Below, one piece after another: positions 1 through 64,000 of a stretch of 64,000 nt of DNA. This DNA comes from a bacterium (lineage in GTDB: Bacteria; UBA8248), in contig OZ244799.1 of NCBI GenBank assembly GCA_965219955.1, positions 416,001-480,000 on the forward strand, read 5' to 3'. Positions within the stretch are counted from its first letter, which is position 1. Each line of letters opens with the position of its first letter. Both the position numbers and the translations under genes were made by a program. Below the pieces are notes generated by a model. That model had not been told where the DNA came from. It was given only the letters and a program-made list of their open reading frames with translations, and made no database searches.

Positions 1-164
1 CTCGCTCGGACGTCTTTACTCCCGGGCGGGAAGGATCGGAATCGAACACAAAAACGAAAGGCGAATTTTCTGAATTCCGCATCCGGACGCCGCGCGATAA
101 CAAGGTCGTGGCCGCCCTGCCCGGTGAAAAGTCAAAATGGATTCCGGCTTTCGCCGGAATGACG
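1..164. repeat. Family A (CGTC-type REP doublet, ~210 bp), left-truncated copy
   Basis: Ends in TGGATTCCGGCTTTCGCCGGAATGACG. The internal spacer is near-identical to the copies at 5438, 48838 and 51062. Confidence 0.9.
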
Positions 165-192
165 GGTGTTGTGATCTCTCCGGAAAGGTGTC

Positions 193-348
193 GTAGGGGC
201 ACTTCGTGAAGCGCCCGTTTCTCCGGAAAGGTGTCGTAGGGGCGGACCTGTGTGTCCGCCCGATTTGATGTCTCCGCTATATGAAGGGGGCGGGACGGAT
301 GATCGCTTGGGGCGGACACACAGTCAGACATATATGTCTGACCCCTAC
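193..348. repeat. GTAG-type REP palindromes (tandem unit plus inverted pair)
   Basis: GTAGGGGCACTTCGTGAAGCGCCC, then GTAGGGGCGGACCTGTGTGTCCGCCC, then an inverted partner ending GTCAGACATATATGTCTGACCCCTAC. The same pair occurs at 51296-51387. Confidence 0.8.
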
Positions 349-481
349 AAACCCCTGTCCCCGGAGTTGCTCCCGCATTCACCGCTATTGCGCGCAACGC
401 CTTCCTCGTCCCGAACGGGCCGGACGGCGATCAGCGGAGTCTAAAAACGCGCGCGGCCTGCTCTCCCGCCTGCGCGAAAGT

Positions 482-946
482 CTAGTTCGTCACCTTCAGG
501 GAGTAATCGGGCGTCGGGTTCAGGGGGCATGAATAATAATAATCGCCCTCTTTGAGCGTGATGTGGTAATCCCTCGATTTCCCCTTGGTGAGGCCGCCCC
601 CCGAGACCTTCGGCAGCGTGAGGCGTCCGACCCCTGCGCCCCTCAGATAAAACCCGAGCCCGTAGGGCACGTTCTTGTTCGTCACCCGGAAAATATAGGG
701 GCCTGGCTTCAGCGTGATGGTTTTGGAGCCGGCGAGGCGCTTTTTCCCGCTCTTGGAGTTGATGGCCTTGCAGTCGGCCGACCCCGTGGTCTTGAAGCCG
801 TGGTCCTCCCCCTCGGGTTCGGTGAACTGGCACCCCGTCTGGGTGAGGGTGATGACGGTCGGCTCGGCGGCGTTCACGCCGGTCGATGCGAGGGGGAGCA
901 AGGATACCGCAAGGAGAATCATGAGCGTTTTCTGGACGTTTTGCAT
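482..946 (-). CDS. Secreted cupredoxin-like domain protein
   Basis: AAGGA RBS before MQNVQK; signal peptide ending VNA-A; C-terminal GDYYYSCPLNPTP resembles a cupredoxin Cys loop. Confidence 0.65.
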   Translation of the reverse strand: MQNVQKTLMILLAVSLLPLASTGVNAAEPTVITLTQTGCQFTEPEGEDHGFKTTGSADCKAINSKSGKKRLAGSKTITLKPGPYIFRVTNKNVPYGLGFYLRGAGVGRLTLPKVSGGGLTKGKSRDYHITLKEGDYYYSCPLNPTPDYSLKVTN

Positions 947-1124
947 GGCGTTGTTCCTTATTCGGATCTTCCAGCATTTGATTCGCCGGGGAGATACGCC
1001 GGGCTTGGCAGGCGGCTGTTTTCGATGACAGTCGCATTCTATTATACAGGCGCTCTTCGAAGAGCATACCAAAAAGATGCGTCGGGTTGATGAAAAAACG
1101 TCGAACAAATCGTCAACAATGATA

Positions 1125-2195
1125 TCAGGCCGGCAGGCTGAACCAGATGTGGATGACGCCTTCGTCATGCCAGGCGCCCACTTCGCCTCCGTGCGCCTCG
1201 ATGAGAGCCTTCACTATCGCCAGTCCGATGCCCGCTCCCCCGCTTTCGCGAGAACGCGATTTTTCCGTGCGGTAGAACCTCTCGAAGATGAGCCCGACAT
1301 CTTCCTTCTCTTTCGGGAAATCCTTGCAGGTATTTGAAAATACGATCTTCATCCCGTTTTTTCGCTGCTCCGCCCGGACGCGGAACTCCCCTCCCTCGGG
1401 CGTGTGCCGGCATGCGTTCTGGACGATGTTTCCCAAAGCCTGGACGATTTTGTCCCGGTCCGCCCGCACTGCGCGCCACTCGCCGCCGAAATCCACGGTC
1501 ACCCCGATTTTTCTGGCTTCGAAATCGCGCCGGTAGAGTTCGATGACGCGCTCGACCAGATGCGGCAAATCGATTTCCTCTCGTCGTAGATAGACCTTTG
1601 CGGCCTCGGCGCGGGCGAGTTGATGAAAATCCTGGACCAGGCGCACGAGACGCAGAATTTCATCCTTCAGCATGGAGAACGTCTCTTTGGCGGGCGGAAT
1701 GGCGCCATCGGACAGGCCCTCGAGGTAGCCTCGCACCGTGGTGAGCGGGGTTCTCAGCTCATGGGCGACATCCACCAGCATGGTTTTTCTCAGGTTTTCG
1801 ATTTTCTCCAGATTCTCGGCCATCTGGTTGAACATCACCCCGAACTGGCCGACCTCGTCTTTCGATGAGATATCCGCGCGCGCGGTGAAATCGCCCAGCG
1901 ATACTTTCCGGGATACTTCCGCCATCGCGTACAGCGGACGCAACACCCTTCGGGTGAGGAAGAAACTCAAGGCGACGGCCATGATCATGGCGAGTATGCT
2001 CGTGTTGATGATGTGGCGATGCACGGCGTCCAGGAACATCTGGTGTATTTCCGTGGGCGAGATGTTGTATTTGCGCATCAGGGCGGCGAAGTAATCGGCG
2101 GAGAGGAAATTGATCGACGTCCAGACAACCAGAATGACCAGCACGATGACCGGAAGGTTGGTGGCCAGGAGTTTCCAGAGCAGGCGACTCTTCAT
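1125..2195 (-). CDS. Sensor histidine kinase (HAMP-HisKA-HATPase, BaeS-like)
   Basis: Two TM segments, HAMP region, H-box VAHELRTPLT, N box NIVQNACRH, G2 box GAGIGLAIVK. Confidence 0.92.
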   Translation of the reverse strand: MKSRLLWKLLATNLPVIVLVILVVWTSINFLSADYFAALMRKYNISPTEIHQMFLDAVHRHIINTSILAMIMAVALSFFLTRRVLRPLYAMAEVSRKVSLGDFTARADISSKDEVGQFGVMFNQMAENLEKIENLRKTMLVDVAHELRTPLTTVRGYLEGLSDGAIPPAKETFSMLKDEILRLVRLVQDFHQLARAEAAKVYLRREEIDLPHLVERVIELYRRDFEARKIGVTVDFGGEWRAVRADRDKIVQALGNIVQNACRHTPEGGEFRVRAEQRKNGMKIVFSNTCKDFPKEKEDVGLIFERFYRTEKSRSRESGGAGIGLAIVKALIEAHGGEVGAWHDEGVIHIWFSLPA

Positions 2196-2196
2196 G

Positions 2197-2907
2197 CTAA
2201 TGATCTCCTTGTTCTTCCGCTTCCGCAAAACGATACCCCACACCGCGCACCGTGAGGATGAGATGGGGATTCGCTGAGTTGCACTCGATTTTTTGCCGAA
2301 GTTTCCCGATGTGGACATCCACAACGCGAGCGACCACGGCGTCCGAGGTATGGTAGAGCCTGGTGAGTAGTTCGTGGCGGGAAAAAACGCGCCCGGGCGC
2401 GCTCATGAGCGTCAGGAGCAGCTTGTATTCCGAAGGGGTGAGCGCTACGGGTTTGCCGTTTCGGGTGAGTTTGTGTTTTTCGGGCTCCAGAATGAGGTTG
2501 CCGAAAGAGATTTTCGCCTTCCGGAGCATGGGCGCGTTTTTGGTGCGCCTGAGGATGGCCTTGACGCGCTCGATGAGTTCTTTCGGGCTGAAGGGCTTGA
2601 CGACGTAATCATCGGCGCCCAGCGAGAAGCCGAGAAGCCTGTCGATCTCTCCCTCCCTGGCCGTGAGCATCAGGATGGGAACTTCGGACTCCTCCCGGAG
2701 CCGCCTGCAAACCTCCCACCCGTTCATTTTCGGGAGCATCAGATCGAGCACGACGAAAACGGGCGTCCACTCGCGCGCCAGTTGCAGGGCCCGCTCCCCG
2801 TCATGAGCGATGATGGTGTGGAAACCTTCCTGGCGTAAAGATTTGTCGATGAGCGATGCGATGTTTTTCTCATCCTCGACGATGAGAATGGAATCTTTCT
2901 GGTTCAT
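2197..2907 (-). CDS. OmpR-family response regulator
   Basis: ILIVEDE, LDLMLP, GADDYVVKPF, wHTH VDVHIGKLRQK and TVRGVGYRF. Confidence 0.95.
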   Translation of the reverse strand: MNQKDSILIVEDEKNIASLIDKSLRQEGFHTIIAHDGERALQLAREWTPVFVVLDLMLPKMNGWEVCRRLREESEVPILMLTAREGEIDRLLGFSLGADDYVVKPFSPKELIERVKAILRRTKNAPMLRKAKISFGNLILEPEKHKLTRNGKPVALTPSEYKLLLTLMSAPGRVFSRHELLTRLYHTSDAVVARVVDVHIGKLRQKIECNSANPHLILTVRGVGYRFAEAEEQGDH

Positions 2908-3094
2908 GGAATTGCTTCCCCGCCTCGAGTACCTGAAGTACCTGTTGAAATGTTATCAACGAAGGCGGCGCCGCAACGTTAAGATTCTGTAAGGAATTTC
3001 AGAGGTGAGTCAAGAAAAAAAATGAAGGGTTGGCGAGTAAAAACGCAGCACTGACTCCCGCATCATCTGTTGCGGTGTTCTACGCGAGTGCTTC

Positions 3095-3985
3095 TTATTC
3101 TTCGAGACCCATCAGGCGGGCGGGGTTTCGCTGCACCATCCAGCGAATCTCCTCGTCTTCGAACCCCAGGCGCAGCATCGTGGCGATGAACATGCGCAGC
3201 ATTTCCGTCGGCGGGGGATTGAGGTCGAGTTGCGCGTCGGTGCTCATCACGCATCGCTCGGGGCCGAGTGCGCGCGCGGTTTCGGCCACTTTCACCGGGT
3301 CCAGGTCGCGCCACATGGGGAAGGCCGATATCCAGGTGAACTCGACGATGTAGCCCAAATCCGCCACCTCGCGCAGCTGCCCCTCGCTCGCGTCGATGAT
3401 GAAGATGATCGGATGGGTGAAGATGAATTTCTTGACCCCGATCTCCTTCGCGCGCCTCGCCAGGGCGACGCCTTCCTCCGCCGACAAATGCCCCGTGGCC
3501 ACGGCCACGTCCGCGTCGCGGGCGATTTCGAGTATGGCGTCCGCCTCGGGGCGTACCGCGCCGTCTGCGTCCAGAACGGTCAGGCCCTGCGCGGGCGGGG
3601 GCTGCCTGTAGGCTTCCGCGATGCGTTTGCTGTAGGCGCCCACCGCGATGTCGTTCGCCGCGGAGTAGGTGGGCATCCAGATGACCTTCACGCCGAGGCG
3701 CGCCGCGCTTTCCGCCGCGAAGGGCGAAAGACCGCCCACGTTGGCGTTCAGCGTGATGGCGCCGAAGGCCGTGACGCCCGGATAGACCTCGTTCAGGATC
3801 CTCGCCTGGGCGATGGTGGGCCACAGGTGGCTCTTCATCACGAAGCCGCGCATGCCGACGTCGCGCGCGAGTTCGGCCCATTCGTGGTCCAGCACGCGGC
3901 CTGGTTCTTCCAGGAATACCTGGGGGAAGATGTGGGCGTGAACGTCGATGGCGCCTTCGAGGAGGTCGTCGGCCTTGGTGCGCAT
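3095..3985 (-). CDS. Metal-dependent amidohydrolase-like protein (DUF6282-type)
   Basis: IDVHAH, MKSH, WMPT, ATGH, FTHP and STD motifs. Confidence 0.75.
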   Translation of the reverse strand: MRTKADDLLEGAIDVHAHIFPQVFLEEPGRVLDHEWAELARDVGMRGFVMKSHLWPTIAQARILNEVYPGVTAFGAITLNANVGGLSPFAAESAARLGVKVIWMPTYSAANDIAVGAYSKRIAEAYRQPPPAQGLTVLDADGAVRPEADAILEIARDADVAVATGHLSAEEGVALARRAKEIGVKKFIFTHPIIFIIDASEGQLREVADLGYIVEFTWISAFPMWRDLDPVKVAETARALGPERCVMSTDAQLDLNPPPTEMLRMFIATMLRLGFEDEEIRWMVQRNPARLMGLEE

Positions 3986-4155
3986 GAAGAAAAACCCTCC
4001 GGGTGCGAGCAGGAAAATCGCTTGAGATCGAAAAAGTCATCATGCGCCATGCGGGGGCGGCGGGCAAGCCGGTTCCCGCCGCGCCGTCCAGGTGATATTC
4101 TCCAATAAAGTTCTCATGAGCAGGAATAACGATTTCTCCCTGAAAAGGATTTCCC

Positions 4156-5286
4156 ATGCCCCCCACCCAGAGCATCGGAACGCCGGTGCGTGAAATCGAA
4201 ACGCCCGCCCTGCTGGTCGACCTCGACGTCATGGAGGAGAACCTCGCGTTGATGGCGAAGCGCCTGGAAGGAACGGGCGTGAGTCTCCGCGCCCACGCCA
4301 AGACGCACAAGAGCCCCTGGCTCGCGAGAAAGCAGATGGCGCTCGGCGCGGTGGGGGTTTGCTGCCAGAAGGTGAGCGAGGCCGAGGTGATGGTGGAAGG
4401 CGGCGTCGGGAACGTCCTCGTGAGCAGCGAGGTCACGGCCGCCTCGAAGCTCAGGCGTCTGGCCGCGCTCGCGCGCCATGCGGACCTGATGGTGGTGGTG
4501 GATCACCCCCAGGGGGTGGCGATGCTCTCAGAAGCCGTGACGGCGGCAGGAGCGGAAATCGGCGTGCTCGTCGACGTGGACGTGGGCCAGGGCCGCTGCG
4601 GCGTCGCTCCCGGAGAGGCGGCGGTGGAACTGGCCCGGCGCGTGGAGGCGGCGAAAGGGCTCGAACTCAAGGGGATTCAGGCTTATCAGGGAAAAGCCCA
4701 GCACGTGGACGGCTTCGCCGAGCGGCGCGGGGTTTACGCAGACGCCATCGCGCGGATGCGCGAGACGGTGGACGCGTTCGAGGCCGCGGGGCTTCCGCTT
4801 GAGATCAGGAGCGGCGGCGGCACGGGTTCATGGCGCTGGGACGCGGAATCCGGCGTGCTGAACGAGCTCCAGGCGGGCAGCTATCTCTTCATGGATTCGC
4901 ATTACAAGAGCATCGGCGGCGAGGACTCGGAGACTTATGACGACTTCAGGCCGAGTCTTTTCGTGCTGACGACCGTGGTGAGCGCGCCCGGCCCCGGCCA
5001 CGTCGTGATGGACGCCGGCCACAAGGCGCTCTCCTCGGACAGCGGGCTGGCGCCCTGCCTCGAACTCGAGGGCGCCGTGCACGCGCGGGCGTCTGATGAG
5101 CACGGCGTGCTGGATCTATCCCCGGCTTCGAGGCGGCCCGAGATCGGCGAGACGCTCCTGTTCCAGCCCAGCCACTGCGACCCGACCATCAACCTCTACG
5201 ACGTCTACCACGGCATACGCGGCGGCATGGAAGAGGGCGTCCTCGAAGCCGTGATCCCCGTCGCCGCGCGCGGCTGCGTGTGGTAG
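4156..5286 (+). CDS. PLP fold-III D-amino acid aldolase/dehydratase (DSD1/D-threonine aldolase family)
   Basis: TPALLVDL, HAKTHK (PLP Lys), GGGTG, ELQAGSY, SDEHG and HCDPTINL. Confidence 0.9.
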   Translation: MPPTQSIGTPVREIETPALLVDLDVMEENLALMAKRLEGTGVSLRAHAKTHKSPWLARKQMALGAVGVCCQKVSEAEVMVEGGVGNVLVSSEVTAASKLRRLAALARHADLMVVVDHPQGVAMLSEAVTAAGAEIGVLVDVDVGQGRCGVAPGEAAVELARRVEAAKGLELKGIQAYQGKAQHVDGFAERRGVYADAIARMRETVDAFEAAGLPLEIRSGGGTGSWRWDAESGVLNELQAGSYLFMDSHYKSIGGEDSETYDDFRPSLFVLTTVVSAPGPGHVVMDAGHKALSSDSGLAPCLELEGAVHARASDEHGVLDLSPASRRPEIGETLLFQPSHCDPTINLYDVYHGIRGGMEEGVLEAVIPVAARGCVW

Positions 5287-5304
5287 CTCAACCCCGACCG
5301 GTGA

Positions 5305-5747
5305 GGGCTTGTTGAAAAACCCGGCATGGGAATCCTGCCGGCAGAAGGTTTGTAGGGACAGGCCTCCGTGCCTGTCCTGCGTCTGCGGGCCGCATAGATT
5401 CGGCCCGTTCTGTCAGTGAAAGAAAAGGGGAAAGGTTCGTCATTCCGGCGAAAGCCGGAATCCATTTTCGCCTTTGTCTTTGGCCTTTCGCCCGGTCGTC
5501 CTCTCTCCCGGGCGGGGAGGATCGGAATCGAACACGAAAGGCGAATTCTCTGAATCCCTCATGCCGACGCCGCGCGACAACAAGGTCGTGGCCGTCCTGC
5601 CCGGTAAAAAGTCAAAATGGATTCCGGCTTTCGCCGGAATGACGGCTTCGTGGTGAACCGCATCAGCTGTCTCCGGAACGACGCCCGAATCCAGGCGCAC
5701 ACGAAAAGCATCCTCAATTCCAACCGAGAAGGTTTTTCAACAACCCC
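5305..5747. mobile_element. MITE-like composite with IS-like inverted termini enclosing a GTAG REP and a family A doublet
   Basis: GGGCTTGTTGAAAAA...TTTTTCAACAACCCC ends. The right ~310 bp matches 48838-49155. Confidence 0.7.
5438..5644. repeat. Family A CGTC-type REP doublet
   Basis: CGTCATTCCGGCGAAAGCCGGAATCCA...TGGATTCCGGCTTTCGCCGGAATGACG. Confidence 0.92.
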
Positions 5748-5811
5748 TTGCCAAGGGGGCTTTTTGGGCAACCCCGGGAATACAGGATGCGGCCCCTGCC
5801 AACCCTGGCCC

Positions 5812-6336
5812 CTACGCCGGCTTTCCGAACGTGGCCACCCGGTCCACGCGGCATTCGAAGAGCACGCGCTTCTCGTCGATGGCGGGGTCTCTGAGCGCGT
5901 AGGGCGGGTCCGCGCCCGTGTATTTCGTCCAGATGCGGTCGAGCTGCTCCGTCGCCCGCTCGCCGCCCGGTCCGTCCTCGTGTATCTCGTTCACCACCGT
6001 GCACTTGATGCTCATCCAGTGGTAGGGGTTCTCGGGGTTCACGAGGAGGATCGTGAGTTGCGGGTTGTTCCGAATCCATCCGCACTTGGGCCGGTGTGCG
6101 GCCGTGTTCACCAGAATGGTGTCGCCCTCGTAGTCGAACCACATGGGCGTCATGTTCACGCGCCCGTCGGGGCCGATGAGGCCGAGCGTGACGGTGATTT
6201 TCATGTCCAGCAAATCCCTGTAGATGGGGTCCAGGTCCGCCAGGCCGCTCGCCTTCGCCCTCTCGCCTATGGCGAACTGGCCCTCCTGCAGACCCTCGGA
6301 CACGTCCTTGAACTTGGCTACGGTGAATTCCGCCAT
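5812..6336 (-). CDS. Pyridoxamine 5'-phosphate oxidase-like (PPOX-class) flavin/F420-binding protein
   Basis: Split-barrel pattern GPDGRVNMTPMWF...VNT...K...IRNNPQLT...NPYHW. Confidence 0.8.
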   Translation of the reverse strand: MAEFTVAKFKDVSEGLQEGQFAIGERAKASGLADLDPIYRDLLDMKITVTLGLIGPDGRVNMTPMWFDYEGDTILVNTAAHRPKCGWIRNNPQLTILLVNPENPYHWMSIKCTVVNEIHEDGPGGERATEQLDRIWTKYTGADPPYALRDPAIDEKRVLFECRVDRVATFGKPA

Positions 6337-6384
6337 CGCGCACGTCCTCCTGAAGCGTGAAAAAGTGATATGTGGATTTCCCGG

Positions 6385-6413
6385 ATGCTAGCAGGGGGCG
6401 GGCGGCCCGGCAA
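6385..6413 (-). promoter_or_regulatory. Sigma70-like promoter of the PPOX gene
   Basis: Minus strand TTGCCG-N17-TAGCAT, about 50 bp upstream of the start. Confidence 0.5.
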
Positions 6414-6544
6414 GGGGAAGGGCGGATCGCCGCGAAGCTGTCTCCGGTCTTGCGCTATGCCCTCTCCGCCGCCGTGTCGTTGCGGATGCCGACGTTTTGA
6501 CGTATGGTAGAAGGAGTAATTTTTTTCTACCCTGGGAGTCGGCG

Positions 6545-6802
6545 ATGGGTCTCAACATCAAAAATGAGGAAACCTGCAGGCTCGCTGCTGATTTGGCCCG
6601 ACTGACCGGCGAGACGAAGACCGGCGCGATTACGGTCGCCCTGCAGGAACGTCTCGAACGCGAGAAAAGGCTGCGCGACGCAGACGTTCGCGCTCAGAAA
6701 CTGCGCGCCATCGCGGAGCGCTGTGCGAAACTTTTGGATCCGGGGCCTTCCGCCGTGGAGCACGGCGACGTGCTATACGACGAACGGGGGTTACCGAAGT
6801 GA
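6545..6802 (+). CDS. vapB: Type II antitoxin, VapB (Rv0623-like)
   Basis: MGLNIKNEE...LARLTGETKTGAI...LYDERGLPK; 4-bp overlap with the PIN gene. Confidence 0.88.
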   Translation: MGLNIKNEETCRLAADLARLTGETKTGAITVALQERLEREKRLRDADVRAQKLRAIAERCAKLLDPGPSAVEHGDVLYDERGLPK

Positions 6803-7185
6803 TCGTCGACAGTTCGGCGCTCCTCGCCGTTCTCTACCGCGAGGAGGACGCGGAACGCTACGAGAAGGCGATCGCTTCGGCCGCGCATCCTCGCATGTCG
6901 GTCGCCAATGTGCTGGAAACTTCCATCGTCCTGGAAGGTCGCGGCGGCGCGGCGGCGGGGCACGAACTCGATTTGTTCCTGAGAGACGCCGAAATCGAAT
7001 TGGCGCCTGTTGGCCTGGAACATCTGGAAGCGGCCCGGCGCGCCTGGCGGCGCTTCGGCAAGGGGAATCATCCGGCATCGCTGAACTTCGGAGATTGCTT
7101 CGCCTATGCGCTCGCCGACCTGATGGACGAGCCGCTGCTGTTCAAGGGCGAGGACTTCACCCACACCGATATCGAGGCGGCTTGA
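6799..7185 (+). CDS. vapC: Type II toxin, VapC PIN ribonuclease
   Basis: MIVDSSALLA...E...LNFGDCFAYA...LLFKGEDF. Confidence 0.93.
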   Translation: MIVDSSALLAVLYREEDAERYEKAIASAAHPRMSVANVLETSIVLEGRGGAAAGHELDLFLRDAEIELAPVGLEHLEAARRAWRRFGKGNHPASLNFGDCFAYALADLMDEPLLFKGEDFTHTDIEAA

Positions 7186-7360
7186 ACGCGAAAGCCCTGT
7201 GGAATGCGCCTGGGAGCAGATGGTACAGAGCGCGTTCTTCACGATTTTGTCGGGATTGGTATCGTCCACTGGAGGCGTGGCGTGGGCGGCCCGGCAAGGG
7301 GAGGGAGAGATGTGCCGTGCGTCGAGCAATGGGGTAATTCGAGAACCATGCTTGTATTAT

Positions 7361-7395
7361 TCCCATAATAGGCATAATAATGCCCATTATGGGTA
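7361..7395. promoter_or_regulatory. Paired palindromic operator upstream of the HTH-MNT gene
   Basis: TCCCATAATAGGCA and TGCCCATTATGGGTA in an AT-rich patch overlapping the first possible start. Confidence 0.55.
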
Positions 7396-7421
7396 ATTTA
7401 ACGACAAGACATCCCTCACGT

Positions 7422-8051
7422 ATGACTCGCCGCAGGGCGTCCGGGCCCGGCGCCGCATCCACAGGTCTCGCGGATGCGCTGTTCACCACCACCCAGCAGC
7501 GGCTCCTGGCGTTGCTGTTCGGGCAGCCCGGACGGAGCTTTTTCGCGAGCGAATTGATCCGGTTGACGGGGTCCGGCTCCGGCGCCGTGCAGCGTGAACT
7601 CAAGCGCTTCGCCTCAAGCGGGCTGGTGAGCGTCACCCCTATCGGCAGGCAGAAACATTACCAGGCCAATCCGGATTGTCCGGTGTTCGAGGAGATGAGC
7701 GGCATCGTGCGCAAGACGCTCGCCCTGGCGGAACCGATCCGGCGGGCGTTGGAGGCTCTCGCCAATCGCATCGAGCTTGCCCTGGTGTACGGGTCGGTCG
7801 TACAGGGGATCGAAACGGCGGACAGCGACGTCGACCTGCTCCTCGTCGCCGACGGCGTGATGCTGGAAGAGCTCTACGAGGCGCTCTCGCCGGTGGAGAC
7901 TGGCCTCGCCCGGCGGATCAGCCCCACGCTTTACACGTCCCGGGAGTTCGAAGAGCGCAGAGCCGCCGGGAACCCTTTTCTGACGAACGTGCTCGCCGGT
8001 GAGCATGTCATCCTCATCGGAAGCGAAGATGGCGCACCCGCAACTCGATAA
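7422..8051 (+). CDS. wHTH plus minimal nucleotidyltransferase antitoxin-like protein
   Basis: N-terminal wHTH (GSGAVQRELKR) and MNT motif YGS...DSDVDLL. The start may be 7380. Confidence 0.8.
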   Translation: MTRRRASGPGAASTGLADALFTTTQQRLLALLFGQPGRSFFASELIRLTGSGSGAVQRELKRFASSGLVSVTPIGRQKHYQANPDCPVFEEMSGIVRKTLALAEPIRRALEALANRIELALVYGSVVQGIETADSDVDLLLVADGVMLEELYEALSPVETGLARRISPTLYTSREFEERRAAGNPFLTNVLAGEHVILIGSEDGAPATR

Positions 8052-8448
8052 CCTGGTGCGCATCGGCCGGCTCAAGAACGAGCCGGCTGCCGATGAGGAA
8101 ATCCAGGGTCTGGTCCGCTCGGGCGTTCGCCGCCTGAGCGACGCCGAGCGCGCAGATCTGAGCCTGGAGAGCCGTTTCGATCTGGCCTGCAACGCCGCCC
8201 ATGCGCTGGCGCTCGCCGCGTTGCGCCTGCGGGGCTATCGTTCCGATTCGCGCTACCTGGTTTTTCAATGCCTCCAGCACACCGTCGATTTGCCGCAGGC
8301 GCAGTGGCGCGTGCTGGACAACGCCCACCGCAAGCGCAACCTCGCCGGGTATGAGGGCGTGCTGGACGTAGGCGAGGAACTCATCGCCGCCTTGCTGCGG
8401 GCGGCGCGGGAAGTGGAGAGGCGCGTGCGCGACGGGATGGAGTCTTGA
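8029..8448 (+). CDS. HEPN-like partner of the MNT protein
   Basis: Helical ~139 aa protein overlapping the MNT gene; RKRNLAGY resembles the HEPN Rx4(H/Y) motif. Confidence 0.6.
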   Translation: MAHPQLDNLVRIGRLKNEPAADEEIQGLVRSGVRRLSDAERADLSLESRFDLACNAAHALALAALRLRGYRSDSRYLVFQCLQHTVDLPQAQWRVLDNAHRKRNLAGYEGVLDVGEELIAALLRAAREVERRVRDGMES

Positions 8449-8598
8449 AGCGGATTCATTTTGAATGCTCTGGAAAAACCGGCCCTTTCTTCTCTTTTTG
8501 GCTGATGGTGAAGGAGTGACGAACGAGCGACGGCATGAGCGCTTATGGTGTGCTAGGATTCGCAAAGTCGAACTTCATCGTAATTGGAGGACGGGCTT

Positions 8599-9522
8599 TT
8601 GAACCGCGTCGTATCGCTCCTGCCGAGCAGCACGGAGATCATCCACGCCTTGGGATGCGGGGAGCGCCTCGTGGGCCGCTCGCACGAGTGCGACTACCCC
8701 GCCGGAATCGCGGCGCTTCCGCCCTGCACGGCGCCCAAGTTCGACCCGAACGGCACGAGCCGCGAGATTGACGAACGCGTGAAGGCGGTGCTGCAAGACG
8801 CCGTCTCCGTCTACAGCGTCGACACCGCCCTGCTCGACGAACTGGCGCCGGATCTCGTGGTCACGCAGTCCCAATGCGAACTCTGCGCCGTGAGCCTCAA
8901 GGATGTCGAAGCGGCCGTGCGCGAACTGGTGCGCTCCAAGCCCGACGTTCTCTCGCTCGAACCCAACGCGCTGGGAGACGTCTGGCGCGACGTCGCATCG
9001 GTGGCCGAGGCCCTGGGAGTCGGTGAGCGCGGCGACGCGCTGCTGGCGGAACTGCGTGAGCGGCTGGACGCCATCGCCGCGCAAGCGCGGGAGATGGGCA
9101 AAAGACCCCGCGTCGCCTGCATCGAGTGGTACGACCCGCTCATGGCGGCGGGAAACTGGGTGCCCGAACTCGTGGAGATCGCGGGCGGGGAGGACGTCCT
9201 GGGCGTCGCCGGGGAACACTCCGACTGGCTGGAATGGGCGGCACTGGAAGAAGCCAGGCCTGAGGCGGTCGTGCTGATGCCGTGCGGTTTTGACATAGCG
9301 CGCTCGCGCCGCGAGTTGTCTGCGCTCACCGGGCGGCCGGAGTGGAAGCGCCTCGAAGCCGTGAAAAAGGGAGAAGTGTTCGTCACGGACGGGAACCAGT
9401 TCTTCAACCGACCGGGGCCGAGGCTGGTCGAATCCGCCGAGATTCTCGCGGAGATTCTCTATCCCGGCGCCTTCGCCTTCGGCCACGAGGGCGCGGGCTG
9501 GGAGCGTCTGGGCGCTGTTTGA
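8599..9522 (+). CDS. BtuF-like cobalamin-binding protein without a signal peptide
   Basis: GGAGG RBS then TTG; RVVSLLPSSTE, GRSHECDYP, TQSQCELC, FNRPGPRL. Confidence 0.8.
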   Translation: MNRVVSLLPSSTEIIHALGCGERLVGRSHECDYPAGIAALPPCTAPKFDPNGTSREIDERVKAVLQDAVSVYSVDTALLDELAPDLVVTQSQCELCAVSLKDVEAAVRELVRSKPDVLSLEPNALGDVWRDVASVAEALGVGERGDALLAELRERLDAIAAQAREMGKRPRVACIEWYDPLMAAGNWVPELVEIAGGEDVLGVAGEHSDWLEWAALEEARPEAVVLMPCGFDIARSRRELSALTGRPEWKRLEAVKKGEVFVTDGNQFFNRPGPRLVESAEILAEILYPGAFAFGHEGAGWERLGAV

Positions 9523-9540
9523 TACTCACCGGAACGAGTC

Positions 9541-10365
9541 ATGAACGAGGATAGCCGGCGGACTCTCCATGAGCGCGCGTGCCGCAATGGTGAGGAATTC
9601 TACGTCGACCCCGAGACGGGGTGGCGCGTTTTCACCGAGGTCGGGCTCAGGCGGCGCGGGAGTTGCTGCGGCAGCGGCTGCCGCCACTGTCCCTATGCGC
9701 ACGAGGCGGTGCCTGTGGAAGAGCGCGCCCGCCTCGCCCGACGGTCCACCTGGATGACGGGCGCGGAACCTCCAGCGGAACCCGCCGACGTGCTCTTCTG
9801 GAGCGGCGGGAAGGACAGCTATCTCACCTGGCGGGCCTTGCGGCGCGAGGGCGAAAGACCAACGGTTCTGCTCACCACCTTCGACGCGGCGAGTCGGAAA
9901 ATCGCGCACCAGGAACTCGATATCGAACTGGTGGCGCGCCAGGCGGAACACCTGGGAATCCCGCTGTTGGGCGTGCCCCTCCATCCGGGTGAGGCGTATG
10001 AGGCGCGCATTGGCGAGGCGGCCCGCATGATTCCGAAGGTAGCGCGCTTCGTCTTCGGCGACCTGCATCTCGAACACATTCGCGACTGGCGCATCGAAGC
10101 GTTCCGGGAATTGGCCGCCGAGCTTGACGCGTCGCTCCACTTCCCGCTGTGGGGCGCGCCGTATGAGGACTTGATGGATGAGCTCGAAGCGAGCGGCGCC
10201 GTCTGCGAGGTGTCGGCGGTGACCGAAGTTGCGTTAGGCGTCGTGCAAGTCGGGCAGCGCTTCGACCGCGCGATGATGACGGCTCTGCCGGAGCGCATCG
10301 ACCGGTTCGGTGAAAACGGGGAGTTTCACACCCTCGTCAAGGTCTGGGCGGGGGATATGGGATAA
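9541..10365 (+). CDS. DUF5522-like Cys domain fused to a Dph6-like (diphthine-ammonia ligase family) PP-loop ATPase
   Basis: CCGSGCRHCPY, then WSGGKDS, FGDLHL, FPLWG and GENGEFHT. Confidence 0.8.
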   Translation: MNEDSRRTLHERACRNGEEFYVDPETGWRVFTEVGLRRRGSCCGSGCRHCPYAHEAVPVEERARLARRSTWMTGAEPPAEPADVLFWSGGKDSYLTWRALRREGERPTVLLTTFDAASRKIAHQELDIELVARQAEHLGIPLLGVPLHPGEAYEARIGEAARMIPKVARFVFGDLHLEHIRDWRIEAFRELAAELDASLHFPLWGAPYEDLMDELEASGAVCEVSAVTEVALGVVQVGQRFDRAMMTALPERIDRFGENGEFHTLVKVWAGDMG

Positions 10366-10667
10366 ATCGCTACAGCAGATTCCAGGATGGCTTCGCGGCG
10401 GATGTGGTTACGGCTTTGTTCGACCCCCGCGCGCTCGACAAGGTCCACATCGCGCCCGAAAATCCCCTTCAATTCCTCCTCCATTCGCACCATGTCGAAG
10501 AGCGTATGGCGTGCGCTTTCCTCGAAGCTGACGAGGAGGTCGACGTCGCTATCGGGGCCGAAGTCCTCGCGCAACGCCGAGCCGAAGACGTCGAACTGCG
10601 TAACCTGCCAGCGTTCGCAAAAGGCGGTGATTTCCTCGCGCGATGCCTCAAGGTCGAGACGCATCAT
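10326..10667 (-). CDS. Orphan minimal nucleotidyltransferase (MntA-type antitoxin)
   Basis: FGSALREDFGPDSDVDLLV...GRDVDLV. The 3' end reads into the convergent Dph6-like gene and no HEPN gene follows. Confidence 0.8.
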   Translation of the reverse strand: MMRLDLEASREEITAFCERWQVTQFDVFGSALREDFGPDSDVDLLVSFEESARHTLFDMVRMEEELKGIFGRDVDLVERAGVEQSRNHIRREAILESAVAIYPISPAQTLTRV

Positions 10668-10751
10668 GAAACTCCCTGGAAACGGAGATTCCGGGCGACG
10701 CGCGCATTTTCTCACAAACCGCGCGGCGCGTCTTGTCTTACAATAGAGCCT

Positions 10752-11183
10752 CTAAGGCCGCCGCTCCCAGTCGGCGATTCCGCCGGGCGTGACGCGGAAG
10801 AGGGGATGGGGCAGGGGGGCATCCTCCGCCAGGTATTTTTCGTGCAGTTCGGGCGCGCGGGTTTCGAGCTTGCTCATCAGGTGACGCCATTCGAATTCGA
10901 GCTGGCCGCTCGTTACGTCCAATCGCTTCGAAGTGCGCAGGCGGCCTATCTTGCCTTTCTCGAACCGGTAGCCCCGCTCAGTGGATTCCGCATGCACGGC
11001 TCTCAGGTATTCGGCGATGAGGGCGGCGGATCTGGCGCCACCCCGGAACCGCTCCAGTTGGGGATGATTGCGGTAGCCCTTCGTCTTGCCCGCGATAATC
11101 CTCTGGGCGAGCAGGGCTTCTCGCCATAGAGCCACCAGCCCCCTGGCGTCGAGATATCCGGGATGAAGGCTCCACAAGCGCAT
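10752..11183 (-). CDS. Pyrimidine-dimer DNA glycosylase / T4 endonuclease V-like protein
   Basis: MRLWSLHP.YLD..GLVALWRE.LLAQ, GYRNHPQL.RF and RGY.F. Confidence 0.88.
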   Translation of the reverse strand: MRLWSLHPGYLDARGLVALWREALLAQRIIAGKTKGYRNHPQLERFRGGARSAALIAEYLRAVHAESTERGYRFEKGKIGRLRTSKRLDVTSGQLEFEWRHLMSKLETRAPELHEKYLAEDAPLPHPLFRVTPGGIADWERRP

Positions 11184-11227
11184 CTTACGTCCCCCGGCGG
11201 CGTCGGTATTCGAAAGAGCCCCTTTAC

Positions 11228-11432
11228 GGGGTTGTTGGAAAGGCCCTATCCGACCTTCGAGATTGTTCGCCGTAGGGACAGGCCTCCGTGCCTGTCCGAG
11301 GTTTCTTACGGGCATGGACATTCCCGGTAGGGGCGGGCACGGAGGCCCGCCCCTACGGTTGAAATTTTCATCCGCGGCGAGCGCGGCCATAGTTCGCCAT
11401 CCCTCGTTCATCGGGGCTTTTTCAACAGCCCC
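11228..11432. mobile_element. MITE-like composite with a GTAG REP pair
   Basis: GGGGTTGTTGGAAA...TTTTTCAACAGCCCC enclosing GTAGGGACAGGCCTCCGTGCCTGTCC and GTAGGGGCGGGCACGGAGGCCCGCCCCTAC. Confidence 0.65.
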
Positions 11433-11492
11433 CTCAAGGGGGGAGTGAAGTCTCCTCCCTCCCCGATCGGCTACAACCCCCTTACGCCCCGC

Positions 11493-12293
11493 CTATTTTT
11501 TCTTTCTCGGGTTTTTGTTGATGAACGCTTCGCGGACGTAGCGGACGACCGACCAGATATCCTCGTCTTTCAGCAGGTGGCCGTAGGACTGCATGAAATT
11601 GAACTTCTTTATCTCGCTGGCGTCGATGCGGCCGAGTTTGATGACCCAGAAGAGAAACCCGTCGCTGAAGCGCGCCATCTGTTCTCGCAGGTGATAGTTC
11701 ATCGGCGGCGGCTGGATGTGGCTGATGAACGGCTTTCCGGGGTCCTGATCCTCCACCGGGCGAATTCCGTTCCCGACCCCCTTTCCGCCGTGGCACTGGG
11801 AGCAGGCGTCGGTGAAGATTTCCCGGCTCTGCTCGTCTTTCGGCTGGTCCCCTTTGCTGAAGCCGCGCACCCACCTGATGAGTTTCCGGATCTGCTCGTC
11901 TTCGAGCGACTCGGCGAACGAGGGCATGGCGGTGGGGACGCCGTTCTTCACCTTGTGGCCCCTGGTCCGGTTTTTGAGCACGTTCATCTTGCCGAACTTC
12001 ACGACGGCGAACATGTAGTCGTCCGTCATGCGCTTCATGTAGGGGCTGATGAACACCTGGGGCCTCGGCCTCACCGTCCGCCAGATCGGCCCCTTGCCGT
12101 CGCCCTTGACCCCGTGGCAGGAGAAGCAGATCTCCCCGTAGATTTTCTTGCCCCGCCGGTAGTCCCCGCCGTTTTGCTGTGCCGTCTCGGGTTTGGGAGG
12201 GATTCTCCTGGCCGCATGAGAGGCGGCGGGTGTGATGAGGCTCAACGAGCAAGCCACTACGATCCATAGGCCGGTTTTCTGCCACAACTTCAT
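11493..12293 (-). CDS. Periplasmic diheme cytochrome c
   Basis: Signal peptide (ASHA-A); CFSCH and CSQCH in two similar domains, each with a downstream Met (AMPSF, FMQSY). Confidence 0.85.
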   Translation of the reverse strand: MKLWQKTGLWIVVACSLSLITPAASHAARRIPPKPETAQQNGGDYRRGKKIYGEICFSCHGVKGDGKGPIWRTVRPRPQVFISPYMKRMTDDYMFAVVKFGKMNVLKNRTRGHKVKNGVPTAMPSFAESLEDEQIRKLIRWVRGFSKGDQPKDEQSREIFTDACSQCHGGKGVGNGIRPVEDQDPGKPFISHIQPPPMNYHLREQMARFSDGFLFWVIKLGRIDASEIKKFNFMQSYGHLLKDEDIWSVVRYVREAFINKNPRKKK

Positions 12294-12393
12294 TTCCTGT
12301 CCTCTTCCAGCGGTCTCGTCGATACGGGTTGGAGGCTGAGTCTCAAGCGCGGGCGCGCCGGTTGCTCACCCGATCATGCCGGTCAAGCCACCA

Positions 12394-13413
12394 TTATTTC
12401 TTCGCGCAAGGGTTTTTGGCGCACGGATTCCTGGCGGCACACGGGTTTTTCGGTGCGCAAGGGTTGTTCGCACAAGGATTTTTGGCGGCGCATGGGTTTT
12501 GGGGAGCGCAAGGGTTTTGTGCAGCGCACGGATTGCTGGACGCGCCCGGGCTTTGGGGTGCGCGCGGGTTCGTGGCGGCGCATGGATTCGCCGGTGCGCC
12601 GGGGTTGTTCGGCGCACACGGATTCGCAGGTTCGCTTAAGTTTCTCGCAACGGGAGAATCCCTGCCGGGATTCTTCGGCTCGCCGGGGTCGCCTCCGCCG
12701 GGGTTTGCGCCACCGGCCGCGGGCTGCGCCGTCTTCATGAACGCCTTGCGCTTCGCCTCCCACTCGAGCATGCGCTCGTACCGCGCGGGTGTGAGGGAGA
12801 CCACGTAGGCCTCCAAATCCTTGTATTCCTGCGAATAGGGGTTCATGGGCGGGTTGCCGATGAACGTCGTGGCGCACCAGTCGTTGAACTGCCCGACGCT
12901 CGCCACCTGTCCCGCAGGGCTCAGGCGCGGGAAGTGGTCCGCCGCTCCGATGAGGGTCGGGACGGGAACCGGATGCCTCGCGCCCTTTACGTCCACGACT
13001 GTGCCCCGGATGGTGCGGCCCCGGGGGTGGCAGCTGACGCAGCCGATGCCCCGGAAGACTTTCCTGCCCCGGGCGACGGCGTCCTTCACGCTGGCGTCGC
13101 GCTTCGGGGTGGAGAGGGGAGTCGGATGCGTGATGGCCGGCTTCCTGCTCGCCGCCCGGGCCTCGCCGCCCGCAGGGGGAGTAAGCTGGTTGTCTCCGCC
13201 GGGATTTTTCACTGTTCTTGCACAAGCATTCTTCGCCGCGCAGGGGTTTTGGGGCGCACAGGGGTTATTCGCTGCACAGGGGTTGCCCGGTGCGCAGGGA
13301 TTTTGGGCTGCGCACGGGTTCTTGGGTGGGTCCGCCGCATGGACGGGAAGGGCGGCCCATACCGAGACGTTCAGGAGCGCGCCGAGGAGGAGGAGCCTCG
13401 ATTTTCTCAGCAT
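12394..13413 (-). CDS. Secreted monoheme cytochrome c (SoxA/TsdA-like core) flanked by NPC Cys-repeat arrays
   Basis: AGGAGG RBS, signal peptide (VHA-A), 5 NPC plus 1 NAC before the core and 10 NPC after it; core CVSCH...FPR...NDWC...EYKDLEAYVVSL. Confidence 0.8.
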   Translation of the reverse strand: MLRKSRLLLLGALLNVSVWAALPVHAADPPKNPCAAQNPCAPGNPCAANNPCAPQNPCAAKNACARTVKNPGGDNQLTPPAGGEARAASRKPAITHPTPLSTPKRDASVKDAVARGRKVFRGIGCVSCHPRGRTIRGTVVDVKGARHPVPVPTLIGAADHFPRLSPAGQVASVGQFNDWCATTFIGNPPMNPYSQEYKDLEAYVVSLTPARYERMLEWEAKRKAFMKTAQPAAGGANPGGGDPGEPKNPGRDSPVARNLSEPANPCAPNNPGAPANPCAATNPRAPQSPGASSNPCAAQNPCAPQNPCAAKNPCANNPCAPKNPCAARNPCAKNPCAKK

Positions 13414-13507
13414 GGATCCTCCTCCCTTTGGGGAGTGGTTTCGATGCGGCAACGGGAAGGGGAATGCCGTCATGGATTCTGCCTCGTGAGGCGGCGGCGC
13501 CGGACGC

Positions 13508-13516
13508 ATTATACCA
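13508..13516 (-). promoter_or_regulatory. Extended -10 promoter upstream of the NPC cytochrome
   Basis: Minus strand TGGTATAAT, about 95 bp before the ATG. Confidence 0.45.
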
Positions 13517-13527
13517 GAGTCGGGAGT

Positions 13528-13950
13528 CTAGGGCAGCAGCCGCATCCCCAGAACGGCGACGAACAGGGCGATAAAGACGGCCAGGAAACCGCAGTAGGAG
13601 TGAATCTGCCTCAAATCATTGTTCTTGAGGTTTTTCTTGAGCCTTCGGCCCAGCCAGGCCGTCGTCCAGAACAGGACGAGCGCCAGGGTGGCGAAATAGC
13701 TGTGCGCCGTCTCGTAGAGGGGGCCTTCCAGGGCGAAGCGCATCCCGCCCAGACCGAGAGCGTAGCCCACGGAGAAAAGCGCAATAAACCACCGCCCGAG
13801 CCGCATGTGCAGGCGGGCGACGCGCGCCGTCTCGGGCCCGGCGCCCCCTGTGCGCGAGCGCCTCACGCGCAGGCCGTTCGCAAGCACAATCAGGCCCAGC
13901 GAGAGGGTGGCGATCTGAAAAGCCGGATGAATGTACGCCCCAAAATTCAT
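13528..13950 (-). CDS. Four-TM membrane protein with four His (DUF4079 / cytochrome b-like)
   Basis: His8, His48, His83 and His117 each sit at the start of a hydrophobic helix. Confidence 0.65.
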   Translation of the reverse strand: MNFGAYIHPAFQIATLSLGLIVLANGLRVRRSRTGGAGPETARVARLHMRLGRWFIALFSVGYALGLGGMRFALEGPLYETAHSYFATLALVLFWTTAWLGRRLKKNLKNNDLRQIHSYCGFLAVFIALFVAVLGMRLLP

Positions 13951-14101
13951 GCGCCTCTGCTCCGGGGAGGTTCGATAAGCCGCGTTTCCATCTCCACCCC
14001 TGTTTACCTTGCCCGATGGGCAGACGTAAAGCTAAAATGTCTGAGTTGCGATTCTAACCAGCGATCCACGAGTGCAAGAAATTTTGAGTTAAAGGAAAGT
14101 A

Positions 14102-15004
14102 ATGACGGGTTCTTGGGAAGTACCTCAACCCCATGCCGTTTTCGAGGTGCGTGCGCCCGATTGCGCGACAGTATTCGTCCGCAGACACGGCAACCCGGCG
14201 GGGCCGCGCATGATCCTCAGCCACGGCAACGGCCTTTGCATGGACGCCTATTATCCGTTCTGGTCGCATTTCACCGATCGTTTCGACGTCTTCGTGCACG
14301 ATATCCGCAACCACGGCTGGAACCCGGCCAGCGACCTCCGCGTGCATAACGTGCCCACGTTCGTCGATGACGGCGCTCTCATCGTCCGCGAAATCGACCG
14401 GCGCTTCGGCGAAAAGCCCAGGATCGGCGTGTTTCATTCGCTTTCGGGCATCGTTGCGCTTCATCAGGCCATGCGTGGCGGGAGCGGGTTTTCGGCGCTG
14501 GTTCTGTTCGACCCGCCCATCTGTGCGCCCGGCGGTTTTCCGCAGGACATGGAGGGGGTGTGCAGCAGGCTGAGCGTCAGCACCGCAAAGCGCCGCGACA
14601 GGTTCGAGAGCCCCGAAGCGTTCGCAGAGCGTCTCTCCCGGAGCCCTGCCTTCAATCGCATGGCCCCCGGCGTGATCGAGCTGTTCGCCCGGACGACGCT
14701 TCGCCGCGCCGCCGACGGAGGGGGTTACGAACTTGCCTGTCCGCGCGATTACGAGGCTCAGGGCTTCGGGTTTCTTTTCATCTGGTCGATGACGGTGGAC
14801 TGGGACAGCGTCGACTGTCCCATGAAATTCATCGGGGGCGACCCGACGGTTCCGCACACGTACGTGCCGAGCATGGATTTAAGGGAACTCGTATTCGTCG
14901 ATTACGACTTCATACCGGAGGCGACTCACTTTCTCCAGTTCGAGGAGCCGGAGAGGTGCGCCGCCATGACGCTTGAATTTCTGGAAGGGCGCGGAGTGAT
15001 TTGA
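14102..15004 (+). CDS. Alpha/beta hydrolase
   Basis: HGNG, DIRNHG, FHSLSG nucleophile elbow, THFLQFE. Confidence 0.85.
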   Translation: MTGSWEVPQPHAVFEVRAPDCATVFVRRHGNPAGPRMILSHGNGLCMDAYYPFWSHFTDRFDVFVHDIRNHGWNPASDLRVHNVPTFVDDGALIVREIDRRFGEKPRIGVFHSLSGIVALHQAMRGGSGFSALVLFDPPICAPGGFPQDMEGVCSRLSVSTAKRRDRFESPEAFAERLSRSPAFNRMAPGVIELFARTTLRRAADGGGYELACPRDYEAQGFGFLFIWSMTVDWDSVDCPMKFIGGDPTVPHTYVPSMDLRELVFVDYDFIPEATHFLQFEEPERCAAMTLEFLEGRGVI

Positions 15005-15030
15005 GGGTGCGTGGACTTAGGGGATTTCCC

Positions 15031-15060
15031 TTGTCCGCAACAGAGGCGCGAGGCTATAGT
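15031..15060 (+). promoter_or_regulatory. Sigma70-like promoter
   Basis: TTGTCC-N18-TATAGT ahead of a ~165-nt leader. Confidence 0.45.
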
Positions 15061-15224
15061 AGCCGAAACGCGACCCCGGCCCATCGGCTGTAAAATCGGG
15101 AGTTTTACAAAGTGACCTGCTCCGCTCCCCAAGTAGCGGACTTGAGAATCAGGGACGTTGTTTGTGCGGCAATTTCGGCATGAGCCGGTTGGGTAGTGTT
15201 TGAAAAGCATTGCAAGGAGGAATC

Positions 15225-15866
15225 ATGTCCGTCATCGTGTATGTCCTGACCAACCCGGCGATGCCCGGCCTCGTCAAGATCGGAAAGACGACGCGGAGTG
15301 ATCTCGGGGCGAGAATGAAAGAATTGTATAAGACGGGCGTTCCCCTTCCGTTCGATTGCGCCATCGCGGTCGAGGTCGAGAATAATGGGGATGAACTGGA
15401 GAAAGCCCTTCATACCGCATTTGAGCCGCAAAGACTGAACCGTTCAAGAGAGTTCTTCCAGGTAGAGAGTTCCCAGGTGGAGGTTTTACTTAGTATCTGG
15501 CCGGACGCACGAGACGTTACGCCGGAGATTGAGCGTGACTTGGAGAAAGATTTGTCTGCCGAAGAAAAAGAGGATGTGAGGAAATTCAAAAAACGCAGAC
15601 CGAATCTGAATTTCAGGGTAATGGGAATACCGGATGGCTCGGAACTGGTGTCCACGAATGGCGCACGCGAGAAAGCGGTCGTTGTTGGAGAAAAAAAGGT
15701 GTTGTTTCGCGGCGAGGAAATGTTTCTGACGACGGCAACCAATATAGTCTTTGAGTTCGATTATTCGCTTAATCCCTGTCCTCGTTGGACTTTCGAAGGC
15801 AGAAATCTCTCGGATATTTACTCGGAAGTGTATGGGAGCAGCGACGGTGTGGTTGATACGAACTAA
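15225..15866 (+). CDS. GIY-YIG-related T5orf172-domain protein
   Basis: AGGAGG RBS; VYVLTNPAMPGLVKIGKT...TGVPLPF...E..LH..F...R...REFF; AT-richer codons than the flanking genes. Confidence 0.88.
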   Translation: MSVIVYVLTNPAMPGLVKIGKTTRSDLGARMKELYKTGVPLPFDCAIAVEVENNGDELEKALHTAFEPQRLNRSREFFQVESSQVEVLLSIWPDARDVTPEIERDLEKDLSAEEKEDVRKFKKRRPNLNFRVMGIPDGSELVSTNGAREKAVVVGEKKVLFRGEEMFLTTATNIVFEFDYSLNPCPRWTFEGRNLSDIYSEVYGSSDGVVDTN

Positions 15867-15949
15867 TCCGAACAGACGTTGCGATTATCCGTTTTTGGAA
15901 AGCGAAAAAGCATGGTGATATATCTCCTGAATTTCTGTGTGAGGATACC

Positions 15950-16744
15950 ATGAACCTAGAAGACCTGCGCGCCATCGCGCGCGGCGGCAGAGTGTTCGAT
16001 CTGGGCGTCGAGCTCTTTCCCGGCATGCCCCACGTGCCGCTCCACGGCCCGTTCGGGTATTCCATGATCAGGGAGCACGGCGACTTCATGTACGCGGGCG
16101 GGGCGTGTTCGGCGGTGGATACGTTCTTCTGCACCGGCCACACGGGCACGCACATCGACGCCCTGGGCCACGTCGCGCGGGACATGAAGCTCCACGGCGG
16201 CCTGGACGTGGCCGAGCACCAGAGCAAGACCGGGGGCCTGAAAGCCCACGGTATCGAGAGCGTGGCGCCCGTGGTGCGGCGCGGGGTGATGATCGACATG
16301 GCGGCATACCTGAAAAAAGACGTGCTGGAGGCGGGCCGGCCCGTCACGAAAGAAGAACTGGGAGCCGCCGCCGCAGCCCAGGGCGTTAGAATCGAAGAAG
16401 GGGACGTCGTCCTCGTGCGCACCGGCCACATGCGCCACTGGCCGGGCCGGGACTACTATCACCAGAAAGGCGGCGTGCCCGGGATCGACCTCGAAGCCGC
16501 CAGGTGGCTCTCGGATCAAGGCATCTTCATGGCGGGGAGCGACAACTTCGCCGTCGAGGTGCTGCCCGCCCCCTCCCTGCCGGTGCACTGCCACATGCTG
16601 GTGGACAGCGGAATACACCTGCTCGAAGTCGCCGTGCTGGAGGAGTTGAGCAAGGCCCGCGCGCATGAGTTTCTCTTCGTCTGTCTGCCGCTCAAGGTGC
16701 GCGGCGGAACGGGTTCGCCCGTCCGGCCCGTGGCCATCCTGTAG
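15950..16744 (+). CDS. Cyclase family metal hydrolase (kynurenine formamidase-like)
   Basis: HTGTHIDA, GDVVLVRTG, GSD and GGTGSPVRPVA. Confidence 0.9.
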   Translation: MNLEDLRAIARGGRVFDLGVELFPGMPHVPLHGPFGYSMIREHGDFMYAGGACSAVDTFFCTGHTGTHIDALGHVARDMKLHGGLDVAEHQSKTGGLKAHGIESVAPVVRRGVMIDMAAYLKKDVLEAGRPVTKEELGAAAAAQGVRIEEGDVVLVRTGHMRHWPGRDYYHQKGGVPGIDLEAARWLSDQGIFMAGSDNFAVEVLPAPSLPVHCHMLVDSGIHLLEVAVLEELSKARAHEFLFVCLPLKVRGGTGSPVRPVAIL

Positions 16745-16776
16745 ACGCATCTCCTTCCCGTACCGGTGAGATAGCC

Positions 16777-18024
16777 ATGCCCCGCGTGTTCGAGGACAGG
16801 GCCAAAGCGCTCCTTGGCGACGCGGGCGTTCGCGTCCCCGAGGGGCGTTCTGCGGCTACCCCGGAGGAAGCGGCGGAAGCGGCGCGCGGGGTCGGCGGCC
16901 CCGTGATGGTGAAGGCCCTGGTTCCCGCAGGAAAGCGCGGCAAAGCGGGGGCCATACTCGCTGCGGATACGCCTGAAGAGGCGCAAGAGGCGGCGCGGAA
17001 ACTCCTGGGCCGCGTCGTGCATCATTTCCCCGTGAAACGCCTGCTGGTGGAGGAGAGGGTCTCGATAGCGCAGGAGTGGTATCTCTCTATCGCCTTCGAC
17101 AGCGCATCGCGCGGGCCGCTCGTCATGTTCAGCACCGAGGGCGGCGTGGAGATCGAGGCGCTCCTGGAAGATAACCCGGACGCCTTGAAGCGGCTTGAAG
17201 TCGATATCCTGGACGGCCTGGGCGAGGAGCGGTGCGTCTCGTTCCTGCGCGCGATGGGCGTGCACGGGGAGGGTCTCTACCGCGCGGCGATGGCCATTGA
17301 GGCCTGCTACGCGCTTTTCCGAAAAAGCGATGCGCGGCTTCTGGAGGTGAATCCGCTCGTCCTGACCGATAAGGACGAAGTCATCGCCGCCGCGTGCGTT
17401 CTCGATCTGGACGCGGACGCCCTGTTCCGCCACCCCGAACTGGAAGCGTTGCTGGATGAGGACTCCGGCGGCGGCTGGCGTCCGCCCACTCCCGCCGAGG
17501 TGAGGGTCGCGGAGATAGACGCGAGAATCCCTCCCTGCAACACGGCGCGCTTCACCGAGATCGAGAGCGGGGAGATCGCCCTCATGTGGAGCGGGGGCGG
17601 GGGCGGCCTGTATCTGCTGGACACGATGGCGCGCCTGGGCGGCAGGCCCGCCACGGCGTTCGACATCACGCCGGGGCCGCTCGAGGAGAAGTATTTCGAG
17701 ATCACCAAAGAGATCCTCGCTATGCCGAACGTGAAGGGCGTGCTCGCGGGCAGCAACATCACGAGTTTCTCGCGCGTCCAGCTCAAAGTCCACGCCATCG
17801 CCCGCGCGGTGGAGGAGACGGGGGTCGATTTGGCGGAATTCCCCTTCATCGTGCGCTTCGCGGGCGCGGGCGGGGAGGAGGCGCGGGAGATAGCGGAGAG
17901 TTGTCCCGGTCTTCAGTATCTGGGCGATGAGGTGACGCTCGAAGAGGCCGCCGAGCGCATCGTCGCCCAGGTGGAAGCCGTCAAGCGCGGGGAGCCGTGG
18001 ACGGGCGCGGGAGGCGCCCCATGA
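16777..18024 (+). CDS. Divergent succinate-CoA ligase beta-like ATP-grasp subunit
   Basis: VKA...GKRGKAG, STEGGVEIE, LLEVNPL and LDADALFRHPE. Confidence 0.8.
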   Translation: MPRVFEDRAKALLGDAGVRVPEGRSAATPEEAAEAARGVGGPVMVKALVPAGKRGKAGAILAADTPEEAQEAARKLLGRVVHHFPVKRLLVEERVSIAQEWYLSIAFDSASRGPLVMFSTEGGVEIEALLEDNPDALKRLEVDILDGLGEERCVSFLRAMGVHGEGLYRAAMAIEACYALFRKSDARLLEVNPLVLTDKDEVIAAACVLDLDADALFRHPELEALLDEDSGGGWRPPTPAEVRVAEIDARIPPCNTARFTEIESGEIALMWSGGGGGLYLLDTMARLGGRPATAFDITPGPLEEKYFEITKEILAMPNVKGVLAGSNITSFSRVQLKVHAIARAVEETGVDLAEFPFIVRFAGAGGEEAREIAESCPGLQYLGDEVTLEEAAERIVAQVEAVKRGEPWTGAGGAP

Positions 18025-18938
18025 GCATTCTCCTCGATGAGACCACGCGCGTCGTCGTGGCGGGTATCACCGGCTGGCAGGCGCGCGCCCACACCGGCTT
18101 CATGCGGGCGTACGGCACGAATGTGGTGGCGGGCGTCGTGCCCGGACGCGCGGGCGAGGATTGCGACGGCGTTTCCGTCTACGACTCGTTCGCCACAGCA
18201 CTGGAAGCGCATCCGGCGGACGCCGCCGTCCTGTTCGTGCCGGCCGCCGCCGCTGCGGAATCGGCCATCGAGGCGGCGGGGGCGGGCGTCGGCATGATCC
18301 TCGTATGCGCCGAGGGCGTCCCCCAGCACGACGTGGCGCGGATGATCGCCCATGCGCAGCGCGCGGGGGTGCGCCTCGTGGGCCCCAACAGCCAGGGGAT
18401 CATCAGCCCCGGGCGCGCCAAGATGGGCGGCACGGGCGGCGATCTGCCCGTCACGAACCTCCTGTTCCGGCGCGGGCCGGTGGGTGTGCTGAGCAGGAGC
18501 GGGGGGATGGGCAGCGAGACCTGCTGGCTCCTGAGCCGCGAGGGGGTCGGCCAGAGCACCTACGTGAGCGTGGGGGGAGACGCGATGGTGGGCGCGCCGT
18601 TTTCGGAACTCATGCCCCTGTTCCAGAACGACCCCGATACGGAGTGCGTCGTCCTGTTCGGCGAACCCGGCTCATGCGCGGAAGAAGACGCGGCGCGCCT
18701 GATGAATGATGGCGGCTTCACCAAGCCGGTGGTCGCCTTCATCGCGGGGATGGTGAACGAGTCCGCCCCGAGCGGGGTGAGCTTCGGCCACGCGGCGGCG
18801 ATCATCGAGCGCGGCGAGGGTTCGCCCGCGAGGAAAAAGGCGCTGCTGAAAGAAGCGGGGGCCGCCGTGGTCGAGGACATGCGCGAGATTCCCGCCGCCG
18901 TGCGCGATGCGCTGGGGGCTGGATTTTCTCGCCCTTAG
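18021..18938 (+). CDS. Succinate-CoA ligase alpha-like subunit
   Basis: VVAGVVPG, GPNSQG, SRSGG, GGD, GEPG and phospho-His motif FGHA. Confidence 0.85.
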   Translation: MSILLDETTRVVVAGITGWQARAHTGFMRAYGTNVVAGVVPGRAGEDCDGVSVYDSFATALEAHPADAAVLFVPAAAAAESAIEAAGAGVGMILVCAEGVPQHDVARMIAHAQRAGVRLVGPNSQGIISPGRAKMGGTGGDLPVTNLLFRRGPVGVLSRSGGMGSETCWLLSREGVGQSTYVSVGGDAMVGAPFSELMPLFQNDPDTECVVLFGEPGSCAEEDAARLMNDGGFTKPVVAFIAGMVNESAPSGVSFGHAAAIIERGEGSPARKKALLKEAGAAVVEDMREIPAAVRDALGAGFSRP

Positions 18939-19038
18939 CTGATAATTCTAACCGGTATTCCCTGAAAAATCCGAAACTGGTGGTTTCGTATTTCGTCGTC
19001 CCCAAAAAATATTGTGTAAAGACAAGGAGAAATTGCAA

Positions 19039-20718
19039 ATGCCGAAAATGACAGGCGCCCAGGTCATGGCCGAGATGCTCAAGGGCTATGGCGTTACGCA
19101 CACTTTTCTGGTTCCCGCCGTACTGAGGCGCTCGATGGCCGAGATGGAAGAGCGCACGAACATCGCCCGCATCCAGACGCACGGCGAGAAATCAGCCGCC
19201 TATATGGCGGACGGCTACGCCCGCGCGGGCAAGAAGCCGGGCGTCTGCATGGCGCAGGTTATCGGCGCGCTGAACCTCGCGGCAGGTCTCAGAGACGCCT
19301 ATCTGGCGAAAGCCCCTGTGCTGGCCTTCACGGGCGGGCGCGTGCCCGAGACGAAGTTTAGAAAGGTCTACCAGGAGGTGGACGACGTTCCCGCCTTCGA
19401 GCCGGTGACCAAGTTCAACGCCACGGTGGACGACGCCTCGCGCTTCCCGGACATGCTCCGCCAGGCCTTTCGCACCGCCATGTCAGGATGCCCGGGGCCG
19501 GTGCATCTCCAGTTCGCGGGCAACGAGGGCCAGCTCGACATCGAAGAGGCCGAGATGGAGGTGATCATCGAGGAAGACTTCAAGGAGCTTCCCCCTTACC
19601 GGCCTGAACCGGAAATGGCGCGCGTGAAAAAAGCGGTCGAGCTGCTGGAGAAGGCCGAGCGCCCCGTCATCGTATCGGGCGGCGGCGTGCGCTCGTCGGG
19701 CGCTTCAAAGGAACTCATCGCCCTGGCCGAGAAGCTGAACATCCCGGTGGCGACTTCCCTGAACGGCAAGGACAACATCCCCGGCAACCACCCGCTCTCG
19801 GTCGGCGTGGTGGGCACCTATTCCAGAAAGAGCGCGAACCAGGTCGTGAACGCGGCCGATCTAGTGTTCTTCGCCGGCACCGAGACGGGCGGCATGACGA
19901 CCCACTTCTGGGCCGTACCGCCCATCGGCACGCCCGCGGTACAGCTCGACATCGAGCCGGAGGCGCTTGCGCGGAACTACCCGCTTCAAGCCGCCGTCCT
20001 GGGCGACGCCAGGGTGAGCCTCCAGAAGATGCTCGATGCGGCGAGCGGAGATTCCGCCGCCTCGCGCGCGGGCTGGGTGGAGCGGGCGCAAGCGTTCGTG
20101 CAGGGCTGGCGCGATGAGTTCACCGGGTATCTCGAATCGGACGCCGCGCCCATGCGCCCCGAGCGCATCTGCCAGGAGTTGACGGATTCGCTGCCTTCGG
20201 ACTGCGTCGTGCTGGCCGATACGGGCCACTCGGGCATGTGGATGGGCGGCATGTATGACCTCTCGCATCCGGACCAGAGCTACATGCGGAGCGCGGGCCA
20301 CCTGGGCTGGGCCTTCTCGGCGGGCCTGGGGGCGAAGTGCGCCGTGCCGGACAGGCCGGTGCTCACCTTCAACGGCGATTCGGGCTTCTGGTATCACCTC
20401 TCCGAGATCGAGACCGCCGTGCGCTGGAAGATAAACGCCGTGACGCTGGTGAACAACAACGCCTCTGGGAACCAGTCCAAGCGCGGCTTCGATCGCGCCT
20501 ACGGCGGCGAGCAGACCAGGCAGGCGTATGAGCTCTGGACGCTGAACGAGGTGAATTTCGCCGAGATCGCCGAATCCATGGGCGCGCTGGGCATCCGGGT
20601 GGAAAAGCCGGGCGAGCTCAAGAGCGCGCTCGACCGGGCGTTCAGCGCGAACCGGCCCGTCGTCATCGACTGCGTGAGCGACATCGAGGCCATGGCGCCC
20701 TTGGCCGTTACGGAGTAG
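19039..20718 (+). CDS. Thiamine-diphosphate enzyme (acetolactate synthase-like family)
   Basis: HGE..AAYMADGYAR, GPVHL and ThDP motif GDSGF...NN. Confidence 0.9.
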   Translation: MPKMTGAQVMAEMLKGYGVTHTFLVPAVLRRSMAEMEERTNIARIQTHGEKSAAYMADGYARAGKKPGVCMAQVIGALNLAAGLRDAYLAKAPVLAFTGGRVPETKFRKVYQEVDDVPAFEPVTKFNATVDDASRFPDMLRQAFRTAMSGCPGPVHLQFAGNEGQLDIEEAEMEVIIEEDFKELPPYRPEPEMARVKKAVELLEKAERPVIVSGGGVRSSGASKELIALAEKLNIPVATSLNGKDNIPGNHPLSVGVVGTYSRKSANQVVNAADLVFFAGTETGGMTTHFWAVPPIGTPAVQLDIEPEALARNYPLQAAVLGDARVSLQKMLDAASGDSAASRAGWVERAQAFVQGWRDEFTGYLESDAAPMRPERICQELTDSLPSDCVVLADTGHSGMWMGGMYDLSHPDQSYMRSAGHLGWAFSAGLGAKCAVPDRPVLTFNGDSGFWYHLSEIETAVRWKINAVTLVNNNASGNQSKRGFDRAYGGEQTRQAYELWTLNEVNFAEIAESMGALGIRVEKPGELKSALDRAFSANRPVVIDCVSDIEAMAPLAVTE

Positions 20719-20787
20719 GGAGGCGTTTTGTAGGGGGTTGTTGGAATGGTCACGGGAAGCGATTTTGAGGTTCACCCCCCGCTAGAG

Positions 20788-20954
20788 GGGGCTGTTGAAA
20801 AAGTCCCCTCAAGCGGTGGGGGTACGATGGTTTTGTAGGGACAACCCTCCGTGGTTGTCCTTCATCAGGACAGGCACGGAGGCCTGTCCCTACGGTAAAC
20901 AATTCGATGATCGGGATTCCCTCCCTTCCTCGGGAGGACTTCTTCAACAACCCC
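20788..20954. mobile_element. MITE-like composite with a GTAG REP pair
   Basis: GGGGCTGTTGAAAAA...TTCTTCAACAACCCC; the internal segment matches 63923-64000. Confidence 0.7.
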
Positions 20955-20979
20955 CTCAAGGGGGCATCTCAAGGAGTCG

Positions 20980-21909
20980 TCAGACCATCCGGGACGCGCT
21001 CGGCTCGTTCGCAGCGGCCAGCTTCCTTTCCAGAAACGCGCGCGTGACGCGGATAAATTCGTCGGGTTCGTCCATGAAGACGTGGTGGTGCGCGCCGGGG
21101 ATGACGGCGGTCTCGACGTGGGGAACCTTCTCGCGCACCCATTCGAGGGAATCCGATTTCAGGCGATCCGAGAGTTCCCCCGCCACGAGCAGGGCGGGGG
21201 TCTCGACGCGCTGCCAGCCGGCGCGCTGATCCGTCTCGGGGCGCGCCGCGTGGAATCGCCTGTCCGCCTTGACCGTCCAGGTGCCGTCGCCGTTCGGCCT
21301 TACGGCATGGCGCGCGATGTGGGCGATGGTCTCGGGGTTCACCTTGTCCGATGCGGGCAGGAGCCTGAATTTCTCGACGAACAGCTCCCGCGACGCCCAG
21401 GGTCTGGCGGGGCGGTTCCCGAACGCGCGCACCTCGGCGAGGATCGCGTCCGTCGTCCGGAGCGGGGAGTCCACGACGATCAAGCCCTCGATATCGGGCG
21501 GCTCGAGCGCGAAGAGGTTCAGCGCGATGACGCCGCCCATCGAGTGGGCCAGCATCCAGGGTTTCCTGCCGCTCGCCTCTTTGGCCCATTCCACCCAGGC
21601 GGCCACGTCGCGCAGCAGGTCCTCGAAGATGTATTCGTCCTGCCACCCGGTGTCCCCGTGGCCCCGGTGGTCCGGCGCCACGGGCCGGAGCATGTCCCTG
21701 TAACGGGGGGCGATGTGGTCCCACCAGCGCGCGTGGGCCGCGGCGCCGTGCAGCATGAGGATGACGGGCCTGTCCTCGCCCTCGCTCCCGTGGTCCAGGG
21801 CGTGCAGCCGCACGCCGTCTCTTTCGATGAAAACGCTATTCGGTTCCGACATTCGGTTTGACTCCAGGTTTCGTGACGCCGCTTCGGATTTCGGGGGAGA
21901 ATCCACCAT
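20980..21909 (-). CDS. Alpha/beta hydrolase
   Basis: LHG, DHRGHG, AHSMGG and GAHHH. The start may be 21852. Confidence 0.88.
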   Translation of the reverse strand: MVDSPPKSEAASRNLESNRMSEPNSVFIERDGVRLHALDHGSEGEDRPVILMLHGAAAHARWWDHIAPRYRDMLRPVAPDHRGHGDTGWQDEYIFEDLLRDVAAWVEWAKEASGRKPWMLAHSMGGVIALNLFALEPPDIEGLIVVDSPLRTTDAILAEVRAFGNRPARPWASRELFVEKFRLLPASDKVNPETIAHIARHAVRPNGDGTWTVKADRRFHAARPETDQRAGWQRVETPALLVAGELSDRLKSDSLEWVREKVPHVETAVIPGAHHHVFMDEPDEFIRVTRAFLERKLAAANEPSASRMV

Positions 21910-22000
21910 CGGCGCGGGAATGGCAAGCCTGATTGCTCTTTTGGATGTGATTCAGGGGAGGAGGCGGCGCTTTGGAGGCTGCTGAGAAAGGCCGCGCCAC

Positions 22001-22037
22001 CTCATCCTGAGTAGCGGCGAAGCCGCGTATCGAAGGA
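22001..22037. repeat. Family D palindrome (CTCATCCTGAGTAGC...CGTATCGAAGGA), single arm
   Basis: Same unit as the paired copies at 34235 and 40801. Confidence 0.75.
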
Positions 22038-22124
22038 TGCCCTCTCGCTCAGCGCGAGGCGTTCAACCCCCCTTACTCTCCCTATACAGGGGATATTGAA
22101 AAAGCCCACAGAAGGAGCATGCAA

Positions 22125-22317
22125 AATTTCACTCCCCCCTTGAGGGTCTGGCTTCCCGAGGGGAAAGCCAGACGAGGAAGCCGAGCGGTTTTTGCGAAGG
22201 CTGACTCGGTGGGGGGTGAATCGTGTTTAATCGCCATTCCGAATTATACCCCCCACCGAATCGCTTGCGGGCTTGCGCCCTTAGCTCTTCGACTCCCCCT
22301 CAAGGGGGGAGTGAATT
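22125..22317. repeat. Family B long palindromic element inside IS-like termini (22089-22424)
   Basis: TCACTCCCCCCTTGAGGG...CCCTCAAGGGGGGAGTGA; further copies at 30615, 33998, 40070 and 45886. Confidence 0.9.
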
Positions 22318-22461
22318 CTCTCACTTCGGCAGGAGGTGGCATTACCTCAAGGGGGAGTGAAGTCTCATTCCTCCCAGGTAAGTAAATAACCCGAATTAGG
22401 AAATCAAAACTTTTTCAACAACCGCCTTTATCGGGAATTTCGATTCGGCCCACTTGTCTTC

Positions 22462-23544
22462 TCAAGGCTCCAGGATGCGCACCTGCTCGCCTCGGAGGCC
22501 CACCACGACCTCATCGCCCACGGCGAAGGCGCGTCGGCCGGGGTGGTGGGTGTCGTCCACCAGCAGCGTGTCTTCCCCGATGGCGACGGAGTAGCGGAGC
22601 AGGTTGCCGAGGAACTCGCGGTGCTGCACCCGGCCGGTCAGGACGATTCCGGACACCGTCTCGCCGGATGCCGCGATGGCGACGTCCTGGGGCCGGAACA
22701 CGGCGGTCCGCTCCCCGCGCGCCGGGTGGGAATCTCCCGCCAGTGGCAGGACGATGCCGTTCGCCGCGGCGAAGCGCGCGCCGTCATCCCCCGCCTCGAC
22801 GCGCCCTTCCATGAGGTTTGCCGTGCCCAGGAAGTGGGCGACGAAGCGGTTCACAGGCTCGTCGTAGAGTTCCATGGGCATTCCCACCTGCTGGAGGACG
22901 CCTTCGTCGAGCACGGCGATGCGGTCCGAGATGGTGTTGGCTTCCTCCTGGTCGTGGGTGACGAAGATGGTCGTGAGCGCGAGTTCGCGCTGCAAATCCA
23001 GGATCTCGCGGCGCATCTGCACGCGCAGGTTGGCGTCCAGGTTCGAGAGCGGCTCGTCGAGCAGGAGCACGCGGGGCTCGACGACGATGGTGCGGGCCAG
23101 GGCGACGCGCTGCTGCTGACCGCCGGACAGCTGAGACGGCCGCCTTTCGCTAAGCTCCAGAAGCCCGACCATGTCCAGCGCAGCGTCGACGCGCTTCGGT
23201 ATCTCGGCGGAGGGCGTCTTGCGCTCCTCGAGACCGAAGGCGACGTTTCTGCGCACCGTCATGTGCGGCCAGAGGGCGTAGGACTGGAACACCATGCCGA
23301 CGTTGCGCCGCCAGGGCGGCAGCCTCGTCACGTCGTCCTCGCCGATGAGGATGCGCCCGCGGGGCGTCGGCCCGAAGCCCGCGACGGCGCGCAGCAGGGT
23401 CGATTTGCCCGAGCCCGAAGGCCCCAGGAAGGTGAACAGCTCGCCCGGTTCGATGCGCAGGTTCACGTCTTTCAGCACGTCGGTCGTATCGTAGGCGAGG
23501 CTCAACTGCTCGATGACGACGCTTGCGGCGTTTTGCGATGCCAT
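22462..23544 (-). CDS. ABC ATPase (Fe3+/polyamine/AfuC-type)
   Basis: GPSGSGKS, LSGGQQQR, LLDEPLSNLD and a C-terminal TOBE region. Confidence 0.93.
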   Translation of the reverse strand: MASQNAASVVIEQLSLAYDTTDVLKDVNLRIEPGELFTFLGPSGSGKSTLLRAVAGFGPTPRGRILIGEDDVTRLPPWRRNVGMVFQSYALWPHMTVRRNVAFGLEERKTPSAEIPKRVDAALDMVGLLELSERRPSQLSGGQQQRVALARTIVVEPRVLLLDEPLSNLDANLRVQMRREILDLQRELALTTIFVTHDQEEANTISDRIAVLDEGVLQQVGMPMELYDEPVNRFVAHFLGTANLMEGRVEAGDDGARFAAANGIVLPLAGDSHPARGERTAVFRPQDVAIAASGETVSGIVLTGRVQHREFLGNLLRYSVAIGEDTLLVDDTHHPGRRAFAVGDEVVVGLRGEQVRILEP

Positions 23545-23547
23545 GGG

Positions 23548-25263
23548 TCATACTCCCGCTACGATGGCCATGTCCGGCGTCTGCTGCGTTTCCTTGCGCT
23601 GGATGATGCGGTGCGAAACGTAGGTCGCGATTCCGACGATGAGCACGGCGATGATGCCGAGCGCGGCACCCGGGCCGCGGCCCGCCGCCGACTGCATGAA
23701 CTCGTAAATGCCGAAGGCGAGCGGGGCGTCCGATTCCTGCGAGACGAGCATGATGGTCGTCGAAAGCTCGACCGCCGCGGTGGCGAAGCTGGTGACGAAG
23801 CCGGCCACGATGCCGCCCGACATGAGCGGCACGACGACCCGGTAGATGGTGCGGCCCTTGGTCGCCCCCAAATTCTCGGCGGCCTCTTCGAGCATCACGC
23901 TCAACTGCTGCAGCGCCGCGACGCAGGCGCGCAGCGCGTAGGGCAGGCGCCGGACGGCGAGGGCGACGACGATGATGACCCACCAGGACGCCAGCGGCTT
24001 GTCGATGATCGGCACGTTGAACGCGTAGAAGGTGCGCAGGTAGCCGATGCCGAGCACCACGCCGGGGATCGCCACCGCTCCCATCGCGGCGTAATCGAGC
24101 CATTTCCGTCCGACCAGGTTCGTGCGCAGGACGATGTAGGCGATGGCGGTGCCGAAAATCACGTCGATGCCCGCGGCGAGTCCGGCGTAGAGCAGCGTGT
24201 TCGTGATGAACTCCGATGATTCGGAGACCACGCGCATGTAGTGCGAGAACGTGTAGGCGTCGGGCATCACGCTGAACGACCAGACCGTGCCGAGGGAGAG
24301 GATGGCGAGGCCGAAGTGCGGCGAGAGCACGAGCAGCAGGATGAAGATGACGACGCCGTAGCAGCCGGCCTTCTCCCAGGGTCTCAGGTCGCGCTTCATC
24401 AGCCCCCCGCCGCCTTTCTGCACGGTGGCGTAGTCCTTGCCCCGAAGCGCCAGGAAGGAGATCCAGAGCGCGAGCAGGGAGAAAATGACGAGGATGACCG
24501 AGATCACGTAGCCCATCGGGTCCGAGATGCCGATGGAGGCGATGCGCAGGTAGGCCTGGGGCGCGAGCATGTTGTTGATGTTGAGCAGCAGCGGTGTGCC
24601 GATGTCGTCGAACACCTTCAGGAACACCAGCGATGCGCCCGCGACGTAGCCCGGCATCGCCAGCGGGAACACGATGCGCCGGAACAGGCGCACCCCGCTG
24701 GCGCCCAGGTTCTGGGCGGATTCCTCCATCGACCGGTCGATGCTGTTGAGCGAGGCCGAGAGGTTCATGAGGATGAACGGGAAATAGTGGATGCTCTCCA
24801 CCAGGATGACGCCGTTCAGCCCTTCCATGAAGGGAATCGTGAAGCCGAACCACTCATCGAGCAGCAGGTTCACCGAGCCGTTCTCGCCGAGCAGCAGGAG
24901 CATCGCCACAGCGCCGACGAAGGGCGGCATGATGAGCGGGAGCACGCCCAGCGTCTGGATGAGGATGGCCCCGCCGAAATGGAAGCGCGTCGTGAAATAG
25001 GAGAGCGGGAGCGCAAAAACCGACGCCAGCACCACCGCCATCAGGGCGACGTAGATCGAATTGACGGCGGATTCCTGGAACAGGCTGTTGCGGAAGAAGT
25101 CGACGAAGTTGATGAGCGTGAGCGCGCCCGTGTTCGGGTCCTGGAAGGCGACGTAGATCACGTTCACGACGGGCACGACCAGGAAGGCGAGCAGGAACAG
25201 GCCGACGATGAGGCCCACCGCCGCCGGCCCCCACTGGCCGCGCGCCATCGCTTCCAGAGACAT
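23548..25263 (-). CDS. ABC permease, fused two-domain FbpB/AfuB type
   Basis: About 12 TM with two EAA loops (EESAQNLGA, EEAAENLGA). Confidence 0.92.
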   Translation of the reverse strand: MSLEAMARGQWGPAAVGLIVGLFLLAFLVVPVVNVIYVAFQDPNTGALTLINFVDFFRNSLFQESAVNSIYVALMAVVLASVFALPLSYFTTRFHFGGAILIQTLGVLPLIMPPFVGAVAMLLLLGENGSVNLLLDEWFGFTIPFMEGLNGVILVESIHYFPFILMNLSASLNSIDRSMEESAQNLGASGVRLFRRIVFPLAMPGYVAGASLVFLKVFDDIGTPLLLNINNMLAPQAYLRIASIGISDPMGYVISVILVIFSLLALWISFLALRGKDYATVQKGGGGLMKRDLRPWEKAGCYGVVIFILLLVLSPHFGLAILSLGTVWSFSVMPDAYTFSHYMRVVSESSEFITNTLLYAGLAAGIDVIFGTAIAYIVLRTNLVGRKWLDYAAMGAVAIPGVVLGIGYLRTFYAFNVPIIDKPLASWWVIIVVALAVRRLPYALRACVAALQQLSVMLEEAAENLGATKGRTIYRVVVPLMSGGIVAGFVTSFATAAVELSTTIMLVSQESDAPLAFGIYEFMQSAAGRGPGAALGIIAVLIVGIATYVSHRIIQRKETQQTPDMAIVAGV

Positions 25264-25293
25264 TCTTTCCCCTTCTCCGCGCAAGCGCGAGGG

Positions 25294-26643
25294 CTAGAGC
25301 ATGGACGCCGCCTTCACGGCCAGCGCCCTGGCCTTGGCGTAGTTGGCCTTGACCTGCGTGTCCCATTCACGTTCGATCTCCGCCTGGCGGCCCGTCACCT
25401 TCGTGGTCGCCTTCTTGCGCTTTTTCTTGAAGATCGCGTTGAATTCCTTCTTGCTCGCCTGGGCCGCGGTGATCGGCACCTTGGCGACGAGCGCCTTGGC
25501 CTCGTCGATCAGCTTCCTGGCCGCCATGTTCTTCTTTCCGCCCATCTGCGCCTCGGCGGCCTGGATGGCTTTCGTCGCCGCGCGCAGATCGCTCAAGCGG
25601 TAGGTGACCATCACGTCGAACAGCGAGTTGATGACGTTGTAGCGGTTTTTGGAGAGCTGCAGGTCGAACTTGACCGCGGAGCCGATGGACTTGTCCTTGA
25701 ACGGGTTCGGGAAGTCCTTGGGCGCTTTGGCGTAGGTCGCCGGGTTCACGGGCAGGCGCCTGATTTTCTTGTCGAGCAGCACTTCCTGGCCCGCGGGGGA
25801 GAGCAGGAACTCGATGAACGCCGCCGCGGCCTTGGGATGCGGCGCGTTCTTGACGATGGCGATGTTCGCGGGCACCAGCGTCGTCACCGGCGGGTAGATG
25901 AATTTCACCGGGAAGCCCGAAGCCTCGGACGAAAGCCCAAAGAAGTCGATCACGATGCCGAGGCCGAACTGGCCGGAGTTCACGCCGTCCGGCACGCCGA
26001 AGCTGCGCTCGGTGACGGTCTTGAAGTTGCCGGCGATGGCCTTCCACTCGGCCCAGCCCTTCTCCCAGCCTTTGCCCTGCAGGAGGGTTTCGACGGTGAG
26101 GTGGGTGGTGCCCGAGCGAGAGGGCGCGCTCATGCCGACGTGGCCGTGGTAGACGGGTTTGGCCAGATCGGCCCAGGTCTTGGGCTCAGGCAGCTTCTTG
26201 GCCTTCAGGTAGCGGGTGTTCCACATGATTCCGTAGCCCGAGGCCGCGAACCCCTTGTAGTAGCCCTCGGGGTCGTTGATCGGGAAGGCGCCCACCTTCT
26301 TGGGGATGCCCGTTACCTTCACCTTGTATTTCTGCAGGAGGTTGTCGCCCTTGAGCACCTCGAAGGCGTCGGGTGCCGAGGCCCAGAACATGTCGGAGCG
26401 GTTGTTGGAAGCCGTCTCCTGGAGATACTTGATGCCGGCGGTGGTCTTTTTCTTGAGCATCTCGACCTTGACGCCGGGGTGTTTCTTCTCGAAGGCTTTC
26501 TTGACCGTGGTCGTCGTATCCGGCGGATAGGACGTCACGATGACGAGTTTCTTCTCGAGCGCGAGCGCGCCGAGAGGCGCCGCCAGAACGGCGAGCGCCA
26601 GGCCGAAGGCGATGGTCCAGAGAGTCGTTTTCCTGATTGTCAT
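25294..26643 (-). CDS. ABC substrate-binding protein (AfuA/PgtC-like)
   Basis: Signal peptide; DMFWASAPDAF, PSRSGTTH, ERSFGVPDGV and GIVIDFF. Confidence 0.82.
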   Translation of the reverse strand: MTIRKTTLWTIAFGLALAVLAAPLGALALEKKLVIVTSYPPDTTTTVKKAFEKKHPGVKVEMLKKKTTAGIKYLQETASNNRSDMFWASAPDAFEVLKGDNLLQKYKVKVTGIPKKVGAFPINDPEGYYKGFAASGYGIMWNTRYLKAKKLPEPKTWADLAKPVYHGHVGMSAPSRSGTTHLTVETLLQGKGWEKGWAEWKAIAGNFKTVTERSFGVPDGVNSGQFGLGIVIDFFGLSSEASGFPVKFIYPPVTTLVPANIAIVKNAPHPKAAAAFIEFLLSPAGQEVLLDKKIRRLPVNPATYAKAPKDFPNPFKDKSIGSAVKFDLQLSKNRYNVINSLFDVMVTYRLSDLRAATKAIQAAEAQMGGKKNMAARKLIDEAKALVAKVPITAAQASKKEFNAIFKKKRKKATTKVTGRQAEIEREWDTQVKANYAKARALAVKAASML

Positions 26644-26769
26644 TGGATAATTCCTCCTCGTATTCCCTAAGGGGACTCATGTGTTGAGGCGTCAATGATA
26701 CTCGATGGATGGAAAGTATGAGTATACACAAATTATGTCAATAAGTGGAAGAATGAATGCCTGGAGGCT

Positions 26770-27975
26770 TCACCACGGGGCGGCTTTTTCCGCATCGAGA
26801 TGATCGGGCAATTGATACCTGAGGTCCTCGAGCATCGAAGCCTCGAGGAGGAAGGCGAATTTGTCTCCCTGCCATTTCTTGCCGAAGCCGGGCGCGATTG
26901 CGTGTATCACCTCCTGAATCCGGCGGGAGAATTTCATCCATCCCAGCAATCCCCTGGTCTGTATCTTCGGCAACGAGAGTTTATTCGAGAGTTCGTCGCC
27001 CAGAACCGCGCGGGAGACCCTGCAAACGTGCCTGACCATCGCGTCCTGCCCGGCGGAATCGGTCACCCCGGCGATCAGGGGCAAGGCGTTGATCAGCGCG
27101 TTCGCAATGGCGGCCGACTCTTCGCCCGGCGGCGGCTCGCACAAAGTCGCGAGCCGGACGAATTCGAGGGTTTTCTCGTAATCGCCCTCGAACAGAAGGT
27201 GTTCGGGCGCACCGAACAGATACGAGGCGTATCGCCAGGCCTGCATGAAGCCGTTTCGCGTCGCGTCATCGAGTTTCGCCCCTAAAATCTCGGCGTGCGA
27301 GAGCATGGTGGCGGAGAAGTTGGCGGCGGCGAGGGCCATGTGCGCGGAACTGAGCGGTGCGCCGTATACGGATTCGTCCCAGTCGCTCTCCTCGCGAATC
27401 AGGCGCCTGAGCCGCGCGTGCACCAGCCGGATGCGGACGGAGAGCTTCCAGCCGTCTCCCTGGCGCTCGAGCGCGTCGGGCAGCATGATTTCGATGAAGT
27501 GCCTCGTGTTCTGGCGAATCCGGCGCATGGCGAAACCGCCCAGAAGCCTCCCGCTGGCGTAGAGCGGCTTGGCGATCAGGGTGGAGGCGTTTCGCACCGA
27601 GACCAGGAAAAACGCGGGCACGAAGAGGTCCGAATGGGCGTGGAAGGCGCGGTAGCCCGGATAAAGCGCCTGCGGGTCGAACCACTCGGGTTTCTGCTCC
27701 AGATCATCGAAAAAACTGCGAAGCGCCTCCGGCGCATCCGCCAGCGCCTGCTCGTTCTGCTGCATGCCGGCCCGGATGAACCGGTTCGCGTCTTCCGCGT
27801 CGAACGCGGCGAGCGCGTCGATCACGGCGTCGGCGAACGCATCGTCGACCGTTGTCTGTTCGATGTATTTATTGGCGAGTTCGGCATTTACGGCGGCGGC
27901 TCTTTCATAACCTTCCCGATAGGCCGCTGGTATTGACAATTCCGCCATCGCGTCGTCCCGAAGGGGCTCGTTCAT
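26770..27975 (-). CDS. MpaB/rubber-oxygenase (Lcp)-like heme oxygenase family protein
   Basis: KPEWFD, RR..QN, GWKLSVRIRLVHARLR and WD...G.PLS. Confidence 0.78.
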   Translation of the reverse strand: MNEPLRDDAMAELSIPAAYREGYERAAAVNAELANKYIEQTTVDDAFADAVIDALAAFDAEDANRFIRAGMQQNEQALADAPEALRSFFDDLEQKPEWFDPQALYPGYRAFHAHSDLFVPAFFLVSVRNASTLIAKPLYASGRLLGGFAMRRIRQNTRHFIEIMLPDALERQGDGWKLSVRIRLVHARLRRLIREESDWDESVYGAPLSSAHMALAAANFSATMLSHAEILGAKLDDATRNGFMQAWRYASYLFGAPEHLLFEGDYEKTLEFVRLATLCEPPPGEESAAIANALINALPLIAGVTDSAGQDAMVRHVCRVSRAVLGDELSNKLSLPKIQTRGLLGWMKFSRRIQEVIHAIAPGFGKKWQGDKFAFLLEASMLEDLRYQLPDHLDAEKAAPW

Positions 27976-28091
27976 GCAGCCAACAGGAAAAAATCAACGG
28001 CAACACATATAGGTCAACGATGCGCTGGAGTCAACAAAAAACGCCTCCATACGATGACGCGGCGTTTTCATTGTTCCAGTCCCGACCTCCC

Positions 28092-28361
28092 GGGGTTGTT
28101 GAAAAAGATTGCAGGGGCGGTTCGCGAACCCCGGACAGGCGTAGGGGCCTGTCCGGCTACGGGCGAATGCGGTTTTGATCGTCATTCCGGCGAAAGCCGG
28201 AATCCATTTGCGGATGCGGGTGAATGAACGGCGGCGTTTCATTCCCCGCCGATGCGCAGGAACCCTGACGAAAGACAAAAGACGTAAAAATGGATTCCGG
28301 CTTTCGCCGGAATGACGGTGGTGGTCAATTCCGATCGGGGAGGGACTTTTTCAACAACCCC
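28092..28361. mobile_element. MITE-like composite with a family A doublet (different spacer), flanked by a CCTCCC direct repeat
   Basis: GGGGTTGTTGAAAAA...TTTTTCAACAACCCC with CCTCCC immediately outside both ends; CGTC pair at 28180-28317. Confidence 0.75.
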
Positions 28362-28413
28362 CCTCCCGGGCGGTCGAGGCCGAGGGGATGCCTGGATGAG
28401 GCGAAATGACGTC

Positions 28414-29073
28414 CTAGGCGTCGTCCCCTCGCGGCCATACAGCGAGCGCCAGCCGCCAGCCGCAGAACGCGCCCATGAACTGGGCGATGATGAAGGCGAT
28501 CGCGTCGAACGGCTGGATGCCCGAGAACGTGTTGGTATAGACCCGTGCGATGGTGACCGCCGGGTTGGCGAAGCTGGTCGAGGCCGTGAACCAGAGGGCC
28601 GACATGATGTAGAGCCCCACCATCGCCGGGATGAGGGCCGCGTTCGTGCGCAGCCCGCCCAGGATGACGAAGATCAGCCCCGCCGTCGCGATTACCTCCG
28701 CCGACCACTGGCCGATGCCCGCCCGCTGCTTCACCGAGACCTGGGCGATGTCCAGGTCGAACATCAAGTGCGCGGCGAGCACGCCCAGGATGCCCGCGAG
28801 GATTTGCGTGGCGACGTAGGGTGCGGCCTCGCGCTGTTCCATATCCCCGTTCAAGGCGAAGACCATGGTGACCGCGGGGTTGAAGTGCGCGCCCGAGACC
28901 GGTCCGAGCAGGGTGATCATGACGAAAAGGATCGCGCCGATCGCCAGTGAATGCGGCAGGAGCGCTGCGCCCGCCTGCCCGTTCGCCAGGGCTTCGCCCA
29001 TGATGCCCGAGCCCGCGATGGCGGCGAGCAGAAACGCGGTTCCGACTGCTTCGGCAAGGAGTTTGCGGCCCAT
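28414..29073 (-). CDS. MIP-family aquaglyceroporin (arsenite channel, AqpS-like)
   Basis: SGAHFNPAVT and SFANPAVT; 12 bp downstream of arsC. Confidence 0.88.
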   Translation of the reverse strand: MGRKLLAEAVGTAFLLAAIAGSGIMGEALANGQAGAALLPHSLAIGAILFVMITLLGPVSGAHFNPAVTMVFALNGDMEQREAAPYVATQILAGILGVLAAHLMFDLDIAQVSVKQRAGIGQWSAEVIATAGLIFVILGGLRTNAALIPAMVGLYIMSALWFTASTSFANPAVTIARVYTNTFSGIQPFDAIAFIIAQFMGAFCGWRLALAVWPRGDDA

Positions 29074-29085
29074 CGGTTCACCTCC

Positions 29086-29562
29086 TCATATACGGCTGAT
29101 GGCGTCCAGGCGCGCTTTGAGGTCTGCGCGGTCCATGTCTTCGAAGGGCAGAGCCAGAAAGGCGTTTATCCGCGTGCTCAGGCGGTGGTAAGCGACCCGG
29201 AACGCCCGGTCTATTTCATCCTCGGGCGCAGCGGCGGGGTCGTCCACCCCCCAGTGGGTGCTCAGCGGCGCGCCGGGCCAGACGGGGCACGTCTCGCCCG
29301 CCGCCGAATCGCAGACGGTGATGACCAGGTCCATCTTCGGCGCGCCTGCGGCGGCGAACTCATCCCAGCTCTTGGAGCGGTAGCCCGCCGTCGGCAGGCC
29401 CAGGCGCTCGAGCAGGCGAACCGCGCCCGGATTCACCCGCCCGGCGGGATTCGAGCCCGCCGAATAGGCTTGCACCCTCCCCGCGCCGTCCCGGTTGAGT
29501 ACCGCTTCGGCGAGTATCGAGCGCGCCGAGTTGCCCGTGCAAAGAACGAGAATGTTGCGCAT
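29086..29562 (-). CDS. arsC: Arsenate reductase, LMW-PTP type
   Basis: LCTGNSARS, SKSWDEF, TVCD...CPVWPG and HWG..DPA. Confidence 0.92.
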   Translation of the reverse strand: MRNILVLCTGNSARSILAEAVLNRDGAGRVQAYSAGSNPAGRVNPGAVRLLERLGLPTAGYRSKSWDEFAAAGAPKMDLVITVCDSAAGETCPVWPGAPLSTHWGVDDPAAAPEDEIDRAFRVAYHRLSTRINAFLALPFEDMDRADLKARLDAISRI

Positions 29563-29766
29563 GGATTCTCCCCCGTATCGTCACTCGAAGTTGGGCGCTT
29601 CCGTCACAAGAAAAAATTCTCAGGTTCGGGGTTCGCTTCCCTCCGGATTTCGGGGTGTCGTTTTGACTGCCGGAATTCTATCCGGGGGTGAAACCTCCAC
29701 CGCGCCGCCCGGAATTCATGCAGCCCGATTCGGCTGCGAGATCGACTCAAGCGGCTCGCCCTCGCG

Positions 29767-30366
29767 CTATGACTTGTTCAACTCCACGTCGATGGTGATG
29801 CGCACCTCGTCGCCCACGACGAGCCCGCCCGCTTCGAGCAGACGGTTGTACTTCACCCCGAATTCCTTGCGGTTGATCCGGGTGGTGGCGCTCGCCCCCA
29901 TCTTGACGGTCCCGCGCCCCGTCGTGACCTCCCCGCTGATGTCGGCCACCTTGAGAACGACTTCTTTCGTGACGCCGCGGATGGTCAGGTCGCCGACGAG
30001 TTCGAGGCCGTCCGCGCCCGCGTTCTTCACGGATTTCGACTTGAACGTGATGGAGGGGTGCTTCTCGACGAGCAGGAAGTCGTCGTTCCTCAGGTGGTTG
30101 TCGCGCCGCGCGTTGCGCGTGTTGATCGAGGCGGCGTCGATGACGATGTCCGCGGTCGCCGCGCCGGGGTTCTTCCGGTCGTAGCGGACCTTCCCCGACA
30201 CCCTCTGGAACTCCCCCTGCACCCAGGTGACGCCCAGGTGGCGCACCTTGAAGGAGACCGTCGTGTGGGTGGGGTCGATCCGCCACTCGGCCGCGTGGGC
30301 GAGGGCGGGAATCGTCAGAAATGCCGCCGCGATCAGCGACGCTCCATACTTCGCGAATCGGTTCAT
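29767..30366 (-). CDS. YceI-family lipid/polyisoprenoid-binding protein
   Basis: Signal peptide; IDPTHT.V.F.VRHL, RDNHLR and GDLTIRGVTK. Confidence 0.92.
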   Translation of the reverse strand: MNRFAKYGASLIAAAFLTIPALAHAAEWRIDPTHTTVSFKVRHLGVTWVQGEFQRVSGKVRYDRKNPGAATADIVIDAASINTRNARRDNHLRNDDFLLVEKHPSITFKSKSVKNAGADGLELVGDLTIRGVTKEVVLKVADISGEVTTGRGTVKMGASATTRINRKEFGVKYNRLLEAGGLVVGDEVRITIDVELNKS

Positions 30367-30551
30367 GGGTAATTCCTCTATATGAATGAATATCGGCGGC
30401 AAAAACGCGCCCGATTTTAGGCGCGATGGCGCAAATGCGCAATGACGGGGATGTGTCCCGTTTTCATATGGCGTCAATCCGGATTGGCATCCGGGGAGGG
30501 TGTTGAGAAGGTCTTCCCCGGGGACAAAGGCAACCCCCCTACCCCCTTGTC

Positions 30552-30853
30552 GGGGTTGTTGAAAAACCTGGTACTCCGGATTTGTCGTATGTAACCGACC
30601 GACGAGAGAGAAAAATCACTCCCCCCTTGAGGGTCTGGCTTCCCGAGGGGAAAGCCAGACGAGGAAGCCGAGCGTTTTGTGCGAAGGCTGACTCGGTGGG
30701 GGGTAAAATGCGTTTTATCGCTATCCGAATTACTCCCCCCACCGAATTGCTTGCGGGCTTACGCCCTCAGCTCTTCGTCTGGCTTTCCCCTCGGGAAGCC
30801 AGACCCTCAAGGGGGGAGTGAATTCCTTTCTCATACGAACTTTTTCAACCCCC
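30552..30853. mobile_element. MITE-like composite containing a family B element; abuts a family C half-repeat
   Basis: About 270 bp shared with 45822-46128, including the left terminus. The left flank is AAGGCAACCCCCCTACCCCCTTGTC. Confidence 0.75.
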
Positions 30854-30908
30854 AGGGCAGGTTTGTCCGGCGCATGACTTCCCGGCGACCGGCCCCGGCG
30901 GTGTTCCG

Positions 30909-31280
30909 CTACGCGTCCCCATACCGTTGCGGGGATTCCTCCTCCGCCTTTCGCCCCTCCAGGTATTTGCCGTACGCATCGTGCGTCGTCTCGTCGCAGA
31001 GGTCGGGGCCGCGCTTGTAGGCCGCCCTCGATATCAGGTGTGCGGCGACGGGAGCGGTCAGGAAGAGGAAGAAAATGGCCAGAAGCGCCTGCGTCGTGAC
31101 GGTGGTGCTCTGAAAGATGAGGCTGGCGCCCAGGAGGATGCCGCCCATGCCGAAGGTCGTCGCCTTGGTGGCCGCGTGCATGCGGCAGTAGACGTCTGGC
31201 AGGCGGATGAGGCCGATGCTGGCGACCAGCATGAAGAACGAGCCCCCCAGCAGCAGGATGGCGGCGAGTGCGTCACTCAA
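30909..31280 (-). CDS. mrpG: Mrp Na+/H+ antiporter subunit G
   Basis: RLPDVYCRMHAATK and LTAPVAAH; TTG start. Confidence 0.92.
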   Translation of the reverse strand: MSDALAAILLLGGSFFMLVASIGLIRLPDVYCRMHAATKATTFGMGGILLGASLIFQSTTVTTQALLAIFFLFLTAPVAAHLISRAAYKRGPDLCDETTHDAYGKYLEGRKAEEESPQRYGDA

Positions 31281-31542
31281 TGATCTTCCCCCTCTCGAGG
31301 AACTTCGCATACACCGTCGTGCCCACGAAGCTTAAGATCGCCAGGGCGAGCACGGCGATGATGAACAGCTTGTTGTGCGTCTGGATGGCGAACAGCGCGA
31401 TGACGCCGAGCACGTTCGTGGCGAGGGTGTCCGCCGCCACCACGCGGTCCGACGTCGTGGGCCCCTTCGCGAGGCGGATGAACGCGAGGAGCACCGAGGC
31501 GCCCATCATGACGAGGCTTATCTGAACGGCGAGCTCTATCAT
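31273..31542 (-). CDS. mrpF: Mrp antiporter subunit F
   Basis: GPT..DRVVA.D and SFVGT...AKF. Confidence 0.92.
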   Translation of the reverse strand: MIELAVQISLVMMGASVLLAFIRLAKGPTTSDRVVAADTLATNVLGVIALFAIQTHNKLFIIAVLALAILSFVGTTVYAKFLERGKIIE

Positions 31543-32012
31543 TCCACGGCTCCCACGATGGGTTCTTCCAGCCCCTCCCGGATGCCCTCGGCCACCTCGT
31601 CGGGGTGGTCGATGTCCAGCGTGTGGACGAAGATCGTCTCGTCGTCGTCCGACACGTCGATGCTCAGCGTGCCGGGCGTGAGCGTGATGGAATTCGCCAG
31701 CATCGTCACGCCCAGCGGCGTCTTGCAGACCGTCTTGTAGGGGATGATGCCCGGGCGGATCGACAGCCTGGGGGCGAGGACGATCTTCAGCACCTGGACG
31801 TTCGCGACCAGCAGCTCCCAGGTGAAGCTCCTCAAGTACCTGAAATAGCTGCCGATGCGGAAGAACGCCCTGTCCTGGTAGTAGGATTTCTTCAAGAACC
31901 GGATGATGAGGAGCGCCATGATCAGCCCGACGAAGAAGTGCCCCGGCGTCGCGCTGCCGTGCAGGAATATCCAGATGGTGGCGATGGTGAATGCGAGCGT
32001 GGCGAGCGGCAT
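31539..32012 (-). CDS. mrpE: Mrp antiporter subunit E
   Basis: ANSITLTPGT and VH.LD. Confidence 0.92.
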   Translation of the reverse strand: MPLATLAFTIATIWIFLHGSATPGHFFVGLIMALLIIRFLKKSYYQDRAFFRIGSYFRYLRSFTWELLVANVQVLKIVLAPRLSIRPGIIPYKTVCKTPLGVTMLANSITLTPGTLSIDVSDDDETIFVHTLDIDHPDEVAEGIREGLEEPIVGAVE

Positions 32013-32022
32013 CAGGCGTCTC

Positions 32023-33498
32023 CTATCCCAAATCCCGCATGGCGGCGATGTAGAGTTCAGGGTTCGTGATCTGGGCGGCCACGAGCTGCGCCCACTCGAA
32101 GAGCCAGTAGGCGCCGAGGCCGAAGACGACCGCGAAGGCCGAGAGGAAGGCGACCGAGCCGTAGATGCCTGCGCCCGCCACGCCGACCTCGCCGCCGCCC
32201 GTCCCCCAGGCGTAGCGCTGGTACGTCGTGAAATTATAATAAAGCGATATGACGCCGAATCCCAGGGCGATCCCCGTCGCGAGCACGGCACCCTGGGAGA
32301 ATCCCGCCTGGAGCACGAAGAGCTTGGCGAAAAAGCCCGTGAACGGCGGAAAGCCCGCCAGTGAGAGGAACCCCACCAGCATGAGCAGGCTCGCGAAGGG
32401 CGCCTTGCCCATCATGCCGCCCATTTCTTCGAGATCGACCGTGCCGGTGAGCTTCTGGTTCAGCCCCGCGCCGAGCAGCATCGCGCTCTTGAGATAGGCG
32501 TGGCCGACGATGTAGAAGACCGCCGCCGCGAGGCCGGCTTGGGATAACAGGGCGACGCCGAAGGCGATGTAGCCCAGCTGGTTGATGGTGCTGTAGGCCA
32601 GGATGCGCTTGATGCTCGTCTGGGGCAGTGTGCCGAGCGCGCCCATGGCGATGGTCAGGAGGCACAGGAGGATCAGCCCGGGCTGCAGTATCAGGAACGC
32701 CGCCGGGAAGATGAGCGTGGCGCAGCGGATGATCGAGTAGATGCCCACCTTGACGAGCACGCCCGCGAGGATCGCGCTGATGGGGGTGGGCGATATCGAG
32801 TGCGCGGAGGGCAGCCACAGGTGCATCGGGAATATCGCCGCCTTCACGCTGAAGACGAAGACGAAGACGAGGGCCGTCACCACCATCAGGGGCGTGGGTC
32901 CCAGGAGCTTTATCTTTACGGCGAGGTCGGCCATGTTCACCGTGCCCACCTGGGCGTAGAGCAGCGAGACGCCGAGCAGGAAGAACGCCGACGCGATCAG
33001 GTTCAGGCAGGTGTACTTGAAGGCCATCTCGAGCTGGTCGAGGTTGTAGTAGAAGCCCAGCAGCGCGTAGGTGGACATCAGCATGACTTCGAAGAACACG
33101 AACAGGTTGAACAGGTCGCCCGTGATGAAGCAGCCCTGCATCCCCATCAGGAGGAAGTGGAGCAGGGGGTGAAAGGCCTCTTTCCGCTGCTCGTCCGTGA
33201 GATAGCTCCTCGCGAAGACGGCGCACGCCCCCACGATGGAGGAGGAGAGGCAGAGCAGCGTGGCGGCGAGCCTGTCCGCCGCCAGGACGATGGCGTAGGG
33301 GAAAGGCCACAGGCCCATCCGGTGGACGAAGATCGTCCCGTCCGCCGTCGCATGCAGGAGCACGCCTGCGAAGATCAGGTTCGCCAGCAGCGCGAGCAGG
33401 CTCACCGACTCCTGCAGCGCGCGGTTCTTTCTGACGAGGAACAGGAACGTGCCCACCGCCAGCGGCAAGACGACGAACATGGGGAAGAAGGCGTTCAT
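32023..33498 (-). CDS. mrpD: Mrp antiporter subunit D
   Basis: TGDLFNLFVFFEVM, KAAIFP.HLWLP, KVG.Y and LAG.PP..GF..K. Confidence 0.94.
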   Translation of the reverse strand: MNAFFPMFVVLPLAVGTFLFLVRKNRALQESVSLLALLANLIFAGVLLHATADGTIFVHRMGLWPFPYAIVLAADRLAATLLCLSSSIVGACAVFARSYLTDEQRKEAFHPLLHFLLMGMQGCFITGDLFNLFVFFEVMLMSTYALLGFYYNLDQLEMAFKYTCLNLIASAFFLLGVSLLYAQVGTVNMADLAVKIKLLGPTPLMVVTALVFVFVFSVKAAIFPMHLWLPSAHSISPTPISAILAGVLVKVGIYSIIRCATLIFPAAFLILQPGLILLCLLTIAMGALGTLPQTSIKRILAYSTINQLGYIAFGVALLSQAGLAAAVFYIVGHAYLKSAMLLGAGLNQKLTGTVDLEEMGGMMGKAPFASLLMLVGFLSLAGFPPFTGFFAKLFVLQAGFSQGAVLATGIALGFGVISLYYNFTTYQRYAWGTGGGEVGVAGAGIYGSVAFLSAFAVVFGLGAYWLFEWAQLVAAQITNPELYIAAMRDLG

Positions 33499-33845
33499 CC
33501 CTTGAGCCTCCTGATCTCGTCGATGTCGTCGGTGCCGAACTTGCGGTAGGTGAAGAACGCGAGCACGAGCAGAAACGCCGTTACGGCCAGGCTGATGACG
33601 ATGGCGGTCAGCACCATGGCCTGGGGCAGGGGGTCCACGTAGGCGAACGGGTCCAGCGGCCCGCCCGTCTTGGGGACGATGGGCGCCTTTCCGTCCCCCA
33701 CCCAGCCGGAGGCGACGATCATCAGGTTCGCGGCGTGGCTCAGCACCGCCATGCCGAGCACGACCTGAATGATCCTGCGCTGCATGATGAGGTAGGAAGC
33801 CACCGTCACCAGCACGCCGATGATCATCGCCAGTATCCAGACCAC
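33495..33845 (-). CDS. mrpC: Mrp antiporter subunit C
   Basis: SHAANL and DPLPQAMVLTAIVI. Confidence 0.94.
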   Translation of the reverse strand: MVWILAMIIGVLVTVASYLIMQRRIIQVVLGMAVLSHAANLMIVASGWVGDGKAPIVPKTGGPLDPFAYVDPLPQAMVLTAIVISLAVTAFLLVLAFFTYRKFGTDDIDEIRRLKG

Positions 33846-33997
33846 GTTATTGTCTCCTGCGCGCTTTTACGTCGGGAACCATATATTCGAGTTGACGACT
33901 TCCTGTTAAGTTCATGATTCCCTTTCCAAAACGACTCCCCAAGATTGGGTTGTTTTCACTCCCCCCTTGAGGGTTTTTGCTACCCCAAGTAGAGAGG

Positions 33998-34169
33998 AAA
34001 TTCACTCCCCCCTTGAGGGGGAGTCGATGAGCTAAGGGCGTAAGCCCGCAAGCGAATCGGTGGGGGGTATAATTCGGAATGGCAAGAAAACGCATTTTAC
34101 CCCCCACCGAGTCAGCCTTCGCACAAAACGCTCGGCTTCCTCGACTCCCCCTCAAGGGGGGAGTGATTT
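33998..34169. repeat. Family B element (reverse orientation) inside the mrpB-mrpC spacer
   Basis: Closely matches 40070-40234, including the flank CCAAGTAGAGAGGAAA. Confidence 0.88.
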
Positions 34170-34234
34170 CAGCACTCCCTTTTCGAATCCAGACCACGTT
34201 AATACCTCCTACTGCTATCCAGCTTCCTGGTTTT

Positions 34235-34463
34235 CCTCATCCTGAGTAGCCGCCGAAGGCGGCGTATCGAAGGATGCCCACTTGCCCGCCGGGAGACGTC
34301 CCCATCCTTCGATACGGCGCATGCGCGCCTACTCAGGATGAGGTGTTGTTGCCGCCTGCGCGGTTTGTAGGTCGGTTTGTAGGTCGGACATATATGTCCG
34401 ACTTATATGCGACCCTGCTTTTTTTCGCCTCTCAGTCATGGGCAGCATATATGCGGCCCCTAC
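34235..34463. repeat. Family D inverted pair followed by a GTAG REP pair
   Basis: CCTCATCCTGAGTAG...CTACTCAGGATGAGG, then GTAGGTCGGACATATATGTCCGAC...GCGGCCCCTAC. Confidence 0.8.
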
Positions 34464-34537
34464 AAAAGATCATGTCCCCTCCGGCGCGGTTGCGGGCTTC
34501 TCCCTTACCATGCCGCCCGCTCCGCAGCCTTTATTCT

Positions 34538-34950
<413 letters not shown>

Positions 34951-34963
<13 letters not shown>

Positions 34964-37296
34964 TTCGTCTCTCCCACGAGCCGCAAGAGGGCGTAGACGG
35001 CGATGCCCGCGATGACGAGCACGGTGATCTCGCCCAGCGTGTCATACCCCCGGTAATCGACGATGATGGCGTTCACCACGTTCTTGAAGCCCGCCACCGG
35101 CTTGCTCGTGCGCATGAAGTAATCGGCGATCGTGCGGAACTGGTGCGTGTTCATGGCGGCGGCCATGACGAGCGTCGTGCAGACGCCGAGCCCTATCGCG
35201 ATGCCCCAGTCGCGCAGCTTCTTCGCCGCCGAGACCCGCACGGGCTTGAGTTCGGGCAGGTAGTAGAACACCAGCAGGAAGAGCACGACGGAGGCCGATT
35301 CGACCATGATCTGGGTGAGCGCCAGATCGGGCGCCTTCAGGAGCAGGAACAGCCCCGCGATGCCGTAGCCCATCGTGCCGAGGGCGAGGATGGCCGGGAT
35401 TCTCCGCTTGAACAGCGCGGTGGCGAGGGCCGCGCCCATGATCATGAGCGCGATGACGACGAGCAGGAACGACGCGCCCGCGAAGCCTTTGGGAAAGACG
35501 TTCGCGCCCCAGTCCAACCGCCAGGCGAGGTAGAGTACGGCGGCGGTGGGCAGGACGAACATCCAGCGCATGTATCTTCTCAGGTTCCCGTCCTGGATGA
35601 GCATGAGGATCTCCCAGGTGCCCTCGCGCAGCCAGTTCACGAAGCCGTCATAGATTCTGTCGGGCGCGGGGGCCTTGCCCCAGGCGGTGGCGACGGCGTC
35701 GAGCACTTTCTTGACATGCGCGAAGCCGAAATAAAGCGCCAGGCCCAGCGCCATCGTGATGACCGACATGATGAGCGGGGTGTTTATTCCGTGCCAGAGG
35801 CCGAGGTGAAGCTCCACCTTCGCCCCGCCGCCCAGCGTGGCTTGTGCCGCGGGCGCGACGATGGCGTTCTCGATCAGGCCCGGCGCGAGACCGAACGCGA
35901 GCGCGAGAAGAACGAGTATCGCGGGCGCGGCCAGCATACCCATCGGCGGGTCGTGGGGATGCTTGGGCGCATCGCCTTCCGCCGCCTGCCAGTAGGGCTC
36001 GCTTAAGAATCTCAGGTGATAGAGCGCCGTGAACACGCCTGCGAATACGGTGATATACGGCCAGAACCAGCTCCAGGATCCGGGGCCGCCGGGGTGGAGG
36101 CTCACCTCGTAGAGCATCTCCTTGGTGATGAATCCCCCCATGGGCGGTATGCCGATGAGGCTCAGCGCCGCTATGACGGCGAGTACGTGCGTCCTGGGCA
36201 TGAGTTTCTTCAGGTTGCCGAGCAGCCTCACGTCGCGCGTGCCCGCCTCGTGGTCGATGATGCCCACCGTCATGAACATCGCCGCCTTGGCCGCCGCGTG
36301 GTTGTAGAGGTGGAGCGTCGCGCCGATGATCGCCCCCTTGCCGCCGTAGCCCAGGAAGGTGACGATGAGGCCCAACTGGCTGATGGTGCCATACGCCAGT
36401 ATTGCTTTTAAGTCATAAGCCCTGAGCGATAACAAACCCCCCGCTATCATCGTCGTCATGCCGAAGCCCGTGACCACGTAGCCCCAGGCGGGGTGCGCGC
36501 CCAGGATGGGGTAGAAGCGCGAGAGGAGGTAGATGCCCGCCTTCACCATGGTGGCCGAGTGCAGGAACGCGCTGATGGGCGTGGGCGCTTCCATGGCGTT
36601 CGGCAGCCAGATGTGGAAGGGCCACTGCGCGCTCTTGGTGGCCGCGCCCAGGATGATCAAGAGGAATACGCCGAGCGATACCTGGCTGGCAATGTCCGGC
36701 ATGAGAACGAGTTGGGATAGCCGCCACTCGCCGCCTAAATCGCCCAGGAGCAGAAATCCCCCCAGCATGGCGAGGCCGCCGCTGCCCGTGATGAGGATGG
36801 CCTTGGTCGCGCCGTAGTTCGAGGCGTCCCTGTCCGACCAGAAGCCGATGAGGAAGAACGAGGTGATGCTCGTGAGTTCCCAGAAGATGAACAGCGATAT
36901 CAGGTGATCGGAGAACACCACGCCCAGCATCGAGCCCATGAACGCGATGAGAAAGCCGTAGTAGCGGCCGAGCGCCTCGTGTTCGTGCAGGTACCAGTGG
37001 GAGTAGAGGACGATGAGCGCGCCCATGCCCGCCACGAGGAGCCCCCACATGAGGCTCAGGCCGTCCACCATGAACGAGATTTCCACGTTCGCGGCGGGGA
37101 CCCAGGCGATGGCGCGCGTGAAGGTCTGCCGCCCGCCCGCCGCCCATTCGCCGTAGAGGCCGATGAGCGCCCAGATGCTCACGATGGGCGCGACCATGGC
37201 GAACCACGCGGCGTGTTTGCGGAAACGCTCCGCGAACCAGGGGATGATGAGGGCGGCTGCGAACGGGAAGAACACGATGATGAAGGTGTTGTCCAA
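34951..37296 (-). CDS. mrpA: Mrp antiporter subunit A
   Basis: [47 protein letters not shown] and [15 protein letters not shown]. Probable TTG start; the longer ORF extension is repeat-derived. Confidence 0.93.
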
Positions 37297-37415
37297 AACG
37301 AGCGCCCTTCGGGAGTGGTTTTCCGTGAACCGAATACCATGCCTTGCGTTTTGCGCTTCGGTGATAATGGCATAATCTCTTGCATCGGACAACGAAGCGG
37401 CAACCTCCTTCGTTG

Positions 37416-37539
37416 AAAGGCAACCCCCCCTACCCCCCCTTGTCAGGGGGGTATAAAAAGGCGATGCGCCCCCGACGGGCTGAGGGGGTTTTGTTTTTTC
37501 TTGCCCCCCTGACAAGGGGGGGTAGGGGGGGTTGCCTTT
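37416..37539. repeat. Family C inverted doublet (AAAGGCAACCCCCCCTACCCCCCCTTGTCAGGGGG)
   Basis: Long inverted arms; reverse copy at 50662-50792 and half copies near 30527 and 40266. Confidence 0.85.
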
Positions 37540-37564
37540 ATCCCCTGAGCAGGGGAACATTTTC

Positions 37565-37674
37565 AACAACCCCCAAGACACGGAACAACAAGGAGGCTTC
37601 CATCTTGAGCGAGACGACCTACCACCTCTACGCCCTGTGCCAGGGTTCGCGCGCCGGTCGTTATCGACACGGGC
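37565..37674 (+). pseudogene. Diverged, internally deleted duplicate of the leader, RBS and 5' end of the MBL gene at 39226
   Basis: About 90 bp near-identical to 39185-39275, then CCGGTCGTTATCGACACGGGC matching 39373-39393. Confidence 0.85.
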
Positions 37675-37841
37675 AACACCCAAATACGTCCTTTTGAATG
37701 GACCTGCTCCGGCAAACTCCTGGCCATTATGATCAGTCAACTTATTTCAAAGCCGAAACACGAATTGAACATCTCTTGTATTGCTTTTACAATTCCCCTG
37801 GTGCCATCATTTTCTGTGTAAAGCGGAATGGAGGGAGCGAA

Positions 37842-38930
37842 ATGAACAGGATTGTGTTTGCTTTGATCATATTGCTGCTTGTGGCATCACCCGCCAATGG
37901 AGCGGGGTGCAAGGAGGCGGTGGAGAAAGAGACCCAATCCTGGCTGGAGGATTGCCAGGCGAAGTGTGAGAAGAAACTTACCTGTGGCTGTGCGTTGACA
38001 GCTGCATTTCGCAAAAAAGCGGTGTATTGGCCGTCCTGCTTGGCGGCTGTGGCGTCGATGAAGCTTTCCACTGTTGAGAGAACGTGGAAAGGCCATTGGA
38101 TAGGAAAGGGACCGGACACCGAAGCGCCAGCGGCTCGTCGCGGCGACGGAACTCCGGAACCTGACGACGGCCTGTTTAACGATCCGCCTCCTCAAATCTT
38201 GGCGAACTGCGAGATCGGCTACTCTTTCACGACTTCATCAGGCGGGAGGTATTTCTTCTGGCAGAAAGACGCCGGTGAACTCAAGCCATCCGCTTGGGGA
38301 GGGGCTTGTATCAAAGGCAAGAGCACCGCCAGCCTGTATCAGGCCACCGGACGCGGCACGGTCGATTTCGGAATAACCGGTTCCAATTTTACGGGGGATT
38401 TTCGCAACGGAAAGGCATGGAGTGGCCAAGGGGTGTTCTGGAGCAAGCGGGGCTTCAGGTTCGAGGGAGAGCTTCGTAACGGTGAACCGTGGAACGGAAA
38501 GGAAACGTCGCGTTTCGCCCCGGAAGAGAACACGGAGTACCGTAATGGCAAGCCGGTAAAAGCGGTGTCGAAGGATGAACCGTTGAAGCCGTTTGGACCG
38601 AACTGGATCATCGCTGAAAACCAGCCTTGCCAAGTGCACAATCCCAATCCGGTACAGGGCGAGACGGTTACTTGGTCGGGGGAGTGTGCGGCCGGCAAGG
38701 CGTTCGGTAAGGGTCGGTTGGTCTGGCGGTCAAGCGACGTTACACAAACCTACGATGGCGAGTATTTCCGAGGCTATAAGCACGGACGCGGAACTTTCAC
38801 CTGGGAAAACGGCAACCGCTATGAGGGCATGTGGCGCGACGGCAAAGAACACGGGCGCGGAACTGTCACCCTCTCCAACGGCGACCGCTATGATGTAGAG
38901 TTCCGCTACGGCAAGAGGCTCAGAAACTGA
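37842..38930 (+). CDS. Secreted MORN-repeat protein with a Cys-rich N-terminus
   Basis: Signal peptide; YDGEYFRGYKHGRGTFTW.NG.RYEG.W.DGKEHGRG repeats; two W.G.C..GK modules. Confidence 0.8.
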   Translation: MNRIVFALIILLLVASPANGAGCKEAVEKETQSWLEDCQAKCEKKLTCGCALTAAFRKKAVYWPSCLAAVASMKLSTVERTWKGHWIGKGPDTEAPAARRGDGTPEPDDGLFNDPPPQILANCEIGYSFTTSSGGRYFFWQKDAGELKPSAWGGACIKGKSTASLYQATGRGTVDFGITGSNFTGDFRNGKAWSGQGVFWSKRGFRFEGELRNGEPWNGKETSRFAPEENTEYRNGKPVKAVSKDEPLKPFGPNWIIAENQPCQVHNPNPVQGETVTWSGECAAGKAFGKGRLVWRSSDVTQTYDGEYFRGYKHGRGTFTWENGNRYEGMWRDGKEHGRGTVTLSNGDRYDVEFRYGKRLRN

Positions 38931-39225
38931 ACTGTCACCACCGCAAAAAGCGGTCGCTATGTAGTCGAGGCACGTCATGGCTGTATTGAAATACTCGGTT
39001 TCGTAGAAATGGGGATAGGGGCTGCTAGCAGGGCGGCCTGCGGCTTCAGGTAGCGTTACAAGCTACACACCCAGCGATGTATCCACCCATCCGGCTGCCG
39101 AGTCTTGCCGCCGGCCCGGCTCGGCCTCTTCGACTCCCCCTCAAAGAGAGAGTTAACTTTAGCGCTCTCACTGCGGACTTATTTAACAACCCCCCAAGAC
39201 ACGGAACGACAAGGAGGCTTCCATT

Positions 39226-39996
39226 TTGAGCGAGACGACCTACAACCTCTACGCCCTGTGCCAGGGCTCACGCGCGTGCGACGCCTCCTGGCTTTTATAT
39301 CTCAGCGAATCGGGGAGGACGCGCACGCTGCCCTATTTCTTCTGGGTGCTGATGCCCGAAGGCGAGGGCGCCCCGGTCGTCATCGACACCGGCTTCAGCG
39401 AGGAGTCCCAGAAGAAGCGAAACCCCGACTACGCCGACTACCGCCCGCAGCATGAGTTGCTCAAGAATTTCGATCTGAAGCCGTCCGAAGTCGAGACGCT
39501 CATCGTGAGCCACCTCCATTGGGATCACTTCATGTCGCCGAGGCTGTTCACCGGGGCGCGGTTTTATCTCCAGAAGCGCGAACTCGATTTCTGGCGGAGC
39601 GACGCGGCGGAATACCACTTCATCAACCATTTCCTGGGCGATCTCGAAGAAGCGGAGAAGCTGCTTGAAGCAGGCCGTATGAAACTCGTGGACGGGGAGG
39701 CGGAGATTGCCGACGGCGTGCGCGTCCACTGGACGGGCGGCCACACGCCGGGCCACCAGATCGTCCGCTTCCGAACGGCGCGCGGCTGGGCGGTGCTCGC
39801 CGTGGACGCGGCCTATCTCTACCGGAGCCTCGAATCCATGATACCGCCGGGCATCCACATCCACGTGGACGACGCCCTGCGCGCCTTGGAGACCGTGAAG
39901 GACCTCGCCGACGCCCCCGACCTCATCTTCGCCGGCCACGACGAGACGGACTTGAGACGGGAGGAGGTGTACCCGGGCGTGAGGCGGTTTGTGTAG
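39226..39996 (+). CDS. MBL-fold hydrolase, N-acyl-homoserine lactonase family
   Basis: AGGAGG RBS plus TTG; IDTG, SHLHWDH, GHTPGHQ and GHD. Confidence 0.88.
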   Translation: MSETTYNLYALCQGSRACDASWLLYLSESGRTRTLPYFFWVLMPEGEGAPVVIDTGFSEESQKKRNPDYADYRPQHELLKNFDLKPSEVETLIVSHLHWDHFMSPRLFTGARFYLQKRELDFWRSDAAEYHFINHFLGDLEEAEKLLEAGRMKLVDGEAEIADGVRVHWTGGHTPGHQIVRFRTARGWAVLAVDAAYLYRSLESMIPPGIHIHVDDALRALETVKDLADAPDLIFAGHDETDLRREEVYPGVRRFV

Positions 39997-40017
39997 GGGA
40001 GTGGTTGTAAAGGGATC

Positions 40018-40511
40018 GTAGGGGCGGACCGATGTGTCCGCCCTGTCGGCTACCCAAGTAGAGAGGAAATTCACTCCCCCCTTGAGGGGGAGTCAGTGAG
40101 CTAAGGGCGCAAGCCCGCAAGCGAACTGGTGGGGGGTATAATTCGGAATGGCGATAAAACGCGATTCACCCCCCACCGAATCGGCCTTTGCACAAACCGC
40201 TCGGCCTCTTCGACTCCCCCTCAAGGGGGGAGTGGATACTTTTTTGCGGGTGTTGCTTTTTCTTGCCCCCCTGTCAAGGGGGGGGTAGGGGGGTTGGTTT
40301 TCAAGGCGAGAGCCTGCGCCGTCGCCCGGTTTCGAGTTTTGGCCGTCATTCCGGCAATCATTTCCGACCAAGGCGGGAGGGAATGCGGAATCCATTTTCA
40401 AGCAGAATGACAATACGCCGGCTTTTCATCTCCCCGTCATTGGCGCGAACCAATCAAAAAATAAAAAACAAAGGCAAAACAAATGGATTCCGGCTCAAGG
40501 CCGGAATGACG
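40018..40511. repeat. Repeat cluster: GTAG REP, family B, half family C, and a family A doublet with loop insertion
   Basis: The family A spacer is the reverse complement of the one at 57210-57343. The C-linker-A junction recurs at 50770-50848. Confidence 0.85.
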
Positions 40512-40745
40512 ATCAAAAGCCATTTGCCTTTCCTGCACTCTCGGCTTTACCCACGCATTTCCCCGCAATTGCCGTACTCCGTGTAACCCCGCATTCCGGT
40601 ATCGTGCGCGCGACGCGGGAAAGAAATTCGCCCGCGTGATTTGGAATGGAACCGGAAGGAGAGGAGGCTTTCTCATGGGATGCGGTGATGAGGCGAGCGT
40701 GAAGGCGGCGATCCCTTTTGAAAAGTCCGCAAACGCTCGCTCCGC

Positions 40746-40964
40746 GGGGCTGTTGATAAAGTCCTGTCTGCGACCCACGCAAACGGCCAACGCCTCTTTC
40801 CTCACCCTGAGTAGCCGCCGAAGGCGGCGTATCGGAAGGGCGAGGGGTGTCGAACGCCTTGTGCCGGGTGAGAGCAAACACTCATTCATCAATCGCGTTT
40901 GACCTTCGATACGCGGCTCCGCCGCTACTCAGGATGAGGCGGAGAGGGGTTTTTCAACAGCTCC
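40746..40964. mobile_element. MITE-like composite with a family D pair
   Basis: GGGGCTGTTGATAAA...TTTTTCAACAGCTCC enclosing 40801-40939. Confidence 0.65.
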
Positions 40965-41365
40965 TCCTCACTCGTGTTTGACCTCCTCAGGGGGGCTTTT
41001 TCTCGCCGCGGCGGTGCGCTCATGGAACGGGGATGGATGATGAAAATGAAAATAATGATATTTTCGATAAAATTGGATAAATTCACGATGTTTTTCGATA
41101 AATTTCTGAAATTTCATACTCCCGTAAATTGCTGTAATCAAAAGAGTTACATTTCAAATCTTAGCGTATCGCACTCAGATTCGGCGGCAAAAAAAGTTTT
41201 CTGGTTCCCGCGCATTTGCCCGCAACTCCGCGCATTTCCCCGTCCCGCATCATGACGCAGGCGAGTCCCTCCCTCCCCGGTCAGGATCGACGGAAAGCAT
41301 GGCGGTATCAAAGACCTTGGGGTATGGTGTCGCCCAACCATTCACCTCCAGATAGGGAACGCGAC

Positions 41366-42379
41366 ATGAAAGTAGGGCTCTTCATCACCAACCAGCAGCA
41401 CTTGGAAACCGACATGGTCAGCGCCCTGGACGAGCAGTACGCCATGGTGCGCCTGGCGCGCGACAAGGGCTGGGACTCGCTCTTCACCGGGCAGCACTAC
41501 CTGAACGAGGGCAACAACAAGCAGCTCCAGATCGTGCCCTTCCTCGCGCGGCTCCAGGCCGAGGCGGGCGAGATGACGCTCGGGCTCGGCATCCTGCTCA
41601 TCAACCTGCACAACCCGGTCTACGTCGCCGAGACGGTGGCGACGATGGACGTCCTCTGCCGGGGGAACTTCGTGTTCGGGATAGGCCTCGGCTACCGCGA
41701 GGCGGAGTTCGACGCCTTCCAGGTGCCGAAAGGACAGCGCGTGCGACGCTTCGAGGAGTGCCTGGAACTCGTGAAGCGCCTCTGGACGGAGGAGGAGGTC
41801 ACCTGGGAGGATGAGGTCTGCAAGCTCGACGCCGTGCGCATGAACATCCGCCCCGTGCAGAAGCCGTATCCGCCGATCTGGGTGGCGGCGAATAACGACA
41901 AGGCCATCGAGCGCGCCGCGCGCATCGGGGACAACTGGTTCATCAACCCCCACTCCACCACGGCGACCATCAAACGCCAGATGACGCTCTACCGCGCGGA
42001 ACTCGACCGCTGCGGCAAGCCGTTCCCGGCCGAATTTCCCTGCATCAAGGAGGTCTTCTGCAGCCACGACAAAAAGAGCGCCCTCGAGATGGCGGGGCCC
42101 TATCTGTTCGGCAAATACCAGGACTACGCCAAGTGGGGCCAGGACGACGCCATGCCCGAGGATGAGAGCTTCGACCAGGAATTCGACGATTTGCTCAAGG
42201 ACCGCTTCGTCCTCGGCTCGCCCGAGGAGTGCTACGAGCAACTCCGCCCCTACTGGGAGGAGGTGGGGATGAACCACCTCGTCATCCGCACCCACTGGGC
42301 GGGGATGCCGCTTTCCACGGCGCTTCACAGCATGCGGATGATCTCGGACGAACTCATGCCGGCGCTCCGGAAAATCTGA
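41366..42379 (+). CDS. LLM-class (luciferase-like) flavin-dependent oxidoreductase
   Basis: GQH, NPVYVAE..ATMD, G.GLGYR..EF, PVQKPYPPIW and GSPEE. Confidence 0.92.
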   Translation: MKVGLFITNQQHLETDMVSALDEQYAMVRLARDKGWDSLFTGQHYLNEGNNKQLQIVPFLARLQAEAGEMTLGLGILLINLHNPVYVAETVATMDVLCRGNFVFGIGLGYREAEFDAFQVPKGQRVRRFEECLELVKRLWTEEEVTWEDEVCKLDAVRMNIRPVQKPYPPIWVAANNDKAIERAARIGDNWFINPHSTTATIKRQMTLYRAELDRCGKPFPAEFPCIKEVFCSHDKKSALEMAGPYLFGKYQDYAKWGQDDAMPEDESFDQEFDDLLKDRFVLGSPEECYEQLRPYWEEVGMNHLVIRTHWAGMPLSTALHSMRMISDELMPALRKI

Positions 42380-42568
42380 GGGATTTCCGTCCTGCCGACA
42401 GGGGGAGAATTCACGGGCGGCGAAGCCCGGCTCCCCGGTATGTCATGGCCCCGCAGGCTTCGGACTCAAGCTTAGGGCCGTGAAAATCCCTCGTGCATAG
42501 ACGGGTGAAACGTGGTATATTGACGCCACTTCAAGACAGCGCATGGCCGCAAAATGTGGGGGTTCGAT

Positions 42569-43090
42569 ATGTCTGAAAAAAGGATGATATCTTTCGTTCT
42601 CAACGGCGAACCCGTCGATGCGATGGTTCCCGTGAACCGCTATCTGGTGGACCTCATCCGCGAGGATTTGGGCATGATGGGCACCAAGCGCGCCTGCGAT
42701 CAGGGGGCGTGCGGCTCCTGCTCGATCATCATGGACGGTGAACTCATCAGCTCCTGCCTCGTCCTCGCGGTGCGCGCCGACGGGGCGAACGTCGAGACGA
42801 TAGAAGGCCTCGGCGGCCTCGAAGACCTGCATCCCCTGCAAGCCGCCTTCGCCTCCTACGGCGCCACGCAGTGCGGCTATTGCACGCCGGGGATGATCGT
42901 CTCGGCCAAGAAGCTGCTCGAGGAGAATCCCGACCCCTCAGAGGCGGAGATTCAGCACTGGCTCACCGGAAACCTCTGCCGCTGCACGGGGTATCGCCAG
43001 ATCATCTCGGCGATTCGCGCCGTGGCCGAGGGCAGGACCGAACCCGAATCCCCCATCACGGTGCCCACGGTGAAGGCCTACGACGACTAA
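42569..43090 (+). CDS. 2x[2Fe-2S] small subunit of the xanthine/CO dehydrogenase family (CoxS-like)
   Basis: GTKRACDQGACGSC, SC, QCGYCTPG and GNLCRCTGY. Confidence 0.93.
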   Translation: MSEKRMISFVLNGEPVDAMVPVNRYLVDLIREDLGMMGTKRACDQGACGSCSIIMDGELISSCLVLAVRADGANVETIEGLGGLEDLHPLQAAFASYGATQCGYCTPGMIVSAKKLLEENPDPSEAEIQHWLTGNLCRCTGYRQIISAIRAVAEGRTEPESPITVPTVKAYDD

Positions 43091-43119
43091 TTCATCTCCT
43101 CCGATAAAAGGAGGCCGCC

Positions 43120-43575
43120 ATGAAACGAATGATCGAACACGTCGCCCTGCGCGTCACGAATCTCGAAAAATCCATCTCGTTCTACCGCGACGTGATGGGT
43201 TTCAAGCCCATCGGGCGCCGGCTCATCCACGGCGGCGAGATCGACCAGGTCGTCTTCCGCGTGGGGGAGGACATCCTCGTCCTGTTTCACGCCAAGGATT
43301 TCGTGTCCGACGACGTCGAGGTGAAGGGCGGGATGGATCACCTCGCGTTTTGCATGGATGACGCCGAATACCACAATGTAATCAATCGCTTACGGGCGAG
43401 CGGCCGGGAGCCTCACCGCGGCGAGGAGAAGAACCTCGGTGCCTACGGCGTGGGCTACGCCACCTATTTCTACGATCCCGACAACGTCGAACTCGAGATC
43501 AAGCGCTACGACGATCCCCCCGAACAGCCGGGCCCGGAGTGGTACGAGAGCGGTCGGAAGATGAGCGTCTCCTAG
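43120..43575 (+). CDS. VOC (glyoxalase) family protein
   Basis: EHVALRV...FY..VMG, DHLAF and YFYDPDN.ELE. Confidence 0.88.
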   Translation: MKRMIEHVALRVTNLEKSISFYRDVMGFKPIGRRLIHGGEIDQVVFRVGEDILVLFHAKDFVSDDVEVKGGMDHLAFCMDDAEYHNVINRLRASGREPHRGEEKNLGAYGVGYATYFYDPDNVELEIKRYDDPPEQPGPEWYESGRKMSVS

Positions 43576-44006
43576 GCGCAACTCCCCGCAGTTCCACGCA
43601 TCTGCCGTCACGGGAGAAGGCGCGGGCCATGGCAGAATCCTCATGCGTCGCGGTTCTGCGGCGTCTTTTCCCGAGAAAAAATTTGTCGGTAATTTATCGA
43701 AAAACCCCGTGAATTTATCTGAATTTATCTGATTTTTCAGATATTATTTTTTGCATTTTAAACCTTCCTCACTTCGCCTGAGCGAACGACCGTAGTCGTC
43801 GATCCGCGCCTCCGTTCCTTGAAAAACCGGGGGCCTTCGGAAAGTCTGTCCCGCATTTCCTTCATCGCGTAAAACCCATGACGCCGAATGCGAAGAGATG
43901 CGTTGGCCGAACCCGACCGGGGAAGGAGGTCGGACCCGACTGAGGAGGGAGGGTCCGCCGGATGAGGAACGAGCAATTCCCGACCGGGGCGGCGGGCCTT
44001 GTGTCC

Positions 44007-45002
44007 TTACGCACGCCCGCCTGCGCGTTCGAAAATCCCGCGCAACTCCTCCGGGTCCTGCGTATGGGCGAGCGCCACCATCAGCAGGGTCCGGGCCTTG
44101 ATTCCGCTCAGGTAGCCTGCGGAAATCGCCCCGCGCTCGATCAGGCTGCGGAAAGAGCCCTCATGCGCCTTGGCGCGGTGCGGCGCGCCCGCGAAGATGC
44201 GCACCCCGAGCACCACGGGAATCCCCGCTTCGAGAGCGTCGCAAAGGGCGTGGTAAAAAGGAACGTTCACGTTGCCCGCGCCGACGCCCTCCACGACGAT
44301 CCCGTCCACGCGCTCTTTGATGCACGCGCGTACGAGCAGGTCGTTCACCCCCTGGGTCACGGTGAGGAACTGCACGTTCTCCTTGAGGGCCGGCACCTCG
44401 AAGTGGAGCCGCCGCTCGGGTCGGTAGTGAAAGAAGACGCCCTCGTCCGAAACGACGCCGATGGGCCCGCCGTCTCTCGAGGCGAAGGCATGGGGCCGCT
44501 GGCTGTGCACCTTGATGACGTCGCGCGCGGCGAATATCTCGCCATCGAGAGCGACCATCACGCCCCGGCCCCGCGCCTCGGGTGAGGCTGCGATCTTCGC
44601 GGCATAGAAGATGTTCCTCGGGCCGTCCGCGTCCCGGGCGACGGAATTTCGCATCGCCCCCGTAATCACGACGGGCTTGTCATCCCCCAGGGTCAGGTCC
44701 AGGAGATAGGCCGTTTCCTCCATGGTGGCCGTTCCGTGCGTGACCACGGCCCCGGCCGTCTCCTCATCCGCCAGAATCCCGCGCAGGCGGTCGCGAAGGC
44801 CGAAGGCCGTCGCCGTCTCCATCAGGTCGCTGGTGACGTTCGAGTGCTCGACCACGCGCACCTCCGCCGCACCCCCGAGTTCGGGAACGGACGAGACCAA
44901 CTCCTCTGCGCTCGCCGCCGGTACGTTCTCCCCGCCGCGCGTGTCGTATTTTGAGGAAATCGTCCCTCCGGTCGTCACTATCGCAACGGAAGGCTTGTTC
45001 AT
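44007..45002 (-). CDS. L-asparaginase/glutaminase family enzyme
   Basis: TTGGTI, THGTATMEETAY, TGAM, DGPRN and GAGN. Confidence 0.92.
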   Translation of the reverse strand: MNKPSVAIVTTGGTISSKYDTRGGENVPAASAEELVSSVPELGGAAEVRVVEHSNVTSDLMETATAFGLRDRLRGILADEETAGAVVTHGTATMEETAYLLDLTLGDDKPVVITGAMRNSVARDADGPRNIFYAAKIAASPEARGRGVMVALDGEIFAARDVIKVHSQRPHAFASRDGGPIGVVSDEGVFFHYRPERRLHFEVPALKENVQFLTVTQGVNDLLVRACIKERVDGIVVEGVGAGNVNVPFYHALCDALEAGIPVVLGVRIFAGAPHRAKAHEGSFRSLIERGAISAGYLSGIKARTLLMVALAHTQDPEELRGIFERAGGRA

Positions 45003-45311
45003 GGCGTCTCCCTTTTCGTTTCTTGAAGTACGGTTCGTGAATGGCGCTGTGTAAGATGAGGCGAGCGCATTGTGGCCCCGCAAGGGGACGACCGCAAGGC
45101 GGGACGGAGGAAGGGGAATTTATCGAGACATGAGAGGGGAGGAGAGCGTTTGCGCCTTTGTAGGGGCGGCTCGCGAGCCGCCCTCATGGTTGATGAATTG
45201 ACCCGATGCGTAGGCGTTTCTTGCTTATCCCCGCGCAATGCGCCAAAAATGGATACGGACGGGACGGCTGATCACCGCCCGCGCCCGAATCGCCGCCTGT
45301 GGGGATGTGTA

Positions 45312-45809
45312 ATGTCGATGTCCTTTGGCTCCTGGCTGCGCCTGAGTTGCGCCGTCTGGGTCGGCGTGATGGCCGGGTTTTTCTTCGCGTTCTCGTTCGT
45401 GGTCATGCCCGGCCTCGGGGCCATGGAGCCGCTCGCCGCCCTGGCCTCCATGCAGGCGGTCAACCTGGCCGTGAGAAACGCCGTCTTCGCGCTCGGCTTT
45501 TTCGGCGCATTGATACTATGTATCGCCGTGGCGCTTCACGCGCTGATTCACCGCGACGCCCCCGCCTGCTGGTTAGCACTTTCCGCCGCCCTCATCTACC
45601 TCATCGGCGCATTCGGCGTGACCAGCCTTTTCAACGTGCCGCTGAACGGCGAAATCGCGCCCCTGGATCCGGCCAGGCCCGAGAACGCAGGCGTGATGGT
45701 CTCCTATCTCGCGGAATGGACCCTCTGGAACCACGTCCGCACCCTCGCAAGCCTCGCCGCGTTCGTCCTGCTGCTTTTGAGTTTGTGCTACGGGAGAGGG
45801 GAGGGGTAG
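45312..45809 (+). CDS. DUF1772 / anthrone oxygenase-like membrane protein
   Basis: AGFFFAFS..VMPGL, MQAVN, NVPLN and W..WNHVRT. Confidence 0.85.
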   Translation: MSMSFGSWLRLSCAVWVGVMAGFFFAFSFVVMPGLGAMEPLAALASMQAVNLAVRNAVFALGFFGALILCIAVALHALIHRDAPACWLALSAALIYLIGAFGVTSLFNVPLNGEIAPLDPARPENAGVMVSYLAEWTLWNHVRTLASLAAFVLLLLSLCYGRGEG

Positions 45810-45821
45810 CGCTGTCCCTAC

Positions 45822-46128
45822 AGGGTTGTTGAAAAACTCTGGAACTTTGGATTTGTCGTATGTAACCGACCGACGAGAGAGAAAAATCACTCCCCCCTTG
45901 AGGGTCGGGCTTCCCGAGGGGAAAGCCCGACGAGGAAGCCGAGCGGTTTGTGCGAAGGCTGAATCGGTGGGGGGTAAAATGCGTTTTATCGTCAGCCCGA
46001 ATTATACCCCCCACCGAATCGCTTTCGGGCTTACGCCCTCAGCTCTTCGTCGGGCTTTCCCCTCGGGAAGCCCGACCCTCAAGGGGGGAGTGGTTGTTGA
46101 GTGCTCTCAAGGGCTTTTCAACAACCCC
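45822..46128. mobile_element. MITE-like composite with a family B element; CCTAC on both flanks
   Basis: AGGGTTGTTGAAAAA...CTTTTCAACAACCCC; paralog of 30552-30853. Confidence 0.75.
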
Positions 46129-46153
46129 CCTACGGGGTGAATGGGATTCGATC

Positions 46154-46425
46154 GTAGGGACAACCCCCTGGTGGTTGTCCCCTATCGGAGCGAACACGAT
46201 TCAGACAAGCCGGGACAGGCGCAGGGGCCTGCCCCTACTATCTCCAAGACGTAAATACCCGTCATTCCGGCATTCGCCGGAATGACGACGCTGTATGGTG
46301 ATTTCGACTGAGTGGGGCGGGAATGCCTTTGTAGGGGCGGCTCGCGAGCCGCCCGTGCAGGTTCAACCCTGCGGGATCGAGAGGGAATAAACGACACCAG
46401 GGCGGACACGCGGGTCCGCCCCTAC
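46154..46425. repeat. GTAG REP pairs plus a collapsed family A palindrome
   Basis: CGTCATTCCGGCATTCGCCGGAATGACG at 46260-46287. CCTTTGTAGGGGCGGCTCGCGAGCCGCCC also occurs near 45155. Confidence 0.8.
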
Positions 46426-46467
46426 CAGAGAAACAAGAAGGGTCGGTTCACGTCCCTTATGAAACCC

Positions 46468-46911
46468 CTACTTCTTGATCGAAAGAAACTTGAGCACCAC
46501 GCCGTCGGGGTCTTTGCAGAAGAAGATTTTCGAGCCCTGGATGGGGCCGCTCGGCACCGTGGCGGGTTCCGGCGAACACATGGTGGTGCCGTCCGCTTTG
46601 AGTTTCTCATAAAGGGCTTCCGCGTCGTCCACGACGAAGCCGATCTGCAGGCAGCCCGCGTTGTTGGGGGAGGTGTCCACCGCATCGCCCGCCGCGCCCT
46701 TGTACTCCATGAGTTCTAAGTGAAGCCCGTGGCCGCCCATGTGCACCACGCGGAGAATCGCGCCGGGAACGCCCGTCACCTGTGCGGAGAAATCCGGCGT
46801 TCGCTCCGAATCCGATTCCACCTCGAAGCCGAAGTTCCCGGCGTACCATTTAGAAGACGCGTCCGCGTCTTTTACCGTAAGCGATACGTTATGAAAGCGT
46901 TGGATGCTCAT
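46468..46911 (-). CDS. VOC family protein
   Basis: V.D...S..WY...FGF, LELMEY and DPDG. Confidence 0.85.
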   Translation of the reverse strand: MSIQRFHNVSLTVKDADASSKWYAGNFGFEVESDSERTPDFSAQVTGVPGAILRVVHMGGHGLHLELMEYKGAAGDAVDTSPNNAGCLQIGFVVDDAEALYEKLKADGTTMCSPEPATVPSGPIQGSKIFFCKDPDGVVLKFLSIKK

Positions 46912-47016
46912 GGGTGTTGTCTCCTGTGATTCTGAAAAATGGCGCTCTTTTATATCTATAATCGCGCAGATGGCGTCAGGTTCCGTATAAGTTCATCCCT
47001 TTATGCCGGTATAAAA

Positions 47017-47415
47017 CTATTCGGAAGTGTCTTTCGGCTTCAGGTCCAAAGAAGCCGAGTTCATGCAGTAGCGAAGGCCGGTGGGCGCAGGGCCGTCGGG
47101 GAACACGTGGCCCAGATGCGCGCCGCAGTTCGAACACACCACCTCCACGCGGCGCATCCAGAAAGAGTTGTCCTCCTTCTCGCCCACGTTCTCGGGCTTG
47201 AGCGGCTGGTAGAAGCTCGGCCAGCCCGTACCCGAGTCGAACTTGGTCTCGGCGTCGAAAAGCTCCGTCCCGCAGCACACGCACGCATAGATGCCGTCAT
47301 CGTGGCAGTCCCAGTATTTCCCGCTGAAGGCGCGCTCGGTGCCCGCCTTTCTGGTGACGTGGTACTGCTCGGGCGTGAGTTGCTCGCGCCACTCCGCATC
47401 GGTTTTCTCTATCAT
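47017..47415 (-). CDS. msrB: Peptide methionine-(R)-sulfoxide reductase
   Basis: [33 protein letters not shown] and Zn-binding CxxC pairs. Confidence 0.96.
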
Positions 47416-47508
47416 GTCGAATCTCCTTCTCGCTTTCCGGTTCGCTACACGGATAGAATCCTCAAAAACCGCGTGAAATACAAGAGGCAATTCGATGCTC
47501 CTCTTTCC

Positions 47509-48684
47509 TCACAGGTGGGGCAGGGCTTTCAGGACGTTCACCTGGTTCGTGTTGCCCATATGGTAAAGCTGAATGGCGTCGCGGTAGACCTTCTCGACCG
47601 GCGCGTCCTTCATCACGCCCATGCCGCCCCAGATTTCCACCGCCCGGGTGGCCATGTAGTTCAGCGTCTCGACGGTGAGCACCTTGGTCGCCCGCGCGAG
47701 TTTCTGGTCGTGGACTCCTTCGTCGATGCTCCAGGCGGCGCGCCATAGCAGCGTTCTCGCCGCTTCGAGGCGGGTGAACATCTCGAGCAGGAGCGCGCCG
47801 ACGAGGTCGTGTTCGATGATGGGCTTTCCGCCCTGCACGCGCTCGCGCGCATAGGAGAGCGCCAGGTCGTGGGCGCGGCGGGCGATGCCCAAAGATGTCG
47901 CCGTTGCCTCCACGGTGCCGACGTTGACGACGCTCTTGCGACCTTCCTGGAACCTGTCCTCCTCGCCCAGGCGGTCTTCCACCGGCACCCGCACGTCGCG
48001 GAAGATGAGGTCGTGCTGGGGGTAGCACCTGAGCCCCACCTTATCGTGCAGCCTGCCGACCTCGAAGCCCTCGTGCGGCGGAAAAATCATGAACCCCGTC
48101 ACGCCCTTCGTCCACGGGACGCTCCTGTCCGTCCGGGCGAATGCGGTGACGTATTTCGCCTGCGCGCCCATGGCGATGAACTGCTTCATGCCGTTCAAGA
48201 CGTAATGATCCCCCTCGCGCACCGCGCTCAGGGCGGGGCCTGCGGCCGGGTCCGCATCGAAGGGGAGGGCGTTGTCGCTGCCAGCGCCTGGCTCCGTGAT
48301 GGCGATGCCGATGCAATAGAGCGGGTCTTCGAGATAGGCGGGGACCACGCGCGCGAGTTGTTCGGGCGTCGCCACGGCGATCAAGCCCGCTACCGCCTTC
48401 CAGTTGTGGCTGTACACCTTGGAGACGGCGGGCGAGCCGGCGGAGAGCTCCTCCACCACGATGCACTGGGTGAGCACGTCGGCCCCGTCGCCGCCGTGCG
48501 CCTCGGGTACGCCCAGGGAGTGGAAGCCGAGCGCGGCGCCCCGCTTCACCAGGTCGTAAGCGAACTTGTCCTCCCCGTCGGGGCGCTTTTCGAGTTCGGC
48601 CACGACGGGCAGCATCTCCTCCATCGCGAATTTCCGCGCGAGGAGTTGCAGGCTCTTCTGTTCTTCACTCAGTTCGAAGTCCAT
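47509..48684 (-). CDS. Acyl-CoA dehydrogenase
   Basis: ITEPGAGSD, LNG.KQFI, R.QGGKPI and GGMG.....PVEK.YRD. Confidence 0.93.
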   Translation of the reverse strand: MDFELSEEQKSLQLLARKFAMEEMLPVVAELEKRPDGEDKFAYDLVKRGAALGFHSLGVPEAHGGDGADVLTQCIVVEELSAGSPAVSKVYSHNWKAVAGLIAVATPEQLARVVPAYLEDPLYCIGIAITEPGAGSDNALPFDADPAAGPALSAVREGDHYVLNGMKQFIAMGAQAKYVTAFARTDRSVPWTKGVTGFMIFPPHEGFEVGRLHDKVGLRCYPQHDLIFRDVRVPVEDRLGEEDRFQEGRKSVVNVGTVEATATSLGIARRAHDLALSYARERVQGGKPIIEHDLVGALLLEMFTRLEAARTLLWRAAWSIDEGVHDQKLARATKVLTVETLNYMATRAVEIWGGMGVMKDAPVEKVYRDAIQLYHMGNTNQVNVLKALPHL

Positions 48685-48775
48685 GCGGTTTCCTTATCGG
48701 TTTATTTCCGGTGGTTGGTTAGATGAGAGGTTTCTTTTTCTCCTGAATATGATGCCTCACTATCCGTATCCCGAT

Positions 48776-49155
48776 GGAGGTGTTGAAAAACTCCATCGAG
48801 GAGGAAGTGGCGCCTGCGCCCGGTTTCGGGTTTTGGCCGTCATTCCGGCGAAAGCCGGAATCCATTTTCGCCTTTGCCTTTTCGCTTTCTCGTTCGGACG
48901 TCTTTACGCCCGGGCAGGGAGGAGCCGAATCGAACACAAAAACGAAAGGCGAATCCTCTGGATTCCGCATCCGGACTCCGCGCAACAACAAGGTCGTGGC
49001 CGCTCCGCCCGGTGAAAAGTCAAAATGGATTCCGGCTTTCGCCGGAATGACGACTTCGTGGTGAACCGCACCAGCCGTCTCCGTAACGACGCCCGAATTT
49101 AAGCGCGCACGAAACGCATCGTCAATTCTAACCGAGAAGGTCTTTCAACACCCCC
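48776..49155. mobile_element. MITE-like composite with a family A doublet (48838-49052)
   Basis: GGAGGTGTTGAAAAA...TCTTTCAACACCCCC. The right part is paralogous to 5438-5747; the left part differs. Confidence 0.75.
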
Positions 49156-49177
49156 TTTTCTCTCGGAATGCACGCCC

Positions 49178-50452
49178 CTATGAACCAGCTTTTTCGCCGC
49201 AGATTGCAAGCGCAGCGGCGAGGTAGACTTTCGCCGCTGTCACCACGTCCTCGATCAAGACATGCTCGCCCACGGCGTGCATCAGCCCTTTCTCGGCGGC
49301 GTCTGGGTGCATCCGCCCGCCGGGGCCGTAGCAGACGCAGGGGATGCCGTAGCGGTTGAAATGCGTGGAATCGGCCGCGGGCCGCCTGATGACGGGTTTG
49401 GGTGCCTCTCCCGTCACCTCCCCGTGCGCCGCAAGCGCAGCTTGTACGAGAGGGGCGTCCGGGTCGAGCAGGGTGGGCGGGTCGTTCACGTAGAAGGTGA
49501 GCGAGGCCCGCCCGGCTTCATCCGCCGCCTCATCGAGCACGGCGCGCAGTTCGCGCTTGATGTCCTCGGTGTTCTGGCCCGGCACGGTGCGGATGTCGAG
49601 ATAAAGGCTCGCCTCGGCGGGGTTTCTCGAAAGCCGCCAGGGCCACCCGCCCCGGACGGCGGCTATCGTCACGTTGGGGTGTTCGCCCATGCAGGAGTGC
49701 CTGGCCTCGTAATCGGGGATCCAGCGCTCGATGGCGGCCTGAATCCCGTGGATCGCGCGCACGGCGTTCGTGACCCCCGGGCGGTTCGAGAACACGCTGT
49801 GGCTGATGGTGCCCCTCGCGGTGATCTTCGCCCACACGACGCCCATGTTCGCGTTCGAGACCTTGAGCCCCGTCGGCTCGGCGAGGATGGCGCAATCCGC
49901 CGTCTCGCCGTGCAGGATGAGGTGCCGCGTGCCCGTCCCGTAGCCGGAATAGGATTGGCCCTTGAACTCATCCACGGGCGCTTTTTCTATCTCGCCCACC
50001 ACGCCGGCCAGCGTGACGTCGCCGCGCAGGGCGACCTCCTCCCGGCAGATGGCCTCGAGGGCCGCCAGCGCGCCCGCAAGGCCGCTCTTCATGTTGTTGG
50101 CGCCGAGACCCCACAGCCAGCCGTCGCGGTGGACCGCCCTGGGCTTGAAGCCCTCGCCGCTCAGGTAGTCCTCATCCCCGTCATAGGAGGTATCCATGTG
50201 GCCCGTAAAGAGCAGGTTCATCCCGTCGCCCGCGCCCTCGCGCACGCCGATCGCGTTCGGCCTGCCGGGGTCGACCTCCTGCAAGCGGGTTTCAAGCCCT
50301 GCGGCCGACATGCGCTTGACAAGATAGCGCGCCATCTGCGCCTCTCCGCCCGTGGGACTGGGGATGTCCACCATGTCGGCGAGCAACTCGCGCACGGCGT
50401 CTTCGGTGAGGTGGCGCGCGCAGCGCTCGAAATCGGGGTGCGGCATCGGCAT
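49178..50452 (-). CDS. M20 family metallopeptidase/deacylase (ArgE/DapE-like)
   Basis: GHMDT, G.GA.NMKSG, GE, EPT and H...EH. Confidence 0.88.
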   Translation of the reverse strand: MPMPHPDFERCARHLTEDAVRELLADMVDIPSPTGGEAQMARYLVKRMSAAGLETRLQEVDPGRPNAIGVREGAGDGMNLLFTGHMDTSYDGDEDYLSGEGFKPRAVHRDGWLWGLGANNMKSGLAGALAALEAICREEVALRGDVTLAGVVGEIEKAPVDEFKGQSYSGYGTGTRHLILHGETADCAILAEPTGLKVSNANMGVVWAKITARGTISHSVFSNRPGVTNAVRAIHGIQAAIERWIPDYEARHSCMGEHPNVTIAAVRGGWPWRLSRNPAEASLYLDIRTVPGQNTEDIKRELRAVLDEAADEAGRASLTFYVNDPPTLLDPDAPLVQAALAAHGEVTGEAPKPVIRRPAADSTHFNRYGIPCVCYGPGGRMHPDAAEKGLMHAVGEHVLIEDVVTAAKVYLAAALAICGEKAGS

Positions 50453-50661
50453 TCATTCTCCCTGAACGTATCGGGTGCTCCAGCGTATCATGCGCGGGCC
50501 GGTTTCCGGTATCTCCGTTCACATCGAGGTACGCTTGTCTTTCGGCCGCATTCAGCCGGATTTCCCCTCTCGAACGGCCGGGCGGACTGCAGGAAGAACG
50601 TGCCGGCCCGAACGGCTGGAGGCAACACCTGCGGAACGGTTGACCTCCCTCCTCAGGGGAT

Positions 50662-51422
50662 AAAGGCAACCCCCCCTACCCCCCTTGTCAGGGGGCAAGA
50701 AAAAAAACCTCTACCGGCGGCGGGCGTCGCCTTTTCATACCACCCTCGTCGGGGTATTGCTTTTTTTACCCCCCTGACGAGGGGGGTAGGGGTCAAGGCG
50801 AGAGCCTGCGCCGCCGCCCGGTTTCGGATTTTGGCCGTCATTCCGACGAAAGAGGGCGGGGGTTTTGTAGGGACAGGTCGCGACCTGTCCCTACGGTGGA
50901 ATCAGGCCGGGGAGAGTCTGGCCGTCCTTTCACCTCGATCCGCAATGTTCCCGTAGGGGCGGCCCTCTGTGGCCGCCCGCATCGGATATGTTCATCCCTG
51001 TGCCTACGTTTCGCAAGGACAGGCACGGAGGCCTGTCCCTACGGCGAACCGGCCCCCACGCCGTCATTCCGGCGAAAGCCGGAATCCATTTTCGCCTTTG
51101 CCTTTTCGCTTTCTCGTTCGGATGTCTTTGCTCCCGGGCGGGGAGGATCGGAATCGAACACAAAAACGAAAGGCGAATCCTCTGGATTCCGCATCCGGAC
51201 GCCGCGCAAAAACAAGGTCGTGGCCGCCCGCCCGGTGAAAAGTCAAAATGGATTCCGGCTTTCGCCGGAATGACGGGGGAGGATTTGCGGTTTTCGTAGG
51301 GGCGGACCTGTGTGTCCGCCCAATCGCTCGGACGAAAACCCGGAAAACGGGAGCACACATAGTCAGACATATATGTCTGACCCCTACGCCGAACCACTCA
51401 ATTGGGTTTTTTCAACAACCCC
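50662..51422. repeat. Large repeat cluster: family C, GTAG REPs, family A doublet (51062-51275) and an IS-like right end
   Basis: Each module matches copies elsewhere in the window; ends with TTTTTTCAACAACCCC. Confidence 0.88.
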
Positions 51423-51542
51423 TTGCGCCGCGCCCTGGCCGGAGAGGGAAAAGTCACGAAGAACAACACGGCTGTCTTCAATCGTCGTTGCGCTGTTTCC
51501 GGGGAAGCGGGTTGATTGTTCGCCTGCAGGGAACTTTTTCGA

Positions 51543-53737
51543 CTAGCCGGTTTCTGAGTCGGTTTCGAAACGCCCGGCGAGCAGATAACGGTACAGCTTG
51601 ACGGCGAGCCGCTCTTCGTGCTCGTCCAGCCAGTGCTGTGCGGCCGGCGTCAGCACCATCGTCCGGCAGGGTTCGTCGGCGAGCACCGAGGTTGTTTTCC
51701 CGTCCGAAGAGTTGGCCGGCCAAATCGCATCGCCGGTGCTGTACTGGTGGATACGCGCGCCCGCGGAATCGTAGGCGGAAGCCCGGCCCGAAAGCAGCAG
51801 TTGTAAATCTGCACATGGCGCATCAGGTCCCGAGAGGGCTTCGCCGGCGGCGTACTGACGGGGGTCCAGCCAGTTCCCGAGTTCTTCCATCAGGTCCTCG
51901 AAATGAATCTGCCGCTCCAGATAGCTCTGCAGATCATCAGCAGTGAGCGCCAGCAGCGAGGCGCGCCGCTTGTCCGCCATGTCCGCGTCCGTCTTCCATG
52001 TCCCGATGACGATCTCCTCGCAGCGCTCGAGAGCGTGGTCCGCATTCGGTTCGATCAGCAACTCGGCGAATACCGGAGGTGGCAGGTTGCGTTCCAACCC
52101 GGCCCGCAATTGATCGGACAACGCACACAGAACCACAGGCACACCGGCGGCGTGCGCCGTCTGAAAGAACCTGGAAAAGACGTTCACCGCCGAGAAGTCG
52201 AAGCCCGAGACGGCGGCGAAGTCCAGCATGAGGCAGGCGGGACGTGAAGCGCCGCTCAGGGATTTCTTGAGATGATCGGCCAGAGGATAGACGCTGCCGA
52301 AGAAGGCGTACCCGCGCAGCCGGTAGGCATGCACGCGCTTGCCGTCGGCCAGCAGGATGGCCCGGTCGGGGATGGCCGGGTCTTGTTGCTTCTGTGCTCG
52401 CGCGCCGTGAAGCGGGATTCGATCAGGTTCACGCGGCTCAAGCGCACAACGAAGAACACGAGGGTGGCCAGCATCCCGGCGCCTACGCCCTCGATCAGTC
52501 CGAAAGAGATGATGACGACGAAGATCAGCACAATGATGCCGTATTCCGACCAGGGGAGCCGCTTGAAGCTTCTCAAGAGGCCTTCGTCTATCATGCCGGA
52601 GCCCGCAAAAAACAGAATTCCCCCGACGAGCGGTGTCGGGATCAGTTCCAGCATCCCGTCGCCAAGGAGCAATGCGCCACCGATGACGAGGGCGGCAACG
52701 ATGCCCGTCAGGCGAGTGGTGGCTCCGAGCAGCTTGCTGCGCAGCGAGGCGGGCACGATCGTGCATGCCACCGTGCCGCCGCCCAGGCCTGCGACCAGGC
52801 TCGCGAACCCGGCTGCCTTGAATTCCCGGTCCCAGTTCAGCTCGTGATTCGCGGCCAACTCGAGGCCGGCGAGATTCATGATCACGCAGATCAGGGCGAT
52901 CAGCAGGAGTGCCAGCATGTTGGGAGTCTGCAGGGCCATCGCGGCCCAATCCAGATGCGCCAGGTCGGCGATCCCCAGGACAGGCCACAGGCTCCCGTCT
53001 GCCGTGCTCTTGAACAGCAGACCGGCCGCTCTCGCTTCATCACCGGAAATGTCGAGGGTAGCCAGTACGAAGTGGTATGCGGCAACGGCAATCGCCACGC
53101 TCACAGGCAGGATCAGCGCGTTTCGCCAGCGCTTCATGGCGAGGTACAGAGCGATCCCATACGCTGCGCCCGGGCTCCACTTCCATAACGTGGCCGGCTC
53201 CAGAAGCGCCGGAATCATCCGCCAGTCCGGCTTTGCTCCCATCATGGACATGGCCGCAAGGCACACGGCAGCCCCGATGCCGGCCACGAATCCGCCCGCC
53301 ACCGGATACGGGATGAAGCGCACCAGGTTGGCGAGCCGGAAATGCCCGATGATGAGGCAGCAGACGCCGGTGGCCGTTGCGCTGAGTATGAGCGCCCCCG
53401 CCGTGGTGACGAACAGCGCATCGCCCCCGGCGTCCATCATGGAGCCGATCAGGGCCATGACGAGCACGAGCGCGGGAGAGAGCCCCGAAATCGCCCCTCG
53501 GTAGCCGCCCGCGAGGGCGATGACCAGGCAGGCGGCGAAGTTTCCGAACAAAACCAGACCGATGCCCTGGGAGGAATACGGGGCCAACGCTCCGGAGAAT
53601 ATGAAACTTCCGAAGGCGATCTGGGCGACGAGCAGGCCCAGGCCCGAGGTGAATCCGGCGAAAAGCGCCGGAACCGTCTTTTCCGATTGGATGTCCGCGC
53701 TAAGTTCGGACGCAATATCTCGGAACAAAAATTTCAC
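51543..53737 (-). pseudogene. SulP/SLC26 anion transporter with STAS and cNMP-binding domains, frameshifted
   Basis: The TM domain frame ends at SNKTR and the STAS (GYAFFGS, LDFAAVSGFDFSA) continues in another frame. The minus strand reads CGG CC ATC CCC at about 52375, i.e. one base missing. Confidence 0.8.
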
Positions 53738-53877
53738 CCTTTCAATCGCTCATAACCCAAGGGCGGCGTCGATTCTCTTTCTCCCTTAACGTAGAGAGGA
53801 CTCTAGCGTATCATGGGTGCGTTGCTTTCTTGTATCTCCATTAGAGTCGAGGTACACCCCTGAAACAAGCAAAAAGC

Positions 53878-55263
53878 ATGCGCGGATACGATTACACCCG
53901 GGGCTCGGTCGGCTGGGCCATCACGCGCCTCTCGGTGCCGATATGCGGCGAGCGCATCCTGCGCAATTTCGACGGCATCTTCGAGATTTACTGGCTCGGC
54001 CAAATGGGGGCGGACTCGCTGGCCGCGGCGTCTTTGGGCTTCATCGTCTTGTTGTTCATTCGCTCGGGGTCTTTCGGGCTGAGAATCGCGGGCCAGGCGC
54101 TCGTGGCCCAGCGCGTGGGCGCGGGCGATTCGGAGGGCGCTTCGATCATGGCCGGGCAGACCATTTTCCTGGTCGGGGTATTCAGCCTCATCGCCACGTT
54201 CCTGGGTCTTTGGTTCGCACCTCTCCTGATGGGCCTGATGACGCGCGACCCGGAACTCGCCGCCCTGGGCGTCATCTACATCCGTTCCGGTTTCGCCGTG
54301 CTGCTCGCCGTGGAGGCGATGTTCGTGGTCGGCCAGATATTGAGGGGAACCGGCGAGCCGGGCATCACCATCGCGGGCGTCGTCTCCTCGACCGTCTTGA
54401 CGCTCATCTTCATCCCGCTCCTCATGTTCGGCTGGGGCCCGGTTCCCGCGTTGGGGATAGCTGGCAGCTTCTTAGGCGTCGGCGTGGGGAGGCTTGGCGG
54501 TTTCCTGACGATGCTGGCCTTCATCGTGAAGGGAAAATCGAGGCTCACGCTCCGGTGGGCCGACCTGCGCCCGCGCGGCGCGGAGATCTCCCGCGTGACG
54601 AGCCTCGCCTGGCCCGCCATGGCGCAGAACCTGCTCGAGCGAAGCGCGCTGCTGCTCATGGTGCGGATGCTCTCGCCCTTCGGGGCGAGCGCCCTCGCGG
54701 CTTGGAGCATCGGCAACCGCGTGACGATGATCGCCCGGATGCCGAGCTTCGGCCTGCAAGCCTCCGTGCGCACGCTGGTGGGCCAGAACCTGGGGGCCGG
54801 CAAGCCGGAACGCGTGACGCGCACGGTATGGCTCGCCGTCGCCGCCCTGGGCGTCCTGATGACGGCGGTGAGCGTCTGGTTGTTCGCCTGGGCGGGGGAG
54901 ATCGTCTCGTTTTTCGGCATGGAGGGGAACGCCACGGCCGTCATGGCGCTCAGGATTCTGTGCGCCGGGCTGCTGATGGAATCCGTCCGCCGGGTGATGG
55001 CGGGCGCGTTCCAGGGCGCCTCGCGCTCGAAGCCGCCCATGCTGGTGGAGGGCGTCGTCCGATGGGGGGTGCAGATTCCCGCCGCGTATGTGCTCTCCTA
55101 CAGCCTCGCCGTGGGCGCGGGCGGCGTATGGTGGGCGGTGAGCGGGGGCCAGATACTGAGCGGGGTGCTCCTGTTCGCGTGGTTTTTGCACTGGTCGAGG
55201 AGCGGGGACATCCTGGGGTTCATGGGCGCCGGGGGTTTGAAATCGGCGCGCGAATCCACGTAA
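53878..55263 (+). CDS. MATE family efflux transporter
   Basis: About 12 TM; LVAQRVGAG, ILRGTG, LGIAG and LVGQNLGAG. Confidence 0.9.
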   Translation: MRGYDYTRGSVGWAITRLSVPICGERILRNFDGIFEIYWLGQMGADSLAAASLGFIVLLFIRSGSFGLRIAGQALVAQRVGAGDSEGASIMAGQTIFLVGVFSLIATFLGLWFAPLLMGLMTRDPELAALGVIYIRSGFAVLLAVEAMFVVGQILRGTGEPGITIAGVVSSTVLTLIFIPLLMFGWGPVPALGIAGSFLGVGVGRLGGFLTMLAFIVKGKSRLTLRWADLRPRGAEISRVTSLAWPAMAQNLLERSALLLMVRMLSPFGASALAAWSIGNRVTMIARMPSFGLQASVRTLVGQNLGAGKPERVTRTVWLAVAALGVLMTAVSVWLFAWAGEIVSFFGMEGNATAVMALRILCAGLLMESVRRVMAGAFQGASRSKPPMLVEGVVRWGVQIPAAYVLSYSLAVGAGGVWWAVSGGQILSGVLLFAWFLHWSRSGDILGFMGAGGLKSAREST

Positions 55264-55372
55264 TCTTTCTGCGCCGCTTTGGATGATCTCTTGATTGTTT
55301 TATGAGATATGGTGTGGCCTGCGGAGCGCGCGCCTCTGCGCGAAGAGTCCCCGCCGGAGGAGGTTTTCGGGA

Positions 55373-55768
55373 ATGAACAGGGTGTTGGCGGCGGGGCTTT
55401 TTCTCATTGCGGGATTCGGGTTGCTCGTGACCCTGACGAAAAGACCCGAGCCCCCGAGGCATCCGCAGGTGCCCGTGACCGAGGATATGGCCCGAATCAA
55501 CCAGGGGAAGAAGCTGTTCTCGCGCAACTGCATGCGCTGCCACGGGCCCGAAGCGAAGGGCTCGCGAATCGGCCCGCCGCTGGTGCACAAGATTTACGAG
55601 CCCTCCCATCACGGGGACGCCGCCTTCTTCATGGCCGTCTCGCGCGGGGTGAAGAGCCACCACTGGAAGTTCGGCGACATGCAGCCCGTGCCGGGCGTGA
55701 AACCCGAAGAGGTGGCTTTGATCGTCGGGTACGTGCGCTGGCTGCAGAGAAAGGCCGGAATCTTTTAG
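55373..55768 (+). CDS. Membrane-anchored or periplasmic monoheme cytochrome c
   Basis: CMRCHG, GPPLVHKIYEPSHHGD and HHWKFGDM. Confidence 0.88.
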   Translation: MNRVLAAGLFLIAGFGLLVTLTKRPEPPRHPQVPVTEDMARINQGKKLFSRNCMRCHGPEAKGSRIGPPLVHKIYEPSHHGDAAFFMAVSRGVKSHHWKFGDMQPVPGVKPEEVALIVGYVRWLQRKAGIF

Positions 55769-55789
55769 AGGCCCGGGAGACGACATTCG

Positions 55790-57130
55790 GTGAATGAGCA
55801 AGACAAGCTGCATGAGTTGCGGAGAAAACGCTTAAGACGCATGGTCGCCCTGTGCGGACGCGCGCACCCGTTCTACAAGCGCCGCTTCGCGGAGGCGAAC
55901 CTGATCCCCGAGGCGGTCAAGGAACTGGACGACCTCCAGAAAATCCCCCTGACGAAGAAAGAGGACTTCATGGCGGCGCCCGAGGATTTCAGCCTCGACC
56001 CCGCCTGGCTGCCCGAGCTTCCCTTCGAGGAGCGCACGATGTGGAACGTGGCCTACACCACGGGCACCACGAGCGGGCGGCCGTCTCCTTTCTTCAACAC
56101 CACGCACGACCAGTACCACATCATGCTCCAGGCGCGGGTGTGCAACGAGGCGGAGGGCTTAAGGACGGGCGACGTCATCGCGAACCTCTACCCGCTCTCG
56201 CCCATGCCGCTGGGAGGATTCCTGTGCTGCGTGCGCTCCGCGGAAATCATGGGGCTTCCCGTGGTGAGCGCGCTCACGGGCAGCCCGCATCCCGAATACC
56301 CCGTGCGGCGCTCGCTCGATGAGGCGATTGAAGTGGTGGCCGATTCGGGCGCCACCGTCATCTGGGGTGTGCCGAGTTTCGTCCGCCGCTTTTTACGGAG
56401 GGCGCGCGAGCGCGGCGCCAAGCTCGACCGCGCGCGCATGGTGCTCACCACGGGCGAGGCCGTGAGCGACGCCCTGCGCGAGGAGTATATGGACCACCTG
56501 CGCTGGTTCGGGGCGGACGAGCCCCAGGTGCGCGTTCGCTACGCGGCGACGGAGATGCAGGGCGGCCTCGTGCAGTGCGCGAACGACGCGATGCCGCACA
56601 ACGTGGTGCCCGAACTCTACCTGCTCGAAGTGGTGGACCCAGAATCCGGCGAGCGCGTGCCCGAGGGGGAGGAGGGGGTCATCGCCCTCACGCACCTGCA
56701 TCGCCGCGGCACGGTGTTCCTGCGCTACCTCATCGGCGACTTGATTGCGCTTAGATGGGAGCCGTGCCCGCACTGCGGGCGGGTGGGGGAGCGGGTCGTG
56801 CGACTGCCTCGCAGGACGGGCGATCTGCTCAAGGTGCGCGGGATGCTCATGAACCCCGATATCATCATCGACCTCCTGGCGAAAGAACGCGCGATCAGGG
56901 AGTTTCAGATCCGCGTCCGCAAGTCTGCGCCCGGGGATTCAGATTCGATGGATGAGATGATCATCCGCCTCGAAGCCGAGGAAGCCGAACGCGAGCGGCT
57001 CGGCGCTTCCCTGCCGGACAGGGTGCGCGGAGCGGTGATGATACGGCCGGTGCTCGAATTCGTGGCCCCGGGCGTGATCCACGACCCGATGCGCGACGTG
57101 AAGGCCCGCCGGCTCGTCGATGAGCGGTGA
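55790..57130 (+). CDS. Phenylacetate-CoA ligase family (PaaK-like) adenylating enzyme
   Basis: IPLT.K, TTGTTSGRP, GE, YAATE and RYLIGD. Confidence 0.85.
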   Translation: MNEQDKLHELRRKRLRRMVALCGRAHPFYKRRFAEANLIPEAVKELDDLQKIPLTKKEDFMAAPEDFSLDPAWLPELPFEERTMWNVAYTTGTTSGRPSPFFNTTHDQYHIMLQARVCNEAEGLRTGDVIANLYPLSPMPLGGFLCCVRSAEIMGLPVVSALTGSPHPEYPVRRSLDEAIEVVADSGATVIWGVPSFVRRFLRRARERGAKLDRARMVLTTGEAVSDALREEYMDHLRWFGADEPQVRVRYAATEMQGGLVQCANDAMPHNVVPELYLLEVVDPESGERVPEGEEGVIALTHLHRRGTVFLRYLIGDLIALRWEPCPHCGRVGERVVRLPRRTGDLLKVRGMLMNPDIIIDLLAKERAIREFQIRVRKSAPGDSDSMDEMIIRLEAEEAERERLGASLPDRVRGAVMIRPVLEFVAPGVIHDPMRDVKARRLVDER

Positions 57131-57150
57131 GGTCAATCGCGACCGAAGAA

Positions 57151-57399
57151 GGGGTTGTTGAAAAAGTCCCTCCAGGGGATTGTTGACTCCCCCGATCGAG
57201 AGCGTTCACCGTCATTCCGGCGAAAGCCGGAATCCATTTTTTGCCTTTTATTTTCTGATTGTCTCCCGCCGATGAGGGGGAGATGAAAAGCCGGAGCATA
57301 GCAATTCTGCTTCACAATGGATTCCGGCTTTCGCCGGAATGACAAACCAAAAAACGCATAGACCGTCATTGGTAGGGACAGGTCGCGACCTGTCCCTAC
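57151..57399. repeat. IS-like left end, family A doublet (57210-57343) and GTAG palindrome
   Basis: GGGGTTGTTGAAAAAG; GTAGGGACAGGTCGCGACCTGTCCCTAC is identical to the unit at 50867. Confidence 0.85.
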
Positions 57400-57449
57400 G
57401 AAACCGCAAGGGCTCCTCCCGCATCGGTCGGTATTGACCCACCACCCAC

Positions 57450-57875
57450 CTACCAGGCGAAGTTTCCCGCATCATCCAGCGGCGAGAAGGGGTTAAAGGC
57501 GACTTCCCAGAGATGACCGTCCGGATCCTGGAAGTATCCCGAATGGCCGCCCCAGAAGACGTCCTGCGCCTGCTTGACGATGACGCCGCCTGCGCGCTCG
57601 GCTTCGGCGAGCGCCTCGGCGACTTCCTCGCGTGTGCGGACGTTGTAGGCCAGGGTGACCGCGCCGGTCGCCTCGCCGCTGCCGGCCCCAGGGCCTATAT
57701 CCTCGATGAGTTTGTCGCGGGGATACAGCGCGAAACCGATGCCGTTCAGCGTGAAGCAGACGATGGAACCGGCGTTCTCCTCGCTCGCAACGCGCCAGCC
57801 GAGCGCCTCGTAGAACGCGCGCGCACGCGGAAGGTCGTCAACGCCCAGGGTGACGATGCTGAGGCGCTGGTCCAT
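57450..57875 (-). CDS. VOC family protein
   Basis: TLGV.DL..A.AFYEALGW and FWGGHSGYF.DPDGHLWEV. Confidence 0.92.
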   Translation of the reverse strand: MDQRLSIVTLGVDDLPRARAFYEALGWRVASEENAGSIVCFTLNGIGFALYPRDKLIEDIGPGAGSGEATGAVTLAYNVRTREEVAEALAEAERAGGVIVKQAQDVFWGGHSGYFQDPDGHLWEVAFNPFSPLDDAGNFAW

Positions 57876-57941
57876 ATCGTCTCCTCCCGGGTCTGCGCTG
57901 TTTCAGTCGGGAAATTCGGCGGGGGATTCTCGGTGGAGCGG

Positions 57942-58646
57942 TTAGACGCCGAGGTACCGCATGCGGGTTTCCTGGTCTTCGAGCAGGTCGGCGGAGGCGC
58001 CTTCCCACTGGATGACGCCCTTTTCGATCAGGTAGGCGCGCCTGGTGATGCTGAGCGCCATGCGGAAGTTCTGCTCCACGAGCAGGATGGCGATGCCTTT
58101 TTTCTGGATCTCCACCAGCACGTTCTCGATGGTCTCGACGTAGGCTGGCATCAGGCCCTCGGTGGGCTCGTCCACCATGATGAGCTTGGGTTCCGTGCCG
58201 AGGCCGCGCGCCATGGTAAGCATCTGCTGCTCGCCGCCGCTCAACTGGTTCCCCTTGTTGTTGATGCGCTCCTTGAGTCTCGGGAAGAGGGAGAAAATCC
58301 AGTCGAGATGCGCGTCCAGGTCCTTGGCGCCGTCGATGGGGATGCGGCTGATCTTGAGGTTTTCATACACGGTGAGGTTGGTGAACACCTGGCGGTCCTC
58401 GGGGATCCAGGAAACCCCCGCGAGCGAGACGGTGTGCGCCTCCGCCTGGGTGATGTCGGTTCCCTCCATGGTGATTTTGCCGCTCCGGGGCGTCAGAAGC
58501 CCCATGATCGTCTTCATGGTGGTGGATTTGCCCGCCCCGTTCCTGCCGAGGAAGGCCACCGCCTCGCCTTCGCCGACTTGAAGGCTCAAGTCGTGAAGCA
58601 CGTGGCTCAGGCCGTAAAACGTGTTGATGGAATCTACTTCGAGCAT
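57942..58646 (-). CDS. livF: LIV-type ABC ATPase
   Basis: GRNGAGKST, LSGGEQQM and DEPTEGL. Confidence 0.85.
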   Translation of the reverse strand: MLEVDSINTFYGLSHVLHDLSLQVGEGEAVAFLGRNGAGKSTTMKTIMGLLTPRSGKITMEGTDITQAEAHTVSLAGVSWIPEDRQVFTNLTVYENLKISRIPIDGAKDLDAHLDWIFSLFPRLKERINNKGNQLSGGEQQMLTMARGLGTEPKLIMVDEPTEGLMPAYVETIENVLVEIQKKGIAILLVEQNFRMALSITRRAYLIEKGVIQWEGASADLLEDQETRMRYLGV

Positions 58647-59380
58647 TATTCCCTCAGATATACGCGCTGGACTTCTGCGTTCGCGCGAACTTCCTCCACC
58701 GTGCCCTCGGCGAGAAAGGCGCCGTTGTGCAGCACGGTGATTTTGTCCGAAATGCCCAGCACCACTTCCATGTCATGCTCCACGAGCACGACGGTGAGCG
58801 GATCGGCCAGGCCCTTGATGAACTCACCCGTCTGAATCGTCTCCTCGGGGCTCATGCCCGCTGTCGGCTCATCCAGCAGGAGCAGCTTGGGGTCGGTGGC
58901 GAGCGCGATTCCGATTTCGAGATAGCGCTGCTCGCCGTGTGCGAGCGTACCGGCGAGTTCATTTCGCTTTTCCGTCAGATTGATGCGCTCGATAATCTCG
59001 TCCGCCCTTCCGATCAACTCCTTGTGGCTCGGCACGGTCGACCACAGGTTGAACGTCATCTTGCGAGATTGCGCGGCGATGCGGATGTTCTCCAGCACGC
59101 TCAGCTTGGGGAAGATGTTGGTGATCTGGTAGGTGCGGCCTATCCCCAGGTGGGAACGCTCATGGGCGGGCACCTCCGAGACGTCCGTGCCGTCGAAGAT
59201 GACCTGCCCCGAAGTAGGCAGCAGATCGCCCGCGATCATGTTGAAGAAGGTCGTCTTGCCCGCGCCGTTCGGGCCGATGATGGAGCGCAGCTCGCCGGAA
59301 TCGACCGAATAGTCCACGCTGTCCACGGCGACGAGGGCGTCGAAGTGCTTGCTCAGGCTTTTCGTTTCCAGAATAGGCAT
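58646..59380 (-). CDS. livG: LIV-type ABC ATPase
   Basis: GPNGAGKTT, DEPTAGM and VEHDM. Confidence 0.85.
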   Translation of the reverse strand: MPILETKSLSKHFDALVAVDSVDYSVDSGELRSIIGPNGAGKTTFFNMIAGDLLPTSGQVIFDGTDVSEVPAHERSHLGIGRTYQITNIFPKLSVLENIRIAAQSRKMTFNLWSTVPSHKELIGRADEIIERINLTEKRNELAGTLAHGEQRYLEIGIALATDPKLLLLDEPTAGMSPEETIQTGEFIKGLADPLTVVLVEHDMEVVLGISDKITVLHNGAFLAEGTVEEVRANAEVQRVYLRE

Positions 59381-59392
59381 TTTGTCTTTCCG

Positions 59393-60622
59393 TTATTCGG
59401 CTTCGGTTGCCGCCTCGTCCTCGGCGTTTTTCGCCAGAACTTCCGCCACGGCTTTTCTGTTCAACAATTTCTTCTCGCGGTATTCGAGCGTCATGTTGCG
59501 GATGGTGCCCAGAATGCCCGAGGGCACGAAGAGCACGATCAGCACGAAGATGCCGCCCACCCACGCTTCCCAGTACTGGAAGATGGCGAGGTATTTTACG
59601 AATTCCACGCTCATCAACTGCCGCAGGTACCAGTAGATGAACGAACCCACCGCCGGCCCCAGGAAGGTGCCCGCGCCGCCGAAGAGGGTGATGATGACGA
59701 TCTGCCCCGAGGTGATGAAGTGGATGTTCTCGATGGGGACCGTCTCGCCGTAGATGATCGCCAGCGCGCCCGCGACTCCCGAGACGGCCCCGCTCATCGT
59801 GAACGCCATGAGCCGAACCTTCGCCACGTTGTAGCCGCAGATGCGCGCGCGGTTCTCGTTCTCGCGGACTGCTCTGAGCACGTGGCCGAACGGTGAGCGC
59901 AGCACCTGCCAGATGGCGGCGATGAAGACGACGCTCACAATGAAGACGAAGTAATAGGTGATGTTCGCGTCCATGATGCCCACCCGGAGGTCGATGGAGC
60001 CCAGCCGCATGTTCTCGAGACCCCCCAGCCCGTCCGTCCCGCCCGTGAGGTCGTCGAACGTCTGCGCGGAGTAGTAGAAGATCATGCTGATCGAGAGCGT
60101 GACCATGGCGAAGTACACGCCGCGCTTCGTGCTGCAGATGGTGCCGATGAGCCAGGCGACGAAGGTGGATACGATGATGCAGGTGATCAGCGAGATTTCC
60201 AGGGGCAGCACCTTGAAGGCGCTGACCATCCAGTCCGGGGCGTATGTGCCGGGCTTGATCCAGGCGTGCATGATGCCCACGGTGTAGCCGCCCACGCCGA
60301 AGAAGGCGCAGTGGCCGAGACTGAGCATCCCCGTGTTGCCGAGCAGGATGTTGAAGGCGACGCCGAACAGCGTGTAGATGAGAATCTGGATCATCAGCGG
60401 CGTGCTCGGCACGAAGCCGCGAATTTCCGCGACGATCTCTGCGGTCGCCTCCCAGTCGTTGTCCTCGAGCCAGATGATCGAATCGTTGAGGGTACTGAAG
60501 AAAAACGGGTACACCAGCAGGAGACCGGCGAGTATCAGTATCCCGTAGTTGTCGAAGACTTCCGAGATCCAGGCCCAGAATTCCTTGGGCGTGAATCGGT
60601 TGTTTGGAGCTGCAGAGTCCAC
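59393..60622 (-). CDS. livM: LIV-type ABC permease
   Basis: G..GMLSLGH, GVYFAMVTL, TGGTDG and AVRENE.RA. Confidence 0.85.
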   Translation of the reverse strand: MDSAAPNNRFTPKEFWAWISEVFDNYGILILAGLLLVYPFFFSTLNDSIIWLEDNDWEATAEIVAEIRGFVPSTPLMIQILIYTLFGVAFNILLGNTGMLSLGHCAFFGVGGYTVGIMHAWIKPGTYAPDWMVSAFKVLPLEISLITCIIVSTFVAWLIGTICSTKRGVYFAMVTLSISMIFYYSAQTFDDLTGGTDGLGGLENMRLGSIDLRVGIMDANITYYFVFIVSVVFIAAIWQVLRSPFGHVLRAVRENENRARICGYNVAKVRLMAFTMSGAVSGVAGALAIIYGETVPIENIHFITSGQIVIITLFGGAGTFLGPAVGSFIYWYLRQLMSVEFVKYLAIFQYWEAWVGGIFVLIVLFVPSGILGTIRNMTLEYREKKLLNRKAVAEVLAKNAEDEAATEAE

Positions 60623-60654
60623 TTTAGCAATCTCTCCCGAGACGAATCGGATTT

Positions 60655-61635
60655 TTAGTCAAAAGCGCCTTCCTGGCCGAACAACCCCCTTGGTCTCAAG
60701 AGAAGTATTACCGCCATCACGATGAAGAGCAGGATGTCGGAAGCCTTTTCCCAGAAATCGGGGCCGATCACCGTGCCCGTCCAGTTGTGAACCACGTATT
60801 GGGTTCTGCCCACCAGGGGCGTGAGCGCCCAGAGCTGGCCCAGAATCAGCCCGCCGATCACGGGGCCGATGAAGCTCCCCATGCCGCCCACGACGACCAC
60901 GATGAAGGTCTGCACCAGAATCAGTTCGCCCATCGTGGCGTCCACCGCGAACAGGGGGGCTATCATGACGCCGGAGAATCCGGCCAGGGCGATGCCCAGG
61001 CCGAACGTGAGGCGCCAGATGCGCGACACGTTGATGCCGAGAACTTTGACCATCGTGTTGTTGTTGGTGCCCGCGCGGATCATCATGCCCAGGTTCGTCT
61101 TGTAGATGAGCACCCAGAGCATGGCGACGAGAATCGCCGCGGTGATGATGGTGAAGCTCCTGTAGGCCGTGATGTCGAGCGTGCCCGTCTTGAAGAGCGA
61201 GAACTGGAACATCGGCGGGATGTTGAAGGGTTTTCCCGGCCTGCCCCAGAGCAAGCGGACGAAGTCCGGCAGAAAGATGGACATGCCGAACATGATCAGG
61301 ACGCCGGAGAACCGCTCGTTCTCCGTGTTGTAGATTCTGCTGATGACGTATCGTTCAAAAACCATCCCGAGGGCGAACATGACGATGGGAACGGAAGCGA
61401 GGGCCACGATGAACCCCGCGTTCGGCCCGAGAAAGGGTGAGAATATGAGGTCCGAGACCGTGAAGCCCACATACGCGCCCAGCATGTAGAAGGCGCCGTG
61501 CCCGAAATTGATGATGCCCATAAGACCGAATATGATCGAAAGACCCAGGGCCAGCAGAACCCAGAAGGAGCCCTGCACCAGACCCAGGAACAGGTGCTGG
61601 ACGAACTCCGAAAATTCAACACCTCCGGCTGCCAA
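60655..61635 (-). CDS. livH: LIV-type ABC permease
   Basis: AAGGAG RBS plus TTG; LGLSIIFG....INFGHG and GGMGS. Confidence 0.85.
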   Translation of the reverse strand: MAAGGVEFSEFVQHLFLGLVQGSFWVLLALGLSIIFGLMGIINFGHGAFYMLGAYVGFTVSDLIFSPFLGPNAGFIVALASVPIVMFALGMVFERYVISRIYNTENERFSGVLIMFGMSIFLPDFVRLLWGRPGKPFNIPPMFQFSLFKTGTLDITAYRSFTIITAAILVAMLWVLIYKTNLGMMIRAGTNNNTMVKVLGINVSRIWRLTFGLGIALAGFSGVMIAPLFAVDATMGELILVQTFIVVVVGGMGSFIGPVIGGLILGQLWALTPLVGRTQYVVHNWTGTVIGPDFWEKASDILLFIVMAVILLLRPRGLFGQEGAFD

Positions 61636-61719
61636 AATACGCTCCTTGAGAACGGGGAAGTCGCAAGAGTGCAATGTCTAGGATGAAACGCCGCCTTTGT
61701 CAAACGCCGTGAGGAAAAG

Positions 61720-61748
61720 CCGGGGCGGCTGAAATCCAGCCGCCCCGG
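61720..61748 (-). terminator. Intercistronic hairpin after the substrate-binding gene
   Basis: Perfect 12-bp stem CCGGGGCGGCTG/CAGCCGCCCCGG followed by CTTTT on the minus strand. Confidence 0.65.
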
Positions 61749-61781
61749 TCGGCGTCCGATGGTGTTTCGATGCGCTGTTTC

Positions 61782-63068
61782 CTAGGCCCTTCTCTCGCTG
61801 GCGGGTTCTTTCAGGCCTTTCGCCTCGCAGGAGACGGTGTTGCCCTCGCCGCTGGAGGAGCCGATGACTTCGATGTGGTCGAATTTATCCTTCATCTCGG
61901 CCTTGGATTTTCCGCGCATCACGAACACTTCCGAGATGCAGACGTGGTCGCAGGGGCGAATCTCGCACACGCCCTTGCTGTACTGGAATTTCTTGCCTTC
62001 GAGCACCTTCGCGAGCTTGAAGTGGTCGCGGCGCTTGTAGAGCTTGGTCTCTTTCGCCGTGTCCAGGATCAGCCGCGTGAGGTCGTGGGCGAGCATTCCG
62101 TAGCTCGAGCACGGCCGTTTGCGGCGCGCCAGGAACTTGTCGTTCAGCGTTTTGGCGGCCGGATACTTGCTCGCGAGAGAGGGGTGCCACATCATGGCCG
62201 CGTTGAAGCCCTCGTATGAACCGAGTCCGGCGGCCTCGGGCATGGTGATCTCGGTGGCGCCGAGGACGATCTTCACCTTCTTGTCGAGGCCGGCTTCACG
62301 CGCCTGCTTGACGAATGCGACCTGGCGCTGTCCCCAGTTGAGCGCGTAGACGACGTCGGGCTTCTCTTTCAGGATTCTCGGGAACGTCGCCGAATAGTCC
62401 ATCGAGGTCGGGAAGGGCACCCAGGAGACGGAGCTGTTCGCGTTCCAGGTGAGGTTGAAGTCCTTCGTCAGCTTCTCGAAGGCGGGGATGAACATCTTGG
62501 GCCAGATGTAGTCGTCGAACACGCAGTGGATTTTCTTGCCCAGGTTGTTCTTGGCGATATAGGTGAGCGAACTGGCGCAAAGCTGATACGGCGTGGTGTT
62601 CGCCGTGAAGAACAGGGGCGACATCTTCTTCGCGTTCCCCGGGGTGGACATGATGTGCTGGGGATAGTTCGCATAAATGATATTGCGCTTGCGGGAGAAC
62701 TCGTTCAGGCGCACTTCTTCGGGGCCGACCATGGAGCCCGCGAGGAAGTCGATCCTGTGGTTGTCGATCAAGTCGAGCGCGTGAGTGGTGGTCTGGTCCC
62801 ATTTGAACTGGTCGTCACGGAAGAGCAGCTTGACTTCGCGCCCGTCCACGCCGCCTTCCTTGTTGACGTCCTCGATGGCGATCTTGACGCCTTCCACCTG
62901 GTCGAACGCCTCGGTGGAGTAGGGGCCCGTCGTCGGGTGGATGGAACCCCACTTGATCGGCCGGGCGCCGAGTCCCTCTCTCAGAAACGGGGGCGCCGCC
63001 TGCGCGGCGACGATGCCGCCGATGAGGCCTGCGCCTTTCAGGAATTTTCTTCTGTCCAAACGACTCAT
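61782..63068 (-). CDS. Tat-exported LivK-like substrate-binding protein
   Basis: AGGAGG RBS; DRRKFLK twin-arginine signal; TGPYS, N..GGV.GR and RDD. Confidence 0.88.
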   Translation of the reverse strand: MSRLDRRKFLKGAGLIGGIVAAQAAPPFLREGLGARPIKWGSIHPTTGPYSTEAFDQVEGVKIAIEDVNKEGGVDGREVKLLFRDDQFKWDQTTTHALDLIDNHRIDFLAGSMVGPEEVRLNEFSRKRNIIYANYPQHIMSTPGNAKKMSPLFFTANTTPYQLCASSLTYIAKNNLGKKIHCVFDDYIWPKMFIPAFEKLTKDFNLTWNANSSVSWVPFPTSMDYSATFPRILKEKPDVVYALNWGQRQVAFVKQAREAGLDKKVKIVLGATEITMPEAAGLGSYEGFNAAMMWHPSLASKYPAAKTLNDKFLARRKRPCSSYGMLAHDLTRLILDTAKETKLYKRRDHFKLAKVLEGKKFQYSKGVCEIRPCDHVCISEVFVMRGKSKAEMKDKFDHIEVIGSSSGEGNTVSCEAKGLKEPASERRA

Positions 63069-63390
63069 GAATCTTCCTCCTTGTGGTGAATGAATGACAT
63101 GAGGACGTTGCATGTATTGCTGCCAATGCCCCTTTGATATGGTTTCGATGCGGAAATCATAGAATCTGGGCATGGCGATGTCAACAACTCAAAAACGGGG
63201 GATTTCCGGCTTTACTATGCAGACAATTTCGTGAGCGGACCGGCGCGTCGGGACGCATTCTTTTTGACATTCAAGAACGCTTGTGTCTCTTATGCCGGGT
63301 CATGCGGCGGACCGTTTTCTCGCCATACGGACTTCGCGGATCATCATCGGTCATCATACATGGAATGATCATCTTTCGAGGAGTATTACA

Positions 63391-63822
63391 ATGTTCAAGA
63401 AGATTCATCACGTGGGACTCATCACGGACGACATGGAGCGAACCACCAAGATGTTCCAGGAAAAGCTCGGCTGCGAGCCGAACCGCGTGCAGGTGGCCGA
63501 CACCGGCTGGGCGCACGCCACGTTCCTGAGGATGGGCGACGTGGAAATCGAGATCATGCAGCCCTACGACCCGGAGAACCTCTACACGAAGATGCTCGAG
63601 CGAAACGGCGGCCCCTGCCTCTCGCACATCGCGCTTTCGGCGCCCGATACGGGCGCGGCGGGCAGGTACTTCACGGACAGCGGCGTGCAGTTCCTGGACG
63701 GCTTCGGCCCGGGCACCTACACCCCCAGAGGGTATGAAATCCTCTTCTTACACCCCGATGAGACCGAAGGCATCGTGATACAGGTGGCCTCCGACGTCCC
63801 CGCAAAGGAATTGGGGTATTGA
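63391..63822 (+). CDS. VOC protein, methylmalonyl-CoA epimerase-like
   Basis: IHHVG, IEIMQP, LSHIAL and FLHP....G. Confidence 0.8.
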   Translation: MFKKIHHVGLITDDMERTTKMFQEKLGCEPNRVQVADTGWAHATFLRMGDVEIEIMQPYDPENLYTKMLERNGGPCLSHIALSAPDTGAAGRYFTDSGVQFLDGFGPGTYTPRGYEILFLHPDETEGIVIQVASDVPAKELGY

Positions 63823-63861
63823 GACTATGCGGCAAGAATGAACGGGCGCTTCTCTGCTTTG

Positions 63862-64000
63862 GGGGCTGTTGGAAACACCTGTTTCGGGATTGGTGGCATG
63901 GAGGTTCATACGGCGCAGGCGCGATGGTTTTGTAGGGACAGGCCTCCGTGCCTGTCCTGCCCTTCGTGGTTGTCCTTCGTCAGGACAGGCACGGAGGCCT
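63862..64000. repeat. IS-like left end plus GTAG REP pair, truncated by the window end
   Basis: GGGGCTGTTGGAAA; GTAGGGACAGGCCTCCGTGCCTGTCC; related to 20826-20893. Confidence 0.75.

Follow-up and report, generated by a model that had tools for sequence, protein, structure and literature searches.

Genes and features of the locus

Within the window, i.e., the whole 64,000-nucleotide stretch of DNA analyzed here, three co-oriented genes occupy 11493..13950, all of them minus-strand, with the orientation and coordinates given in the original prediction. They encode a membrane protein (gene 1), a monoheme cytochrome flanked by cysteine repeats (gene 2), and a diheme cytochrome (gene 3). All features below are on the minus strand.

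13528..13950, minus: gene 1, DUF4079/cytochrome b561-like four-helix membrane protein, 140 aa (Pfam, ESM Atlas, invariant His)
13508..13516, minus: extended -10-like element TGnTATAAT (TGGTATAAT), read in the sequence; overlaps the ATG of a spurious long ORF
13469..13495, minus: 27-nt leader stretch with the palindrome GCCTC-AC-GAGGC, invariant in 9/9 aligned close loci
12394..13413, minus: gene 2, exported monoheme c-type cytochrome, 339 aa, with signal peptide, N-side NPCA arm, SoxA/TsdA-like core, and C-side NPCA arm (ORF, Shine-Dalgarno, alignments)
13219..13320, minus: N-side cysteine arm, 5 NPCA + 1 NACA (Cys 34, 40, 46, 52, 58, 64; repeat scan)
12730..13131, minus: SoxA/TsdA-superfamily cytochrome c core, residues 95-228 (profile relatives, Foldseek, Atlas)
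13027..13041, minus: heme-binding motif CVSCH, residues 125-129, invariant in 24/24 cores and 22/22 sequences of a wider alignment
12874..12876, minus: Cys180 (NDWC), candidate distal heme ligand and catalytic thiolate, invariant in 24/24 and 22/22; TsdA Cys96 equivalent by transitive alignment
12406..12624, minus: C-side cysteine arm, 10 NPCA units (repeat scan)
11493..12293, minus: gene 3, exported diheme class-I cytochrome c, 266 aa, with CFSCH 56-60 and CSQCH 164-168 (Pfam, PDB match, alignment)

The membrane protein and the leader downstream of its gene

The product of gene 1 matched Pfam DUF4079 (PF13301) over residues 6-139 of its 140 (E=3e-14, 53.9 bits against a cut-off of 31.4) and also passed the threshold of Cytochrom_B561 (PF03188; E=1.2e-5, 26 bits against 23), while its top ESM Atlas clusters were DUF4079, with scores of 0.95-0.96. 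As had been claimed for a b561-like layout, the protein has four hydrophobic segments and exactly four histidines (His8, His48, His83, and His117), each of which sits where a hydrophobic segment begins and is invariant in all 11 aligned orthologues. Seven Lys/Arg residues fall in loop 28-52 and six in loop 101-116, with none in the N terminus and loop 74-82. From this charge bias we infer that the histidines are placed pairwise at opposite membrane faces, and two bis-His hemes are predicted, one bound by H8 and H83 on the periplasmic side and one by H48 and H117 on the cytoplasmic side. Pairing of histidines between helices i and i+2 is the b561 pattern. A Foldseek search with the AF2 model (pLDDT 68, pTM 0.47) returned nothing with E<0.8, and no solved relative was retrieved by sequence or fold search.

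Between genes 1 and 2, the extended -10 noted previously is indeed present. Its TG is invariant in the nine aligned close loci, and its hexamer is exactly TATAAT in six of them and carries one mismatch in three. A two-hexamer promoter scan gave no call for this element, which we regard as a putative promoter-like sequence conserved at this intergenic position. The palindromic stretch just downstream may be an operator. Rfam held no match for the leader of the cytochrome gene, and the RNA folding of the leader was no better than that of shuffled sequences (z=-0.09).

An exported cytochrome with cysteine-repeat arms

The ORF listed for gene 2 runs from 12394 to 13509, but the true start is almost certainly the ATG at 13413 and not that at 13509, since a GGAGG Shine-Dalgarno lies just upstream of it, a signal peptide follows, and orthologues begin there. 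Homologues of the protein fell into 34 protein clusters. The window cytochrome has one CxxCH and 19 cysteines, i.e., 15 in NPCA units, one in NACA, two in CxxCH, and one in NDWC, so the earlier count of 16 repeat cysteines in an exported monoheme cytochrome is correct. When all six frames of the window were scanned, clusters of at least two NPC motifs turned up in this ORF only, and Tandem Repeats Finder reported 18-, 36-, and 51-nt arrays at 12404-12635 and 13238-13326. The C-side arm occurs in all 22 tabulated cytochrome ORFs (21 loci and the window), with 2-20 Cys units, and the cysteine is retained in every repeat unit while adjacent residues vary.

Repeat numbers that vary this freely between orthologues are spacer-like, as would be expected of an ordinary periplasmic electron-transfer chain in which the cytochromes shuttle respiratory electrons, the repeats serve as inert linkers or as disulfide tethers to the envelope, and the DUF4079 gene is an unrelated neighbor. 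A pure spacer, however, needs no cysteine in every unit. We return to this explanation below, with the gene neighborhood.

The core belongs to the SoxA/TsdA superfamily

Direct matches of the core to PF21342 (13.5 bits against a cut-off of 27, E=0.074) and to NCBIfam SoxA (TIGR04484; 14.4 bits against 110, E=0.017) were sub-threshold, i.e., weak but consistent. A profile built from 24 cores retrieved 189 proteins at E<=1e-3, and PF21342 was found in 34/34 tested relatives, 32 of them above its cut-off; the top ESM Atlas clusters for the core also carry PF21342 (score 0.93). Using a poor AF2 model (pLDDT 64), Foldseek placed TsdA at ranks 1-7 (probability 0.89-0.97, E ~0.1, TM 0.47) and SoxA (2c1d_A) at rank 26. 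A profile-based sequence search of the PDB retrieved neither SoxA nor TsdA, and the direct PDB search did not reach TsdA. A transitive alignment from the window core to P0039 (hhalign probability 98%) and on to 4wq7_A (E=1.2e-9) brought Cys180 into register with TsdA Cys96, a register of sequence only. Judged by its relatives, the core very probably falls, if divergently, within the superfamily of Cys-ligated SoxA/TsdA cytochromes, as originally predicted.

Loss of the NDWC cysteine had been named as a possible refutation; this cysteine is kept in all 24 cores. The joint invariance of CxxCH and the NDxC cysteine in 24/24 cores is more than chance. The SoxA-type cysteine stays invariant while the family otherwise diverges to ~25% identity, and Cys180 is a candidate distal heme ligand. 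Met190 is likewise invariant within the family, with Leu at this position in wider relatives, and His/Met ligation is therefore also possible.

In TsdA, heme 1 is ligated by His53 and Cys96, and Cys96 is essential for activity, according to PMC6879331. SoxA-family enzymes are described as joining thiosulfate to another thiolate via the heme cysteine, the thiolate in SoxAX being the SoxYZ cysteine (PMC4423706, PMC6879331). PMC4423706 further describes Arg119 as a residue that bonds to thiosulfate and does not vary among TsdA and SoxA, Ser127 as invariant in TsdA, and the Arg109 position as Arg, Lys, or Ser in TsdA. By the transitive alignment, the position of Arg119 (precursor numbering; Arg92 in chain 4wq7_A), four residues before the cysteine, holds Phe in the window and Phe or Met across the family; none of the 34 relatives has Arg there. 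Arg109 is replaced by Pro in the window core and Ser127, four residues after the cysteine, by Phe.

The assays proposed with the original prediction implied a genuine thiosulfate dehydrogenase/tetrathionate reductase, i.e., TsdA with a TsdB-like diheme partner, or a SoxAX-type enzyme. Superfamily membership, the conserved ligand cysteine, and the adjoining diheme gene would fit such an enzyme, given that Marichromatium TsdA is reported to be fused to a diheme electron acceptor (PMC6879331) and that non-Nitrospinia Nitrospinota are reported to encode genes for sulfide and thiosulfate oxidation (PMC10839748). However, there is a single heme domain instead of two, all three of the above TsdA residues are replaced, the SoxA model falls far below its cut-off, soxXYZB were not found among the 56 window ORFs scanned, and the PDB matches of the diheme protein at E<=0.01 did not include TsdBA. 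We consider such an enzyme highly improbable here, and thiosulfate/tetrathionate chemistry in general unlikely.

The diheme partner and the gene neighborhood

Gene 3 encodes a protein with two stretches of Pfam Cytochrome_CBB3 (E=1.6e-21, 76.8 bits), whose best PDB match was 6h5l_B (E=2.9e-9). Cys56, Cys59, His60, Cys164, Cys167, and His168 are invariant in 17/17 sequences, as are Met123 and Met234, which bears out the earlier description of an exported diheme cytochrome with Met ligand candidates. None of the NCBIfam equivalog models was passed, the best being ccoP with 54.7 bits against a cut-off of 179.95. The protein is probably an electron relay for the armed cytochrome. A complex prediction with the cytochrome, the diheme partner, and three hemes scored 0.37, compared to 0.00 for the best of three controls; the mark for such predictions is reached by 116/157 solved complexes and 2/215 mismatched pairs, and at scores <=0.60 by only 18/157 solved complexes plus both of the passing mismatches. 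The runs shared at least 82% of contacts, with a pLDDT of at least 84 for the diheme partner. This modeling weakly supports the pairing.

The cytochrome gene and its diheme partner are adjacent in 21/23 related loci from Nitrospinota and one Tectomicrobia, the Tectomicrobia locus included. The membrane gene is linked to the cytochrome gene only inside the lineage that keeps general synteny, flanking synteny being high in all Nitrospinota loci, and it is missing from the Tectomicrobia locus. In one locus (L008), the membrane and cytochrome genes are separated by an outer-membrane-protein gene on the opposite strand, and two others (L011 and L015) have ORFs of that gene's cluster at this position. 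A search for a fused DUF4079-cytochrome form found none, which is weak evidence. Thus, of the predicted three-gene association, the cytochrome pair held up, while the membrane gene accompanies it only where synteny is general. Among the 56 window ORFs scanned, no homologues of SoxX, SoxY, SoxZ, or SoxB were found, as had been stated for sox genes, and cop, cus, sil, and mer genes were likewise not found among these 56; nitrogen-oxide genes were not found near the trio.

General synteny would account for the link to the membrane gene in an ordinary electron-transfer chain, which is also consistent with a promoter-like element belonging to the cytochrome genes themselves and with the occurrence of the same repeats around unrelated domains (below). 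Against this stand the constancy of the SoxA-type cysteine at such sequence divergence and the very low potential that PMC6879331 reports for the His/Cys hemes of SoxAX and TsdA, which are catalytic rather than shuttling. With the cysteine kept in every repeat unit, we find a simple shuttle improbable.

Taken together, the product of gene 2 is very probably an exported monoheme c cytochrome. Its core would be a divergent representative of the Cys-ligated SoxA/TsdA family, keeping CxxCH and the TsdA Cys96 equivalent without the thiosulfate-binding Arg, and is flanked by length-variable (NPCAxx)n arms with 16 thiols. With the same confidence, gene 3 encodes its near-constant genomic partner, a diheme class-I cytochrome c, and gene 1 a membrane protein of the DUF4079/b561 type whose four invariant His are positioned as two bis-His hemes would require. 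The parts of the trio are known families; the cysteine-armed variant and its function are undescribed.

NPCA repeats are found on other periplasmic proteins

The supposition that NPC repeats are peculiar to this cytochrome did not hold, since the same repeats flank several other periplasmic domains. Among the best 120 NPCA-repeat proteins, 34 carry PF21342 (counted from the table) and a further 12 are the window's own family, while the repeats flank cytochrome P460 in nine and YHS domains in six; small beta domains are flanked too. NPCA repeats are thus a widespread, undescribed periplasmic module. The gammaproteobacterial NPCA/PF21342 subfamily is only remotely like the window core (hhalign E=0.007, 21% identity). 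One source names an NPCA-flanked small beta domain CusF, for which Pfam CusF_Ec gave only E=0.015, and no conserved Met/His set was seen in this small domain across the sequences at hand.

In 11/23 loci, a separate signal-peptide protein consisting of arms, a ~72-aa beta domain, and arms is encoded just upstream of the cytochrome gene. Among the rows assessed, the cytochrome has an N-side arm in 11/11 loci without this small-domain gene and in 0/10 loci with it. The signal peptide of the window cytochrome matches that of the arm carrier at 15/26 positions, compared to 3/26 for the cytochrome's own signal peptide in locus L010, which points to a gene fusion.

Half of the PF21342 relatives (17/34) bear a Met-rich segment (14-30% Met) between the signal peptide and the heme domain, which is not Cys-rich, and relatives carry further Met around the ligand cysteine in QMNNMC-type motifs. 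The clade thus bears Met-rich or Cys-rich low-complexity extensions, both of them soft-metal ligands; Cu binding is described for periplasmic proteins rich in Met, among them CopA, PcoC, and CusA (PMC10092412). On a Cupriavidus plasmid we read, among unannotated ORFs, a SoxA-like remnant beside RND-efflux-like, thioredoxin-like, and CcdA-like ORFs; the remnant is a 56-aa fragment without CxxCH.

These observations bear on the main rival explanation, soft-metal handling. Here the arms would act in the periplasm as a thiolate "sponge" or relay that takes up a thiophilic metal, Cu(I) being the most plausible candidate, else Ag, Hg, or Cd. The two cytochromes, exchanging electrons with the membrane in either direction, would change the oxidation state of this metal or maintain the arm thiols in reduced form. 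The Met-rich segments, Met or Phe in place of the cationic Arg together with the extra Met near the ligand cysteine, the NPCA arms on YHS and CusF-named domains, and the Cupriavidus gene neighbors speak for it. To our knowledge, a His/Cys heme acting on a metal is without precedent, which counts against it, as does the lack of cop, cus, sil, or mer genes among the ORFs scanned. In addition, the small beta domain shows no set of conserved Met/His ligands, the Cupriavidus ORF is a mere fragment, and the Met-rich relatives, which share no more than 25-32% identity with the window core, may differ in function. Copper has been proposed in SoxAX, but by the account of PMC4423706 no SoxA-family structure holds copper or a plausible copper site. 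We consider a soft-metal role less likely than not, though only somewhat less so than the mechanism proposed below.

NO-binding His/Cys hemes are known from anammox bacteria, and the heme might instead bind NO or hydroxylamine, with heme-assisted S-nitrosation of the arm thiols serving to trap reactive nitrogen species. This would account for the same arms flanking cytochrome P460, and the host phylum is rich in nitrogen-cycle organisms. Yet the YHS and small-beta-domain partners are left without explanation and the surroundings of the trio contain no nitrogen-oxide genes; we regard nitrogen-oxide chemistry as very unlikely.

Proposed mechanism

We tentatively propose, at somewhat less than even confidence, heme-thiolate chemistry on the cysteine arms, by analogy to SoxAX acting on SoxY. 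The heme-thiolate center would carry out two-electron sulfur chemistry on the arms, converting thiols to a disulfide, persulfide, or polysulfide, or the reverse, a step that would parallel the attachment of sulfur by SoxAX to the SoxY-arm cysteine. The arms acted on would be the cytochrome's own and, in relatives, also those of the small beta-domain "arm carrier." The diheme cytochrome would take or give the electrons, and, as the weakest step, the b-type membrane protein may link the system to a membrane or cytoplasmic electron pool, the quinol source suggested earlier being conjectural. In favor of this mechanism speak the superfamily membership, the invariant cysteine in register with TsdA Cys96, the recurrence of NPCA arms on proteins with PF21342, the carrier-like gene, and the adjoining diheme partner. 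Against it count the sub-threshold direct family matches, the invariant Met190, the replaced TsdA residues, and the loose linkage of the membrane gene. Moreover, Met cannot carry sulfane sulfur, so the Met-rich segments of half the relatives favor a metal role, and we know of no S-S chemistry in cytochrome P460, YHS, or small beta domains.

A broader proposal, which we put forward as speculative and rather unlikely, is that (NPCAxx)n is a periplasmic "multi-cysteine arm" module and that the window genes form a minimal dedicated machine. Dozens of arm thiols would carry a cargo, either sulfane sulfur or a metal of the Cu(I) type, which a heme-thiolate SoxA-like catalyst would load, unload, or keep reduced. 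The diheme cytochrome and possibly the two-heme b-type membrane protein would wire this catalyst to an electron pool. If this were true, the presence of such arms on proteins with cytochrome P460, YHS, or small beta domains would mark out a new thiol-based system of the periplasm, for buffering or carriage, in several phyla.

Comparison with known systems

As in cytochrome b561 and DUF4079 proteins, the four His of the membrane protein are distributed over four helices, with helices 1 and 3 and helices 2 and 4 paired on opposite faces. The protein differs from cytochrome b561 proteins, which are two-heme transmembrane electron carriers, in having four helices only; DUF4079 is an uncharacterized family, hardly mentioned in the literature searched. 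The diheme protein, with two Cytochrome_CBB3-type domains, CxxCH motifs, and Met candidates, resembles class-I diheme cytochromes (CcoP or c4-like; Kuenenia 6H5L chain B), but it passes no equivalog model.

Close in architecture to the window cytochrome are uncharacterized "c-type cytochrome" proteins of Motiliproteus coralliicola, Zobellella aerophila, Oceanisphaera, and Halomonas sp. YLGW01 (P0181, P0185, P0196, and P0229), which are likewise built of a signal peptide, an NPCA arm, and a PF21342 monoheme domain, share the ligand cysteine, and lack Arg at Cys-4. A C-side NPCA arm is also present in P0181 and P0185 and, as seen, absent from P0229. These are the remote gammaproteobacterial cores mentioned above.

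The best structural match of the core model is the N-terminal catalytic domain of TsdA from Allochromatium vinosum (PDB 4WQ7 and related), which has the same order of CxxCH, FP motif, ligand cysteine, and LxAY helix. TsdA has two heme domains, whereas the window cytochrome has one CxxCH in 339 aa; Arg119, Arg109, and Ser127 of TsdA are not conserved in the window core, which, unlike TsdA, bears two cysteine-repeat arms. An assignment as TsdA or SoxA proper was rejected, given the one heme only and Phe in place of the thiosulfate-binding Arg.

In SoxY, the cysteine sits on a flexible arm. The likeness to SoxAX/SoxYZ lies in a Cys-ligated heme cytochrome and a second cytochrome acting on a carrier-borne cysteine, as described in PMC4423706 and PMC6879331, and the 11/23 loci with an arm carrier have a SoxAX-like gene order of arm-bearing small protein, Cys-heme cytochrome, and second cytochrome. 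The window core differs in missing the invariant SoxA arginine. Whereas SoxY has a single C-terminal cysteine, arms of the window type display 2-20 or more of them in NPCA units and are fused to the catalyst itself.

Three co-oriented genes and a conserved leader

The ORF listing of the window contained three co-oriented genes spanning 11493–13950 on the minus strand:

13528–13950, minus strand: gene 1, 140 aa, a membrane protein matching Pfam DUF4079
12394–13509 as listed, minus strand: gene 2, an exported monohaem cytochrome, 339 aa from ATG 13413
11493–12293, minus strand: gene 3, 266 aa, an exported dihaem class-I cytochrome c (Pfam, PDB match and alignment), as had been claimed

These were the genes described in the original prediction, except for the start codon of gene 2. 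The ATG at 13509 was rejected, as this codon sits within the TGGTATAAT element, and we place the true start at ATG 13413, which is preceded by GGAGG, leads into a signal peptide and is common to the orthologues. The product carries a single CxxCH, and its cysteines number 19. Repeat units hold 16 of them (15 in NPCA, one in NACA), in agreement with the previous count; six belong to an N-side and ten to a C-side arm flanking the core.

An extended -10 had been noted between genes 1 and 2, and we found it to be conserved in the window and eight close loci, together with an adjoining block:

13469–13516, minus strand: TGnTATAAT-like element and 27-nt block, in the leader between genes 1 and 2

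The block was invariant in all nine of these loci and holds the palindrome GCCTC-AC-GAGGC, and the leader as a whole was more conserved among them than much of the coding sequence. Rfam returned zero matches at E ≤ 1 for 11300–14200, RNA folding of the conserved leader revealed nothing special (z = −0.09), the minus strand gave no hit in a two-hexamer promoter scan, and candidate terminators stayed at shuffle level. Given the conserved element and block, the cytochrome pair probably has its own regulated promoter, and the block may be the operator of some regulator.

Relationship of the cytochrome core to SoxA and TsdA

Direct matches of gene 2 to the SoxA/TsdA cytochrome c domain PF21342 (Pfam, E = 0.074) and to SoxA TIGR04484 (NCBIfam, E = 0.017) were weak, and PDB sequence searches gave matches to the CxxCH region only (best E = 0.22 with the single sequence, 0.0039 with a 24-sequence profile), with neither SoxA nor TsdA retrieved by either. 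Close homologues amounted to only 34 protein clusters, the named ones from Nitrospinota/Nitrospinae. We built a profile from 24 core sequences and ran it against 1.84 billion representative proteins; 189 of these matched at E ≤ 1e-3, of which 25 reached E ≤ 1e-10. When 34 profile matches, chosen as covering most of the domain, were scanned, PF21342 was present in all 34, in 32 above the curated cut-off. An intermediate relative, P0039 (E = 1e-20 to the core profile; hhalign probability 98%), matched TsdA 4wq7_A at E = 1.2e-9, and by chaining the window core/P0039 and P0039/4wq7_A alignments, Cys180 of the NDWC motif falls on TsdA Cys96, which PMC6879331 describes as the distal ligand of the catalytic haem, essential for activity. 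This cysteine, whose conservation had been in question, was invariant in 24/24 cores and, in a wider alignment with a mean column identity of 26%, in all 22 sequences. An AF2 model of the core was poor (pLDDT 64), and its best seven Foldseek matches were all TsdA (probability 0.89–0.97, E about 0.1, TM 0.47); an ESM Atlas feature search with the core placed PF21342 clusters first (score 0.93). Since the profile relatives, the conserved cysteine and its register in the chained alignments, Foldseek and the Atlas agree, we assign the core to the SoxA/TsdA superfamily as a divergent member, in line with the type originally proposed.

That the protein is a genuine TsdA or SoxA is a lesser rival. 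According to Grabarczyk et al. (PMC4423706), TsdA binds thiosulfate through Arg109, Arg119 and Ser127, with Cys123 as ligand (precursor numbering); these three residues are R82, R92 and S100 in 4wq7_A numbering, an offset of 27. The chained alignments place Pro, Phe (Cys−4) and Phe (Cys+4) at these positions in the window protein. Cys−4 is Phe or Met across the window's cytochrome family, and none of the 34 relatives had Arg there. Whereas TsdA has two haem domains, the window cytochrome has one, and no Sox family was detected among the 56 window ORFs scanned, as expected from the predicted absence of sox genes nearby. Because of the arginine lost at Cys−4, the single haem domain and the lack of Sox families in the window, the thiosulfate/tetrathionate assays suggested earlier are likely to be negative.

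To our knowledge, the conversion of thiosulfate is the only activity described for SoxA-family haem-thiolate cytochromes. Our results point to a large clade in which the catalytic cysteine is kept and the thiosulfate-binding arginine lost, and which therefore probably acts on a different substrate. Extensions in its members are Cys-rich or Met-rich: 17 of the 34 Arg-less PF21342 relatives (P0042–P0089) have segments of 14–30% Met located between the signal peptide and the haem domain. These Met-rich segments resemble motifs of copper-binding proteins.

The DUF4079 membrane protein

The gene 1 protein had been described as a 4-TM protein with His8, His48, His83 and His117, and we found exactly these four histidines and four hydrophobic segments, with all four histidines invariant in 11/11 aligned orthologues. 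It matched DUF4079 in Pfam (E = 3e-14), also qualified as eukaryotic cytochrome b561 (26 bits vs a cut-off of 23), and had DUF4079 clusters as its ESM Atlas neighbours (score 0.96). A PDB sequence search returned only light-harvesting proteins at chance level (E about 0.4), Foldseek with the AF2 model (pLDDT 68) gave nothing better than E = 0.88, and longer fused DUF4079 forms were sought and none found, which the search tool rates as weak evidence. In the literature searched, DUF4079 is mentioned by a single paper. Lys/Arg residues are concentrated in the loops at 28–52 (seven) and 101–116 (six), with none at the N-terminus or in loop 74–82; by the positive-inside rule, H8 and H83 would thus be periplasmic and H48 and H117 cytoplasmic. 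Such a placement is what two bis-His haems would call for, and from that predicted layout the protein could plausibly act as a wire, either for quinol or across the membrane.

Gene neighbourhood and the dihaem partner

A genome scan gave 23 loci, for which a phylum was named in six Nitrospinota/Nitrospinae/Nitrospinaceae MAGs and one Tectomicrobia MAG, the other 16 being labeled just "bacterium." Using tblastn with the three proteins, the trio was found in identical order in 19/23 loci. The dihaem gene was present in 21/23 (undetected at E ≤ 1e-5 in L021 and L023), as was the membrane gene, the exceptions being L020, which ends at a contig end, and the Tectomicrobia locus L022. The predicted co-occurrence thus held as gene order, but flanking synteny is wide in the Nitrospinota loci (clusters 3–8 in 15–18 of 24 maps), so the link to the membrane gene is not independent of relatedness. 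Locus L008 has a gene on the opposite strand between the DUF4079 and cytochrome genes, which therefore cannot share one transcript there:

L008:7011–7862, minus strand: outer-membrane beta-barrel gene (PF13505)

ORFs of the same cluster occupy the gap between genes 1 and 2 in L011 and L015 as well. The pairing of the cytochrome with the dihaem gene is the robust association. Complex prediction with three haems lent it weak support, scoring 0.37 vs 0.00 for the best of three controls, a mark reached by 116/157 solved complexes and 2/215 mismatches, with 18 of the 157 solved complexes and both passing mismatches at scores of ≤0.60. At least 82% of contacts were common to the runs, and the partner pLDDT was at least 84.

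Elsewhere in the window, the following features were recorded:

15210–15866, plus strand: T5orf172/MUG113-domain gene, between alpha/beta-hydrolase and cyclase genes
28414–29562, minus strand: MIP-channel gene and low-molecular-weight phosphatase (ArsC-like) gene, side by side
30909–37740, minus strand: multi-subunit Mrp-type cation/proton antiporter cluster, near that pair
55295–55768, plus strand: gene for a further small (157 aa) monohaem class-I cytochrome c, beside MatE and AMP-binding genes

The first of these may be a small insertion; 14001–16000 is the lowest-GC stretch of the window (0.558 vs about 0.62–0.67 around it). The MIP/ArsC-like pair and the Mrp cluster appear unrelated to the trio, and the 157-aa cytochrome gene lies ~42 kb from it.

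NPCA arms and a small arm protein

Eleven of the 23 loci, namely the more divergent ones and the Tectomicrobia locus, have an extra gene immediately 5' of the cytochrome gene; in those with a membrane gene, it sits between the two:

L010:7086–8141, plus strand: small arm protein gene (also in L012–L020 and L022, e.g., L022:7845–8459)

Its product consists of a signal peptide, NPCA repeats, a ~72-aa beta domain and more NPCA repeats; the domain matched no Pfam family, CusF_Ec reaching only E = 0.015 for a relative. In all 10 rows with the extra gene, the cytochrome starts with a signal peptide of its own and lacks an N-side arm; in all 11 rows without the gene, an N-side arm is present on the cytochrome, L003, L007 and L014 not being properly represented in this tally. 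Compared with signal peptides from L010, that of the window cytochrome agrees at 15/26 positions with the small protein's and at 3/26 with the cytochrome's own. On the strength of this match and the complementarity, the window cytochrome looks like a fusion that keeps the carrier's leader and N-side arm.

Nine of the 23 loci, a set almost identical to those with the small arm protein, carry a further gene beyond the dihaem gene:

L013:10754–11731 and L022:10079–10867, both plus strand, and seven further loci: FGE-sulfatase-domain gene (PF03781), downstream (3') of the dihaem gene

We considered its product as an arm-modifying enzyme and set this aside, as the gene is absent from the window; in addition, the NPCA repeat misfits what we take to be the CxPxR target, and the protein is without what is presumably the FGE cysteine pair.

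With the L010 small protein as database query, 8000 proteins were scored and at least 913 matched at E ≤ 1e-3, E-values being inflated by the repeat. Among the 120 matches listed, 34 had PF21342, 12 belonged to the window's own family, nine had cytochrome P460 and six YHS domains, and many were small-domain proteins (Pfam rechecked for nine). Some of the PF21342-bearing proteins come from named Gammaproteobacteria, where their annotation goes no further than "c-type cytochrome" or "hypothetical protein." The core of one of these, P0181, is only remotely similar to that of the window cytochrome (hhalign E = 0.007, 21% identity), and P0181, P0185 and P0229 all retain the ligand cysteine and lack Arg at Cys−4. 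ANPCA/AKNPCA repeats flank unrelated periplasmic domains in several phyla, and in P0212 they interrupt one:

P0212 and P0209: cytochrome P460
P0228: YHS
P0237, P0217 and P0226: small beta domains

The repeat thus behaves, as judged from these domain layouts, as a portable module, and we found no mention of NPCA repeat strings in the literature searched. This widespread, undescribed arm module is a more interesting object than the cytochrome trio itself.

Plasmid searches for gene context gave three leads, none informative for the window's subfamily. P0181 found only a remnant in an unannotated Cupriavidus region:

L024:7058–7228, plus strand: SoxA-like ORF remnant, 56 aa, Cupriavidus sp. KK10 plasmid p1

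The remnant keeps the ligand-Cys region and has no CxxCH; read from translations only, it lies between RND-efflux-like ORFs and thioredoxin-like/CcdA-like ORFs. P0060 found nothing. P0091 had two matches: a c-type cytochrome of Ralstonia, with YeeE/TauE/sulfurtransferase surroundings, and a hypothetical protein of Methylocystis adjoining a cytochrome c peroxidase.

Possible chemistry of the armed cytochrome

The observations of the original prediction were confirmed, and its interpretation was borne out in part only. We observed to which families the proteins belong, which residues are conserved, how the arms are built and how the genes pair; all of the chemistry is what we infer. We tentatively prefer, at somewhat short of an even chance, a reading in which the haem-thiolate center would carry out SoxA-type two-electron S–S chemistry on arm thiols, the substrate arms being the cytochrome's own and those of the small carrier, with the dihaem cytochrome as electron relay. 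The main rival, soft-metal handling, we consider only slightly less likely. It can draw on the 17 of 34 relatives with Met segments in place of Cys arms, since methionine is unable to carry sulfane sulfur, on the binding of copper by Met-rich periplasmic proteins (PMC10092412), and on the arms flanking YHS domains too. Lesser rivals are a plain electron shuttle, for which the arms would be inert linkers, and nitrogen-oxide trapping.

Identifying the arm cargo would show by what means bacteria maintain and exploit numerous free thiols in an oxidising periplasm, would give DUF4079 its first functional context, and could reveal a new route by which Nitrospinota and marine Gammaproteobacteria handle sulfur or copper. 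Under the preferred S–S reading, the architecture would mirror that of SoxAX, whose target is a cysteine on the SoxYZ carrier. Compared with known families, the cytochrome is a new SoxA-family variant, Arg-less and cysteine-armed, that has a dihaem cytochrome as partner and a b561-like protein as neighbor.
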